This document shows positions 1 through 64,000 of a stretch of 64,000 bases of DNA, piece by piece. A program made the translations under genes and the position numbers. Positions within the stretch are counted from its first letter, which is position 1. Every line of letters starts with the position of its first letter. Under the pieces are notes generated by a model. It ran no database searches and was not told the DNA's origin. It was given only the letters and a program-made list of their open reading frames with translations. The stretch spans positions 124,001 through 188,000 of the forward strand of contig QPMI01000047.1 in the NCBI GenBank assembly GCA_004431415.1. Direction: 5' to 3'. The stretch is from Cyanophora paradoxa CCMP329 (lineage: Eukaryota; Plantae; Glaucophyta).

Positions 1-1124
1 TTATCCTTTTTCAGCCAGTAAACAATCGAACCGAATGTGACTCGCTTCCCTTCCACCATTTTCTTGCCTTTGCAAAGGCTCATGAACTTCTCATGACAGT
101 CATCATATTCATATTTTTCGCTTTTCTCCGAGAACTTATGAAATAGCTCTACTTGTTGCTTGCGAGGGATATTGTTGTCTTCGCAAGTATTGATTATAGC
201 AATACCTACGTCGATCCATGTCTTATATTCATTAGCTCGCTCGCCACTGAGGCTCATAATGACTTCTTGCAACAGTTCAAACGAAACCTTATTATCTTTG
301 AGATCCTCCAACACCTCCTCCTTCTTCTTCACAGGTTCTTTACAGGGCTTGTCCTTAACAGACTTGGGCGCCACCGTTTGCTTAGGTTCCTCAGGCTTTG
401 TAGCTTCCTTTGGTTTATCGACCGCAAAGGCTGACATGGTGTCTACTTCCACCCACTTAGTGGGGCGATCGAAACATTGCACCAGGAAAAAACCATCGTG
501 CATGCCTTCTTTCTCGCAATCAATAAACTTAGTGAACACCACATTCTTATCGACATCGTGCTTTGATTTGCTTTGAGCGTCCAAAGCTTCGCCTTTGCAG
601 CAACGGAGGCAGATCAGGTTTTGAGTTGTTCCATAAACGCCACTATCGAATTCGACATTTTTGATGAGACCCATCGCTTTAAAAAGCTTTGGAATGTCTT
701 CGTGGCGGCAGACCAGATCGGTAAATACGAAATGCCCGGAAATCTTGAACTTAGTGACATTCTCTTTGATTAAATGAACCCGGCGATGGCGAACAGCAAC
801 CGCAATTGTAGATCCCGACAGGGTTTGCAATTTCTTGCGCATTTCCCTGATGATCTCTTCGGCTTCCTTATAGTTGTCGGCTACATCAGGTTTCAGATCA
901 ACGAACTTGTCCAGATCCAGATAAACACGAGTCACTTGATCAGGTTGTATGCATTCCGCCCATGTAGGATAGGTCATATTGTCCCGTTTCTTTGAGTTAT
1001 TGATGCGCTCAATAATTTCATCATCGGTTAACTCAACCAAATTAGACGTATTGCGAGAACCAGTCAGACATTTCAGAAAGGTGCCCTTGACATTAGAGAA
1101 TGCGAATTTCGTGATAGCGTCCAT
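1..1124 (-). CDS. AEP primase/PrimPol + PriCT-2 domain, probably the N-terminal part of a D5-like primase-helicase (runs off the window edge)
   Basis: Own translation from ATG 1124: MDAITKFAFSNVKG...TRVYLDLDK (motif I DxD)...KISGHFVF (motif II SxH)...FDSGVYGTTQNL (motif III), Lys/Pro linker, then ERANEYKTWIDVGIAIIN...LFHKFSEKSEKY...VTFGSIVYWLKKD (PriCT-2). No stop before base 1, so absent from the ORF track. Confidence 0.85.
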   Translation of the reverse strand, partial: MDAITKFAFSNVKGTFLKCLTGSRNTSNLVELTDDEIIERINNSKKRDNMTYPTWAECIQPDQVTRVYLDLDKFVDLKPDVADNYKEAEEIIREMRKKLQTLSGSTIAVAVRHRRVHLIKENVTKFKISGHFVFTDLVCRHEDIPKLFKAMGLIKNVEFDSGVYGTTQNLICLRCCKGEALDAQSKSKHDVDKNVVFTKFIDCEKEGMHDGFFLVQCFDRPTKWVEVDTMSAFAVDKPKEATKPEEPKQTVAPKSVKDKPCKEPVKKKEEVLEDLKDNKVSFELLQEVIMSLSGERANEYKTWIDVGIAIINTCEDNNIPRKQQVELFHKFSEKSEKYEYDDCHEKFMSLCKGKKMVEGKRVTFGSIVYWLKKD

Positions 1125-1134
1125 CTTCTCTGTT

Positions 1135-1159
1135 TTACTCTAAGCGGAGAAAATATTTT
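1135..1159 (-). promoter_or_regulatory. Conserved viral upstream motif, copy 1 (AAAATATTTTCTCCGCTTAGAGTAA)
   Basis: 24/25 identical to 1576-1600; ends 10 nt upstream of the primase ATG. Confidence 0.6.
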
Positions 1160-1270
1160 TCAGGTTGTTCATTTTTTGCGCATTATCCTTAAATCCCTTT
1201 ACAGTTTTTTCCCGATGATAAAATCGATTAGCATCGGGGCAATCGATAGTATGGTAAGGAGCTTCCCGAT

Positions 1271-1564
1271 TTACATCGGAAAGCCGCACGAAAAATAAGG
1301 AATGCGCTCAGCGGCAATCGAGAGTTTGCGTTTTCTAATACTTACGGGGGCGCCCCGCTTTCCCATATGGCTTCCCTCCTCGGCTTTGCGACGATAATAC
1401 GATTCCAAAGCCATCTTCTTCTTGAATTCGCGATATTCGGGATCCTCGTTATACCGATTCCGCATTTTGATGATTTCACGGATCCGATAATTAAGTCCGT
1501 CGCCTTTCTTCATGTCCTCAGTGACAAGCTTTGCCTCAATATTTACAGCAGCGATGGTGGTCAT
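1271..1564 (-). CDS. Small basic viral hypothetical protein (97 aa)
   Basis: ATG preceded by the conserved motif; RNRYNEDPEYREFKKKMALESYYRRK resembles small charged helical viral proteins. Confidence 0.6.
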   Translation of the reverse strand: MTTIAAVNIEAKLVTEDMKKGDGLNYRIREIIKMRNRYNEDPEYREFKKKMALESYYRRKAEEGSHMGKRGAPVSIRKRKLSIAAERIPYFSCGFPM

Positions 1565-1575
1565 CTTTTCGTTCC

Positions 1576-1600
1576 TTACTATAAGCGGAGAAAATATTTT
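1576..1600 (-). promoter_or_regulatory. Conserved viral upstream motif, copy 2
   Basis: Near-identical to 1135-1159; ends 11 nt upstream of ATG 1564. Confidence 0.6.
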
Positions 1601-1614
1601 ATCAGTCGTATTTC

Positions 1615-1755
1615 CTATTTCTTCTTTAAATCATTTTCTGAGCTGTCATTTTTTGTGATCGAAGCGAGTTCTTCTCTACGTTTTTTAATAGCGACTTCCA
1701 ATGCGTATTGCGCGCGTTTCCTGTATAGGATCGCGTAGAGATCGGGGTCGGGCAT
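1615..1755 (-). CDS. Small viral hypothetical protein (46 aa, MPDPDLYAILYRKRAQYALEVAIKKRREELASITKNDSSENDLKKK)
   Basis: Own translation, below the ORF-track cutoff; tiles between neighbours and has a degenerate motif copy at 1771-1783. Confidence 0.45.
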   Translation of the reverse strand: MPDPDLYAILYRKRAQYALEVAIKKRREELASITKNDSSENDLKKK

Positions 1756-2106
1756 TCGATACTATTTAACGCGAAAATAGTTTCAGCGATCGTATTCGCC
1801 CAAATAAAGCGGATTTATTGGCGGATACGGGGAATCAACGCGAAAATGACCTTCCACGGAATTAGGGCACGAGCGGCGTCTTATATAGGATACTTGCACG
1901 TCTTCTATTGCTGTCTGTGGGACTATATTGGAGTTCGCAGGCACAGGCGAGGGCGATTGAGATCGGGACGATCGTGATTATCACTGTGGTTGGAATATAC
2001 AGATGATCGCCTACCTCCATTATCCTCGTCCGAAATGTCAAACTCTACGGTTGTGTCGCAGCATCCGGACTTACAGTGAGATATGAAATGCAGGTGAAAC
2101 ATCTCA

Positions 2107-2358
2107 ATGCATTGTGTGATGAAATTCATCGACCCTAATATTGCACAACGTATTAAATATTGGAGAAAAGAAAAGGGAATGAGGGTGTTACTTGCTCGCC
2201 TGTTCCCATACGAATTAGTCGACCTTATAATGGTGTTTGTGGAGCCGACCTGTCCCTTTTGCAAGGGAATTCATATTAAGACCCGCTCTAAATACGGGCG
2301 GATTCATTTATGTTTGAACGACTTGCACATTAGAAGCGACGACGCCCACCGAACATAG
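2107..2358 (+). CDS. Small hypothetical protein with CPFC/HLC, possible zinc ribbon
   Basis: ORF track; CxxC motif; only + strand candidate in the left block. Confidence 0.35.
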   Translation: MHCVMKFIDPNIAQRIKYWRKEKGMRVLLARLFPYELVDLIMVFVEPTCPFCKGIHIKTRSKYGRIHLCLNDLHIRSDDAHRT

Positions 2359-2725
2359 ATGACAGATTGGCACCCGGCTGTGCATGCACACCCGATGGGT
2401 TAACGAAACCGCCCGGCTTTGGTGCATTTTCAGCTATGACTGTCTCTTTTCTTTCGACTGTCTGAACATCGGGAACAGTTGCCCGCTTCTTTTCCATTTC
2501 CACGCGAACAGCTTGTTTAATCAGCTTGCGCTGTTTGTATTCCTTAGTGAAATCATCAAAGGCTCGCACAGTAGTGTCGTATGTAGCTAAACGCGCTTCC
2601 AGTGCCCTAAACTTCTCCTCTAATTCCTGACCGACTTTCTCGCCCTTGGTCACATAGACAGATGCCCGCTTTTTAGGGGCTTCCATCGATGCAGGTAAAG
2701 CGGCTGTTGCTTCGGCTTTTACCAC
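2330..2725 (-). CDS. Viral hypothetical coiled-coil protein with basic C-terminus
   Basis: 131-aa ORF with charged helix (ELEEKFRALEARL), ends GGRRRF; non-ATG start in the track, so it may be joined to 2737-3000 by a frameshift. Confidence 0.55.
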   Translation of the reverse strand: MVKAEATAALPASMEAPKKRASVYVTKGEKVGQELEEKFRALEARLATYDTTVRAFDDFTKEYKQRKLIKQAVRVEMEKKRATVPDVQTVERKETVIAENAPKPGGFVNPSGVHAQPGANLSSMFGGRRRF

Positions 2726-2736
2726 CTTATTATCGG

Positions 2737-3000
2737 TTAGCTTTTCGCCTGTGAGCTGTGATTCGGCGAGGATTGATCCGCCAGCTTTCTATCAGTGGAA
2801 TCGACCGGCTCCCGCTTAGCATCCGCCTTTTGAGCACGCTCTGAAACCTTTGTATTCGGGTCAATCAGATCGAAATCTATTTGGTCAGAAGCGGCAGCAC
2901 CACCAGTGCGACCGGCATCCTCCGCAGGATTGATCTTGCCAGCGACAACAGCGCTTTGATCTTCCATTTGGATAGCTTTCCGCGAGTTCTTGGGTGGCAT
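2737..3000 (-). CDS. Viral hypothetical protein (MPPK start)
   Basis: 87-aa ORF directly downstream of the ATPase, with a motif variant at 3011-3024. Confidence 0.55.
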   Translation of the reverse strand: MPPKNSRKAIQMEDQSAVVAGKINPAEDAGRTGGAAASDQIDFDLIDPNTKVSERAQKADAKREPVDSTDRKLADQSSPNHSSQAKS

Positions 3001-3023
3001 TTATCATTATGCGAGAAATTTAT

Positions 3024-3935
3024 TCAAAATTTACCCAATTTCTTTGCAAATTTTGGGCGGCGCTTTTCTTGGTATGCCAGCAATAGATTGGGGTCTTTAA
3101 GTAGGTCGGCTTCGATTATTCTTTTGGTGGATCGCTTTAAGGTGGCGACGTTTCCACTCACAGGTTTCGTTATATCGGTGGTTTGGGGTTGGTCGCCATT
3201 TACCGCGCCCGACGTCGGTTTTACCGACTGTTTACCAGCGGTCTTTATGTCGTCCGCCGCTTTTTTAAAGAAGCGCTTGAATTTATATTCGTCAGGCACC
3301 GGATCCGCTTTGCCCACAGAGAATTCCAGGCTGTATTTCGCATTGTTTACCACGATCACCTGATAGCTGTGACTGTATTCGGTCATCACCTTCTCGAACC
3401 AGCGCTTTTCGTATGGATTAAACTCGTCCTCAGCGCTCTCCATCTCCTTTCTATTGGGCAATGAGAACAGGAATATATATTCGGCGTTTACTCTGAGTGT
3501 CGGCGAGATCTTCGTAAGTTTCTGTGACAAAATCCACACGGACACAAACAGGTGTCTTCCAGCACAAAATAGCTGATTTAGTATAGGCTCACCCTTTCCC
3601 GCCATTGATAAACTCGGATTATCCACGAAATCGTCCAGCACAATTAACAGGTTACCGACTTTCTCCTTTTTCTTGATCCTCTCCTTGCGTTTCTGTAATA
3701 TATTGTCAATCAGCTTATGGTCGAAATCCTCATACAGATACGATGTGACATTATCATATTGATGATTCCAGATCGTGGAGGCGAATATCATCACCGAATC
3801 TATCTTGTCCTCGTTGTGGTAAAGCAGGTATTTCAAAAACACTGACTTCCCAGTTGCAGTTTTGCCCACAAAAACGGCGCGATTCGGAAATTCCAGGCTT
3901 CCCGGGTCAAACTCACTCAGATCTTGTATATCCAT
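3024..3935 (-). CDS. A32-like (FtsK/HerA superfamily) DNA packaging ATPase
   Basis: Walker A AVFVGKTATGKS, Walker B LLIVLDD, GRH arginine motif, WILSQ, PTLRVNAEY; likely start MDIQD at 3935. Confidence 0.92.
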   Translation of the reverse strand: MDIQDLSEFDPGSLEFPNRAVFVGKTATGKSVFLKYLLYHNEDKIDSVMIFASTIWNHQYDNVTSYLYEDFDHKLIDNILQKRKERIKKKEKVGNLLIVLDDFVDNPSLSMAGKGEPILNQLFCAGRHLFVSVWILSQKLTKISPTLRVNAEYIFLFSLPNRKEMESAEDEFNPYEKRWFEKVMTEYSHSYQVIVVNNAKYSLEFSVGKADPVPDEYKFKRFFKKAADDIKTAGKQSVKPTSGAVNGDQPQTTDITKPVSGNVATLKRSTKRIIEADLLKDPNLLLAYQEKRRPKFAKKLGKF

Positions 3936-3984
3936 TTCCCTTATTAGAAAGATATAAAAATTACGAAACGCCACAGCCCTCTAT

Positions 3985-4706
3985 TTACTCAACATCATTG
4001 AGGATCGCTTTATCACCGAGAATTCCTTTGGCTTTTGAGTTGTAGAAAAGTGCAGCCTCCTCCTTTGTGTTGCACACTTTTCTCCACCGCTGTTTCTTAT
4101 ATGAAAAGCATCCTTCCCATTTTCCAGTCGCTGTTTCAGTTACACCACGAAATCCACTTGTATTCAGTGAGTAAAGAGGAGGTTTTGGTTTAATTTCAGG
4201 GTTTACCTCGTTCAAAACAGCAAGATCTCCAAATAGCTCTTTTGCTTTTTGGTTGTAAGCGGCAGCAGCTTCTTCTTTTGTATCAAACGTTCCCAAATTG
4301 TATGGGACACCACTTTTTGAATATTTGCCCTGAACCGACCGGTTCTTTTCTCTTGGAAAACACCTTTGAAACCAGTTTTGTTTCGTTTTCTCATACCTGT
4401 ATTAAATACGCTGTCTTGCGGTGTTAAGAATCTAAGATTACAGCGACGATTATCGAGTTTGTCTCTACTGATATGATCAACAAAGTGCCCTTGTTGATGT
4501 CCGAAAATCCATTTGTGCATGTCGATGTTTTTCTTTACACCAGCAATGTAACCCCATGCATATCCCCGTTGGTTATGGTAATACCACTTGCTTATTTTCA
4601 TGACATGATCATAATCGGCTTCATCTATAAGCGCATACTTGCCCTCGCCATGCTTTCCACACAAAGCGATTCGCCTGATCCCTTCCATTTGTTCGAGATA
4701 CGCCAT
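3985..4706 (-). CDS. HNH endonuclease fused to two AP2 DNA-binding domains (one frameshift near 4315)
   Basis: MHKWIF...VDHISRDKLDNRRCNLR (HNH_3); KTGFKGV..RFRANIQK/SGVPYNLGTFDTKEEAAAAYNQKAKELFG; second AP2 TSGFRGV..KW..NTKEEAALFYNSKA. One extra A in the A5 run fuses the two track ORFs. Confidence 0.9.
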
Positions 4707-4780
4707 TAAATCTTATAATCGTCTTGTCCTTAAATAGACAAAGGATTAAAAATGACATCAAATTTTGCCCGCGACAGTCC

Positions 4781-6229
4781 TCATGCCGTCACGCGAGACA
4801 ATCCATTGGCATTCATCACAAGAATATTGTGGCAATAAGCCGAGATCTGAACACCGACCTTTGTCCAGGTGGCGAGGGGCGTGCCATTTGGTGTGAGCAG
4901 CAGGAAACTTGAAGCTGATTGAGTTAGATCGACGTAGCCAGTCGCCTTCTCACCTTTGAGCGCCGCTTTACCATCGAGAGCAAAGCAGAAGCCAGTGTAA
5001 ATGGGGCGCTTGTTGCTATCGATCCAGTTGGTCATCTTGAATTTATCGGCGAGCTCCATAGCAGCGGATTGCAGCGGGACACCAGTGTTGGAATATAGAT
5101 AATTGTTGTTGTTTAGGACTTGCATAACGACATTATCATCGTAGGCAAGAGTGCGGACAGTAGAGTGCCCTCCGAAATTGTTGCCGAGTGCATTTTCGTC
5201 GCGAACCTTGACAACGAGTGCGTAAACAAGTCCCGAAATTTGAGATAGTGACAGGCGGAGACCGGAGCCGAGAGCTTGACCGGTATAATCCGCAAACTGA
5301 ATATCAGTGTATGGGATGGCGATGCCAGAGGTCTTAACACGAGTAATGATTTCGCCCATCGTTTCCTCATCGATGTTAACAGCATCCATAATAAGACGAG
5401 GGGTCGTCATTTCCAGATTTGCAAGAGCAGGTGTAGGTGTGAGAGCCGCACTATCGAAAATCGCAGTGGCATTAGGGTGAGCTAAGGTCTTAATATTTCC
5501 GAAAGCAGCCGCAACAGCAAGCGTCGTCTCGCCATCAGTAGAATTGGCAGCGGTAATAGCAGCAGTGTTATTCTGAGCGTAAACGCCAGGAACCGCCGCA
5601 GTTTCGAGAAGCGCAGGGGTTTGGAAGTGCACCTCGACCGCGATTTCGGATGGGAGCGCACCGATGGGCACACCAGCATCGAGGAAGCTCGGAATTCGCA
5701 TGGTAAAAATGCCACCGGCTTGGTTGCCGCCCTCTACCTTAGGTCCGAGATGCAGCCCATGCTGCCGCTTCTTTTGGTCGAATTCAGCCGGAGTGTTAGC
5801 CAGGAAAGCGTAATCTACCAGTCGCTCAGCCGGAATAATTTGCTCATACGACCCGTATTTAATGCTGACTCGCTGAACAAACGAGCCAGGAAGCCCGCGG
5901 ACGAATCCAGTGTTGAATAGATCAGCCGAGCAGTCAGCAGAGGTCTTGGCGATGGCAGTCAGCGCCTTCGCCGATGGAATGGTAACTTGGAGGCTAATAC
6001 CATTGCACCAATTGTAGCGAGGGAGGTAGAAGACCACACGAGTGGTAGCACCAGTAGAGGAGAACAGATTGCCGGGATCCGCAATTGGAAGCACCTCCAC
6101 ACGAGAAGGCTTGAATTGTTTGTCCACACCCACGATAAATCCGCGATCCAAAAGCATGCTCTTGTAGTCCTCCGGGGTTTCGAGGACGGATTTGAGCGTG
6201 AGGCGGCTAAGCGAGGTCGTGGGATCCAT
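4781..6229 (-). CDS. Probable major capsid protein (double jelly-roll, PLV type)
   Basis: 482 aa, beta-rich, soluble; position between ATPase and penton-like gene; RVVFYLPR, FVQRVSIKYG, VKTSGIAIPYTD and terminal AYCHNILVM resemble PLV MCP layouts. No diagnostic motif; needs HMM/structure confirmation. Confidence 0.72.
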   Translation of the reverse strand: MDPTTSLSRLTLKSVLETPEDYKSMLLDRGFIVGVDKQFKPSRVEVLPIADPGNLFSSTGATTRVVFYLPRYNWCNGISLQVTIPSAKALTAIAKTSADCSADLFNTGFVRGLPGSFVQRVSIKYGSYEQIIPAERLVDYAFLANTPAEFDQKKRQHGLHLGPKVEGGNQAGGIFTMRIPSFLDAGVPIGALPSEIAVEVHFQTPALLETAAVPGVYAQNNTAAITAANSTDGETTLAVAAAFGNIKTLAHPNATAIFDSAALTPTPALANLEMTTPRLIMDAVNIDEETMGEIITRVKTSGIAIPYTDIQFADYTGQALGSGLRLSLSQISGLVYALVVKVRDENALGNNFGGHSTVRTLAYDDNVVMQVLNNNNYLYSNTGVPLQSAAMELADKFKMTNWIDSNKRPIYTGFCFALDGKAALKGEKATGYVDLTQSASSFLLLTPNGTPLATWTKVGVQISAYCHNILVMNANGLSRVTA

Positions 6230-6262
6230 ATTTCGTTTTTATCTTCCGCTGAGAAATTTATT

Positions 6263-7549
6263 TTAGAAGAACGGATTATTTTTTACAGCCACCCCGCTCA
6301 ACGCATTCGTTAAATTGCCGCAATGCGGGTAGTCCTCATATAGCATTTTCGCGAATCCCTTATTAACAATGCGCTGTAAATCGTCGTCGGGCTCATCCAC
6401 TCCCATAGTGAGTTCCAAAATGAATGTGTGCTCGCAGCTTCCGAGGAAATATCTATAACCGCTCTCTGTCAGAATTTGAACGGTTAAACTATCAAAGGAA
6501 AGGCGGGTGTTAAAGTATTTCGTGAAAGCATCCGCCCCATAATTAATTAGCTCAGCATCCGCATAGGCTGTGCCTTTCGAAATCGGGATCTTAGCGAGGA
6601 ATCCATTAGTAGCCTCGGTGCATGTCGTAAAAAGCGAGCAGTCCGGCTCTGTGATCTTTAAAACTATTGCATTATCCGGTGTATAATCAGGGGCAGTGCC
6701 TCCGGCTATGCCTAAGACCAGAGCCGTCGAATTATAATTGCGGAATGCATCACCAGCTGAGTAAACGACACCACTCCCAGCAAAGGCTGTGTAGCCCGAT
6801 CCGTTGTATTGATCTATCATTATATTCTCTCTGATCGATGTAAACCCGAGAAGAGTCATCGTGCGATAGGCGAGCACCTTTCTTTCATTCGCAGTAGACG
6901 CAGTGGCATTACTCGGACCATATTTCGTGAAAGCTATGTAGACATAATCACTCGAATAAAAGCATATGGCATTTAATGTGCTCTCAAAACGACATCTCAC
7001 CACCGGGTAAAAGGTTCCCCCTGTCGATGCGTAGCTTGGATTAATTTTTGTATCGATCATATCCTTGATGTAGTTGCCAGTTCCATTTTTCGTTAAGATG
7101 TTATCGATTGCAGTTGCAAGGTCGGTTCCAGTCGAGTATGTGCCAGGAGGGATCGTAATTGCTACGTCCCTGTATCGGGTATATCTTCTGAAAGTGTTAA
7201 GGTAATCAGGCGGTATATAGTTGCCTTGGTCGCCGAAATCTATCGCTTTGTATGCTTCGTATATTGCAGTCGCTTGTGTTTCTCTTATTTGCTCAGTGGC
7301 ACCATTGAGCTGTCCACTCGAAAATCGGTAAGGAAATGATATGAAAATTGTATTAGCATCATCGGCTTTCGTCTCCCCGATTTCAGTATAGAATTGAGGG
7401 CTTGGAACCGTGGGAATCGTGTTGGAAAATTCGATCTGTCGCACAGCGATGCTCTTCACATTGTGGTATTGCTTTGGAAGGGTCACCTTATAGGAATGAG
7501 CCGAGCCCTCTGATCGATCACGGCTACTGATGCTGAGATACTCGCGCAT
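6263..7549 (-). CDS. Minor capsid (penton-like single jelly-roll) protein 1 with large insertion
   Basis: N-term YLSISSRDR..SYKVTLPKQYHNVKSIAVRQIEFSNT; ITIPPGTYS; C-term FLAKIPI..FDSLTVQILTESG..EHTFILEL, the usual PLV/NCLDV penton pattern. Confidence 0.8.
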   Translation of the reverse strand: MREYLSISSRDRSEGSAHSYKVTLPKQYHNVKSIAVRQIEFSNTIPTVPSPQFYTEIGETKADDANTIFISFPYRFSSGQLNGATEQIRETQATAIYEAYKAIDFGDQGNYIPPDYLNTFRRYTRYRDVAITIPPGTYSTGTDLATAIDNILTKNGTGNYIKDMIDTKINPSYASTGGTFYPVVRCRFESTLNAICFYSSDYVYIAFTKYGPSNATASTANERKVLAYRTMTLLGFTSIRENIMIDQYNGSGYTAFAGSGVVYSAGDAFRNYNSTALVLGIAGGTAPDYTPDNAIVLKITEPDCSLFTTCTEATNGFLAKIPISKGTAYADAELINYGADAFTKYFNTRLSFDSLTVQILTESGYRYFLGSCEHTFILELTMGVDEPDDDLQRIVNKGFAKMLYEDYPHCGNLTNALSGVAVKNNPFF

Positions 7550-7576
7550 TTTATTCTTTATTAATAGGAAATAAAA

Positions 7577-8549
7577 ATGATTCGGAAGCCAGTTAACGAT
7601 TTCTATAATGGCAAGTTTACGAGGTCAATGTTAATATCGATTCTATTGAGCGCAGTGCAGGGCACCCGGGAGAATATACAGTAAAGCTTTCTCAGCGACT
7701 TCTGAACGTAAAAGGGTGCGCATTGCGAGCGCCGAGCTCCCAAACACGATTTATGCTGTCACCGATAATTCCAGAGGCGTGACCATACAGGGAATGACGA
7801 ACAGCATCACCTTTTCCCCTTTCCCTGATATTGGGAACTACACCCCCGCGATTTGGGGATATGGTAATAAGAACTTAGGCTACTCGGGCAGCTTTGTCGA
7901 TGTAAACCCTCTCACAAGCGAAAGCGTCACAGTCTACTACAAGTGGCTCTATAATCCAGCGACTATGAAAATTACGTTTTATTCGAGCATTCCCCTCGCA
8001 CTGAGCTGTGCACATGACGACTTTGCAAGGTTCCATGGAATGATCAAAGGGGATATGTATCAAACAATTCCAGTTGGTGAGGGTTCAGAGCATCTCACGG
8101 TAGACTATTTACCCCTCACACCCAGCAATCCAAAATACTCATTTCTACAAGCCTATGAGGGCAAAACAAAATACCCCGCCGGAATATCTGTGCTTCCATT
8201 CCCTCTCGAACATGTAGTGACCTTCCCGAATGCGATTAATCTAAATCCGACCCCCTATGTTTACCTACAAATTAAAGAGTTTACGCCCTTTTACGACAGG
8301 TATATGGTGGCAGCAAAGACAGATGAGGGCGGAAATGCAAACCTCGCTAAGATCCCACTAACCAGCCCCTTGGGATCGTTTGTTTACTACCTGACATTCC
8401 GCAGAATCGATACTGTGGAGTTCTTTAATTCCCACGATCAGGCTTATGATATAGACACGCTCACAATTAAATGGCTCGACGCCTACAATAATGTAGTCAA
8501 CTTTAATGGCGTTAATCACAGCTTTATATTAGAGGTGCTATCGGGTTAA
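7577..8549 (+). CDS. Minor capsid (penton-like) protein 2; two 1-nt frameshifts near the 5' end
   Basis: Restoring one A near 7613 and one near 7712 gives MIRKP..VNIDSIERSAGHPGEYTVKLSQRLLNVKRVRIASAELPNT; C-term PYVYLQI..LAKIPL..IDTLTIKWLDAYNNVVNFNGVNHSFILEV. Confidence 0.8.
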
Positions 8550-8567
8550 AATAATCTTATATTACAA

Positions 8568-11500
8568 ATGAGTATCACGAATCTCCCCTTTATCACTCGG
8601 GAAACCTTGTATTTGGATGACGGTTTCGAGCTCAGCAGTAACATTACCGCTTCCAATGTGACCATATCTTCGAACCTTGTGGTAAAAGACTTTCTATTAA
8701 ATCAGAGCAACCTTGAATATATTGATATCACCAGCAATCTCCCTTTTACCTATGGCACTGATAACTCAGCCCTCGTTATCTATCATGGGGGCTCGCCTGT
8801 TGCATTCTTTGGCAGCAATTTCCCCACTGTGCGAACCTTTCAGCACGAAATCAATAAAGCCCGCCCCATCCCACTGACAGCTGTCGTAGAATGGGATCCT
8901 GTTAAATATTCGCAGAGCATCACAAGCAATATTACACTCACTCGACCACATTTAATTGAGGTCATGGGGGTCGACCTTGTAAAGGAGTTTTATAGTGAGC
9001 GATTCACAAGAAACGAGCGAGATGTAGCCCAGGATCTCGAAATCTCGGGTTTATCAATTGCTACCGCAGCAAACACGGCAGGGCTCGCTGTTTTAACAGG
9101 TGCAATCACCATCACTGATGCGATCATGTATTTATCCCGCGATTTGGTGCCTTTGCTCGATCATCAATTTAATCTCGGGCAATCTAACACTGATGCTGTT
9201 AAGAAATGGCTGAATGTGTATGCCTATGATGGGTGGTTTGATGACTTGCACACGACTAACCTTTATAGCACGACCTCAAAAACAAGTAACATAATCTTGC
9301 CTTTCAATCACTCAGTCCGACCCAGTGATTTACCCACTGATGAGAGAGCTCTGATCAGCTATAACGACTTTAACAGCAATCTTTCCCGCTCAGTTTCGCG
9401 GACTGAGACCTACACTGTCGAGGGATACCCTCAGCAGCTCGCAAATGGGGTCTATGTCGCTTATGTAGGCAAACCTACATATACATTCACTTGGGATCAG
9501 TTGGGTGTCACAGGTTTGGAGAGTATACCCACTGTTTCATTGGTGGATCACACAACTTATTATAATCCTATCACTAACAATAATGAATCTAATAAAGCGT
9601 TTATCCAAAATGTCACCTCCACAGGGTTTCAGGTCTCGTTTGTCATTAACGAGACATACAATTTACTTATCATCCGAAACAACTCATTGAGTTCCGAAGC
9701 TACTATTAGTTTCACTCTTAACATCAATTATATCACCCCTGAATTCGATAGCAAACCCAGAGTGAAGGTTTACCGAGATTTACAAGGTAGCAATATCGTG
9801 CCCTTCTCACAGAATTTCGATCTTGGGGCGAATTCTTTGAGGTGGAACACAGTTTATACTTTGAATGCAAACACCTGTAATATTGTGGTCGCAGGGTCAT
9901 CGGCTACTATTGGAGATCTGACCGCCCCTTTCAAAAAGGAGTATCTTAAAGAGCTGTATATTACAAAGTCTGATTTACCAGATGCTATTTCGTTGGTGCT
10001 CTCCCCGACTCCCAGTATATCCTATCACAATGTGAAAGACACCAGTAATGTAGTGCAGAGGGAAGCAAAGTATTCCAGGCATCCGAGATATCAGCAACAA
10101 CATATAGATACCTTGCAGCGGTTCCAGCGAATTTTAATTTCACATTTGAGACACCATTTGTTTCCCCTCCTACTATTGAAATAACTGACACGAATTTGTA
10201 TGTGATCAATAATGGGTCGACCACCTCTATTAACAATGCACCAGCCGGCTACTCCCATTTGTTGCAACTAACATAACAACCACCGGCTTCACACTTGTCG
10301 GAAATGCAACAGTGACATATGCTCTTACAGCATATCCTGTTGGTTGTATTTTGCGAAATTTAATCTTTCAGCGATCCCACCTGTGTCCCTTTCTCTCCCT
10401 TTACTATCAATTGGAAGGCAACAGGAACAATACCTCGTTTGACTCCGAAGATCGATTAAAAATAAGGTATCCTCTCGATGTGACCGACCTCCATACTACG
10501 AGAATAAATGGCAGAATTTCGTATTTAATGGAACCAATGCGACTCTGATCGATAATCGAGTTACAAATAATTACTTTTTCGATTCTCGATATATTAATAC
10601 TTGCAACATTGTCATACAGAACACGTTTGAGAATCGAAGTAAGACCTTAACAGTCACCTTGCCCACTCACTCGAATGTCTCAGATGGATTTACTATTACC
10701 TGTTCAATCGCAATTACACCTCTTATATTCCATATCCTCTGAGACTGTGACATGAGCTATCCCAAAGTCACCCTAACATCGACCAATGCTCACTTCTTTG
10801 GATCCACGGACTTTATGACCTTCTTTGCTTTCACATCCTCTACTGATGGGCTCTTAGTTTATTACACTTTCAGATATGATGCTGTTTGGACTCAGCTTGA
10901 CAGCCACCCAAATACAGATGTAATCGAAGTGGGCGATAAGAAATATATAAAAACCGCTTCCCCATGGGTGTGCACTGTCCGGCTCGATGACAGATACACT
11001 CCCAACCTAAATAACATTGGAATGCACTCGACATGCAATATTTATGTGCAAGGTGCAATTTCGGCTACCAAATATTTCGAGGGAGGGAACTGTGATGCAG
11101 GGCATCGATTGCTATCGCGAAATGGATTCTTTGAGTCATTCAGTGGGACAGCTCTACCGCCCTTTATCAGGGACACAGTGTATGATACCACATGCAATAT
11201 TTGGGTGTGTCGATCTGTGAGCAATCCGCCTGTGACAAAGGAATTATATAAATATCTGTCAGATACCTATGGTGCAATCTCAGGATCCTCCACAGGAAAT
11301 CCAGCGACGGCTCCCATCGTGTTTGCAAATGCATACACAGCGCCGACATCATTAGCAGGGTCGACAGAGCCGCCACCTAACGATCCCAATCCGAACCAGC
11401 CTAACCCAGATCCCGATTCAAAAGATCCCCCTACAACTGATCCAGATCCAAACACGACACCTAATAATCCCAGTAATCCTACTAATCCAGTTGGATCACC

Positions 11501-11882
11501 AGGAATGGATCCAGGGACGTTAGTGCTTCTCATTCTCTTGCCGATTCTCGGTGTTGGAGGACTTGTGCTTGCATACAAATTCCGAGCTTTATGTTTTGCA
11601 TGCTGGGATAGGGTCATTGCAGGTGCAGGTAATAAATACTCAACACCAGAGCTTAATGTGACCCAAACAGCCGAAGGAGATGTGGGGTTAGAGGTGAGGT
11701 CAGCCGAGGGGCATGGTCTTAGTGTTGTGAGAACTGATCAACCACCAGCAAGCAGGGCAGCACCCAAAAAATCACGAGCAGAACGAATGGCTGAATCAAT
11801 AATAAAAGACAATGCAGACTTTATGGCGGAAATGGCACAGCGAGAGGGCAGAACATATGAGCTTCTCCCAATGCGACCTTAA
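8568..11882 (+). CDS. Large fibre/receptor-binding-like protein in several frameshifted segments; C-terminal Pro/Asn/Asp linker and hydrophobic helix
   Basis: Tail-fibre-like repeats (LVPLLDHQFNLG..KWLNVY; IVPFSQNFDLGANSLRWNTVY), TSNI/TCNI motifs, H-type-lectin-like segments (PTVSL..QNVTSTGF; FETPFVSPPTI..TNITTTGF), then PNDPNPNQPNPDPD and LVLLILLPILGVGGLVLAY. Could be two genes. Confidence 0.6.
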
Positions 11883-11911
11883 TTTTTGTAGAATGCCTTA
11901 ATAGAGAAATA

Positions 11912-13374
11912 ATGACGGAACCCATAGTAGAAACGACAATAAAGAATGCTGTATTGGATAATAAATTTTATATAACCCACGCCAATATACCCAGTGAATC
12001 CAATGACCTAATTGTTGATCTAAAAGGTTATGTGATGGGAGCTATGGCTTCTAACCTATGGAATGACCTTTTCGGTTACGAGTTTGGTCACATCTATGAC
12101 ATTGCAAATGGGATCGGCTATGTGGATGCAATGGCAGGCACAGCCTTTCGAAATCTAAATTGCAACTGTGTGGGTGGGTGGATGTTTCAGATCTGTTCCA
12201 ATGTCGATCCCACTATTGATCCCGCCACGATTACCTTTGATTGCAATCTATTTGCCCCCAAAACCATTTTCTCCATCACTTGCAATCTCGTTAATTCGGA
12301 TGTGCCCATAGTAGCACCTGTAATTGGTGCATCAAATATGTATATCCAAAGAAATCCGGTCGTGCATACAGGCGCCGAATTTATATTAGGCGACAACACC
12401 CCAATTAGTCGACTCGAATTGCCCACGAATTTCACCTTTAATCTCGTGGATGAGTTCCCTAACAGTCAAAGTCTCATGTATTTCACCTCTGAAAATCGCC
12501 TTTCGGGTGCATTCTCACCCATTGAGCTGTCTATACCGAAACAAAAGGTGAGCTATAAAGAGCTTACAGATGTGCCGGCGGGATTTAGTGGGAAGTGGAG
12601 TGATATCATTCAGAAGCCGACTTGGAGTAGTGTAGCATACACAGGAAATTACTATGATTTAGTAGGAACTCCCGATTTCACAAGCTATATACCTCGTTGG
12701 ATTGATCAAGGTGTAATTATATCAGAATCTACACTTCCTTTCAATGGGACATGGATAGGTTATTTACTAAGCCGAATTTGCATGCTGTTGCCACAAGTGG
12801 TGACTACAACGATTTAACTAACACCCCTATTGCACCGACCTTGCATGCTGTGGCTACAAGTGGAGACTACAATGATCTCATTAATACACCGAACCTACAT
12901 GCTGTGGCTACAAGCGGGAACTATGACGATTTAATTAACACACCTACTTCGCCACCTACTCACAATCACAGCATAGAGTTGCTCACGAATTTCGGTAATT
13001 ATGTGAATCCAAATGCATATGTGCAACAAGGGACAGCGAATGTAGTTTTGGAAAATAGAATATACAATGCAGGAGAGACCTTTCAGTTATCGGGAACGGT
13101 CGTATTCTCTACCCCATTTTATAGTGATGCAGTGATTACTACCTCTATCGAGAATAGCTATAACTCTGTAAATTGGGAAATGACCAACTGTGTATATATC
13201 GGACCTGAGTATGTTAATAATGAGAGAGTAGGACTAAAAACTAAGTTTACATGGATCGTTAGATTCACAGCTTTCGCATCGACTAATTTCACAAATGTCA
13301 CAGCAGCAAATCGCACCCTTAAACTCCATTGGATTGCTGTCGGACCTCTCCAAAACAATAATATTCTCACTTAA
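11912..13374 (+). CDS. Fibre protein with phage-type (L)HAVATSGDYNDL repeats and C-terminal lectin/gp53-like domain; frameshift near 12750
   Basis: FSGKWSDI, VAYTGNYYDL, three LHAVATSGxYxDLxNTP repeats; GTVVFSTPF...LHWIAVG terminus. Confidence 0.7.
12779..12945 (+). repeat. Three coding repeats LHAVATSG(D/N)Y(N/D)DLxNTP
   Basis: catgctgt.gc.acaag.gg recurs at about 12781, 12844 and 12898. Confidence 0.85.
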
Positions 13375-13395
13375 TAAGTAAAGAACAATCAAAAG

Positions 13396-14364
13396 ATGTC
13401 GACTGTATTCACACCTGTGTTTTCTTTGAGTGCAAGTGCTGTCCATAATGTTCAACACACAGTCTATGATTTATCTCCGAGCCACCCTTCGACTGAGACA
13501 GCGAAAACCGATTCTTTTAATGACCAAAGCATACTCAGAGTCAAAGAACTCAGAGCTGACAAGATTGATGGACTCGTTAAAGCTACTCAAATGATCGTAT
13601 CGAATCGACCCGCAATATCTTCGGGGCTGGTCACCAAAGAAAATCTATATGAGGGTCAACAGGATTCCAAAACGGCTTTTAATCCGGCTGATAGGAATTC
13701 GGCGGCATTTCAAGTTTACAGTGGTGGGGCATGGATTGGGACTGGCTTAGGGGTTAATGGGAGTGCAACAATTACTGGAAGCCTTACAGCTGGATCATTT
13801 GGGACAGTTAAAACGACAACTATTGATTCTGGGGCAAATACAGAGTTGGTGATTAAGCGCAATGGGGCAACTGTTGCTTCGACATATTCAACAGGTGTGT
13901 CTCCAAATGATTCGTATGGTTTAACAATAAATGGGAGTAAATGCTATCTTGCTCTTCCAAACCACCCCCGTTTCTGTGTTGCACTAACAGCTGCAATCGC
14001 TACAAACGGAACCATTGGTAACTGGAATTATACATTTCTAAATCATGGAAACCATCTAGCAACATCAACAGGCATCTTCACAGCACCTGTTTCAGGTCAT
14101 TATAAGTTGATCTTTTCAGGAACAACCACAGCAAATAATAGTGATACACAGGTTATCCTGCGACAAAGTAACCTTACAACTCAACTTATTGCATATTCTC
14201 CTGCACCTGGATCACCACTGAGTAGATCTATTGGGTTTAATTTCATTGTTAACATGGTAGCTGGAGATACTGTGAAGCTAGATCTTTATGGTGGTGGATT
14301 GCTTGCATCAGGAACAGGGGCGATGTATACTGTGTGGTCTGGTGAATTAATTTCTGCAACATAG
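13396..14364 (+). CDS. C1q/TNF-like head-domain fibre protein
   Basis: PRFCV..FLNHGNHLATSTGIFTAPVSGHYKLIF..VNMVAGDTVKL..TVWSGELI matches the C1q G.F.AP..G.Y and L..GD.V..FSG.LI pattern. Confidence 0.82.
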   Translation: MSTVFTPVFSLSASAVHNVQHTVYDLSPSHPSTETAKTDSFNDQSILRVKELRADKIDGLVKATQMIVSNRPAISSGLVTKENLYEGQQDSKTAFNPADRNSAAFQVYSGGAWIGTGLGVNGSATITGSLTAGSFGTVKTTTIDSGANTELVIKRNGATVASTYSTGVSPNDSYGLTINGSKCYLALPNHPRFCVALTAAIATNGTIGNWNYTFLNHGNHLATSTGIFTAPVSGHYKLIFSGTTTANNSDTQVILRQSNLTTQLIAYSPAPGSPLSRSIGFNFIVNMVAGDTVKLDLYGGGLLASGTGAMYTVWSGELISAT

Positions 14365-14373
14365 AATAAAAGA

Positions 14374-14637
14374 ATGTCGAACATCTACCAAGTAGTTCTA
14401 ACTGACACTGAGAAACTGGGAATGGAATACTGTGCCTACTCTGTTCAGGATTGGATCGATAATATGGCTCATAATAGGGCGAGAATCGCGATTGATGAGA
14501 TTGTGGACAAAGAAGTTAAATCGTGTATTGCCGCTGGAATTCCGATTCCACTCACAAAGGAAGCGATTGTAGAGCAAGCGTTTGCAAGGGGGACTGTTCG
14601 AAAGGCAAGCGAAATTCCTGTGAGTGCTCCTATGTAA
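14374..14637 (+). CDS. Small protein resembling those following C1q tail-fibre genes in aquatic bacteriophages
   Basis: VLTDTEKLGMEY..SVQDWIDNMAHNRARIAIDEIV; starts 9 nt after the C1q gene; resemblance recalled, not searched. Confidence 0.6.
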   Translation: MSNIYQVVLTDTEKLGMEYCAYSVQDWIDNMAHNRARIAIDEIVDKEVKSCIAAGIPIPLTKEAIVEQAFARGTVRKASEIPVSAPM

Positions 14638-14820
14638 AGAACTCGAATTCGAAGAATGAGAGATGGGTTAATTGTTATTTTTCATAGATCATGCATAAGA
14701 AAGGCATGTATCTTGCATAGTGGGCGGGGCGCACTTATCCCCTTCGTATCCACTTCGTATCCACTTCATATCCACTTTGTGTTCACTAAATTATATCGCA
14801 CTGATTCAGTTTGCATTTTG

Positions 14821-15838
14821 CCCCCACCCTACACCCCACCCTATACTACAATCTCGTTATTTCTATACATATTTACTATCTAATTTAATAGAGTTTATAC
14901 ATTGAAATAAGTGAGGTGTATCGATAAGTAATACAGGGTGGGGAGGGTGGGGTTGGGTGGGGTCTTTTTTGCCCAAAAATATTTGACCCCCAAAAATTTA
15001 AGGGATTCAAAAAAATGCCCCACCTCACCCCACTTACCCCACCCTATCGAAGTCCGCACGATATCATAGTAGGCTACATCGGGATTGCGATCATATCACA
15101 GTGTATACAGTGAGGGTGGTGCCCCACTTTCTCACCCCACCCTATCGATTCGCGATTCAGGGATCGCGAAATATACAGCACATGATACTTGTTTTCTTAG
15201 TGATCGCGCCGTTCTAATACGATCTGAATATATCATATCTCGTCGGTATCACGTCGGTTCAATATCGTAATTATTAAATGGTTGGCTGATACCACTTTCA
15301 CACCCCACCCTCACACCCACCCGGTATTAATTTAACATACATAATCTCTATACTTTATACATTAATTACATTGAAATCAATCATAAATATAATAAAAGAT
15401 ACAGGGTGGGGTAAGTGGGGTTGGGTGGGGTCTTTTTTGACCAAGAATTTTGAGGGGGAATTATTTTAGGGAATTCAAAAAAATGCCCCACCTCACCCCA
15501 CCCGCCCACCCTATCGAAGTTATCGAAGTCCGATAAGTATCAAACCGGAAGTAAAAATAACACATCATGATTTTATGTGTGCCATCTTAGATTGGACTAC
15601 CATACCGATACCACTCACACCCCACCCTCACACCCCACCCAGTATTAATTTAACATACTCAATCATACATATTTATATTTAAATTACATTGAAATCAATC
15701 ATAGATAAAGAGAATAATACAGGGTGGGTAAGTGGGTTGGGTGGGGTCTTTTTTGACCAAGAATTTTTGGGAGTGAAACATTTTAGGGAATTCAAAAAAA
15801 TGCCCCACCTCACCCCACCCGCCCCACCCTATCGAAGC
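14821..15838. repeat. Three ~230-bp subterminal units of opposed GGGTGGGG/CCCCACCC tracts around AT-rich spacers
   Basis: Units at about 14821-15053, 15288-15520 and 15608-15838, each ending caaaaaaatgccccacctcaccccac..cccaccctatcgaag. Confidence 0.9.
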
Positions 15839-16092
15839 TACGTAGGTGATACACATGACTATATGAGGCGCGTCCCAAGCAGCACATTGTAGTTGTTTTA
15901 GATACACATCGCGCATCGTAAACACATATCGGCTATATCGCGATTACATATTATATATACATATTTTACAAAGATTCCACGATACTTATATTATTTTTAT
16001 TGATTCATTTACGAACTACCGATAGAATACATATCACATATCGATATACACTATGATAAAAATGCTAATATCTTTATATAACTTATAGTAAC

Positions 16093-16163
16093 ACACATAT
16101 AAAAACAAATATTATTATCCTGAGCGGAACGCGAGGGATAATAATATTTGTTTTTATATGTGT
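16093..16163. repeat. Terminal hairpin: perfect 28-bp inverted repeat with 15-nt spacer
   Basis: 16093-16120 acacatataaaaacaaatattattatcc is the exact reverse complement of 16136-16163. Confidence 0.95.
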
Positions 16164-17173
16164 ACCTTGGCGCGCGCATTCGATGATGTTTAATTACATA
16201 AGACCCGATAAAGATCTAGAACGCCTCCCTGACGGATTTCGAAATCGCAGCATTCACGATTGCGGTCATTCAGCGGCATTACAATTGGGTATATATGCGT
16301 GTATTTAGGGAAATCCGTTCTTTGATGCAGGCGGCTAATGATCGTTTCCACTTTTGCAGGATTTTGCAGCGAGCCAAGCGAATTTGACCAACCAGCAAGA
16401 GTTCATCATCGCTCTCACAAATTGTGCCACGCAAGTCGCAGCAGAGTTTCCGTTGGGGCGAAGCAGAAAGGGCTCTGCGGGCTTCCGGCACGGCGCCTCC
16501 TCGAAACCAGCAAGCGAGAATATGGTTAAGTTGATTATGAGAATGGCGCACATGGGAGGCTTGTGCGCGCCGACTATGATCAAGCCTCGAGGCGCTGATG
16601 TGTACACACCAATGACGCAATCGAAGTACGTACTGTATTCAATAGTGACAGACTTGCCTCCACTGGCTAGGCACTGGGCCTTCGCGTCGTCTTCACCGAT
16701 GTTGCTCTGATGCCACAGAGCGGTTGATGCCTTGCAGTCGTAGGAAGCGTAGCAGGACGAGTCTAACACAATGTGCAGATTAGGACTTCGGAATGTGTTA
16801 AAATGTGCGATCAAACGCAAACGCACTTCCTCCCATGATGTCGATGGATGCAGGCCCTGAGGGGTTGTTCGAAACCTGAAGAAGCGCACACCTCACGCGT
16901 TACTCGCGGCCATAAGATGCGTGCACCTCGGGGCCTATACGTGTACGTACGGGCACGCGGGCGGCGGCTTCGCGTCTTTGTGCTGCGGAGTTGTGCTACT
17001 AACTTGCGCAGGGCCGCGACCGGCAGTCAGCGGCAGATCGATCTGGATTCTGGACTGAGCCTCGGCCCGGCGGAGATCGAAGATGCGAGGGCCGGTAAAC
17101 AGAAGGAGGGTGGATTATTGGGCTCAGTGCTCCTAGTAGGGTCGGCAAGCCTGAGTTGGGCTCAGTGCTCCTA

Positions 17174-17415
17174 CCGTGTAACACTTAAATATGACGGCAT
17201 CTGTGATGTCGTTTATAAAACCTGGACTCCCGTGCGTGACATATGACGCTCCCAAATTATGTCGCTATACAATTCGAGGTTTGTATGGGGCGCGGTAATT
17301 TTGTATGGCGCCCAGGAATTATGACGCTCCCAAATTATGTCGTTATAGCAAAATGTCGGCGACATAATTTGGGGATGACATAATAAAGTGCGCGGCATAC
17401 ATAAGTGTTATACGG
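17174..17415. mobile_element. MITE, TA target duplication, Tc1/mariner-pogo-like TIR
   Basis: TA|ccgtgtaacactta ... taagtgttatacgg|TA (13/14 match); internal repeats tatgacgctcccaaattatgtcg. Confidence 0.75.
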
Positions 17416-17540
17416 TAGTAAAGCCCGGCGGCCAGCCAGCCGCTGAGCTCGACTCTGCTCGAGCGGCGGCGAGTCCAGCCAGGCGGACCGTCCGGGCCCC
17501 GGGACCGTCGGACCCGGATCTCCCGGAGTACTAGTCCGCG

Positions 17541-18554
17541 ATGCCCGGTTATCAAAGCATCATCCGCACGGCATGCGCCGTCGCAAAGGAATCTGGCTAC
17601 CCCGGGGGCGGGCCGTGGGCGGACTTCATCTGTATCGACCAGAAAGCTTCCCCCGAGGTGAAAATGAAGCAGGTCATCGCAGGCTGGGACGGGTACGTGA
17701 GTTTGAGCCAGATCAATGTCGACGTCTGCGTCGATTTAGTATATATATTATGTCTGACTGCGATTCTGACCGGTACCGAGTGCAGGTACTCCGATTGTTT
17801 GAGCCTGCTTATGTATATGTGCACCCCCGAGAGAGCGAAAAGGCTGCGGCATTACCTGTACGGGACGGGCATGGCCGAGCTCAACATGCGGCTTGCTTCT
17901 GCAGCGCAGGAGCAAGAAGAATACAAGCAAAGGCGCACATCCTTCGAGGTCATGGGGCAGTTTGGCGACGAGCAGCATTGGATGCAAGCGGATAGATTCG
18001 AGAAGGCCGCCAGGAGGGCATTCGTGTTTGAGTTCGTACCGAAGCGAGTGTGGATCATTTCAGAACTTGCGTTAATGTGCATCAATGACAAGATCGTTCA
18101 GAACCTTGGCGCGCGCATTCGATGATGTTTAATTACATAAGACCCGATAAAGATCTAGAACGCCTCCCTGACGGATTTCGAAATCGCAGCATTCACGATT
18201 GCGGTCATTCAGCGGCATTACAATTGGGTATATATGCGTGTATTTAGGGAAATCCGTTCTTTGATGCAGGCGGCTAATGATCGTTTCCACTTTTGCAGGA
18301 TTTTGCAGCGAGCCAAGCGAATTTGACCAACCAGCAAGAGTTCATCATCGCTCTCACAAATTGTGCCACGCAAGTCGCAGCAGAGTTTCCGTTGGGGCGA
18401 AGCAGAAAGGGCTCTGCGGGCTTCCGGCACGGCGCCTCCTCGAAACCAGCAAGCGAGAATATGGTTAAGTTGATTATGAGAATGGCGCACATGGGAGGCT
18501 TGTGCGCGCCGACTATGATCAAGCCTCGAGGCGCCGATGTGTACACACCAATGA
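17541..18554 (+). pseudogene. 3'-truncated duplicate of the HET-domain-like gene
   Basis: PWADFICIDQK..EVKMKQV and KRVWIISEL match the HET (PF06985) W.D..CI.Q..E...Q and R.W..QE motifs; cut at the repeat junction before the transmembrane exon. Confidence 0.55.
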
Positions 18555-19112
18555 CGCAATCGAAGTACGTACTGTATTCAATAGTGACAGACTTGCCTCC
18601 ACTGGCTAGGCACTGGGCCTTCACGTCGTCTTCACCGATGTTGCTCTGATGCCACAGAGCGGTTGATGCCTTGCAGTCGTAGGAAGCGTAGCAGGACGAG
18701 TCTAACACAATGTGCAGATTAGGACTTCGGAATGTGTTAAAATGTGCGATCAAACGCAAACGCACTTCCTCCCATGATGTCGATGGATGCAGGCCCTGAG
18801 GGGTTGTTCGAAACCTGAAGAAGCGCACACCTCACGCGTTACTCGCGGCCATAAGATGCGTGCACCTCGGGGCCTATACGTGTACGTACGGGCACGCGGG
18901 CGGCGGCTTCGCGTCTTTGTGCTGCGGAGTTGTGCTACTAACTTGCGCAGGGCCGCGACCGGCAGTCAGCGGCAGATCGATCTGGATTCTGGACTGAGCC
19001 TCGGCCCGGCGGAGATCGAAGATGCGAGGGCCGGTAAACAGAAGGAGGGTGGATTATTGGGCTCAGTGCTCCTAGTAGGGTCGGCAAGCCTGAGTTGGGC
19101 TCAGTGCTCCTA

Positions 19113-19354
19113 CCGTGTAACACTTAAATATGACGGCATCTGTGATGTCGTTTATAAAACCTGGACTCCCGTGCGTGACATATGACGCTCCCAAATTATG
19201 TCGCTATACAATTCGAGGTTTGTATGGGGCGCGGTAATTTTGTATGGCGCCCAGGAATTATGACGCTCCCAAATTATGTCGTTATAGCAAAATGTCGGCG
19301 ACATAATTTGGGGATGACATAATAAAGTGCGCGGCATACATAAGTGTTATACGG
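19113..19354. mobile_element. MITE, second copy carried by the tandem duplication
   Basis: Same termini and internal repeats as 17174-17415 at +1939. Confidence 0.75.
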
Positions 19355-19478
19355 TAGTAAAGCCCGGCGGCCAGCCAGCCGCTGAGCTCGACTCTGCTCG
19401 AGCGGCGGCGAGTCCAGCCAGGCGGACCGTCCGGGCCCGGGACCGTCGGACCCGGATCTCCCGGAGTACTAGTCCGCG

Positions 19479-21134
19479 ATGCCCGGTTATCAAAGCATCA
19501 TCCGCACGGCATGCGCCGTCGCAAAGGAATCTGGCTACCCCGGGGCGGGCCGTGGGCGGACTTCATCTGTATCGACCAGAAAGCTTCCCCGAGGTGAAAA
19601 TGAAGCAGGTCATCGCAGGCTGGGACGGGTACGTGAGTTTGAGCCAGATCAATGTCGACGTCTGCGTCGATTTAGTATATATATTATGTCTGACTGCGAT
19701 TCTGACCGGTACCGAGTGCAGGTACTCCGATTGTTTGAGCCTGCTTATGTATATGTGCACCCCGAGAGAGCGAAAAGGCTGCGGCATTACCTGTACGGGA
19801 CGGGCATGGCCGAGCTCAACATGCGGCTTGCTTCTGCAGCGCAGGAGCAAGAAGAATACAAGCAAAGGCGCACATCCTTCGAGGTCATGGGGCAGTTTGG
19901 CGACGAGCAGCATTGGATGCAAGCGGATAGATTCGAGAAGGCCGCCAGGAGGGCATTCGTGTTTGAGTTCGTACCGAAGCGAGTGTGGATCATTTCAGAA
20001 CTTGCGTTAATGTGCATCAATGACAAGATCGTTCAGAACCTTGGCGCGCGCATTCGATGATGTTTAATTACATAAGACCCGATAAAGATCTAGAACGCCT
20101 CCCTGACGGATTTCGAAATCGCAGCATTCACGATTGCGGTCATTCAGCGGCATTACAATTGGGTATATATGCGTGTATTTAGGGAAATCCGTTCTTTGAT
20201 GCAGGCGGCTAATGATCGTTTCCACTTTTGCAGGATTTTGCAGCGAGCCAAGCGAATTTGACCAACCAGCAAGAGTTCATCATCGCTCTCACAAATTGTG
20301 CCACGCAAGTCGCAGCAGAGTTTCCGTTGGGGCGAAGCAGAAAGGGCTCTGCGGGCTTCCGGCACGGCGCCTCCTCGAAACCAGCAAGCGAGAATATGGT
20401 TAAGTTGATTATGAGAATGGCGCACATGGGAGGCTTGTGCGCGCCGACTATGATCAAGCCTCGAGGCGCCGATGTGTACACACCAATGAACGAGTTCGCC
20501 TCTACTTTGGAGATCGACCGGTGCCATACATTTATTATGCATGACTGAGCATGCAGTCCTGCTACGCTATTCATGATCACACAATATTAATTGCATTGCA
20601 AATCAGATTCCGCATTGTTCATCTCGCGCAATCGGGGCGCTGGATTGAACCCGAGGAGGCAGCAGTGAGAAAGGCAGAGAAGGAAGGAGCACCCTACACA
20701 AAGGACCTGGTATTGTAAGCTGCATCGTTCAATGCTTTCTTTCTGATGCTCGATCTGAATTTATGCATTTATCGGATCCGTTCTTTTGTGCCCGCAGAGA
20801 TCAGTCGGAGAAGTACCATACATTTGCGGCATATTTCTGGACCTTTTTCACGATTCTTCCGTTCCTTCTGATCGCCGGCGCCCTGTCCGGCTTCATTGTT
20901 TTCGGCATCGTCTACCTTCTTTTCTCCTGCCTCCTCTGCCCGTTCCGTGTCTGCTGCTGCGGAGGAAACCAAATCCGAGACACGGAGGAGAATGACGGGA
21001 CGGGAAGCGGCATCAGTTTCACGACCGCCGATGTAGGGGCTGCCATTGCGAAGTTTCGCCATATGTATGTCAATGTACATGTACAGTTGCAGGCGCCTGC
21101 ATCTATCAGTACTATAGCTAGTGGCGACATGTAG
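19479..21134 (+). CDS. Spliced HET-domain-like protein with C-terminal hydrophobic/Cys-rich segment
   Basis: Same HET-like motifs, continuing into unique sequence with FWTFFTILPFLLIAGALSGFIVFGIVYLLFSCLLCPFRVCCCGG; apparent frameshifts are all C/G homopolymer contractions relative to the upstream copy. Exon chain not fully resolved. Confidence 0.55.
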
Positions 21135-21299
21135 AAATACCGCAATTGCATTGCAATTGTATTCGAGAATTGAATTCGAAGTCCATTTGGCCGCCGGGCC
21201 AGGGGCCCGGCCGCGCCGCGGGCGCCGGGAAGACCGTGGGCAGTGATCTGGCAATCCTACAGCTGTGAATTCCCGAACGCGGTGCCGGTTTTTCGAGGT

Positions 21300-24200
21300 C
21301 TTCGATGGTCCGAAGACGACGAGCGTTTCGAAGACGTGCAAGGCGGCGGGGGACGCGTAAGGATCGACGCCTCGCGCCGCCTCGATCACGCCGCCTCGGC
21401 GGGGGTAGTTGTGGCCGCCCCCGCCTCCGGATCCTCCTTTGCCTCTTCCCCAAGCTCGGGCCCGGGGTCCAGCGCCGGCTTCCCCTTGCAGCTGACGGTC
21501 CGGGTCCCCCTTCCGGTCGCCCTGGGGAACCGAACCCGCCCCCGCTCCCGACCCCGTACCCGGGCCGGGCCCCGGGGGGGCTAGGGCGCCCGCCTCGGGC
21601 CTGGGCGCCCCCGAGGGGCCCCGGAGGGCGCGTATCTTTGCGAGGACGGAGCGCGCGACGGCGGGGGCCGCGAAGGCCTGGCCCGCCAGCTGGTGCGCCC
21701 CCATCATCAGCGCCACCCCAAACATCACCTGGGCGGATCAGATGAGATCAGATCAGATCGGAACGGCTCTGATCCAGAGCGAGCACCTTGATCATGATTT
21801 CCGTCGCCAGGCCGCCCGAGATCGAATCCGTCCAGAGCGCGAAGACCACGCAGTACACCAGCGCCTGGCACGCCCCCGCCACGCCCTGGGTACGGGGTGT
21901 CAGGTTTAATTTCGAGCGCGGAGGGGGTACGGCATTCGCCGCGCGCCTGGACGACGTTCTCCGAGCGCTTGCGCAAGGGGCGCGAGGCTGCGAGGTACCC
22001 CACGCTCGCCAGCTGCGGGGGTACGGATCGCGCGCGTCCGTAGGGGGTACGCGCAAAGGTGGGACCTAGCTGGGGGCACCTGGATCGCGATGAGGAGGGA
22101 CAGCTGCGCCCCGCCGTGCCGCACCAGGCCAAGGATCAGCCCCTGCGAACGGGGTACGCGTTTAGAAGAGAAACGAGCGAAAAGATCGCCGCGGGTTCGG
22201 GTCCGCACGACGACGATTGTCTTCACGAGGTCCACGGCCTGCGGGGGGTACCGCATCGGCTCGGTGGTTCGGCCGAGGGGGGGGGAGATAGGAGGGGGAT
22301 ACGGCGCTCACGTGGTAGAGGTAGGCCCCGCGCTCGAACCGGAAGTTCTGCGCGCGGGCTCGAATCAGGACGGGAGGGGAAAGAGGGGAGGGGGGTACGC
22401 GCGTCGAAGAGGGGGGCATAGCGGGCCGCAAACTCCGCGCCCTGTCCGGCGCCCGGGGCCCCGCCCGGAGGTGCCCACAGCCCTGCACCCGCCCGCGCCG
22501 GCGTCAGCTGCAGGCCAAGCCGGCCGGCCGGCTCGACGGGCCGCACCGTCCACCCCGAGTGCCCGAAGGATGCGGGGCCTGGGGGCCGCCACCGCAGCGG
22601 CGGCGGCGCGGGGCGCCGGCGCGCCCTCGGCCGCGCCCTCGGCCGCGGCGGCGGCGGCGAGGCGCGCAGCGAGCGCGGCGGGGAGCGCCGCCTCCTCCTC
22701 CTCTCCCTTCCTCGGGCACGGCGGGCACGGCGGCCCGGGCGGAAGAGGGCCCTCCGGGGCCGGCGAGGGCGAGGGCGGGGGCGGGTGCGGGGCCGTGGGG
22801 AGGGCCCAGAGCCGCCCCGGCCCCTGCGGCGGGGAGGGCGGAGCCGCCGCCCGAGCCGCCCCATCCCTCTGCTCCTCCGCGTCCTCGCCCTCGAGCTTGA
22901 GCGAACGCGAGAGGAGCGTCGCCGCGCAGCGCTGCGCGGCGCCCGTCGGCTCCCGCGGCCGCTGCCGCCGCCGCGCGTCCGCCCCGGCGGCCTCCTCCAG
23001 CGCCGGGGCGCAGCCGGGGAGGGGCGCCGCGCCGGGCGGCAGCTCCGGAGCCGGAGCCGCCGCCGGCGCCGCCTGCGGTCCGGCGGCGCGCCAGGACCCC
23101 GAGGAGCGCTTGCGCCAGCTCAGGACGCGGGGGACCGACCGCCGCGCCGCCTCTCTCCCGTCCACGGCCCCCGCCCCGCCTCCGCCCCCGCCCCGCCCCG
23201 CCCCGCCACGGCGCCCGCCTCCTGCCCCTCCGCGCCTCGGAAGGAGCCGTTCGGAGAGCCGAAAGAGGCGAGGACGGCGACGCTCCGGCGGGCCCGCCGA
23301 GGGCCCTCAGGCGCCGCGGCGCCCGCGGCCGCGCCTCGGCCTCCGCTTCATCTGCCCCCGATCCGGCGGCGGCGGCGCCGCCGCCGAGAACCACTGCGGC
23401 GAACGGCTCCGGCTCCGGTTCCACCCCGGCCCCTTCTCCGGGGCCGTCGCAGGCGTAGGCGCGGAGGCGCCGCAGGCGGGTGCGGGGCGGCACGGGCCTG
23501 CCCCGCCGGCGGGGCGTCCCCCCGGCGGGGCTCCCCTCGGCCCCCTTCAGGCTCCCACGCGACCCCGGCCTGCGCGTCCGACGCCCCGCTCAGCTCGCAG
23601 CGCCCCTGTTGTGATTCCGCCCGCCTGCGTGCCGCATCGCACCTGGAGGCCGGAGCGACGGCCCCGGGCCCGGTCGCGAGCCCTTTAAGCTTGAGATCGT
23701 CGTACCCAGGGTACCGGGGGTCCTCCGGGTCCGGGCGGCGCCCTCGCCCCCCCTCCCCGCCCAGGCCTCCGTCTGCTGCGCCGCCGCCCTCCGGCCCCTG
23801 TGCCCCGTCGAGGAATCGGAGCACGCGATCCCGCCGCAGCCGCTTCCACAGCACCTGAGCAAAGGCTCTAGGAGGGCCGAGGCTCTAGGAGAGGGCCGAG
23901 CTTTTAAAAGAAAGCGCACCCAGGTGACGAAGGCGGCGTAGGCGCCGGGGAGGAGGAGGAGGAGGGCGGAGGCGGCGAGGAGGAAGTGGGGGCGGGCGCC
24001 CCGCGCGTACGCCCGCGCCACGCTCATGCACACGCCCTGCGCATTCCGGGGCCAGAGCACGGCCGTCAGCGAAACGCGAACCCAAACACCGGTACCCAGT
24101 GGGACCCAGGGCGGAAGGCCGGGCGGGCCTGGTGCTTAGGAAGCTTCCCGGAGTCCTCAAAACTCCTCCTAGCTATAGGCTTGTTCGAAGCATGCTTAAG

Positions 24201-27200
24201 CTTAGGGTCTCCTTTATCGTCCATAGGAGGGCGGGCGGGCGCGCCTGGTGGACGCCTGCGGCGAAGGCGAACTCGAGGCGGGGGAAGCGCAGCGCCGGCG
24301 GCGGCTGGAGCGGCTGCCTCGCCGCCTCGCCGGCGGCGGCAGAGGTCGACGCTGACTGGAGCGAGGCGGCCGACGGCGGCGGCGGCGCGGCGGCGCCGGC
24401 GCCGGCGCCGGCTGCGGAGGACGGGGGGGAGGCGCCCCGCCGGCGCAGGCGGTAGAACCTGCGCGCGCGCGCGCGAAGGCCGTCAGCCCTTTCCTCTCCC
24501 CTTCCCCCTCCCCGCCCGGCCCGGCCTCGCGCCTGTAGATGCCGTAGTGGGCGAGGAGGAGCCCGGCGAAGAGCAGCGCGCTCGCCGCGAAGTTGTTCAC
24601 CAGCCCGTACTGCGGGCGGGCCGGGCCGAGAGGAGCCGAGCCGAGGCGAGCCGGGGTCAGAGGGAAGAAAGCAGCGGCGCCGCGCCCGAAGCTAGGGGCG
24701 TCGTCGCACCTATGATAAGCTCTAATATAACTATGACTAACTATGATAAGCTCTAATATAATCTAAAGCCTTTTGTGTGCACGGGGGCACCTCGGCGTCG
24801 CGGCGCTCCTCCTCGTCGGCGTCGCCCGACGGGAGGGCCAGCAGCAGGCGGAGCGAGCCCGCCCCCGGCCCCGGCCCGCCCGCCGGAGGATGACCCGGAC
24901 CCGTCGAGTTGGAGGCGACCGGCCCGTCGGCCAGCGGCCACTGCGCGGGGGCGTAGGCGTAAGATCCAGACGCGTACTTGAAGGAGTGGGCGTGGTCGCC
25001 CAAAAGATCAAGCGGGCGTGCCTTGAAGGAGAGGAGGGCCCACTGGAAGCTCTCGGAGAAGGCGAGGAACTCGTCGGGCAGGGGCGCCGCCAGCAGCGAG
25101 AGCACGCCCATCCACTGCCCGGGCGTCAGCTTCGGCTCCGCGGTCTCGGGCGCAGGCGTCGGGACTGGCATGGGCGCGCCTGGACGAAGCCTATGAGACC
25201 GCCCAGGTTGCCCGAGGCGCCGGCCGAGGCCGCCGACGCCGCCGCGCTCGTCGCCACGCTGCGCTCCTGGCTTAGGGTCGGCCGGGATGGGGCGGGATGG
25301 GAGGGGGTACCTCGCGGCCACGGAGGCGGCGGTGGACGCGGCGACGGCGCCCGCGACGGCGGCTGCCGGGCAAGTAAGCAAGGGGGCGGAAGCGGAGAGG
25401 AAAGGGCGGGAGGAGGAGGAGGGAGGGCGCACATGACATGGCGGACGATGCCTCTGCGGAGATGGCGGCGGGTGGGGCGGCGGCGGCCGCCGCCGGGGGA
25501 GGCGCGGGGGACGGGGATGGGGACGGGGACGGGGATGGGGAGGGGCTTCGGGTGGGGCTCAGGGTGGGCACGGGAGTCGCATCTGCTGACGAGCTCGGGC
25601 TCGGTCTGGGCCTTGGCGTCTCCGTCGGCGAGGGGCTGGGCGACGGGCTCGGGCCAAGCGACGGGCTCGGGCTCGGATTCTCCGTCGGCGACGGGCTGGA
25701 CGACGGGCTGGGCGACGGGCTCGGGCTTGGCGTCTCCGACGGCGAGGGGCTGGGCGACGGGCTCGGGCTGGGCGTCTCCGTCGGCGAGGGGCTGGGCGAC
25801 GGGCTCGGGCTGGGCGACGGGCTAAGGCTCGGCGTCTCCGTCGGCGACGGGCTGGGCGACGGGCTCGGGCTGGGCGACGGGCTCGGGCTCGGCGTCTCCG
25901 TCGGCGACGGGCTGTGCGACGGGCTCGGGCTGGGCGACGGGCTCGGGCTCGGCGTCTCCGTCGGCGACGGGCTGGGCGACGGGCTGGGCGACGGGCTCGG
26001 GCTGGGTGTCTCCGTCGGCGGCGGGCTGGGCGACGGGCTCGGGCTCGGCGTCTCCGTCGGCGACGGGCTGGGCGACGGGCTGGGCGACGGGCTCGGGCTG
26101 GGTGTCTCCGTCGGCGGCGGGCTGGGCGACGGGCTCGGGCTCGGCGTCTCCATCGGCGACGGGCTGGGCGACGGGCTGGACGACGGGCTCGGGTTGGGTG
26201 TCTCCGTCGGCGGCGGGCTGGGCGACGGGCTCGGGCTCGGCGTCTCCGTCGGCGACGGGCTGGGCGACGGGCTGGGCGACGGGCTCGGGCTGGGTGTCTC
26301 CGTCGGCGGCGGGCTGGGCGACGGGCTCGGGCTCGGCGTCTCCATCGGCGACGGGCTGGGCGACGGGCTAGGGCTCGGGCTTGGTGATGGGCTTGGGCTA
26401 GGGCTCGGGGTGGGGTACGGCCTCGGCGTCGGGGCTGTGAGGCTCTGCCGGATCGTCATTCGGAACGTTCCCGCCTCGTTCTGGTACCCTGCCGCGCACC
26501 CGCGATCAGCCCCGGGCGCAGCGAAAAAGCGCCCCGGCGGGATCCGAACCCTCGACGATGATCCCGTAGGCGGCGCCGGAGACGACGGGAATCGTGAGGC
26601 CCGCGCGCAGGCTCGAGATCGAGCACCCGTCGTTGTCGTCTGCGGCCCGTGAGCCCTCGCTGAGGGGGAGGGGCGGGAGGCGGCGCGGGCGGGCGCGCCG
26701 TTGCTCGCGACGATGGAGGCAACGGCGCTGGTACTGAACGAGGGGCACGCCGTCGGCGAGAGGACGTACACGTATCTGGGGGGGCCGAGGTGAGCTTTGA
26801 AGGCGAGGGGGTAGGGATGGGTGGGTGGGTGGGTGGGGGGATGGAGCGGACGTGTCGAACGTGGTCTGGGGGTAGCACGTGTCGATCGTCGCGAAGCTGT
26901 GCGGAGGGGGTACAGGATCGACCGTGCTTCGTCTGGGGGGGGGGGGGGGGCGAGGGGAAGGGGGGTACCCCGTGAGGCCGGCCGCGAAGTAGTAGAAGAC
27001 CTCCCCCGAAGGCTCTTTTTCGAACAGGTTCGGGAGTCCGACGGTCGTACCCGTGACCTGAGAGGGGGGGAAGGGGGCGTCGGGGGGTACACGGAAACCG
27101 GGGCGGGGGTACCGCGCGCGCACGTCGGCGGGGAGGGTGAGGACGACAGCGGTGTTGCAGGGGTTCGGCGTGGGCGTCGGGACGGCGACCCGCAGGCCGC

Positions 27201-27931
27201 GCGCCTGCGGCTGCGCCTGCGGCCGGGCTTGGCGGGCCGCAGTGGTCCCCTCCAGTGGCTCGCACGCGACGCCGTCCGCCCAGAGCCGCAGGGAGGGCGC
27301 GACCGCCGGCGAGGCGGCCCGGAGGGGAGCCCCGGGGAGGGGTACGGCCGCCCCGGGCGGGAGCAGCGACGGGGGTACGTCCATCTCGCACGAGGACGCC
27401 CAGCAGGTCCAGCGGGGCCTGCGGGCGGGGACCGGCTCAGCAGAGATCGACGGCGCCCCAGCGCGCCCCGGGGCGCCGGCCGGGCACCCGCGGGGGTCGG
27501 CATCGGCGTCGGAGTCGGCGCGCGCCCCGCGGCCGTCCCCGCAGCCAAGCTCGCCGGCGCGCGCTGCGACGCGAATGCTCACGGCGGCGTCGGCCTGACC
27601 TGCACGCGTGCGGCGCGCGGTCGGTCGGCGGCGCGGGCCGGGCGGCGGTCGAGGGCCAGGCTGCACCCGCGTCAAGGGGCCACGGGCGCAGGAGGGAGAG
27701 CCTGAGCTCGTAGCCGCCCCCCGGGGCCGACTGCGGGACCGCCTGGCCCTCAAAGAAGCACCGGGGCGGCGAGGAGAGCGCCGCCGCTGCAAGCGCGCCC
27801 TGCAGCAAGAGGGCGAGCAGCAGCTCCGCCAGGGCTGTGCAGCGCCATCGCAGTGCTCCGCCGCGGCTGCGGCCTACGTCTGCTGCACTGAATAGCTGAC
27901 GCTGCCGCTGCCGCTGCCGCTGCATCCACAA
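21300..27931 (-). CDS. Large multi-exon surface protein: signal peptide, Cys-containing ectodomain, (SP)n/TETP stalk, multi-pass (TRP-like) membrane region
   Basis: [18 protein letters not shown] signal; ectodomain exons (FATIDTC, ADDNDGC..YGIIVEG); stalk; [30 protein letters not shown] and several later hydrophobic exons down to about 21.7 kb. Ends approximate. Confidence 0.6.
25587..26420 (-). repeat. Coding Ser-Pro/TETP repeat with 96-bp higher-order period
   Basis: ggcgtctcc at 25951, 26047, 26143, 26239 and 26335; the 'atc' variant recurs at 192-bp spacing. Confidence 0.9.
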
Positions 27932-28888
27932 ACACGCTGCGAAGCTCGGCGCTCAATGCTGGGGGCGAGAGGGCGACCTGCCAGGCTGAAGAAACAGGAC
28001 GGGCTGCCGCGGGATGCAGCCCGGAAGCGCGCCGTGTCTTCGTGTGCACGTGGATGGGGCGCGTCTGCGGGGATGCGCGCGGCGTCAGCGGGCGCCCCGC
28101 TGGTGAGAGTCTGAGGTGCTGGAGCGCACCGGTCCCGCTCTTATCTTATCAACACGTACGTCGACCTCCACCTCTGCGCTAAGGCCCCCGAGCTCGATTT
28201 GGCCGTGGGTCGGCTCGAAAGCGCCCATCCCGACGAGAGAAGAACGTCGAGCGCAGCGCCGAAGTTCCCTCGCGGAAGTTGCTCGCGAAGCTAGCGTTGC
28301 GAGGCGAGTGAAGGGAGGGTCGGAGCGACGAGCGCAAGGCGCGCTTCCATCGCCGCAGCAATCGCTTGCCGACGGTGCGCATGCGCCGCTGCGCCTTGCA
28401 ATTGCATGCGACGACGCACAAAGTTGCGCGGGGGAACGAGCTATTGCCGGGTACGTCCGACATTACGTCCTGCCCGGGTACTACGCGTGACTTTTTTCCA
28501 TACAAGCAAGCAAACCGGCCGCGGTCAGGTCGGAGCCCCTTGAGCTCCCGGGACTTGGTCGGAAGTGGTCGACCCAGCAGCGCGGCAGCAGTAAGCGGCG
28601 AAACGCCTGCGGCATCTTTAAGTGTTCGGTCTTGCGGCCCCAACCGTGCAGTTCGGAAGCGCTCATCGAGTCGTCGGCGACTCGTCGCCCACAACCGCGC
28701 CTGGCTCGAGCCCGCGCACGGTGCATAGAACGTGCAGGAGCTTTTGCCATCGCTCCCAGCTCAGGAGGCATGGGCCGCCCACGTGCACGCGCTTCCTGGC
28801 GCTCGCAGCCCGTTCGACTTCGATAGCTCGAAGTCCCGCAAGTTAAGCGCGCTTATCGGCGCGCGAGGTCTCTGTAGACCGCGCACAG

Positions 28889-31800
28889 ATGGCGGACGAC
28901 CGCCCGCCCCCGCTGCTGGCGCAGGCGCGGCCGGAGGCCATCCTCCCCCTGCACAGCAGCTCGCGCGGGTGCAGCATACGGCGCCTGCCGCCGGCGACGC
29001 AGTCGTGCGCCGTGGAGCTCATCCGCCTCTCCCTCGCGTTCGGTGCGACCGTCGGGCGGCGGCGCCTCGAGCCCGACGACGCCTGACTCGCCCGCTCGCC
29101 CGCCCGCCCCCTCGCTCGCGCAGAGTCCAGCGCGGCGGGCGGTGCGAGCCGGTGGGAGGGCGTGCCGACGGCCGCCGGGCCCGACGGGCGGCCGGCCGCG
29201 TGCGTCCAGGCCGGCGCGGTGTACCGGCTGCGCGTGCGGGGCGCCGGCGGCCCGCCCGCCCCGCCGACGGCGCCGCGGCGGTCCACCTTTCCCTCGCGGG
29301 CGCTGCGCGGCCCTCGGGCCCCGCCCCGCGCCTCGCCCTCGCCCACGTCGTGCACGCCGAGGGCGGCTCGCCCCCGCGCCCGAAGGTCCGCTCGCCTTCC
29401 CCTCCGGTCCCGCCGGCCCTGCGGTCCGAGCAGCCGCCGCAGGACCCGATCGAGGTGGACGACGGCTGCATGATCGTTCGCCTGAACCCCGACGGGGATA
29501 GCGCCGAGGCCTTCTTGTGAGTACCCCCCTCCCCCTCCCCCCCGTTTCCTTCCTCACGCCCGCCCGCCCGCGCAGCTTTGAGGCGGCGCCGGGGCAGACC
29601 GACGCGTGGGCGGGGGCGCTGCAGTGCGCGTGGGCGTCGGGGCCCGGGGCCGGCGGGCCAGTCTCCTCGCGGGGGCCCATCCCCGTCCTCTTCGCCGCGA
29701 GCCGGAAGCACAAGGCGCCGCCGGCCCCGGCGGAGCCCGGCGGCCGCGGCTCCGGCCCCGCGCGGCGATGCGCCGCCGCGCGAGCGCGAGCTCGAGCGCG
29801 GCCCCGCGCCGGCGTCGGCGGCCTCGGCCTCGGTCTCGGTGGCCTCGTCGCTGACGATGAGCCCGACCGAGTCGCCCGCGACGACTGCGGCGACGACGGC
29901 CTCCTCCCCCCCCTTCTCCCCCGGCACCGCCCTCGCCCTCGGCCTCGCCCCCGACAGCTCCTCCTCCCCCACCCAGTCCGCCTCCGCCTCCGCCTCGACG
30001 CCCGACGCCGGGCCGGCCGGCTCGCCCCCTCCCGCGCCGCCCCCGCCCCCGCCCCCGCCGGACGCGGAGGCCCTTGCCGAAAACTTCGCGGCCCTCTACA
30101 TCGTCGCCGAGGAGTACGAGTGCGCTTTTTACGGAAGTTTCTCATAGATTCCTCTAGAAGAAGATGGGCGGCGCGCTCCAAACGAACGGTCGCCGTCGCC
30201 GTTGGAGAACGGTCGCCCGCCGGCTCACGGGGCGGCGGCGGCGGCGGCGGCGGCGCAGCGCGCGGGCGCAGGAGGCGCTCCAGCCGGAGCTCCAGCTGGT
30301 GCCGGCGGGCCCCCCCGGCGACTACTCCATGGAGCTCGCCCTCGGCCGCCCCGCCTCCGCCGGCCACTCCGGTACCCCCCCCGCCCCCCTCCCCCCCCTC
30401 CCCTGAACTTCGTTCGCTCGGCAGAGCGGTCGCTGCGCTTCCTCGACTTCGCGGACATGCCGGCCACCTACGACGAGCTCATGCAGAAGACCAAGCAGGT
30501 GGGTGCTGTCGGCTACTAGCTAGCTTGCCTTCCTTCCCCTCTGGTTGGCCTACGGCTGAGGGGGTCGACGCCGCCGCCGGCCGCGCAGGCGCAGTCGGTG
30601 CTCCCGAGCCTCCCGCCCCTGCGGCCGGCGCGCGCCCCGTATGGGGAGCCCTCCGCGCCCCCCGTCCCGGTTCGTTCGTGCTTCTCCCTCGTCGTTCCAC
30701 CCCTCCTCACCCCCCTCCTCCGCAGGCGGTGGTGTTCCAGACGGACCACGGGCAGGACGCGCCGCTGCTCGACGGGCGGCTCTACGACGAGGTCGACGCC
30801 ATCTTCTCGTGCGTTCGATCCCGAAGTTTTCGGTCGATCCCGAACTTCTTCGGGATCGAAGCATTTCCGCCCGCCCGTCCGCTCGTTCGTTCGTTCGATC
30901 CCGAGCCTCGATCGGCGCCGCCGCAGGTCGATCGACGCGGGGCAGCAGCGGAATCAGCGGCTGTGGATCCTCGGTGCGCGTCTGCCCGCCCCCCCCCCCC
31001 CCCCCCCCCCCCCCCGCCCCGCATCGCCTGACGCGCCGGCAGACCCGACGTCGCCGGAGCAGCCCCCGTCGGAGGCCAGCGCTGGCACTCCCGCCGGCGC
31101 CGGCGCGGTGTTCGACGCGGCCGCTCTGACCGACTCGGACGCCGGGCGGTGCTCTCCCCTCTCGATCCTTTCCCTTTCCCCCTTCCGAGACGCGCGCGCG
31201 CCCCGCAGGACGCCGCCCCAGCTGCCGCCGCTGCCGCACTGGTGCCAGCCCCGGGCGATGCGCCGTCTCCCACCCTCCCTCCCTCCCTGAACGCTCCCCC
31301 GCGCGCAGGACGCCGCCGCCATGGCCCGCGCACCTGCGGCAGTCGCCGCCGGTGCCGCGGGTCTCGCTGCTGGGCCTTGCCGCCGCCGCGGCGGAGGAGC
31401 CGCAGGGCTCCCCGGTCGACATCGTCCGCGCCGTCGAGGAGGTGCGCGGGCAGAGCAAGCAGACAGAGCCGAGCGGTCAGCGGCAGAGCAAACAGAGCCG
31501 TGTGACACGCGGGCGGGCGCAGGCGTACGGGCAGGTGGAGGCGGGGAGCCGCTCGGCCGTGGACCGCCTCGCCTCCCTCCTCGCCGACCCCCGGGTCCGC
31601 CCTCCGCCCTTGGCCTTCACGGCTGCCGCCGCGGGGCCGTCGTTCCTCTCAGTGACTCCTCCGGTAGGTGCTCGACTCGCCGCTGATGACGACGCTCGGG
31701 GGCCGGGAGGCCTACCAGCGCGCCCTGCACGGCGTCCGCCGCGCCGCCCGCTCCGCCGCTGCCGTCCGCCCGCCCCCCGCCCCCGTCTGAGCCGTCTGAG

Positions 31801-34800
31801 CCGTCTGAGCCGTCCGAGCAGTCTGACGCGGTCGTACACGCCATGGAGCTCGAGATCGTCTCCAGGTCCGATCACCCAGAATCTTGCAGCAAACTAACCT
31901 GACTTGTCGGGGGCGGGCGCGGGGCAGGTCCTTCCGGTGGCGGGACGCGGAGCGGGCGCACCGCGTCGTCGCCAACTGCGTCGACTTCTGCGCCGCCCTC
32001 GGCATCGAGCCCGTCCGCCCCGCCCCGCCCCGCCCCGCCCCGCCTCGTCCGGCGTTCTGACGCACGGCCCGGGCCAGATCATGGTGGTGAACGACATGCT
32101 TCTCATCCCCCCCAAGACCTACCACAAGGCGCGCCCTTCTTCTCAGAGAGGGGATGGGTCGGGTCGGGCTGGGAAGCGGAGCGGGATAGGCGCCCCAGGC
32201 CTAGCTAGGGCTCGCAGGATGGCCTGAAATACGCGGGGGCCGCCCCGCCCCGCGCCGCCCCGCCCCGCCCACAACTCCTTCGGCCTGGCTGAGCGCCGCT
32301 GAGCGCAGCTGGCGGAGTCTTGCGCCGAAGTGGCGTGCACCCTGGTGCGCCTGCGCCCGCGCCCCGGGCCTCTGTAAATAGCTACCAGCCTTCCTTGCGC
32401 CCCGCGCGCGCCGCCTCGTCCATCGGCACCGGCCCCTAGACGGCGCCCCCGCCCCCCTGCCTAAGCTCCTGCCTAAGCTAGACGGCGCCTCCTCGTCCAT
32501 CGGCTTGAGCTCCTAGACGGCGCCTCCGCCTGCCTGCTTCAGCTCGCATGCGAGAACGTGGCGCCCCGCCCGGTCCGAACTCGGCGGCCCCGGGGACAGG
32601 TGAACGAGCAGCCGGCGCTGATGTGCGAGGCGCTGTACCTCCGCGCCGCCGTCGCCTTCATCGAGCAGGTCCGCCCCGTCTTATTGTGAGGCCGGCTTGC
32701 GCGGCTTCCCGGGGCCGGGCCGGGCCGGGCCGGGCCCAGTAACATCGCTAGCTCTTCTTATGATTCGTCCCACGGGCCACGGCTCCGAAGCGAGGAGGCT
32801 TCAGCTGACGCTAACGCGCGGGGCCGGGCCGGGGTGCGCAGCGGCCGGAGGACAGCGTCGAGCCGCTCTTCGAGGCGTGGGCGCTGGCCCTGCGCCGCGG
32901 CCTCTCGCCCTCCCGCATCGAGGCGCACCCGCCCGCCCGCCCCTACGCAGTCAAATCAGAGCGAGGGTAGGCGCTGACGAACCCTCGCGAGACAGGCGCG
33001 GTGCATGCGGTTCCTGGCGTCCGTGCACCTCTACCTCGAGAAGTTCGAGCTCGCCGACCACTTCCTCTCCCGCATGTCCGCCCGCCCGCCCGCCCGCTTC
33101 CATCGCTCGGGCCGGGCCTGACGCGGGCGGGCCTGCGCGGCGGGCGGCACAGGTACTGGTACACGGAGACGGACGAGGACCGTATGGTCGAGGTGGACGC
33201 CATCATGAGCGAGTGTGCGCGCGCCGGAAAGCTGCTCGGATTTCAGGCCGGGGCCGGGCGGGGGGCTTGCGCTCGGAGCTGACTCTGTGCCCCGCCCCGC
33301 GATCGGCCGCCAGTCCACCGGGCGGGCCACGCGAAGGAGTGGGACCGCGCGGCGCGCCTCGTGCACCACGCCTACGCGCGCCTCTGCGCCTTCGACGTGC
33401 CCCCGCGCCAGAAGATCGTTCGCATCCTCGCGGTGAGCAAGCAGACATAAAGAGAGGCTTTGGGAAGAGCGGGAATTCAAAGAAGAAGCCACAAGAAGCT
33501 TCTATAGAAAGATGCTTAAAGAAGCTAAAAGACGCTTCTATAAACAGGCTTAAAGAAGCTACAAGAGCGAGTTGTGCTCGGACGAGTGCCTTCGCCTGCA
33601 AATCCGATCGCGCCGCTCGACCCAACCAGCCCTCTGACGACCCGCGCCCGCGCGCGCACGCACGCGCAGAGCTCCGTCTACTGCATGTTCCGAGCCCGTG
33701 CGCCTCGCCTCGGCCCGAGCCGGCCTTGGGCGCGCGCCCCCGCCCCCGCCTCGAACGCCCTCGTCCGCCCGCCCCGCAGGGCGGTACACGCAGGCGATCC
33801 TGCAGCTGCGCAAGCTCGTGACCTTCACCCGCGAGGAGACCCTCCACGCGTGCGCCCGCCCCAAGAGGCAAATAGACAAAATAGGCAAATACACATAGAC
33901 AAAAGACAATGGGCGCCCCCCCCAAATACACGAACAGACAAAAGAATCTATCACACCATCACTTAAACTTCTAATTGCAAGTTGCAAGCCTCTCGTGGCC
34001 CCGCCCGCTGCCTCGGCCGCCTCTGCCGCGCCCCTTTTCGTCCCCCCCCCCTCCCCCGCCCACCCCCCTCACGCCCCCCGTCCACGGCCAGGTACACGGA
34101 CGCGGACACGTGGAACATCAGCCGCATGTGGTGGATGCGCACGTGCGCCCTCTCTCCCTTCTTGCTCTTCTTCTTCGCCTCGCTTCGCGGAGCGTCTCCC
34201 TTCTAAATCATGAGTGTCTCTCTGCGGCGGCAGGCTGGAGCGGGGGCTCAGGCAGCACGGCCCCGGGGCGGCGAACGAAATGCTGAAGCCGCTGCGTGCC
34301 GGCGGCTTCATCATACGCGTCGCCGACCCTCGCCAGGCACGCCCGCCCCGCCCGCCTCGCCCCTCTCGAGGCTTTCAATATCTGTTATCCGCCATCCATT
34401 TATATCCTCCGCTACGTTTCTAGCTGCCTAGTATCTATCTTCACGCCATATATCCATCATCCTTTTTTTTGTCTACCCCGCGCCTCCTGCCTCAAGATGC
34501 ATATATATGGTCCGCGGACGGAACGCCGCCGCTGGCGGCTCTCCCCCATGCCCCCGGATCGGATCCAGCGCCTCTCATCTACCTTTGATGTGGCTCACTT
34601 AAGCTTCTAGACCTGCTTCTGCGACTCCGTCTTTTGACGCCGGCGCCGCGCCGCAGTCGACGCCCGGCCTTGCGCACATCCTCTGCTGCTACGGAAAGGC
34701 GCGCCAACCCGACCCGAGCCGACCCGCCCCGACCCGACCCGACCCGCTCCGGAAAATCCGAGCGTTCGCGCGCAGGTGCTGGCGTACGTGGGCAAGCACG

Positions 34801-35211
34801 GGAGCGCCATAGTCGCCCTCCGCAAGGCCCTTGAGGTGTGTGCCCTTTTCTTGAATGTGACGTATATATCATTCCTCGACTGTTCCTTGTACATAATCAT
34901 GATCTCCGAATTTAACAATTGCAAGCTTCAATAATGATCTCCTTGACGGATCCTTATGACCTCCAAGGCCGTCGAGATGCCTTCATTAAATTTCATTTGA
35001 ATTTTATGGATCCTTACGATCGCGATCATGCTGAATATGTTAATGTGTATTCATAAAGTCACGATCATTCTAACGCTCGTGCTTCCCTTCCCGCCGGCAG
35101 GCGTACGGGCGGTTCCCGGAGCACTTCCCGCCGGACTGCGGCCGCATCCGGACGCTCCACGCGTACCTCAAGGCATCCCAGGAGGCATTGGCCGCCGAGG
35201 GTGCCGGGTAG
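28889..35211 (+). CDS. Multi-exon hypothetical protein, alpha-helical (TPR-like) C-terminal half
   Basis: Coding-like exons between GT/GC..CAG introns (VVFQTDHGQDAPLLDGRLYDEVDAIF; MRFLASVHLYLEKFELADHFLSR; VLAYVGKHGSAIVALRKALE); TAG at 35209-35211. Function not recognised. Confidence 0.5.
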
Positions 35212-36164
35212 CCGGATTCGAAGTCCTGTAGGCGAGCTTTATTAGCTAGCCGTAGTTCGCGGCAGCTTGCGTGGGTATCACTAGCCCCCCTTCTCGTCTT
35301 CGTCTCCGTTTACAAATTTCTCCGACCGGGTAGTCCCACTGCACCGAGTATTCTACCCTTTCTTTCGCCTATAACGTTACCAGCCATTATCGCTTATCTT
35401 ACTTTAATTTTACGTTATTGTCGACCAGCACGTGTGCTTGTCATCATTTATTCATTGATTCGTGATCAGATCTCTTGCGGTTTTACGCTTGTCTTACACT
35501 ACTGACATTTAGACTGCCATCTACGTGGTCCCCGGCCAACTTGGCAACAAGAAGATGATTAGAAACGATGTCGACGTCGAAGAAACGGGAGGCTTTTGAC
35601 TCGGTGAATTCGGGAAAGACGTCGACGTCGATATCGATCCCTATACATCTAGATCTGGTTAATATAACGTCGTACGCGTTGTCGTTGCGCAATCGATATC
35701 CCATTTATGGCATTCGAATCCGTTTCGAATTCTTTAGCTAGACCTTCCATTATATAATTACCACGTGCACAATCTAATCTAATCCCGGGCCCCGATTCGC
35801 TTTCGAAGTCATTAACTGAAGACACGAATTCGAATTCCAATTCAATGATTGAGACACGAACAACGCAAGTGCGGCACACCGCACAAGTGCACCGTGATCG
35901 ATATCACGTGATCGATATCACGCGCATTGCAATTGTGTGCCACGGTGCGTTCGGAACGCCCACGCGCGGGTGGCCGCAGATCTAGATCTAGAATCGCGAC
36001 CGGTCCGACGTCGACGGTCCGGTCTAGAAGGCGGCGAGGTCGGCGGCGGCGAGCTCCGCGTCGGCCTCGGCGACTGCCTCCGCAAAGTCCTCCTCCTGAA
36101 TCGGATGGAAAACGCACGCACGGTCAGGCGTTGCGTTGCGAACAAAAGATGGGCGAATTCAACC

Positions 36165-36738
36165 TCAAGCTAATAAGCTTCTTGAGGTCGAGACCAAGCT
36201 CAGCCTAAGCTTTAAGGGGCGGATGCCTAGCCTAGTAGGGGCCGGGCCGGGGCCGGGGGCCGTCGGACGCACGGCGAGGTCGGCTTCGAACTCGGCGACG
36301 GCCTGCGCCTCCGCGTCGAGGTGGAAGCGCGTGGCCTCGTGCACGAACTGGTAGTTCGGGCGGCACGAATCGCGCGCCCCGTCGAGGATGGAGCGGAAGA
36401 AGGTGGGGTCGTTGCCCCCGGCGCAGCTCGCGTACTCGTGCGTCTTCATCATGCAGACATTCTGCGCGCGCGCGTTGCAGTAATATCAGTGCATGATCAT
36501 GAGCGAAGCGATCGAATACGTAATTAATCCATGGCCAACAATTATTATCGACAAGGCTTAAGCGCTCGCGCGTGCACAAGCGGATGCGCACCTCGGCCTG
36601 GTACATGGCGTCGAAGCGGAGCTGGTCGTAGGTGGCGTAGTCCTGCGCATTCCATGCGTTCTGGAGCTGCGGCCGCAGGCCTGCGTCCAGCAGCCCGGTG
36701 AAGGCAGTCGCGAAGGTGGGTTGCGTGCCGCAGGCCAT
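36165..36738 (-). CDS. Small two-exon hypothetical protein
   Basis: MACGTQPTF..FDAMYQAE|gtgcgc..cag|NVCMMKTHEY..; TATAAATA about 90 nt upstream (36830-36837); GC-rich third positions. Confidence 0.55.
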
Positions 36739-36989
36739 GGTCGGATTCGGGCGGCGCGGGTGGATGCGAAGCTGACGGGCGAAGCTGGCGAACTTGGCTG
36801 CAGACTGCCGCGCGCAGGCCTGGCGGCAGCTATTTATACTAGCCTAGTAGCCTAGTAGTATACTAGCAGCCTAGTAGGTTGACTCCTGGGCCGGACTCCC
36901 GGGCCCCGGCCCCCGGCCCCCGGCTCGAGTCCTGGGAGGACTCACTGACTCCTCAGAGTCCTGGCTGAGCCTCGGCCCTCGGAGTACTA

Positions 36990-37260
36990 CCGTGTGGCAC
37001 TAAATTACCGCGGCATAATTATAAATTACCGCGCTAGAAACTCCGGCCCGAGGGTGGCCAAAATACCGCGGTACCAAATTACCGCGTTTTAAAAACTCGA
37101 GGCTTGTATGGGGCGGGTATTCGGGGGGGTACTGTATGGGGTGACTTCACAGAAGCGAATTACCGCGGGACCAAATTACCGCGTTTTAACGAATTCTCGA
37201 CGCAGTAATTTGGTACCGCGGTAATTAAGTGGGCGCGGTATTATATATAGTGCCACACGG
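36990..37260. mobile_element. MITE, TA target duplication
   Basis: TA|ccgtgtggcacta ... tagtgccacacgg|TA, perfect 13-bp TIR; multiple internal aaattaccgcg in both orientations. Confidence 0.8.
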
Positions 37261-37371
37261 TAGGCTCCCGGGTCCGGCCGCTAGGCGGCGCTAGCTAACT
37301 CTAGCTATAGCGGCGAGTCTCGCGAGTCGCGACTCTAGCCTCTAGCTATTTTATTAGCCGATATACTAGTA

Positions 37372-37596
37372 CTGTAGGAATGCTTAAATTGCCGCGTAGT
37401 TAAATTGCCGAATTCGACCAAAACCGGAATTGCCGTGGCGAAAAATTGCCGAAACTCTGGATTTCTTCTATGGCGCCATCCAAAAGCGGCCGTTGAGCCC
37501 TACCCCCTGAGAATTGCCGTGGTTCAAAATTGCCGAATTCGGCCTCTCGGCAATTTACGGCAATTTAAAACATCGGCTAAAAAAGCAATCCTACAG
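37372..37596. mobile_element. MITE, TA target duplication
   Basis: TA|ctgtaggaatgctt ... aagcaatcctacag|TA (13/14); many internal aattgccg, inverted near the right end. Confidence 0.75.
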
Positions 37597-39723
37597 TATA
37601 GGCTGCGACTAGCCTGCGAGCCTGCGAGGCAGCCTGCAGGCTGCAGCCCGAGCCCTGCAGATCTCTAGACTTCATATGCATTTCGACAAAACCCGAAAAT
37701 CGTGATGAAAATATATGGTTCGAATTCGACAGCCGGGCGCCGCTGAGCATCGATATCATATTTTCGTCAGCCGGGACTCATGATCAGCCCCAGCACTCCG
37801 CCATCATGGGGCATAGACGGGTCAGCCGTTAGTACCGTAGTACCCCTCTCCATACAAAATTTCAGTTCAATTGCAAGAATCAAGAGTAGCAAATATTCAA
37901 AGTGCAGGTCTGACGAATATAGATCTAGACGAAATAAAGACGCTGTCGAAGATTTCTACGTTTACGGTACTAGTCCGGTAGGACGTCGACGTACGGTAAC
38001 GTACTAGTACCGTAGTACCGGGGCCCGGCCGCCCGGGCCCCGGGGGCCAGCCGGCGGGGGGGGGGGGGGGGGGGGGGGCCCGGGCGGCGCCGCGGCGGGC
38101 GGCGGCCGCGGGCGCGGGCGGGACCGTCGGACTGACTCGGACAGTACTGGACCGGTACCCGATACTAGGGCCGATAGTAGGGCCGATACGTACCGGGGGT
38201 CCGGGACTCTGGTCCGGGAGTCCGGGACTCCCGGACTGGACCGGTACCCGGTACCGGGAGTACTGCGAGTCTGCGGCGACTCTGCGGAGTCTGCCGCAGT
38301 GCGCGCGACCAGCTGCGCATGCAGCGCCGACTCGCCGCCGAGCGCCGCCGACCACTGCAGCTGCAGCACTGCTTAGCAATAAGTCACTGTCGACTCACTG
38401 ATACCCCGGGTAGTCCGTGCCGACTCTACTAGTACTACAGTGCCGACTCTGCCGAGTCACTAGTAGTATAGTACTGCCGCGTCGGGCCGTCGGCGAGTCG
38501 TCGGCGACCAGTACCGGTAAACTTTTCGAAGTTTCCGTAGCAGAACTTGCGGCGGTTTCAACCGTTTCCTGCCTCCTACCAGGCTCTTAGCAGCTGCGCT
38601 GGGCGCCGCTGGCCCCCGAAGTTTTTTATTCAAGCTACAGATGCTAAAAAAACCCCTTGGGGCCGAGACGGCTTGGGACTCGGGGCCGGGAGGTGATTCC
38701 AAGGAGTCTAGACTCTAGATCTATAGCTAAAACTCAGCTAGGAGCTCGATACGACCAATGCGAGCTTTGATCTTGGAGATCAGGTCGTTGATTTGAGGAC
38801 CGTCGGACGCAGGTACCGCGCGTCATGGGCAGTACCAGCGACGTCACAATGCATATGCGCCCTGCGGAATGCACATGCATATGATATCGATCATGATCAT
38901 GATTCGCGTTCGCCACCGTTCACGTGCGCCACGTGCACGTCGACGTCCGCGTGCATGTCCGCCGCCGCCTTAAGCTTGACGCTCAAATTCAATCCAGTGC
39001 GCGTGATGTCGACGGGTCGACGATCGCAAGATCTCCATGGACTACAGAGCTCGCGATCGCGATCGAGGCGGGGAGCCCTGATCATGAGCCGCGCCCGGCT
39101 TATATCTAATTAAGCTTCCGATCGCGAGTTCCGCTGCTTGCTGATCGATCACGACTCACGAGTCATGATCACGACTCGGCGAGTCCCCAACGTGCACGTG
39201 AATTCCCAACGTGCACGCGAGTCCCCCGGCAACGCATTATCCATATGTCCGACAGTCCATATGCATAGAGGTGCTTAAAAAATACATAGACTGACAAGTA
39301 AAGTATACCGGATTATATATGATATTGTAAAGACGTTCCGTGAAGCACTGACACGTTAAAAGCTTCAACGCTCTGGTGCATGCAGCTAGGAGCGAGAGAC
39401 TCAGACAGTGGGAGGGAGGGCAGGCCCGCGGGCACAGAGAGTCACTGAGTTGCCAACCCTGCAGCAACAAATGACGCGATACATAATTTAATAATTTATA
39501 GAATACGCAGAAAACTCACATGCACGAAAGCTGACGCTAAAACAATTCACGGCCCTATTGATAATAACACTACGTAGTACAGATGCGCAACAAGATATAA
39601 AAGGCATCGTAAGTAAGCCAGCCCGCTCGATCACTCGCCCGCTCACTCACTCGCGATCACTGCGGGCGGGCGGGCGGGCGCGCCTCCGCAAGTGAGCACT
39701 CGAACGGATCGCACGCATGCACG

Positions 39724-42700
39724 TCACGTATCCCGCCGCACCTGGGGCTGGGCTGGGCTGGGGGCGGGCGGGCAGGCCGCGTGGGGCGGGCGGGCGGCGA
39801 GGGCGGCGCGGGCGCGGCCGAGAGCGTCCTTCAGGTCCTGCACCCTGAGCGGCTTGGAGAGGTAGTCCGCCATGCCGGCCTGAGAGGCACAAAGGCCGCC
39901 GAGGCGCGTGCGTGAGAGGCGCGCGGGGAGGCTCCAAGGCCTCTGGGAGTGAAAGCGGGGAAAGGGGGGGGGGGGGGGCGGCGCCGCTTCGTTCGCACCT
40001 CGAGGCAGCGCTCGCGGTCGCCGCGCATGGCGTTGGCCGTCAGCGCGATGCTGCGAGCGAAGCGAGCGAAGCGAGGCGGCGCCGCGTCAGCCGCCATCGG
40101 ACGCGGCGCGGGAGAGACGGCGCAGGGCCGGGCCGGGCCGAGCGGGCAGATTGGCATCAAGAATAAGCAGCGCAGGGCTGCGGGAACGGGGTTCTACGAG
40201 GCTAGTAAGGTTTACTATAACACTATTGGACAGTATAGGTAGCAGTGCATTTTGGGATGGATGAGAGCTAACGGGGCGGGCCGGGGCGGACATGTGGGGG
40301 GCGGCGGGCCCGAGGCGGGCGGTGATGGCCCGCGAGGCGGCGAGCCCGTCGCAGACCGGCATCTGAGGGGCGGCGGGGCGCCCGTCAGAGGGGCGCCAGC
40401 GGAGCCGGGGGGAGTGGGGAGGCAGGGGTGTTGTAGAAGTCAGGGTGTAGTCTAGACATGCTAGCCACAACTCTAGGGTGGTGCCGGGGGGGGGGGGTAC
40501 GCCTGCCCCACGCACCTGCACGTCCATGAGCACCACGCTGCGAACGAAGCGTCAGCCGGGCGGGGAGGAAGGGGAGGGGGTAGGGGCGCACTCGTAGGGC
40601 CTGGCGCGGCAGGCGTCGATCGCCTCCTGCCCGTTCTGCGCCAGGTCCGCCTGCGCACCCGGCCATGAATGAAGGAAGCTCAGTGAAGCCCGGTAAGCTA
40701 TCATTTAAAGGGCTGCTTGCTGTTTAAGCTAGAAGTTGAAGCTAGAAGCTTATTGTTCAAGCTATCTCTTAAAGGGCTAAGAAGCGCGAGGTCAGCGAGT
40801 CAGCGAGCGGGCCCCGTCTACTACAGCTTGCTGCTGCTTGTAGAGTCGCTGGCTGGGACCGGGGGCCCCTCCGGCTGTTGTTTATAGGGGGGTCTGCCAT
40901 GGGGCCCGAAGAGGGAGGGGAAGGGGCTCTCCCCCCCTCCCCCCCGCCCCCCCCGTCCCCGCTCTCTGTGTACCCACCCAACCCAGGGGGACGGGGGGAG
41001 GAGGGGGGTACACACCTGGGCGCCCATCTTGGAGAGCATGAGCATGACGATGCGGGCGTTCACCGGCTGGTCCTCGGCCACCAGGATCCGCAGCGCGGGG
41101 GCCCCGGCGTCGGGGGCGGGCGAGGCGGCGGAAGGCGGGGCGGCGGAGGGCGGGGGGGCGGAGGGGGCCGCCGGGAGAGGCTCCAAGGAGGCGAGGCCGG
41201 CCGGAGGGGGCGCGGGCGCCAGTGAAGGCTCGAAGGGGCCGGAGGGGGAGAAGGAGCGGGGGGGCCGGAGGGCCGCCGGGGGGGCGAAGGAGGGGGGGAG
41301 GTACGAGGAGTCGGAGGGGGCCGGCGGGGGCGAGGGCGAGGGCCGGGGCGAGCCCACGGCGCCGTCGAAGGACGCGGGGCTCGACCGGCTGCAGACCAGA
41401 GTCACGTGAGATCGGATTGGATCGGATCGGATCAGATCAGATCTGAGCGGACCTCTTGCGGCGGCGCGGGGGCGGGGCGGGCCCGCTGGAGGCGGCGGCG
41501 ATCGCTCGCCCGAGCTCCGCGTAGAGGCGGCTCGTCTGCGGGGCGGGGCAGGCGGGCGAGTCAGAGAGGAAAGGAAAGGAAAGGAAAGGAAAGGAAAGGA
41601 AAGGAAAGGAAAGGAAAGGAAAGGAAAGGAAAGGAGAGGGGACCTTGAGGGGGCAGCTGACGCAGGCGTGGTACCCGAACGGATCCAGCGCGGCCGCGCC
41701 GCCGCCGCCGCCGGCCCCCGCCACGGGCAGGGGCGAGGCGGGGGCCGAGGGCGGGCGCGGGGGGCCCGCCGGAGCGCCGCGGCGGCCGCCTCGATGGCGG
41801 CGCCGCGCTGGATGGCGGCGGAGCGCGGGGAGCGGACCCGCAGCGTCCCCTCGAGATCCGCCCCCGGGTTCGACCCGCGCCGCCGCTTGGCGCTGGGCCC
41901 GGGCTCCCCGGCGGCAGCGGCGGCGGCGGCGGCCGCCAGATCGGCTCCGAAGGGCCGCTTCAGGTTGGGAGGGGGCGCGGCGGCCTCCGTCTGCACGGCC
42001 GCGTCGCGCCGCGCCGGCTCCGCCGCGACCCGCGAGGCCGCTGCGCGCAGGGCAGGCTCGCTCGGCGTCCCGACGGGGGGTACGAGGGCGGGCGAGGGCG
42101 CGAGGGAGAGAAGCGGCGTACCCGGCTGGGAGCCGTCGTCAGTGGACTCGGAGTCGGAGGACGTACCCCCCTCCTCGTCCATAGCGGTCCCGAAGCACGC
42201 GTGGCCCATGTGGGGGCTTCCGGGGGGGTCAGGAGGGGGATGGGGGGGAAAGGGGGGGGGGATAGGGGAAACTTTAGGGCGCACGGGCTCCGGGTGGGGG
42301 CGGTGGGGGCGGGCAGGCTCGACGGGGTACCGACGAGGGAGGCCGGTCCGAGCCTGCGCGCGCTCGTGAGGCCGGCGCGGGGTACAGCGAGCCGGAAGGA
42401 GAGGGGGGTACCGGCGGGCCATGTAGAGCTCGGAGGACCACGGGGCGACGCGAACGAAGGCACAGCCGGCGAGGCCCGCCGCCGCCGCGTCGCGGGGCAG
42501 GGCGAGCAGGCCGCTCCTGCGGGGGGAAAAGGGGGGGGGGGGGAACGTTCGCCCGAGCCGGAGAGGCGCCCGCGCGAAGGCACGCGCACCCCTGGGCGCC
42601 GCCCTCGGCGGAGGAGCAGACGAGGACGACGCGCGGGGGCCGCGGGCCGGCGGCGGGGCCGCCGCCGGGGCCGCCGCCCACCCGCGGAGGACCTCCATCG

Positions 42701-45700
42701 CCTCCTCCGCGCTGCGGGTGAGCCTAAGCCTCGCGAGCCCCGAGTCCGAGCCTCGCGAGCCCCGGCTCTACGGCTCGACGGCTCTACGGACCTGGCCGCG
42801 GGAGGACGCGGGCGCCGGCGGCGGAGCAGAGGGCGCGCAGGTAGAGGGCCGTAGAGGCCGGCCCGCAGAGGGGCGCCCCCAGCAGCTCCGCGGACGACGC
42901 CGGCAGCCGCTCAAGCACCGGCGCGGGGCCGCCGGCGGCCGCGGCCGGCGGCGGCGGCGGCGCCTGCGCCTGCGCTTGTGCTGGGGGCCTGCGGCGCGGG
43001 TCAGCTCTCCCTTTCCTTTTCCTTTCCTTTCCTTTCCATTCTTTCCGGACCTCAAGGGCGATGAGGACGTCGGCGCCGGCGAGGGAGAGCGCGCTGGCCC
43101 CGCGGGGCGTCGGCGCCGGCGCCGCGAAGCTCCCCGCCGCGCACAGCCGCAGCCGCAGCGAGAAGGTCGAGCCGGCGCCCAGCTCGCTGGAGAGGAGTCA
43201 GAAAAAGGAAAGGAAAGGAAAGGAAAGGAAGGGAAAGGAAAGGGGAGGGGGGGGGGGGGACCTGGAGACGGCGATGTCGCCTCCTAGGAGCTGGGCGAGG
43301 CGGCGGGAGATGCAGAGGCCGAGGCCCGTACCCCCGAACTGCCGCGTCAGCGACGCGTCGCACACCGAGAACCTGCGGCGGGGGCGGGGGCGGGGGCGGG
43401 GTCAGCGACTTAGTGTGGGCCGGGGCGGCGAGACGAGGCGAGGCAAGGGCGGGGGCGGGTCAGCTCTCTCTGGCGCCATGCCATTCCCCCCTCCTCGCCC
43501 TCCCCCTCCCCCCCCCTACCTCCTCCCCTCTCGCACCAGCGGAAGAGCTTGTCGATCTGGTCGGCGGCGATGCCGACGCCCGAGTCGATGACGTCGAAGA
43601 CAAGGTCCCATAGGCGCCAGGGGCTGCTCCCCTCGCCCTCCCCGTGCCCGTGCCCGTGGCCGTGCCCGTGGCCGTGTGCGTGGCCCTCGGCGCGGCCCCC
43701 GTGCGCCGCGCAGTCGCTGTGTGTGTGTGTGCGCGCGGGTCAGAAGAGCGGATCGGATGGGATCGGGTCGGACCTGCAGCAGGCGGCGTGCGGGTCGGTG
43801 CCGTCCTCCGGCGGCACGGGCGCCCCGTACACTGCGAACGAAGTCAGAGAGAGAGAGAGAGAGAACGAAGAAAGAAAGAAGAAAGAGGAGAGAAGAGAGG
43901 GGACCGCGGAGGGAGACGCCGCCGGCGAGGGTGAACTTGAGCGAGTTGCCCAGCAGGTTCACCAGGATCTGCGGGGGGCGGGGGCGGGGGCGGGAGGGCG
44001 GGGTCGCCCCGGTCGGTCAGTCAGGGGCGCCGAGGCCGGGCGAGGCGAGGCGAGGCGATGGAGAGCGCGAGGGGGAGGAGCGGCCGAAGCTCTATCTACC
44101 CGTCTATCTCAGCCTCATCTATCTGGTCTAGTCACTGACGGGCGGGGCGCCCCGACGGAGCCGCCTGTCCCAGCTTTGGGGGGGAGGCGGGGGGGTTGGG
44201 GGGAAGGGGAAGGGGGAAGGGGGGGGGGGGGGGGGGGGGGGGAAAGGGGGTCGGACCTGGCGGAGGCGGGACTCGTCGGAGAGGAGGAGGGCGGGCACGC
44301 CGGGTCCACGAACGACGAGAGCTCCAGGCCCTGGGGGGGGGGGGAGAAATGGGGGGGTCAGGCGCGTTCAAGGGGGGAGGAGCGAGGGGGGGGAAGAGGG
44401 GGGGGGTAGGGCACCTTCTTGCCGGCGGCGGGGCAGAAGAGGTCGACGACCTCGTCGAGGAGGTGGCGCAGCTCCAGCGGCCGCTCCTCGATGTCGATGC
44501 GCCCGTACCTGCCCGGGAGGAGGAGGAGGTCAGGGGTAGGTGAGACGAGGCGAGGAGGCGAGGAGGTTGGGTTGGGAGGCTAGGAGGCCTCGGAGGCGAG
44601 GAGCTGTAGAGGCTCAGGAGGCTTGGGCGGGCGGGGGGCGCACTCGAGCTTCTGGTTGTCGAGGATGTCGTTGATGATCCCCAGCAGCGCGTTCCCCGAC
44701 GCCTGCCCGCGCGCGAGCAGGGCCGTGAGCCGCAGGCTAAGCTAGGCCAAGGGGGCCGGGGCTAAGCCTGAGGCGAGGCCTCGCTTGGCGTGGCCTGGCC
44801 TGGCGTGGCCCGGCGGGCCGGACCTCGATGATGGCGACGAGCTCGCGACTTATGTCATTCTATACAAGCATGGCCGTGGGCCGAGGGCCGCAGGCCTTAT
44901 ATTAAACTAAACTATACGGGGCCTATAAGGGGGCGGGGGCTAAGCCTAAGCTACGCCCGAGCCCTAGGCCCGGCCCGGCACGGCCCGGCGCGGCGCGGCC
45001 TCCCGCACCTCGATGATTGCGACGAGCTCGCGCTGGTGCGGGCTCAGCCCCGAGTCCAGCAGCAGCTCCGCCACCCCGATCACCGCGTTCATCGGCGTCC
45101 TGCGCGAGCCCCCCGGCCCGTGAGGCCCCGCGGGGTGCGAGGCCCGCCCCGTCCAGACTCGCGTTCTGGCCTAGTCCAGCGAGGGGCCGAGTCCCTACCC
45201 CCCGGCCGGCCCGGTCCATCCTAGTCCGGAACGAGGCAGGCGCGCCTCGCCCCGCGGGGCCCCGCGCCCTCGCCCTCGACCCCCGCTCCCTCGCCCTTCC
45301 CCCCCCCCCCCCCCCCCCCCCTCCTCACCGTATCTCGTGGGACATCATGGAGAGGAAGTCGGACTTGACGCGGCACGCGTTCAGCGCCTCCATACGCGCA
45401 ACCTCCAGCGCCGCGTTCTGGTTACAAGGGGCCGTGAGCCCAGGCCCTACGCTAGCTAGCTGCGCCAGCTGGGCCAGGGCTCCTCACCTGAGCGGCGACG
45501 CGCTCGCGCTGGCGCCGCTCCTGGTCCAGAACGCTCGCGTCTGAGCGGGGGGGGAGGAGCCGCCTCAGATCAGATCGGAGCGGGTGGGGCGGACCCCCGC
45601 TCGCTCCGGGGGGCGCACGGGCGATCGCGATGCCGAGCTGGGCCGAGACCGCGCTGCGCGGGGCGGGGCGGGGCGGCGTCGGGCGGGGCGAGGGCGAGGG

Positions 45701-48700
45701 CGGGGCACGTGGGGCGGGGCGGGGCGGGGGCGGGGGTGGGGTACTACACGCACTGGAGGAGCTCGACGTCTTCCGGGGCGAACGCTCGCCTCTCGCAGAA
45801 GTGAACGGTCACCATGCCTGGCCGCAGGTGCAAGCGGAACCTGAGGTGAGCCGGGGCCCCTCCCTCCCTGTTCGATCGAGCGGCGCGCACCGTTAACGTG
45901 GGCGCCGTAGTGCGTGGAGACGGAGATGGCGGCCTGCACGTTCAGGTGCTCGCAGTAGCTCGCCCACAGCGGGTGCTGCCCCCGAAACGAACAAGCAAGT
46001 GAGATAGACAGAAGGAGAGGCGAGAGAAGGCACGAGCGCGGGGCTCAGTAGAGCTCTGGATCCGGGAGGGGAGGGGGGGCGGAGGAGGAAAAAAAGAGGG
46101 GGGGGGGGGAGGTACAACGGAGCGGACCTTGGCGTACTTGGAGGCGGAGATGTCGTCGATGGCGATGACGCCCTCCGCCTGCAGCTGCACGTAGAACTCC
46201 TGCAGCGGGTGCTGCGCGGAGGGAGGAAGGGAGTGAGGGGAGGGAGGAAGGGAGGGAGTGAGGGGGAGAGGCTTTATCAAACCCTTCTTTAGCCGCTTTA
46301 GAGGGGGAGGGGAGAGGGGGGTACGGCACCTCCTCGAGGGGGCAGGAGGACTTGAAGGTGCCGAAGGCGTGCCACGACTCCATCGGCCGGCTGCACGCCT
46401 CCCTGCGCGCGCCCCCAAGGCCGTTGGGAAAAGGGAATGGGAGACAAGGCGCTTGTTCGCTCTCGTGAAACCGGGGCCCCAGAAGCGCGCGTGTGTGTGT
46501 GTGGGGGGGGGGGTACGCACGTCTTGCACTTGTCGGGGGAGCAGCGGATGGACTCGTAGCAGACGGGGCGGGAGCGGTAGCGGCCCTCCGAGGCCACCCA
46601 GTCCACGCAGTGCATGAAGACCCTGAGGGGGGGAGGGAGGAGGGAGGGAGGAGGGGGGGAGGGAGAAAGACCGTGAGAGAGAGAGATCGGGCGCACACCA
46701 TCTTGCTCTTCTTTATGATAAGACTCTTCTTATCCAGGCGACTTTAGATCGGGCGCACTCTATCTTCCTCTTCTTTATGATTGGAACTTATGATAAGAAC
46801 TCTTCTCATCCAGGCGACGTTGGAATTAGATCGGGCGCACCGGGAGGCGTTGAAGACGTCGCAGATGCGGCGCGTCGCCGACTGGAAGATCACCGCCTCG
46901 TCCAGCGTCTGCCGGATCTCCCTGCGCCCCGCTCAGATCAGATCCGATCCGATCCGGTCCGATCTGATCTGACCTCGTGATCGAGTCGATGAGGTTGGCG
47001 CGCTGGAGCTGCCGCTGGAGCGCCGCGTTCTGCCGGTTGATCTCGTCCACGTACTTCGCCTCTGAAAGGGAGCGAGGGGGGAAAGGGGAAGCGGCGAGGG
47101 CGCGGCGGTCAGAGAGAACGGGGAGAGGAAGGGGCGGGCGTCGGAGGAACAGGGAGGGAGGGCAGGGCGGGCGGGGCGGGGCGGGCGGGGCGGGGCGGGG
47201 CGGGGCCGGCTGGGCGGCGCGGCGCGACGTGGCGGGGCGCACGGGCGATGGCGAGGGCGAGCTTGTCGGCGACGTTCTGCGCGAACGTCAGAGCGGTGCG
47301 GATCTTGGATCTCACATCTCCCAGCGCCCAAACCAGCTCCTCCTCTATGGCATGCCCTCTAAGAGACGTATGCGGCCCCCCAAAAGCGGCGCGCCTGTAT
47401 GAACGCGATGTCGTCGTCGCTCCATACGCGCTCCTGGAAGCACTGGTGCAGCGTGATCCACCCTAAGGCGGGCCGGCTAAGGCGAGAGCAGCGGACGGTG
47501 CTGAGCGGGGGCGGCAGGCACCGTTCAGCTTGCCCCGGTACGTCGTCTTGACCTGCGGGCCGCGGGTTCGAATTCGAATCCCGGTGGGACCCGGAAACAA
47601 GAGGAGAGAAAAAAATCTCGAGGGGTACCTGGACCATGGACGCGATGTGCGACGCGCGGAAGATCTCGGGGTACGCGCCCTCCGACCCGAACATCTGGGT
47701 ACGGTGGCGCATGGGCCCTCGGAAACGGACCCGCCCGGAATCGAACCCGCGTCCGCGAACCTTGACGACAGAGTTGGCAACCAGCGCGTTCATATCGGGG
47801 GCCTCCCAGCGCTGCATGACCTGCGGCGGGCCTTCCCTCTCAGGACGGGGAGGGGGGGGGGGATGAAGGGGGTGGGGGGTACGGACCCCCGCGACCTCCT
47901 CCTTAGACATTTTGTCGTGCGGGTCTGAGGGAGGGGGGCGCGCGGGTCGGTCAGAGGCCGGCGGCAGTGCGTCCGCGCCCGCGGCCGGCTGGAGGCCAGG
48001 GCTGGGCCGGCGGCGAAGCTGGGTTCTCTCTCGGCCATTTATTCACACGCCATCGATCGGGCGCGCGCAACGCAAAGCGAAGCAGAGCGGAGCGGAGCAA
48101 AGCAGACGGGACCGCACCGATGAACTTGCTGACGCCGGGCGCCTCGTAACTGCAGATGTTCGCGAAGTCTGATGGGCGGGCGGTGAGAAGGGAGGGAGGG
48201 CGAGAGGTGGGGCGGGGGGCGGGGGCGGACCGCCGGTGCCGTCAGGGTTCACGGTGGCCTTTGTGATGATGCAGCGGGAGGCCCCGATCGACTGCAAGCG
48301 GCCCGGCGTCAGTTAGATAGATAGATAGTTAGGGCCGATAGATAGTTAGCTAGATAGATAGATAGTTAGATAGATAGTTAGATCGACTGCGCGGCGCGGG
48401 GCGGAGCGGAGTCGATCGGGGATAGATAGTTTGTGATCGACTGCAAGCGGCCCGGCGCGGGGCGGGACGCGGGCCGCGTCAGAGGCGCGGCGCGGGGCGG
48501 GGCGGGGCTGGGTTCGTGGCGGGTGCGGGCGGTCCGATCTAGCCCCCCACGCCGTACTAGCCCCGCCCGCCCCGTCCCCCCGCCCCCGCCCCCGCCCCCC
48601 GCCTCGCACCTCGAGGACGAGGCGGCAGGTCGTCTCGTAGATCTCCTGCTCGTCCAGCGACTGCCGCATCGCCTGCACGCGCGAGAGAGAGATCGTAAGG

Positions 48701-50845
48701 TGGGCTCTTCAAGAGGAGCGAAAAGTTGTGGGCTTTGGAATCGATTTCTATGAGACTAAAAAAAAACTATTCTATAAAACTATAATCGAGGGGGCGGGGG
48801 GAGAGAGGGGGGGGCGGGTGGCGCACGTGGGTGATGCGGTGGGCCAGGGCGGCGCGCTGCGGGGCGGGGCGGGGCGGGCGGGGCGGGGCGGGGGCGTCAG
48901 CGGCGGGGGCGGCGGGGGCGGGAGGGCGGTCTCGCGGCGCGCCTCGTTCTGGCGTGCGAGGGCGGCGGAGCGCAGCCGCTCCTCCCGCAGCTTCCGGTCC
49001 GTTAGGAGCGCCGCCCCGACCTGCGCCGCCGCCCTCAGAAAGAAAGAAAGCGCCCAAGTTGCTATCTTAGTTGGTTAGGTGGATTCTTGCTATCTTGAGC
49101 TTAGTTACTTCGGGTGGGCCGCCCGGACGGGGGTACCTTGTTCGCGACGGTGTAGAGGGCGCCGCGGTCGAGGCTCGGGGCCCAGGCGGCGGGGCCGCGG
49201 GACGTGGCGAGGAGCAGGACTCCGTTCGCGAGCGTCGGCTGCTCGTGCGCGTGGAACTGCGTGCCCCCATCGGTCAGCCAGAGGGACGCGCGCGCGCCCC
49301 GCCGCGATCGGCCAGAGGGAGCGACGCCGGCTCAGCGGCTCCCCCTTTGTCGCTGTGTAATTTGCGTCGTACGGGGACGGGGGGTACGCACGGCGCGGAG
49401 GAGGAGCGCCGAGGCGGCGGCGGAGGCCTCCAGGGCGCCCCGGAGCACGCTCCCCTGCGGCAGCTCCGACGGCGCCAGCGGCTGCGGAGAATGCTCAGGC
49501 GAGCTCGCGCGGGCGGGCTCAGGTGAGGTGGGGGGGTAGACGGATGGAGGGCGCACGGCGTCGCTGGAGGAGTAGTCCTCGATCTCGCTGCGGAGGCGGG
49601 CCCCCGCCTCCGCTTCCAGCCCGGAGACGTACCCGGCCACCGACCGCAGCGCCGTACCCGGCGCCAGCGCCTCCCCAACCACCTGGCCCCCCGCGGATCA
49701 AATTCGGATCCAATTCGGATTTGATCCGCGGATCAAACTCGAATTTGATCCGCGCACGGAGAGGCCGCCCTCAGGCTCGAAGGCGAGAAACAGGGAGAGC
49801 TCCGCGTCGGCGACGGCGCGGGCGCCCTCCGGGGCCCCCGAGAGCCCTTCCTTCCGCATCCGCTCGCCCGCCGAGACCAGCGCATCGGAGAGGAACAGGC
49901 GCCGCTGCCGCAGTGCCGTCCGGCGTCGGACTCGGGCGCGGATCGGCGCGCGCCCGCGGCGCTCACCTCGAGCTCCCGCCGCGACGCCCGCTCCTCGGCG
50001 GACTCCTCGAGCGAGCAGAGCGCTGCGCGGGCGGGCCTGAGCGGCGGCGGGAGCGGCGGCCTCGGGGGCGGGCGCGCGGACCGGCGCCGAACTGTTGCAG
50101 CACAGAGTCGAACGCGTCTCCCTCCGCGTCGCTGAGGTCCGGCCGGTCCTCCGCCTGCGCGCCCGCCGTGCGTCGCTCAGCCGCGGCGCCGCGCAGCGCA
50201 GTCTGCCGGGCGGGCGGCGCGCACGAATGCGCAGCAGACGATGATGCGCGACTGGCCGCGGAAGGGCCGCTTCAGGTCCACGGCGCCCGAGTACCAGGAG
50301 CCCTTTCCCTCGTCCCGCACGGCGCGCCGCCGCTCGGGCGTCCGCGGCCGGCTCTCGTTCGAGCGCGGTGACTCCGCGGCGTCGCCGGCGCGGCGCCACA
50401 CCACCAGCGGCCCGTCGCCCTCGACCGGGAGGGATTGAAGCGGAACGCCGGGCCGGACCCATTCGAACGCGACGGCCTTCCCGCCCGTGTAAACGCGCGT
50501 CCTGCGGCGCGGCGCGGGTTCGAAGAGGGTGGCATGATTAGCACCGCAGCAGCGTACCTGTCGCTTCCCAAGCCCGCACTCTGCGGAAAGAATGTCTATG
50601 TTAGATGCGGCCAGCGGCGGGCGGCGAGCTCGGCGCGGGCGGCGGCGCCGCGCCCTGCAACGGCGGCGCACCAGGCACTCGGCGAGGAGTTCAAAGAGGG
50701 CGCTCGCGTCGGCTGCGAGCCGGTAAGAGCCGCTCCATTTCAACACCGCGGCCAGCAGGCTGCGCCGCCAATCAGCCCGCGGCCGCGCCGCAGGCGGGCG
50801 AGCGGCCGGAGAGCCCGGAACAGACCCGTCGCCGCCGCAGGCCAT
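39724..50845 (-). CDS. Hybrid sensor histidine kinase (GAF-like input domains, HisKA, HATPase_c, receiver), many short introns
   Basis: [12 protein letters not shown]|RTPMNAVIG (H box), [14 protein letters not shown] (N), VIDSGVGI (G1), [22 protein letters not shown] (G2), [22 protein letters not shown]|[26 protein letters not shown]|[10 protein letters not shown]; upstream [24 protein letters not shown]-like. 5' end uncertain. Confidence 0.9.
41567..41635. repeat. (GGAAA)n intronic microsatellite
   Basis: Direct reading; shorter runs at 43010-43040 and 43206-43243. Confidence 0.9.
48312..48432. repeat. (TAGA)n-type intronic microsatellite
   Basis: Direct reading. Confidence 0.8.
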
Positions 50846-52146
50846 CGCCCCGTTCAGCGCCGCAGCCCGCCGCGCTGTTCTGCAGCCGCCGCCGGCAGGC
50901 ACAATTGCCAGCAAGTAACTGATTGTCGAAGAGTTCGAAGTGGAGCTGGACTCTGCTGCTGGAGCCGCCGCGATTTCGCCGCCGCCACAACCACCGTTTG
51001 CCCGCTAGCGCTTCGCCGGGCCGGTACCGGTGCTTGCTCAAGCTCTTCGGTCCTCTACCGGTCGGCGGCTAGATTGCGGCTAGATTGCGGATCTCAGAAC
51101 GAACGGATCAGGAGCCTCGGGCCCTCGACTACTAGTAGTACTGCCGCTACTGCGGCCTCGATCGACGTGTAGTAGTCGTCGTATACGCGTACTCCGGCGG
51201 CGACCGGCGCGGATCCCGGACAACGCGGTACCGTAGTACGCACGTAACGCACCCGCGCCGCGCGCCGCGCGCCGCGCCGCGGGGTTCAAGGGGGTTACCG
51301 GTACTCGGACTTGCTCCCTCATGCAGACAGTCACACTGGCTCACAGGCGGGCCCAATGGCCCATTCAGCTCGTGAATTGGGGTACACGTTTTCGGGGCTC
51401 GATGACCGACGGTTCGAATATCGAATTCGCTGCTGCGCATGCATATGCGCAATGCGCATGCTGTGTGATCGTGCCCGGCCGGCGCCGCATATATATGCCA
51501 TGATGCATGCGCACGATCGCGATCGATCGCGATCGCGAGGCCGGGCGACGCGAGCCTGCGATCGCGAGTCTGCGACTCTGCGCGCGACTCCTGCCTCGGA
51601 CAAGAGGCTCAGCGGCTGTGCATGCGGGCCTGCGGCTGCGTAACGACCCGTCGGACTCCTCCCCTCGGACCTGAGCATGCGCGACGTTAACGCCGAGCAT
51701 GCGCATGCATCGCTATATAGCTAGCTACTTCGGCCGCGGATGCACTGCGCATGCGGCACACGCGCGCGCAGCGCGAGGCAATGCTGCGCATGCTGCGCGG
51801 CGGCTGCGCTGCATGCGCAATTTTTGCAAGCCCAGGGCCCAGCTGCAGCTGCAGGGGCCAGCAGGGCTGCTAGCCCTAGCTATTGTGGGCCCTAGGCCCT
51901 CCCCGCCAGCGCTCGAAAACCCGCTCAGCGGCTGAAGCTCATAGCTGGCGCCCGCTCTGCACTCTTCGAGCACCATACGCCCCGAAAGCACGCTCGGCGG
52001 ACGAACTAGGGGAGGGGGCTGACTTCGACTGAGCCTCCGGTCTTTAGGAGAATCGGGTGCGCCTCCGAGCCCGGCTGGCAACTTGGCATCGAGGCCGCTG
52101 AGCCGGCGTCGGCACTCCCTGCGAGCCAGTCCGCTCTGGGCCCGAG

Positions 52147-54597
52147 CTACCGCCAGCCGGAGTAGTTCCCGCTGGAGCCCTGGTTGGGCGGGGGCGCAGG
52201 CTTGTTCGGGCAGTCCTGCGGCCCCCACGGCGCGTCAGCAACTATGGCGGAGAGCAGGCAGGCGGGCGGAGCTGGGGCCAGGCACCCGCGCCATGTGGCC
52301 CGGCTGGTGGCACTGCGCGCAGCGGCGAGGGGCGAGGGGCGGGGGGCGGGGGGCGGGGTCAGAGCGAGCGCGGCGAGCTGCTTGAGCACGAGGGCGGGGG
52401 GCAGGGCGAACGTAGTTGCAAGACATGGAGGGCTTCATTGGGCAGTCTGCGGGGGATTCAGAGGGGTACGAGTGGAGGGAGGGGGGCTAGGGCGGCGAGG
52501 GGGTAGTGCCCGCCTCGGGCGAAGTGGCCGGTCCCGTGGCAGACGTCTGCGGGGGGGTAAGGGGGCGGGAGAGGGGGCGCCGGGGTACAGGCCCGCACAG
52601 CACTCGGTGGAGGACGTGGAGACGCGAGAAGACGACTTGGGGCAGTCCTGCCCGCCGCGCCGTCGGCGGAGCCCGTACCCCCCGCAGCAAGATTTTGGGG
52701 GAGGGGGGTACCTTCGCGATGTGGCCCACGCCGTTGCAGGTGCGGCACACGATGCCCTGCGGGCAGTCCCGCGCCGTGTGCCCCTGGAATCGAATCCCGG
52801 CGTGAGATTCCGGGCTTCGGGGGATTCGACCCGGCGGCGGCGCACGTGTCCGTGGCAGTTGAAGCAGGTCGTACCCCCTGGCTCCATGCAGTTCTTGGCC
52901 ATGTGCCCCGGCTTGCCGCACCTGCGGGGGGAGAATCCTCAGGGGGGTACGGCGTCGCGAAAGAGGTATGGGGGCGCACCGGAAGCACATGTCGGGGCCC
53001 GAGGGACCCGCACGACCCCCGGGGCTCGAGCTGGGGTACGCCGAACCCCCGCGGTCGTCTCGGCCGTACCCGCCCCGGTCGTCGCGGCGATCGTACCCGC
53101 CCCGGTCGTCGCGGCGATCGTACCCTCCCCGGTCGTCCCGGCGGTCGTACCCCCGGTCCCAGTCGTCCCTCCGGTCGTCGCGGCGGTCGTACCCCGGGTC
53201 GGGCGCGGCGGGAAGGGGCGCGGCCCCGCCGGCGGCCTGGGCGTTGGCGATGAGCTGGGCCAGACCGGCGGCCAGGGCGACGCCGGCAAGGGGGTTCCCA
53301 GGCGCGCCGGCCGCCCCGCCTGCGCCAAGGAGGGCTGCCAGGGCGGAGGAAGCGCCCCCGCCCGGATTCGAGCCCAGGGGCGGCACCGGAGCCGGCGGCG
53401 GCAGGCCGGCGCCAGGGCCCAAGCCTCCGAACGCCCCCAGCGCGCCGCCGCCCATCCCGAGGCCGCCGAGAGGCAGGCCGCCCATGCCGAGGCCCATGCC
53501 GAGGCCCATGCTCATTCCGTCGGCGCCGGCGCCGACGCCGGCGCCCCCGGTCGCCAGGCTCGTCGCTAGGTCTGCGGCGGCGGTCAGCGAAGCGGCGGAG
53601 ACTGGAGCCGAAGACGCGGCTGGAGAAGCGCACTCGGCATGAGCTGAATGAGGGCGCTGGCGTCCTGAACGGACATGGACGGCAGGAGCATTCCCCTGCG
53701 CGCGCGCGCGGTGTCGGCGAAGGCGGCGGGCGAAGAAGACCGCGCGCCGCTCACATGGCCGAAGCGACGGCGTGTGTGCCCGTCGGGGCGGGCCCGCCGC
53801 CCCCGCCGCCCCGCCGGTCATCGCCGCCCCATCCCCGCTCCGCCTCGCGCGGTCCCGTACATTCCCTGTGGGGAGATTCGATGCGCGACACGGAAACGAG
53901 ACGTGGACTGCTCGCCTAGCGAAGTGGCCGCGGCCTCCGCACTTGTAGCAGAGCGACGGGTTGACAGGACAGTCCCTGCGCCGGGACATCGGTGCCGACT
54001 TGGGAGGCCAGCTTGAAGCGGGCGGCGCGCCTCTGGAAGTGGCCTTTGCCGTTGCAGCTCCGGCACGTTTCCGCCCGCGGATTGCTCAAGCTGCCCGCGG
54101 GGCTGGGGCAGTCTCTGCGGGCGGCTCAGGGCGGAACGGGATGGACGGGATCGGAGGCGAACCTTTCCGAGTGTCCTTGGCCTGATCGAAGCGAGAAAGC
54201 AAAGTTAGCATGCGCGTAAGCAGCGCCGGACCATTCCCGGCCCTCGCTCCTGATGACACCCGGAACGATCCGGAGACTCGCTAAGCTAGGTGTCTCGAAC
54301 ACGAACCACCGCAACGATCGCAATCCCCGGAACGCTGCTTCTTGGAGGCCCCGCCCTCTGCCCGATGGTTATCACCTCTCGCCTCCGCTCACACACGGCA
54401 GGGTCACTCGCCCGGCGATCTACTGCGACTCCGACGGCGTCTCGCATCGTGCTCCTCTCGTCCCCGCCCGTCGCGGCTAACCAAGGCTCCGTCAACTCTG
54501 GCCGGCCCGCCCGAACGCTCTCGGGTCTCGCAAACGCGCACCTGTAACCGTAGTGCGCGCGCGCAGGCGACACCGGCGATGGGGGCCGGTCTGCCAT
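52147..54597 (-). CDS. Multi-CCHC zinc-knuckle RNA-binding protein (CNBP/GIS2-like) with RS- and DRRDDRGGY-rich segments
   Basis: CRSCNGKGHF, CYKCGGRGHFAR, CFRC|GKPGHMAKNC, CFNCHG|GHTARDC, CRTCNGVGHIAK|DC, CHGTGHFAR, CAQCHQPGHMAR|DC; N-terminal RRRRSRSRSP. Confidence 0.85.
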
Positions 54598-54705
54598 GGT
54601 GGATGACGACTTGCCTGTACCCGGACTTGCTGAGTCGACGGAGTCGTGCCGAGCTATAGCTACGCCGCCCCAGCTCCGCTGCCTCGAAGACGCCCCAGGC
54701 CGTTC

Positions 54706-57016
54706 ATGACAGCGGAGGAGGAGGAGGGCCCGCCTGAGACGATTGAGCGAGAGCCGCAGCGAGAACCGCTGCTAAGCGAGCCACAGGCCGAGCGCGAACC
54801 GCTCGAGCACGGAACGCTGCCGTCAGGCGGCCCGATGTCGGTGCGTCGAGCGCTAGGCCCGGAGAGCGCCCGCGATGTCCGCGGGCGGCGACCCTCGGAC
54901 TCTTCGGTCGTTGTCCCGCGCTGCGCGCCGATGCCTGCGGCCGCAGTTCCTATGGTCCGCTACGAAGGCCGGCTACATACCGCCCGAGGGGCTGCGCAAT
55001 CTCCACAACTACAAGTACAAGGGCGTCGGTGCGCGCCCGTCGCCTCGGGCTGGGCGCCGGCTCTCGTGATGCGCTCGCGCCCAGACCTCTCCCTCCTGAC
55101 GAAATACGTGCTCAACCCCTTCTGGGAGTGGACGCTACGCTTCGTGCCCATGTGGATCGCGTGCGCTCGGGACTCCTGCCGCCGCCGCCAGCGCCGCCGC
55201 CGAGCCCGGGCCGCCCCTCCGCGCAGGCCGAACATGATCACGCTCCTTGGCCTCTGCTGCACCCTCGTCACCTACCTCATAATGCTGTACTACTGCCCCG
55301 ACCTGCAGGGCCGCGCGCCGGCGTGGGTGCGCCGCCCCGCGCCCGCCAGCCCGCCCGCCGCCTGAGCCGCCTGAGCGCGCCCGCGCAGGCCTACGTCCTG
55401 TGTAGCATCGGCCTATTCGCGTACCAGACTATGGACAACCTGGACGGAAAACAGGTACCCAGCGCCCTTGCTCCTCCCCCCCCCCCCCGCCGCTCTCTGA
55501 CCTCCCGCCCGCCCCGCCGCAGGCCCGCCGGACGCGCACTTCTTCCCCCCTGGGACAGCTCTTCGACCACGGATGCGACGCGCTCTCCTGCATGGCGCGC
55601 GCTCTCGTTTGCCGTACCCCGCCCTGCCCGCCCTCCCCTGACGCCCCAGCCCAGATCACGACGCTCACGCTGGCGAGCGCGATTCAGTTGGGGCCCACGT
55701 GGGCCACCGTTATTCTCGGATTCCATCTCTTCGTGACGTTCTACCTAGCCTCCTGGGAGGAGTGCGCCGTACCCCCTCCCGCCTCCGACCGCGTACCCCC
55801 CCTAACCCGCGACTGGGCGACAGGTACCACACAGGTGTCCTGTTCCTCGGCATCGTCAGCGGCCCCATCGAGGGCATCATATGCATATGCATCGTCTACA
55901 TGATGACCGCGTTCGTCGGTCTGTACCCCCCCCCCCCGCGCGGCGGTGGATTTTCCGCACCCCGGCCTCGCCCCGATTCATTTGCATACCTCGCCGCGCA
56001 GGCCCCGCCTTCTGGACGAACACGTTCGCGGACTGGGGGTACTACGGCGTCTTCGCGGGTATGCAGATGAACGAGGCGAGCGCTCCCCCTTCCCCTCCCT
56101 CCTGGGTACAGCGATTCGGCCGCCTGATCCCCCGCCGCAGGTCTTCGCCGTCGGTTTCTGCACGACGGCTGCCCTCACGGGCGTCTGGAAGTGCGCACCC
56201 CGCGGCCGGCGTACCCCACCCCCCGTCCCGTCTGATCCGCGTACCCCCGCCGCCCTGCAGCATACGAACTGTGATTCTCGAGGTCCGAAGGTCAGGCGGC
56301 CGGCTCGGCCCCTCCTTCCGCCTTGTGGGCAACCTACCCCCCTCCCTCCCCTGTACTCTGTACCCCCGCCTCACGTCCCGGGACCGCAGCTGCTCCCGAC
56401 GGTGCTCCTCACCGTGCTCACGTGCTGGTGGCTCTACGTGAGCCCGAGCGCCATCCTGCGGCACCGCGCCCGCTCCGCCATCTGCCTCGTCGGATTCATC
56501 GCCTCCAACCAAGTCGTGCGCGCCCCGTACCCCCGCCCCGCCCCGCCCCGCCCCGCCCCGCTCTATCTCCCGACCGATTCGCTGACTCGGCGGTACGCTA
56601 GGCCCGCATCATCATCGCCCGCCTGTGCAACTGCCCATTCCAGCCGGGGTACCTCCTCCTCGCCCCCATGGGGCTCGCCGTCGTGAACGCCTACACGGGC
56701 GTCTTCAAGCACGGGTACGCCGTTTTCTCTCTTTACCCCCCCCCCCAAATCCGACGGAACCGCGTTCGCGTACCCCCAGGCCGGCCTTCATCGACGAGGA
56801 CTGGCTGCTGAACCTGTACCTGGGTGGCGCCTTCCTTGCCTGGCTCCACCTCTCCATCTCCATCATCAACGTACCCCCCTCCCGCTCTTCCTCCCCCCCC
56901 ACTTTTTCGTTTGACTCACTCCTCTGCAGGACTTCACGACCTTCCTCCACATCCGATGCCTCTGGATCCCGTACCCCCCGCCCTCTGAGACCCAGATGCC
57001 CAACACGCGGCAGTAG
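54706..57016 (+). CDS. AAPT: Choline/ethanolamine phosphotransferase (aminoalcoholphosphotransferase, CDP-alcohol phosphatidyltransferase family)
   Basis: NLHNYKYKGV|DLSLLTKYVLNPFW..WIA|PNMITLLG; YQTMDNLDGKQ|ARRTRTSSPLGQLFDHGCD signature; WEE|YHTGVLFLG..GPIEG; TAG 57014-57016. Confidence 0.93.
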
Positions 57017-59125
57017 CTACAGCGAGCCGCGCCTTCGCTCTCGACGTCGACGTCGCCGCGTCCTTTTCTTTGAATGTCTCGTCTCCCGTGCCCCGCTCTG
57101 TGCCAGTGTGGTTTCCGCACGCGCATCATACATAGTATTGCTTCCCTAGCCTCCTCGCCCTCTTCTGTTCCCCGTCTTCGCTAAAGTATTCGAATTTCGA
57201 ATTCAGCAATGGATTGCCGACTTTCTTTTCGACACTGCAGCTGGCCGCCGGGCGTTTGTGCCTGCCAGGCTGCGGCGGCGGCAGCCTTAAAAAGCTTCCG
57301 GCGCCATGCCCCTGCACTGGGCCTGCAGTGGCAGCAGTGCATGCCGCATCGGCGGATCGGCCGGCGCCCGCATGCGCAGTGCGCATGCACGCCGTGACGA
57401 GGTCGACGGCATTAATTATAATCATAGTACTACACAGTAATATTGCGGCTGGAGGCCGCGGCCCGCGGGACCCGATCCGAGCCGATCGCGCGATCATGCA
57501 CTGCGCATGCGGGGCCAGCCGCCAGTGCGGGCAGTCTCAGAGTCTGCGGCAGCGGCCGCGGCGGCGCCCGGCGGCCGGCGGGTCATGGCCATGGCCAATC
57601 ATGTCCGACGGTCCGACGCCGGACCGACGGTCATGCCGCGTGCATATGATGATCAATCGATATCCGATTCGATCGTGGCATGCGCAAGTTACACTGGCAA
57701 GCGCAAGTCGTATACCTGGCCCGGAAATTTCGAATTCAGATATAAATTGTCGCACTTGAGTGCACGATAATTAAATATCTACTAAGCTTTAAGTTACTAC
57801 TACTTACTACTAAGTTACTAGCTAGTTTAAATTTACTCAGTATCGTATTCGAATTCATTAGCATCTTTTCATATTATTTATTGATTATGCGCGTATCGAT
57901 ATCTCAGAGTCGACGTCTTACATTTGACACCCGTCATGACGCGGACGCGGACCCGGACGCGGATCTTCCGAGTTCGAATTCGAGCTTCGAAGTTCGAAGT
58001 CGACGTCCGACCGTCCAAAAACCGATCGCGAATCGATTCGCGATTTCCGATGATCGTCATCATATCGATATCCATGCATATATGATCCGATCGACTCCCA
58101 TTACGAGTCACATAATAGACCTATACTAGTATGCATCATTTTCAGGCATATCCGATGATTCGCGGGCGACGTCGACCATTACTGGCATGAATCGGACTCA
58201 TGATCGATATCATCGACGATATGTAATTATAATCTGCGCGAGAAGATCGATATCTAGAACTTGCAATTGACGCAACGCACTTGGCACTGTTGCACTGCGG
58301 CAATTGGCACAATTTGCTTAATTTGGCAGTCGCCTTGGCCCAGACTCCCAGACTAATAACTTTTATATAATTCGTAATAAGAATCCCAGTGGCAACTTGA
58401 TGACAAGAATTCGAAGCCTTTAATTTGCAATTGATCATGACTCAGTAAAGAACGTGCGAAGTTACACTGCGAACTTGAAAGTCTTGAATTCGAAACGGTT
58501 CACGGTTCAACGGTTAACAGCCCGGCGCCGGGCCGCCGGCGCCGGCTGGCGGCGGCGCGGCGCCCGGCTCGGCGCCTCGCGATCGTCCGACGGTCGCGGG
58601 CCTCGCGGCCTCAGGGCCTCGACGTCCGAGTACTACTACTAGTACGTATCATGATCGTATCGCGATCGTAGGCAGAGTGCACTTGTACCGTAGTACTGCC
58701 GCTGCATGCCTACTATTGCGTATACGTAGCTAACGGCGAGCCAAGCGCGCGGCGAGCCAACTTGGCAAGCGCTGCCGCGTAGCTATAGTGCACGTGCACG
58801 GCTACATACTGTGCATGCGCACGTATACGTACTGCGCAGCTGCATATGCATCCGTTACTAGTTAGCGACTAGTATATAGTGCACGTACGTATACGTGGCA
58901 GCACTGGCAGCGTCGATCAGAGCTCGAGTATACGTATACAGCTCAACTTGTAAGCTTATATTGCATCGATATCGATATCGTCCGGAGTCCGGACCGGCGA
59001 CGCGCCAGCCGCGCCGCGGCCGGCCGGCTTCGTACGCGTGTTGACTACGATCGTGAGCTCGAAGGGCGGACACGCGCGCGTGCGTATATATACGTACGAG
59101 TGCGCACGCGTACGCGCGCGGGCCC

Positions 59126-62100
59126 ATGCATATGGCCAGGCGGGTTTCCTCAAGCAGGTGTACGGCCCATGGCCATGCTTTGGAGGTGTACATTCTCGCA
59201 GTAATAGTCGTCGTATACGTGTCCAGCTGCAGCGCGGTAGCCGCCGCCGGCCAGGCGCCGGCGACGAGCTTCTTGACGCTGCTGTCCTCTTCAAGCGCTG
59301 AATGTGTCGTTTCGGAATCTGCATCCTGCAGAGTGGAGTGGGAGGTCGCCAACAGCACCTTCGTCTACGATCTGCGAGTCTGCAATATGAATGGAACGAC
59401 ATCAGCAGCCATGGCCAACGTAACGTGCGCCATCCGAAGCGCTTTGAAGGACATCCAATCATGGTACAACACAACCGGCACCAACAGCACCCAGCTTGCG
59501 CTGGCGGCAGCCGATCTTCAGCGTGTTTGCGGTGGCAATCTGACCAGGTGCGCCGGCCCAGGCCTAGGATGTCATTTATATATATCTACGTATATATGCA
59601 CATTCGAATTCCTTCATGCATGTTGACTTGCGCGTGCGCACACACGCGTACGCGCGATTGCAGCTGCTCCGCATTCTTTGTGATCTCCTATCAGAACGGA
59701 TCGGCTCCAGCCTATATATATGCGAGCAGAGCTGTCACGCTGAAAGCAGCCCCGGTGAACATCGCTCCGAGCTCCGATCACCTCTGCACGAACTTGGATG
59801 CGAGTTGCACGGTTCGCTGGAACAGCACGGCCGCTGCTGCGGAGTCTGTAGATGTGTATGTTTGCCGAGCGTCAGCCTACAGCAACGGAGCCTGCGTCAC
59901 TGTACGCCTATATATTCTGTGGATGTTGCAGACGCGCTATCGCTCTAAGAACTTCCGCATGCGCAGCTGGCCACCTCCGTAACAGCTCAAGTCTTCGAGT
60001 ACAGAGTCACGCAAGCCGCAGCTGTCAGTCTTTGCAGGTGCGGCAGGGCCCCGGGGCATATGCATGTTTACGATCAGGTGCAGATGGGACATATATACTA
60101 TGATCCTGATATGCATTCGGCATTCGCATTTCGCGCAGCTCCACGAACAGAGGGATCTACAACTGCTCCGCGTTCTGGATTGTGAGGCCAGCCGGCCAGC
60201 CAGAGGCCGATCGTACGCAGGAGGGCGTCCGCGCTGTCAGGATCGCGTTCCACAAAGTCTTCATCAACCCGGCCCCGGCGTCTCCCTGTATGACCTCGAA
60301 CCGCTCATGCGCTGTCTCTTGGGACGACTTCGCTGCCGCCGCCGGCGGCTTTATCACCGTGAAGCGCTACGATGTTTTCTTGTGCCGATCCGATCAGAAC
60401 ACAGATTTGGCTGCCTCTTGTTTGCTGGTTTGAGACACTTCCTTCCTCGAATTTATTTCGCGGTTGCAATCGCATGAGCAGAAGCAATCTCGCAGGCGGG
60501 GAATACAACAGATCTATCTCTGCAGGTCAATGTGACGAGCTTTAATGTATCCACCGTATGCGGCCGCGGGTGTGTGCTCCTTTTTCGAATCGATCGCGAA
60601 TTATAAATTCGAATTCGGACTGCGATGCAGAAATCCAGTGTGGGAATGCGACGCATTCTGGATTGTTCGCGCGGTAGTGTCAAACACTTCTTCTTTCGAC
60701 GGATCTCATACCGTCAAGCTTTCCGCCGACGAAATTATGCTCGAGTGCATTCATAATAATTTATTTGGATTAAATTGAATGCAGACAAAATCGGCCATAT
60801 TATTCACCACGATTTCCCTGTACCGCAGGTCTTGGTCATCGCCGTTCTGTGCCTTAAATGAACCCTGCGTAATTAGGTGGTGGGGACGTGGCTCTTATCC
60901 CCAGGATATTACTTTTCTTCACCTCTGTCCAACTAGTACTCCCGATTCGAACCGCACGAATTGCGAGAACGTGCGCCGCCCACCCTCTTTATATTTATTT
61001 TATATATTTCTATAGCTAACCGAGGCTCGCGATCACGGAAGCTTGCGGAGGGGAATACCACCGTGGTCGACCCCGCGGCCCGAACGTTTACCGTGACCCT
61101 GAGATGGCCGCACTTCAAAAACTTCTGCGGGTGCGCTCGCCGTATATAAATTTATCATTAAAGCTCCCGGCTCGCGCGTGCGAGACACACCACATAATCA
61201 TGATCACAAACGTTAACCCCTCCGGCGTAGGGAGGGCGTATTTTCGTGCGAGGCTTTCGCCATCGTCAGTGCACGTGGCAGCAGTACAAGTATACCAGCT
61301 GGCGGTGCATGGCTATCTATCTGGCTGTTATCGTACTACCCTATAGTCTCCAATTCATCTTCACGGTCGGTGGATATGGAATGCGTGACAAGCGGCAATG
61401 TTAACTGCACCGTCACCTGGCGCGGTATCGAAATCGCACCTGCGTACAATGTCTATTTAGGCCCTCTATTGGTATATAATCAATCAATTTAGATAACACG
61501 AATTCGTGGAATCGATTTCTCGGTCGCACGCAGATCGTGACTGGAAACTCGAGCATACCTGTCAATGACTTCGCATTGGCGATGTCGCGATCGCAAATCA
61601 TAAACTTGGACACCCCTATTTATAATTTTACGTATGCGATCTCCGTCAACGACGTTTACACAATTTGCGGGTTCGAATTTCATGTCGAGTCATATGCGAA
61701 ATGCATTCCGCCGCATTGTCATTTTAATTTCGCATGCGTTCGCCGTGACGCCGCGCTCAGGTTCGGTGTTGACTCTTGCAATACGACTATGAAGGTGGAA
61801 ACACTCAGATACGCTGCTGCGGGAGATGGGCCCTGGACCGACGGAACATTAGCACAATTGCAAGTCTTTCGTCCACTTAGAGTTACCGCAGACGTCCTTA
61901 GAATCTCCGCAGCCACTTCAGAAAGCTGCCAGCCTTCGTCGTATTACCTCCGACAGCAAGGGTTCGCATGCCGCGTCTTCTGGCACGTAAAAGAACCGGG
62001 ATTCGGATCATACAGCGTTTTTCTGTGTCCTATGACTTCCGTTATTGTAAGCTTGCTTAGCTTCTCAAACATCAATGAAAGCTCATGCGTCGTCGTACGT

Positions 62101-64000
62101 CATCTTTTGCGCCACCCATTGAATGTTTTGATCATGGCTCAATTTTATTCAGATGAATCCTACCAAGAGCGTTGCAACTGGCTCTTCCTCAGGCCTTGAA
62201 TTCTCCATTCAAGCTGTCGCAGTGTCGCGACTGTGCGGGTATGCAGTAGTTTGACGACTGTACGGAATTTCCAATATAAATGCATGACGGCCCGGTCCCC
62301 ACAAATCAGAGCGACGTCGGCGAGCTGCACCGTGGCTCTGGCGTTGAAGGGTCTTCTGCCGCGTGACAGTCTCGTCGCGTCTGCAAGCGCTGCATATGCT
62401 GTGAAAAGAATCTTTATCTCTACCTACGAGACGTCAGTGGGATTTGCGCCCGCAGCACCGATGCGGATGTTGTGCTACGCTGGGAGTGCATCCGCGTGCT
62501 CCGTTCCATGGGTGGTCGACTCTGGATTCACGGGCGTCGCCCTGAAGGAGCTAGGGCATGAATCTCGTACGGGAGTGTTGTTTGCAATCTGTAAGAATAG
62601 TCCCGCGCCGGCGCCGGCGTCGACGTCAGCGTCCGAAGAGCTCGAGGGCGACTACTTGCGTTCTCGGTTGCAATCTGGAGAATGCGAAGTGGTCAGGTTC
62701 ATTTCTCTGTCCGACACGCTGAGACAATTGCCGGCGATACTGGTGCGTTACGAGCATTCTGCCCGTTGCTGAATTAAAGACGAAGATTCGTGCAATGTTG
62801 ATACCGGCAAGCTGACATGCTTTAATCCGTTTCTAGAACGATGCATCGACAACGGTCAGATCAGGGATTGCTCTTCCACGATTATCGGATTTGCGAGAGC
62901 ACTTAAGCTTGAAAGCATGCAGTGAAAGACAGTGCGCGAGCCCGAGCTCAATGCACCAGACCAAGGACTGATGCCAGGCAGAACCAACTGCACTGCCTAC
63001 ATTGGTCTGTTTGCAGCATCTAAGAGAAACTACTCAACAAATCAGGACCCTTCGTTGCTTGCAGACCATATCATATCGAATTCTTTTCGAGAGGTCTCTG
63101 TCTTGAAGCCGACGCTTTCAGTCAACAAACAGTCATCGTCTCAGTCGTGTTCTGTCGTTCAATCGGAACGACGCGCAATTGACACCGACTGCGAGTTACC
63201 AATTTCTTGGATCACGAAACTGGATTACGCGAGGGTTGCGATCTGCAAGTCCCCAAGCTATAATAAAGGAGAATGTGTCGAGGTGCATGTGATTGCAATT
63301 GATCATGCATATGAAGTCCAAGTTTAGCCTACGCTAGCGCTGCAGATGCATTAAATTTGAATTCGAAATTCGCAGCTTGAGCCCAAGCTTGCGAGCTCTT
63401 CGTCTTCCAGATATCCCCTGAAAATCAACCGAAAAGCTTACGACAGCATCTGCGGGTGTGCATAATGCATATATAATTTATAATATTGATGGATATATAA
63501 TTAGTTGATTTAGACTGTTCACGATATCGATTGACTGAAAATGCAGGCCGCGACCGAGCTTGCTATTGGCGATGAAGCTGCGCTCCTGCAATGCATACGT
63601 CTTTGTCATCGGCTTGAGCTTGTCCGGGAACTCGAGCGGGTACTGGAGCTCGAGCGGAAGCCACAACTTCACTTACGATCATGATGAAAGTCAAACCGAC
63701 ACTCTCGATTCTCTACGGATCACTCTCGAATTGAATTTGCTTGACGTGCACGTGTCGGCCAGCGACACAGCAAGGTCCGGCGTGACCCTCGGCCACCACG
63801 CCGTCCCACCTCGACTGGTATCAGCGCTGACAATCCTGCTTCCTGTTATCTTCCCGGCCCTACTCGGCATTGGAGCGACTCACTTTAAGCGGCAGTCTGT
63901 ATTCGGCAGTCTTTATTCGGCAGTCTGCTTGGTTTTGTTTGTGGTGCAGTTCGTCGCCATTGTTCTCGCCATCGCGCTCCCGGCGTGGTTCGGCGATCCC
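59126..64000 (+). CDS. Large multi-exon secreted/membrane protein with repeated C-x-V-x-W beta domains and C-terminal TM helices (continues past window)
   Basis: Hydrophobic leader VYILAVIVVVYV; CRVEW, CTVRW, CAVSW, CVIRW, CTVTW, CRVFW, CSVPW, CELPISW, most followed by a V.LC motif; ILLPVIFPALLGIG and VCLVLFVVQFVAIVLAIALPAWF at the end. Confidence 0.6.

Follow-up and report, generated by a model that had tools for sequence, protein, structure and literature searches.

Gene content of the viral block

The window, that is, the whole 64,000-nt stretch of Cyanophora paradoxa CCMP329 DNA that was analysed, begins with a block of tightly packed ORFs (Table 1). The GC content of positions 1–16163 is 43.8%, against 69.8% for the host DNA at 21500–57000. 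Both the gene set and this step in base composition are direct observations, and they bear out the compact, gene-dense block ending at 16163 of the initial annotation. None of 13 ORFs of the window that were looked up by exact sequence was present in the protein collection.

Table 1. Positions of the features of the viral block and the adjoining host DNA
Feature	Position	Strand	Remarks
Primase gene	3..1124	-	Runs off window edge; AEP-type motifs (DxD, SxH) read from sequence, then PriCT-2
97-aa ORF	1271..1564	-	Without family; 13-nt upstream motif common to primase gene
Low-complexity ORF	2330..3000	-	Spans 223 aa with one X, at 2769; without family
A32-like genome-packaging ATPase	3024..3935	-	Pfam Pox_A32 E 2.1e-10, above curated cut-off
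HNH endonuclease	3985..4706	-	164 aa in the assembly; 240 aa assuming one lost base between 4215 and 4400
Major capsid protein, double jelly-roll type	4781..6229	-	482 aa; homology to P0001 and low-confidence model
Penton-like minor capsid protein 1	6263..7549	-	428 aa; Atlas look-alikes
Spacer between divergent penton genes	7550..7576	.	27 bp, AT-only except two positions
Penton-like minor capsid protein 2	7577..8549	+	324 aa including X at positions 7622 and 7713; resembles penton 1 at both ends
Long beta-rich gene	8568..10755	+	~730 aa across five breaks read as X; possibly a fibre or vertex protein
376-aa ORF	10752..11882	+	Pro/Asn/Asp linker and transmembrane-like segment (C-terminal), unlike a simple fibre
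Fibre gene	11912..13374	+	Three repeats of 54–63 bp, phage-tail type; 487 aa assuming one lost base between 12703 and 12815
C1q-domain fibre-tip protein	13396..14364	+	Pfam C1q E 7.5e-8
87-aa protein	14374..14637	+	Freshwater-phage homologues
Subterminal array	14821..15840	.	Three imperfect ~110-bp palindromes, G-quadruplex-type arms, inside ~317-bp duplicated unit
Terminal hairpin	16093..16163	.	71 nt: 28-bp perfect arms, 15-nt loop
Inferred 6-bp target-site duplication ACCTTG	16164..16169	+	Contig breakpoints; right side only
Host tandem array	16164..20489	.	~1,937-bp unit, 2.2 copies, 99.7% alike, cut by element

The Pfam match confirms the A32 ATPase as annotated, and the protein has one homologue, P0003 (69%). 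The closest homologue of the major capsid protein (MCP) is the C. paradoxa protein P0001 (42% identity, E 5e-74), which is printed with the same sequence, contig name and length in row 106 of Table S2 of Bellas 2023 (PMC10120064), where it is listed as a viral MCP and HHpred gives 98.47% against the MCP of an iridovirus over 406 columns. A low-confidence structure model of our protein (pLDDT 40, pTM 0.38), compared over residues 37–306, matched viral MCPs, with Z 11.8 for faustovirus and, among virophages, Z 8.4 for mavirus and 7.1 for Sputnik; TM-scores were 0.20–0.29, and the model supports the first jelly roll only. The annotated MCP candidate is thus placed in a jelly-roll MCP family by P0001, with a fold check that covers the first jelly roll. 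The top 26 structural rows were all NCLDV capsid or scaffold proteins, and the Atlas look-alikes were Nucleocytoviricota clusters, with recognition below the threshold of the tool. As judged from the sequence and the model, the capsid appears to lean towards NCLDV in an otherwise Polinton-like element; this lean is not discriminating because no PLV (Polinton-like virus) or Polinton MCP, nor any mriyavirus MCP, was among the structural rows listed.

The Atlas look-alikes of penton 1 (0.97–0.98) included clusters where DUF5901 occurs in 13% and V18-19 in 11% of the members, at a recognition of 2000, below the 2300 mark of the tool. Penton 2 begins at the ATG at 7577 once its two single-base losses are read through, and at 7622 the extra base was carried by read contigs at full depth in four of four runs. 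The divergent transcription proposed for this locus therefore holds, and the spacer is a likely bidirectional promoter. The two pentons resemble each other at their two ends alone (36% over 44 aa and 28% over 75 aa), with a phmmer score of 13.7 bits against 4.9 for the best of 500 shuffles. They are related, as the annotated penton duplication implied, but similarity so confined speaks for what would be an old divergent pair rather than a recent duplication.

In the left part of the window, Pfam PriCT_2 (E 2.3e-13) and the DNA primase family phrog_15962 (E 4e-4, residues 251–366) matched the primase gene, whereas its AEP catalytic domain, also part of the initial annotation, was read from motifs and had no match in Pfam, NCBIfam or PDB sequence searches. 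The primase is probably fused to a helicase, whose domain would sit upstream of the window; read contigs extend 307 and 712 bases beyond base 1 on this side. The HNH gene matched Pfam HNH_3 (E 4.8e-6, within 4212–4706) and phrog_99 (E 6e-19). Profile searches of the visible ORFs agreed with the annotation in detecting no protein-primed polymerase B (pPolB), integrase (rve or tyrosine recombinase; Pfam) or cysteine protease in these 16 kb, where a primase is present instead of the polymerase. Lipase, peptidase S74 and AdoMet decarboxylase likewise had no match in the visible part of the element.

The ~6 kb to the right of the pentons had been read as a block of phage-type fibre genes, and this is only partly so. 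The fibre gene matched 33 of 50,697 phage records by tblastn, the best being a tail fiber protein of Ralstonia phage phiRSL1 (E 2e-12), as well as phrog_17509 (E 5e-10). The C1q protein gave no phage match at E 1e-5 in the search of the phage collection; compared pairwise with the gene in the same position of cyanophage S-SRM01, it gave E 6e-5. The 87-aa protein is 49% identical to a protein of Limnohabitans phage DC33 and 44% to one of Synechococcus phage S-SRM01, which lies in the tail region of that phage. These data suggest that a two-gene fibre cassette was taken up from freshwater phages. By contrast, the 376-aa ORF, without family in Pfam or PHROGs searches, has a transmembrane-like segment (hydropathy 2.65 at residues 256–274), and the ~730-aa gene has no confident family, its only matches being to H_lectin below threshold (E 0.35 and 0.16).

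The terminal hairpin and the junction with host DNA

The subterminal array, annotated as iterons, proved to consist of imperfect palindromes instead, and its role as an origin is putative. The fold-back terminus was upheld: the terminal hairpin was directly observed and is the longest perfect inverted repeat in the window (loop up to 40 nt), the next longest being 15 bp. Its fold has z-scores of -9.6 and -10.7, with none of 200 shuffles as good, and its loop folds further into a 3-bp stem with a GAA loop. Read contigs stop at 16163 in three of four runs. The contig of run X2 breaks at 16120, exactly at the loop start, and run X1 has the 71-nt hairpin as a contig of its own from 16093, while contigs of runs X3 and X19 pass through the hairpin unbroken. 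Library artefacts at hairpins could mimic the contig ends of X1 and X2.

The element lies within a host tandem array, a direct observation. In each of four runs, from at most three samples, flank contigs match from 16164 and host-unit contigs end at 18108, the equivalent of 16169; no contig bridging 16163/16164 was found among the matches listed. The breakpoint at 18108 had been predicted, before inspection, from 24 extra letters on the flank contigs of X2 and X5. A break at 18108 could also arise if a further copy of the host unit carried a variant base. The recurring breakpoints at 16163/16164 and six bases on represent a probable real junction with a 6-bp target duplication. Neither this duplication nor the insertion into a 1.94-kb tandem array had been noticed in the initial annotation.

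Read contigs cover all 30 bins in four of four runs, with 782–2656 pieces per run, of which ~55–60% are less than 99% alike. Terminal contigs are ~4–11 times deeper than the host unit, a depth that is not a copy number. The family is present in all 20 matching read runs of one organism (18 studies and two rows without study), and diverged contigs were seen directly in all read sets analysed. Many diverged copies, likely forming a multi-copy family, are indicated, and ~366 MCP matches of this kind have been tabulated for a 100-Mb C. paradoxa assembly.

An integrated Polinton-like virus and its possible replication

PLVs in the broad sense measure 15–40 kb in all and carry terminal inverted repeats. 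A double jelly-roll MCP with an A32-like packaging ATPase, and integration into a protist genome with a contrast in GC content (44 to 70%) and a sharp end, also characterize them, and these latter features were found here. Positions 1–16163 are thus very likely the right-hand ~16 kb of an integrated small Polinton-like DNA virus, and the capsid family, the ATPase and the read contigs support the integrated PLV and module set originally proposed. The probable 6-bp target duplication suggests an rve integrase encoded outside the window; a passage of PMC12220804 gives 6-bp duplications as typical of rve, and we consider integration by this route quite probable.

Taking these data together, we propose the following life cycle. 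A DDE/rve integrase encoded to the left of the window would insert the element. After release, the 71-nt palindrome would fold back and offer a 3′ end, which a host or helper-virus polymerase could extend, with the AEP/PriCT-2 primase, probably helicase-fused, standing in for a protein-primed polymerase. The A32 ATPase would then package the genome in a jelly-roll capsid, where two penton types may form the vertices and bear fibres gained from bacteriophages. As a whole, a PLV with rve-type insertion and copying from a fold-back end is probably the best explanation, although hairpin-primed replication itself is put forward tentatively, with somewhat less than even confidence.

The hairpin might instead be a passive scar, left by fold-back repair when the element integrated or was excised and since multiplied with the family. 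The primase would in that case start synthesis internally at the G-rich subterminal repeats. The element does encode its own primase, its three subterminal palindromes could act as an origin, and accidental annealing at single-strand breaks has been named as an alternative source of palindromes in Halocafeteria (bioRxiv 10.64898/2026.07.28.741278). However, the hairpin reaches the depth of the family in contigs whose listing shows no differing letter, its loop folds further and is not a plain mirror, and the same association recurs in that unrelated host, so that we regard a passive origin as rather unlikely.

Also unlikely, and more so, is a family of glaucophyte viruses that combines a capsid of giant-virus type with retrovirus-like integration and with flip/flop hairpin telomeres like those of poxviruses, as a living intermediate between PLVs and Nucleocytoviricota; the contig ends of X1 and X2 fit a loop present in both orientations and are thus compatible with such telomeres. 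Slightly less probable again is that a mriyavirus, or a small giant-virus relative of the Zoravirus type, has integrated here. It would use HUH rolling-circle replication, its left part would hold VLTF2/3, RuvC and Mriya48, and the hairpin would be an HUH origin or a resolvase site. The Nucleocytoviricota look-alikes and NCLDV structural rows of the capsid would suit such a virus, as would the RVE in 57% of Zora and 62% of VC218 genomes and a preprint report of Mriyaviricetes-related regions in a glaucocystophyte assembly. Yet the capsid lean does not discriminate, no VLTF, RuvC or HUH family matched the visible ORFs, and mriyaviruses proper are reported to lack integration genes, against the probable 6-bp duplication here. 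The end of a far larger giant-virus insertion, or a host contig chimerically fused to free viral DNA (which the initial annotation had named as grounds for abandoning its reading, and against which the read contigs argue), is very improbable: the NCLDV-leaning capsid, a hairpin end of the kind typical of pox- and asfarviruses, a window that opens inside the element and an unbridged junction among the matches listed would fit, but the ATPase, MCP and two pentons are adjacent within 5.5 kb near the end, as in small viruses, host-unit contigs have their breaks precisely at the junction and six bases beyond it, and the family recurs in all 20 matching runs and in the tabulated MCP matches.

Relationship to known elements

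Endogenous viruses of C. paradoxa have been tabulated before (Bellas 2023, PMC10120064, Tables S1, S2 and S4; Bulzu 2025, PMC12220804), and share with the integrated PLV described here A32, a putative mCP, PriCT-2 and HNH_3 and, as far as its visible part goes, the lack of a protease; a PTR-PTR-H_lectin fibre is reported in one. Among the 156 glaucophyte elements of Bulzu 2025 (Table S6), A32 occurs in 139, rve in 85, pPolB in 49, PriCT-2 in 15, HNH_3 in 40, lipase in 89, peptidase S74 in 37 and AdoMet decarboxylase in 66, and tyrosine recombinase and protease in none. In contrast, the MCP here is only 42% identical to the listed MCP, and PriCT-2 is a minority replicase (15/156). Hairpins are not mentioned in the main texts of these two papers, and Cyanophora is named nowhere in that of Bellas 2023. 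That the combination marks an undescribed PLV lineage, as originally suggested, is therefore not supported: the capsid homologue and the kinds of genes are already tabulated, so that no new class is defined, and there are precedents for twin pentons, for phage-type fibres and for terminal palindromes. The group is apparently unnamed and undescribed in the main texts searched. On present comparisons, the element appears to add a new example to a glaucophyte Polinton-like group that is catalogued but still undescribed; with a capsid relative already catalogued, it is no new kind.

Small genomes with an NCLDV-leaning MCP, an A32 ATPase and mCP are likewise found in the NCLDV-like PLVs (Zoravirus VC102, VC218, Zephyrvirus) and Mriyaviricetes (bioRxiv 10.64898/2026.06.19.733378; PMC11253617), and RVE is common in the Zora and VC218 groups; the Mriyaviricetes core genes VLTF2, VLTF3, RuvC, HUH endonuclease and Mriya48 (list of PMC11253617) had no match in the visible 16 kb. 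Several Trimcap group B PLVs have two mCP genes, comparable to the two penton-like genes here, and Yaraviridae have duplicated or paralogous mCPs, but here one MCP was seen and the pentons lie head to head on a common 27-bp spacer.

The element bears on how replication starts in PLVs that have lost the protein-primed polymerase. In Halocafeteria seosinensis, non-pPolB virophages and PLVs with RVE are reported to carry palindromes at their termini beside target duplications, and hairpin priming was proposed from this one stramenopile host, with a call for a wider survey (bioRxiv 10.64898/2026.07.28.741278). The element resembles those virophages and PLV subtype 4 in its terminal palindrome adjoining an inferred target duplication and in its non-pPolB replication gene. 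It differs in host supergroup and capsid type, and its 71-nt hairpin has a structured 15-nt loop, against a 52-nt palindrome in subtype 5. Its defined end, probable 6-bp duplication and multi-copy family make the end structure directly testable. For the hairpin-priming model, the element thus offers a second case that is independent and open to testing, has a different capsid type and likely resides in a model alga that can be cultured.

Gene content and capsid of the element

The gene-dense block 1–16163 has a GC content of 43.8%, compared with 69.8% in 21500–57000, and it is a real integrated Polinton-like virus (PLV), as the initial annotation proposed; its gene content, terminal hairpin and insertion context are established. 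Transcription is divergent, as had been supposed, with mostly minus-strand genes left of 7550 and plus-strand genes right of 7576. None of the other 13 ORFs scanned reached a curated Pfam cut-off; an Rfam search of 1–21500 and a PDB sequence search with the primase gave no match, and an NCBIfam search gave nothing credible. The motifs DxD and SxH in the primase are what we take to be AEP motifs. Relatives could be confirmed neither among viral contigs, scanned with the ATPase, the primase, the 87-aa ORF and the major capsid protein (MCP) profile, nor among metagenome contigs, scanned with that profile. The runs listed as carrying words of 7000–16600 included no RNA run.

Features of the element and of the neighbouring host sequence (window positions)
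Feature	Position	Strand	Source
PriCT_2 (primase)	3–1124		Pfam
13-nt motif	1153; 1594	−	
Short-ORF stretch	1600–2330		
9-nt motif	3021; 6259		
Pox_A32 (ATPase)	3024–3935		Pfam
HNH_3	4212–4706		Pfam
MCP	4781–6229	−	
Penton 1	6263–7549	−	
Penton 2	7577–8549	+	
C1q	13396–14364		Pfam
Subterminal palindromes	14935–15830		
Terminal hairpin	16093–16163		
MITE-like element	17171–17418; 19110–19357		
Host-unit ORF	17541–18125		
Coding repeat in a host gene	25600–26400		
Second low-GC stretch	57000–64000		

The primase and a 97-aa ORF are each preceded, at a distance of about 30 nt, by the same 13-nt motif, which has no match in the host part of the window; the related 9-nt motif, with one match there, precedes a 223-aa ORF and the MCP gene. 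These motifs are a candidate viral promoter.

The MCP assignment can be regarded as secure at the sequence level because of homology to a listed viral capsid. A search of 1.84 billion representatives with the 482-aa protein yielded two homologues, P0001 and P0002. The former (42%, E 5e-74) is a Cyanophora paradoxa protein encoded on tig00020904, and its contig, length and printed sequence are those of row 106 in Table S2 of Bellas et al. (2023; PMC10120064), where HHpred pairs it with the major capsid protein of an iridovirus at 98.47% across 406 columns. A word-based search found no homologue among 7,994 candidates, a profile search matched only P0002 among 7,995, a PDB sequence search with the profile gave one match judged to be chance, and Pfam had no family for the MCP, P0001 or P0002. 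The single-sequence fold failed (pLDDT 31). The three-sequence model reached pLDDT 40, and its Foldseek lists were headed by viral jelly-roll capsids at TM 0.20–0.29; the MCP call thus holds by homology, its own structural model being weak. Realignment of model residues 37–306 gave Z 11.8 for faustovirus, 8.4 for mavirus, 8.2 for a non-viral jelly roll and 7.1 for Sputnik, and the Atlas look-alikes were Nucleocytoviricota capsid clusters (0.97–0.98; recognition 1933, under the tool's mark). This NCLDV lean stays a lead because the matches listed contained no PLV capsid. The lean, and the Mriyaviricetes-related regions that one study reports in a glaucocystophyte assembly (10.1101/2025.04.19.649669), speak for the element being a mriyavirus or of Zoravirus type; against this, the visible ORFs gave no VLTF, RuvC or HUH family match, and we prefer a PLV.

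Penton 1 had look-alikes in clusters with DUF5901 and V18-19, with recognition under the tool's mark, and Pfam had no family for either penton. Penton 2 encodes 324 aa with X at two frameshift breaks. Similarity between the two proteins is confined to both ends (36% over 44 aa and 28% over 75 aa), where the motifs are presumably penton motifs, and the pair scored 13.7 bits against at most 4.9 across 500 shuffles. A recent duplication was rejected, the two genes being too divergent.

Fibre genes, copies and frameshifts

About half of the 6 kb right of penton 2 bears out the description as fibre genes; it is not established for the rest, as the 10752–11882 ORF has a segment resembling a membrane anchor and the gene from 8568 has no confident family match. 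The repeat part of the 11912–13374 gene matched 33 phage records, the best being a Ralstonia phage tail fibre. The 87-aa gene matches Limnohabitans phage DC33 and cyanophage S-SRM01; the S-SRM01 homologue is a tail-region gene, and the gene ahead of it shows weak similarity to the C1q protein of the window; the C1q protein itself had no match in the phage collection at E 1e-5. The start of the 10752–11882 ORF overlaps the preceding stop (ATGA), and its product could act in the envelope or in entry. A single fibre of about 1,100 aa over 8568–11882 was rejected, since reading through the six listed breaks in the combinations tried never gave more than 730 aa.

All read data were assembled contigs, those of runs X1, X2, X5 and X19 being compared over 1–16560 and those of X1, X2, X3 and X19 over 15560–18145; X1 and X2 are one sample. 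Between 59 and 64% of the sampled words of 7000–16600 were present in each of twenty runs of one organism, and all 30 bins of 1–16560 were covered in each of the four runs. Many contig pieces were only 90–99% alike to the element, and therefore diverged copies are indicated. Contig depth in 13824–14442, the C1q gene region, was 22–245 against hundreds to thousands in its neighbours, so that few copies seem to have this fibre tip, a pattern to be expected if receptor-binding parts are swapped. The short-ORF stretch of about 700 bp has many differing letters in read contigs, with a depth shift near 1650, and may mark where a variable replication module meets a capsid module shared by the copies.

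Among the 12 of 38 indels listed, most frameshift sites have one more base in the contigs, and at 7622 it is at full depth in all four runs; the breaks near 4300 and 12750 are absent from these 12. Decay was rejected as the chief explanation for the frameshifts: those listed are mostly single-base losses beside short runs, and the contigs carry the base. Long reads are prone to errors of this pattern, though some of the losses may be private to this copy.

Terminal hairpin and junction with the host array

The fold-back terminus at the block end is a 71-nt hairpin whose arms pair perfectly over 28 bp, against 15 bp for the runner-up among perfect inverted repeats in the window; its fold was matched by none of 200 shuffles. 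Inward of it lie three imperfect palindromes of about 110 bp with G-quadruplex-type arms. Terminal contigs had about 4–11 times the depth of the host unit, of which the window contains two to three copies; contig depth is not copy number. The terminus-to-primase depth ratios of about 0.7 (X1), 1.6 (X2) and 2.8 (X19) fit one or two termini per element alike.

Hairpin telomeres are a general feature of pox- and asfarviruses. An X2 contig breaks at 16120 and X1 has the hairpin as a separate 71-nt contig, ends that would fit both loop orientations. The X3 and X19 contigs are unbroken there, and the matches listed over 15560–18145 included no strand-changing joint at the hairpin. A rival reading takes the hairpin for a passive scar; we lean towards an active terminus. 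The boldest reading, in which a giant-virus relative that integrates has flip/flop telomeres, seems unlikely.

On its right the element is joined to a host tandem array of a 1,937-bp unit, which starts at 16164 and inside which the element ends. The sharp end called at 16163 was confirmed, element-end contigs stopping there in three of four runs and flank contigs matching from 16164 onward in all four. In the first comparison the X19 flank contig starts at 16164 and those of X2 and X5 have 24 more letters; with 31-letter words, a branch was therefore predicted six bases past the junction, and contigs were then seen to end at 18108 (the phase of 16169) in all four runs. The simplest reading is that the left junction repeats ACCTTG as a 6-bp duplication, a length described as typical of rve integrase by Bulzu et al. 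(2025; PMC12220804). A variant base in another host-unit copy could mimic this branch, and no contig bridged 16163/16164 among the pieces listed (352 more exist).

The virus sits at the position that the 3′ end of a 194-aa ORF occupies in the host unit; this ORF has only a weak HET match (E 0.03). The unit also contains an approximately 250-bp MITE-like element with 26-bp inverted ends, which is probably multi-copy because read depth rises within it and loose contig ends occur at its borders. Further right, a host gene has a long Ser/Pro/Thr-type coding repeat (periods 12–96 bp). The second low-GC stretch (53%), whose ORFs are fragmented and which has a hydrophobic one where the window stops, shows no viral hallmark by eye.

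Proposed replication and relation to known elements

We infer that the element has an integrase and a helicase, primes from its hairpin, forms virions and depends on a helper. The provirus would have been inserted by an rve integrase whose gene lies left of the window; after release, the terminal palindrome may fold back to serve as primer for a host or helper polymerase, with the element's own primase assisting, and the A32 ATPase would pack the genome into a jelly-roll capsid carrying two types of penton and fibres derived from phages. A further rival, a piece of a giant virus or a chimeric join, seems very unlikely.

The initial annotation had suggested an unrecognised PLV lineage. This was not borne out: every unusual part has precedent, and the element is a new member of an already catalogued, though undescribed, PLV group whose hosts are likely glaucophytes. 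The tabulated iterative-search columns of Bellas et al. (2023; PMC10120064) give 366 MCP hits for C. paradoxa in two clusters (272 and 94), and the main text contains neither Cyanophora, Glauco nor hairpin. By our own matching of the columns in Table S6 of Bulzu et al. (2025; PMC12220804), its 156 glaucocystophyte elements include A32 in 139, rve in 85, pPolB in 49, HNH_3 in 40 and PriCT-2 in 15, with tyrosine recombinase and protease in none; the same source mentions a C. paradoxa PLV with a PTR-PTR-H_lectin fibre. The full-text literature searched, which leaves out most subscription journals, held no paper devoted to this PLV family or its ends, and the available parts of PMC11296320 and PMC12747079 held nothing bearing directly on PLV hairpin ends. 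Two mCP genes are reported in Trimcap B, and RVE in some NCLDV-like PLVs (10.64898/2026.06.19.733378); Halocafeteria elements are reported to have terminal palindromes beside target duplications and non-pPolB replicases, with hairpin priming proposed (10.64898/2026.07.28.741278). To these, our element adds a probable 6-bp duplication adjoining the 71-nt hairpin of a virus that uses a primase and whose capsid leans towards NCLDV, an independent, testable case for hairpin-primed replication.

What the first reader, a model, noticed from the sequence alone, without database searches (positions are those of the whole stretch)
16093..16163. Element ends exactly on a 71-nt fold-back hairpin with a GNA-triloop cap
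Seen: a perfect 28-bp stem whose last base is the last viral base. The 15-nt spacer T-GA-GCG-GAA-CGC-GA-G can extend the stem with a T.G pair, tandem GA/GA mismatches, a GCG/CGC stem and a GAA triloop. Known: GNA triloops and sheared tandem G.A pairs stabilise single-stranded DNA hairpins. Inference: the end works as ssDNA, for self-priming replication or as a recombinase/HUH/telomere-resolution site. That differs from the simple protein-primed ends of canonical Polintons and fits a primase-helicase replicon.
Basis: partly seen in the sequence, partly recalled or inferred. Interest (0 to 1): 0.8.

Follow-up and report, generated by a model that had tools for sequence, protein, structure and literature searches.

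The report
Capped hairpin tip of endogenous virus
A virus integrated in many copies in a eukaryote's genome ends exactly on a 71-base DNA hairpin with a lopsided cap; the hairpin likely folds back to restart copying of the virus's ends, a kind of end recently reported, but untested, for related viruses.

Summary
Confirmed. 16093-16163 is a perfect 28-bp stem around a 15-nt spacer (DNA fold -27.8 kcal/mol, z -14.4). Short-read contigs of 4 public runs show it is real and multicopy (roughly 18-30x): 2 of 4 end exactly at 16163, a second flank appears in 2, and no variant letter is listed in the hairpin. Contig breaks in 4 of 4 runs imply a 6-bp target duplication, pointing to a retroviral-type integrase, not a tyrosine recombinase or HUH enzyme. 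The element is Polinton-like (capsid-like protein, A32 ATPase) with an AEP-PriCT-2 primase; helicase, integrase and left end lie outside the window or were not seen. The GAA/GA-GA cap can form only on the strand whose 3' end is the terminus, but has the weaker G-C closing pair. Three of 4 runs show one spacer orientation, against AAV/poxvirus-type flip-flop; the fourth is unresolved. Best reading (0.5): a fold-back 3' primer replacing a terminal protein. Terminal palindromes with this proposed role are in a 2026 Halocafeteria preprint, and this scan noted them on 4 other DNAs. New here: the asymmetric capped spacer, which makes the mechanism testable.

The parts
16093..16120 (+). Inner arm of terminal hairpin, 28 nt, GC 0.18
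16121..16135 (+). Asymmetric spacer, GC 0.67: T.G pair, tandem GA/GA in pyrimidine-GA-purine context on both sides, 3-bp stem, GAA loop closed by G-C
   Evidence: sequence; motif context PMC10085684
16136..16163 (+). Outer arm; last base is the element's 3' end on the + strand
   Evidence: contigs of X3 and X20 end at 16163; second flank in X1, X20
16164..16169 (+). Right copy of an inferred 6-bp target-site duplication (ACCTTG)
   Evidence: unit contigs end 6 bases past the equivalent site (18108) in 4 of 4 runs and start at 16164 or 24 letters earlier; left junction letters not seen
14638..16163 (.). Non-coding terminal region, probable terminal inverted repeat (inner border not found)
   Evidence: no ORF of 80 aa or more; contig depth 1.2-2.0 times that of internal genes in the 3 runs where it could be compared
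14821..15832 (.). Three imperfect ~110-nt palindromes in ~320-470-bp repeats, with 9 G-quadruplex-consensus tracts (3 on +, 6 on -); candidate origin iterons
   Evidence: all 9 such tracts of 1-16163 lie here
3..1124 (-). AEP-PriCT-2 primase-polymerase, cut by the window start
   Evidence: Pfam PriCT_2 E 2.3e-13; Atlas AEP_C962R + PriCT_2 clusters, score 0.97
3024..3935 (-). A32-type packaging ATPase
   Evidence: Pfam Pox_A32 E 2.1e-10
4212..4706 (-). HNH endonuclease-like ORF
   Evidence: Pfam HNH_3 E 4.8e-6
4781..6229 (-). [quoted passage not shown]
   Evidence: Atlas Capsid_N/Capsid_NCLDV clusters, score 0.98, recognition below the tool's strong mark; low-confidence model (pLDDT 40) hits mostly capsid proteins; 2 relatives at 42% and 39%
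13396..14364 (+). C1q-domain (fibre-tip-like) gene, variable among copies
   Evidence: Pfam C1q E 7.5e-8; 6 alternative joints
16164..20489 (.). Insertion target: 1.94-kb tandem unit, 2.2 copies, entered in mid-unit
   Evidence: the site lies inside a 194-codon ORF of the intact unit, 7 codons before its stop

Best explanation
The hairpin is the exact, conserved tip of a multicopy Polinton-like virus integrated in this genome, and it likely works as a fold-back 3' end that primes copying of the virus's ends in place of a terminal protein. Shown: the hairpin, its position at the last base, many copies, two different flanks, an AEP-PriCT-2 primase gene, and contig breaks that overlap by 6 bases at the target. 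Inferred: (1) the same hairpin sits at the left end; (2) a retroviral-type (DDE) integrase made the 6-bp duplication, so the integrating DNA is linear with a free 3'-OH at 16163; (3) lacking a protein-primed polymerase, such a linear genome must rebuild its ends another way: the 3' strand folds back, pairing 16163 with 16093, which leaves a 3'-OH pointing into the genome, held by the GAA/GA-GA cap that only this strand can form; (4) the closed end is reopened asymmetrically, for example by a nick at the 3' junction of the outer arm, where an integrase would cut, followed by gap filling at integration, which would keep one spacer orientation in integrated copies.
For: End at 16163 in 2 of 4 runs and a second flank in 2 of 4. 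Hairpin contig depth about 18, 26, 28 and 30 times single-copy depth against 14-16 for internal genes in 3 runs, ratio 1.2, 1.65, 2.0, as two ends per element would give (rough, the tool warns depth is no copy number). 6-base overlap in 4 of 4 runs, with the 24-letter offset that 31-letter words predict. 6-bp duplications go with rve integrase, not tyrosine recombinase (PMC12220804 passages). AEP replicases usually pair with tyrosine recombinases and DDE enzymes with protein-primed PolB (bioRxiv 10.64898/2026.10.13.758929 section 11), so AEP plus DDE leaves an end-replication gap; the Halocafeteria preprint finds terminal palindromes preferentially with non-pPolB replicases and particular RVE integrases (section 7). 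Spacer fully closable in 514 of 2,000,000 shuffles (criteria set after seeing it). Geometry equals that of the AAV 3' priming hairpin (PMC11359079 passages).
Against: No priming or folded form was observed. Integrase, helicase, left end and absence of pPolB are unseen (window starts inside the primase gene; no genome held). Ordinary hairpin priming with terminal resolution gives flip and flop ends, yet X3, X8 and X20 read through 16120 unbroken, so an extra asymmetric step must be assumed; amplification through dimer junctions would also make flop ends (inference). The loop's G-C closing pair is the weaker one and not the GCGNAGC mini-hairpin. The cap being on the 3' strand is a 1-in-2 coincidence. 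No sequence variation, so no covariation support. An element that encodes a primase does not need self-priming to start synthesis.
Confidence: 0.5

Rival explanations
1. The hairpin is a recognition signal for the element's own AEP primase (like plasmid RSF1010 ssiA or the phage G4 origin): it extrudes or folds on displaced single strand and loads the primase, with the G/C-tract palindromes upstream as origin iterons; the 3'-OH is not itself extended.
For: AEP-PriCT-2 gene. GNA-type mini-hairpins occur at primase start sites of G4, ssiA and at N4 promoters (PMC13037366 passages). Needs no inversion of the spacer, so it fits one orientation in 3 of 4 runs. Repeated palindromes and 9 G4-consensus tracts confined to 14821-15832.
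Against: Does not explain why the stem ends on the very last base, nor how the tip itself is copied. Those signals have short stems and C-G-closed loops; here the stem is 28 bp and the loop G-C-closed.
Confidence: 0.2
2. The free virus has covalently closed hairpin ends like poxviruses, asfiviruses and chloroviruses, or AAV-type terminal resolution; the integrated palindrome is the opened telomere, and flip and flop forms exist in equal amounts.
For: AT-rich, incompletely paired hairpin ends are known in those viruses (PMC11814242, PMC12085832 passages). The X1 contig breaks at 16120, exactly where a flop form or a hairpin-primed dimer junction would branch.
Against: X3, X8 and X20 pass 16120 unbroken at high depth; a half-and-half mixture should break them (inference from graph assembly; a minority form could be dropped). 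X1's hairpin is split into more pieces overall (summed depth at 16096-16168 is 3.6 times its main contig, against 1.4-1.9 in the others), so its break may be read error or a flank starting with the two letters that mimic the inner side. No HUH or resolvase family among 16 ORFs scanned.
Confidence: 0.12
3. The palindrome arose once by fold-back repair of a founder's end and was copied to all daughters; it serves at most as integrase end, end protection or packaging mark, not in replication.
For: All copies look identical, as recent descent would give. The Halocafeteria authors offer accidental annealing as an alternative.
Against: The spacer is GC-rich (0.67) between AT-rich arms (0.18) and is fully closable by known single-strand motifs, unlike an arbitrary trapped stretch. 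Terminal palindromes recur in 5 subtypes in Halocafeteria and track replicase type.
Confidence: 0.12
4. It is an RNA hairpin marking transcript 3' ends (the giant-virus/virophage hairpin rule) or blocking read-through.
For: Virophages use the hairpin rule (PMC11814242 passages); AT-rich stem.
Against: 1.45 kb from the nearest ORF end; no other stem of 13 bp or more in the element, so its genes do not end this way; Rfam matches are far below cut-offs (8 matches, best 41 bits against 100).
Confidence: 0.04
5. Assembly or chimeric-read artefact.
For: Fold-back chimeras make such palindromes (general knowledge); one laid run may be the window's own source.
Against: Contigs of X3 and X20 (different studies, 2024 and 2019) carry all 71 letters with 0 differences at high depth; same end on a second flank.
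Confidence: 0.02

Closest known systems
Terminal palindromes of endogenous virophages (subtypes 1, 2, 5, 6) and PLV subtype 4 of Halocafeteria seosinensis (bioRxiv 10.64898/2026.07.28.741278; section 7 and passages read, supplements not seen)
   Same: Palindrome at the tip of the terminal repeat next to a target duplication; non-pPolB replicase; hairpin priming proposed, untested.
   Different: The example given there is a 52-nt palindrome; the passages read describe no asymmetric spacer, cap motif or orientation test. Here a 15-nt capped spacer marks strand and orientation, and one orientation dominates. RVE gene not seen here.
Canonical Polintons/Mavericks (pPolB + rve integrase)
   Same: Capsid, A32 ATPase, probable terminal repeats, 6-bp duplication.
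   Different: AEP-PriCT-2 primase found; ends are a fold-back palindrome. pPolB absence not shown. Usual AG...CT termini (recalled) do not match the GT end here.
AAV/parvovirus ITR, rolling-hairpin replication (PMC11359079 passages)
   Same: 3'-terminal hairpin whose free 3'-OH faces the genome.
   Different: No HUH Rep found in the window; simple stem, not T-shaped; no flip/flop mixture in 3 of 4 runs; double jelly-roll dsDNA virus.
Poxvirus, asfivirus and chlorovirus hairpin telomeres (PMC11814242, PMC12085832 passages)
   Same: AT-rich terminal hairpin with unpaired or non-standard bases beside tandem repeats.
   Different: Those ends are covalently closed and (recalled) flip/flop; this one is seen opened and integrated with a 6-bp duplication.
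GNA mini-hairpins at primase and polymerase start sites (phage G4 origin, RSF1010 ssiA, N4 promoters; PMC13037366 passages)
   Same: GNA loop on single-stranded DNA in a replicon with its own primase.
   Different: Loop closed by G-C rather than C-G; 28-bp stem; located at the extreme end.

Membership tests
Polinton-like virus (Polisuviricotina) | [quoted passage not shown] | tested here: met
   Atlas 0.98 to capsid clusters (below strong-recognition mark); Foldseek of a pLDDT-40 model gives mostly capsid proteins among named top hits. No Pfam hit; PLV versus virophage clade not determined.
Polinton-like virus (Polisuviricotina) | A32/FtsK packaging ATPase | tested here: met
   Pox_A32 E 2.1e-10
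Polinton-like virus (Polisuviricotina) | Minor capsid (penton) protein | not tested
   6263-7549 and 7794-8549 look penton-like by recalled motifs; no Pfam hit
Polinton-like virus (Polisuviricotina) | Terminal inverted repeats at both ends | tested here: inconclusive
   Left end outside window; depth ratio 1.2-2.0 in 3 runs
Polinton-like virus (Polisuviricotina) | Integrase gene (rve or tyrosine recombinase) | not testable with these tools
   None in 16 of 20 element ORFs scanned; left part unavailable
Canonical Polinton | Protein-primed PolB | tested here: inconclusive
   Not in the window; AEP-PriCT-2 found instead; left part unseen
Canonical Polinton | 6-bp target-site duplication | tested here: met
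   Indirect: 6-base overlap of contig breaks in 4 of 4 runs
Halocafeteria-type palindrome-ended virophages/PLVs | Palindrome within the terminal repeat, adjacent to the duplication | tested here: met
Halocafeteria-type palindrome-ended virophages/PLVs | Non-pPolB replication gene | tested here: met
   AEP-PriCT-2; a second replicase in the unseen part is not excluded
Halocafeteria-type palindrome-ended virophages/PLVs | Particular RVE integrase clades | not testable with these tools
   Gene not in window
Tyrosine-recombinase PLVs | No integrase-type short duplication | tested here: not met
   6-base overlap in 4 of 4 runs against PMC12220804
AAV-type rolling hairpin / pox-type telomere | Flip and flop end isomers | tested here: inconclusive
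   No break at 16120 in X3, X8, X20; break in X1; contigs drop rare forms. Equal mixture unlikely in 3 of 4.
AAV-type rolling hairpin / pox-type telomere | HUH nickase or resolvase gene | tested here: inconclusive
   None in 16 ORFs scanned; an HNH_3 ORF is present
AAV-type rolling hairpin / pox-type telomere | Single-stranded or covalently closed ends in virions | not testable with these tools
   Needs virion or episomal DNA
GCGNAGC mini-hairpin | GNA loop closed by C-G | tested here: not met
   Closing pair is G16126-C16130; PMC3201870, PMC13037366

The most novel reading that the evidence does not exclude
A terminal-protein-free, flip-flop-free way to run a linear integrating DNA virus: one 71-nt end serves both as self-primer for an AEP polymerase and, through its 28-bp stem, as the integrase end, the integrase's own 3' nick acting as the terminal resolvase, so that replication and integration are coupled and one strand-specific cap is kept at every end.
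Probability: 0.15. Interest if true: 0.75.

Novelty: new variant of a known kind. Interest (0 to 1): 0.45.

Why it matters
How Polinton-like viruses without a protein-primed polymerase copy their linear ends is open; the one preprint that reports terminal palindromes asks for tests. A perfect palindrome cannot show orientation; this one has an asymmetric spacer at roughly two to three dozen ends in one genome, so counting flip against flop in existing reads directly separates AAV/pox-type resolution from an asymmetric or primase-signal mechanism. It also adds a case of an AEP replicase with an integrase-type duplication, the rarer pairing.

Tried and rejected
Own genome: none held, so left end, integrase and other copies could not be read directly. 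Relatives with ends to compare: none confirmed in viral contigs with the capsid, ATPase or a 3-sequence capsid alignment (60 pattern hits, 0 confirmed), nor in metagenome contigs (190, 0 confirmed); protein searches found 0 and 2 relatives; no PDB sequence match for the primase. Hairpin core: 0 matches in viral contigs; the 15-nt spacer has 15 matches there, none with more than 2 paired arm bases next to it; 1 metagenome match is a bacterial-looking contig with a 4-bp arm, a chance match. No RNA holder listed: no evidence either way on expression. No strand-change joint listed in either lay; a flop or dimer junction would lay as a plain minus-strand match, so this says nothing. The junction contigs themselves were too short to be listed; 54 loose-end and 361 piece rows (265 and 2001) were not shown. 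Only 4 of 24 listed runs were laid, the same four twice. The shared ACC start of the two visible flanks is not taken as target preference: a flank that matches further is more likely to be displayed. Host genes: 1 weak zinc-knuckle hit in 12 long host ORFs; host lineage not determined. No earlier scan note on this genome or this sequence.

Full report
Observation. The arms 16093-16120 and 16136-16163 are perfectly complementary over 28 nt with 15 nt between. It is the longest of 10 perfect stems of 12 bp or more in the window, occurs once, and has a chance expectation near 1e-10.

The element. 1-14637 is AT-richer (GC 0.44) than the host (0.70) and gene-dense (20 ORFs of 80 aa or more). Of 16 of these scanned, Pfam names PriCT_2, Pox_A32, HNH_3 and C1q. 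The primase matches AEP_C962R + PriCT_2 clusters; it is cut by the window start, so no helicase is shown. 4781-6229 looks like a double jelly-roll capsid by language-model features and by a low-confidence fold; only 2 relatives were found. This is a Polinton-like virus by gene content; integrase and left end are outside the window and no genome is held. 14638-16092 has no long ORF and holds three imperfect palindromes with all 9 G-quadruplex-consensus tracts of the element.

Is 16163 the end? To the right lies a 1.94-kb tandem unit entered in mid-unit: intact copies at 18103 and 20038 have unit sequence where the hairpin stands at 16163. Twenty of 24 listed runs hold about 60% of the sampled words; four were laid twice. 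In X3 and X20 a high-depth contig covers the whole hairpin with 0 differences and stops at 16163; the flank contig starts at 16164 at about a tenth of the depth. X1 and X8 break earlier (16120, 16133). X1 and X20 show the same end joined to another GC-rich flank. No other letter or indel is listed in 15950-16170 in any of the 4 runs, so covariation cannot be tested. Using alternative fibre cassettes as single-copy depth, the hairpin is about 18, 26, 28 and 30-fold and internal genes 14-16-fold in 3 runs: roughly two ends per element, which suggests but does not show the hairpin at both ends; the tool warns that depth is no copy number. The runs share one organism label and may be one strain; one may be the window's source.

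How it integrated. The contig of the unit's end stops at 18108 in 4 of 4 runs although the laid stretch ran to 18112, six bases past the position equivalent to the junction, while the flank contig starts at 16164 (X3, X20) or 24 letters earlier (X1, X8), which is 30 minus 6 for 31-letter words. A branch out after ACCTTG and a branch in before it is what a 6-bp target duplication gives; a point variant would rejoin the unit and was not listed. The left junction letters were not seen, so this is inferred. Six-bp duplications mark rve integrase, not tyrosine recombinase (PMC12220804, passages).

The cap. Both GA steps sit in pyrimidine-GA-purine context, as in the sheared tandem pairs of the CGAG block (PMC10085684, passages), here with one T.G for C:G. 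A spacer closable by standard pairs, at most one G.T, tandem GA/GA and a central GNA arises in 514 of 2,000,000 shuffles, a rule set after seeing the sequence; 17 such 15-mers occur on the two strands of the window, 4 in the element. Only the strand whose 3' end is the terminus has it; the other has a TTC loop. Against: the spacer alone is ordinary by nearest-neighbour energy (26 of 200 shuffles), and G-C closure is the weaker form (PMC3201870, passages), not the GCGNAGC mini-hairpin (PMC13037366, passages).

Orientation. A flop isomer would branch the graph at 16120. X3, X8 and X20 pass that point; X1 breaks there. X1's hairpin is more fragmented throughout (summed depth 3.6 times its main contig against 1.4-1.9), and a flank that happens to mimic two inner bases would give the same break, so X1 is unresolved. 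Contigs drop rare forms; an equal mixture is unlikely in three runs (inference). AAV ends occur as flip and flop (PMC11359079, passages).

Mechanism. An integrase-type duplication needs a linear donor with a free 3'-OH at the last base. DDE enzymes usually go with protein-primed PolB, AEP replicases with tyrosine recombinases (bioRxiv 10.64898/2026.10.13.758929, section 11 and passages). An AEP plus DDE element has neither a terminal protein nor a circle, and a 3' fold-back would supply the primer. I commit to that at 0.5, with asymmetric reopening assumed to explain one orientation. Rivals: primase-loading signal 0.2, symmetric hairpin telomere 0.12, inherited by-product or mere end mark 0.12, RNA hairpin 0.04, artefact 0.02.

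What is known. The Halocafeteria preprint (bioRxiv 10.64898/2026.07.28.741278; section 7 and passages; supplements not seen and may hold spacer details) reports palindromes next to duplications in four virophage subtypes and one PLV subtype, with non-pPolB replicases and particular RVE integrases, and proposes hairpin priming. Word look-ups found no hairpin or palindrome in PMC12220804, PMC10120064 or bioRxiv 10.1101/2025.10.09.676808, no terminal hairpin in bioRxiv 10.1101/2022.07.28.501842 or PMC11071308, and only poxvirus or giant-virus hairpins in PMC11296320 and PMC12085832. Searches listed no paper on a capped, interrupted PLV end or an orientation test; the library lacks most subscription papers. 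PMC8567376 was seen as a listing only. Four earlier scan notes describe terminal palindromes of 44-214 nt on other DNAs (unchecked, not counted as evidence); I had found the preprint before reading them.

Verdict. Real and the true end; a new variant of a recently described kind; function untested; interest 0.45.

Noticed in passing
window 13790-14480: The C1q fibre-tip gene is a swappable cassette: 6 alternative joints between conserved borders, each at about 1-2-copy depth, in 3-4 of 4 runs, so sister copies carry different tip domains.
   Followed up: partly
window 14821-15832: Three imperfect ~110-nt palindromes with G-tract and C-tract arms; all 9 G-quadruplex-consensus tracts of the element lie here, on both strands.
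   Followed up: partly
window 17174-17415 (and 19113-19354): High-copy ~240-bp MITE-like insert with 14-bp terminal repeats (13 of 14 match) and TA on both sides, Tc1/mariner-like by recalled pattern; a contig skips 17174-17413 in 4 of 4 runs.
   Followed up: partly
window 16164-20489: 1.94-kb tandem unit, 99.7% identical copies, GC 0.54 in a GC 0.70 host; 2 of its ORFs had no Pfam hit. Nature unknown.
   Followed up: no
window 4781-6229: Capsid-like protein is nearly an orphan: 2 relatives among 1.84 billion representatives, the closer (42%) an uncharacterised EukProt protein labelled Cyanophora paradoxa.
   Followed up: partly
window 14645-14662: Two overlapping 15-mers just after the last ORF also close with a GAA loop and tandem GA/GA by the same rule as the spacer; may be chance.
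   Followed up: no
window 30814-30860, 37963-38014, 49691-49754: Shorter perfect stems (12-15 bp) in host DNA.
   Followed up: no
window 57000-64000: GC falls to about 0.53 again; no ORF of 250 aa or more.
   Followed up: no
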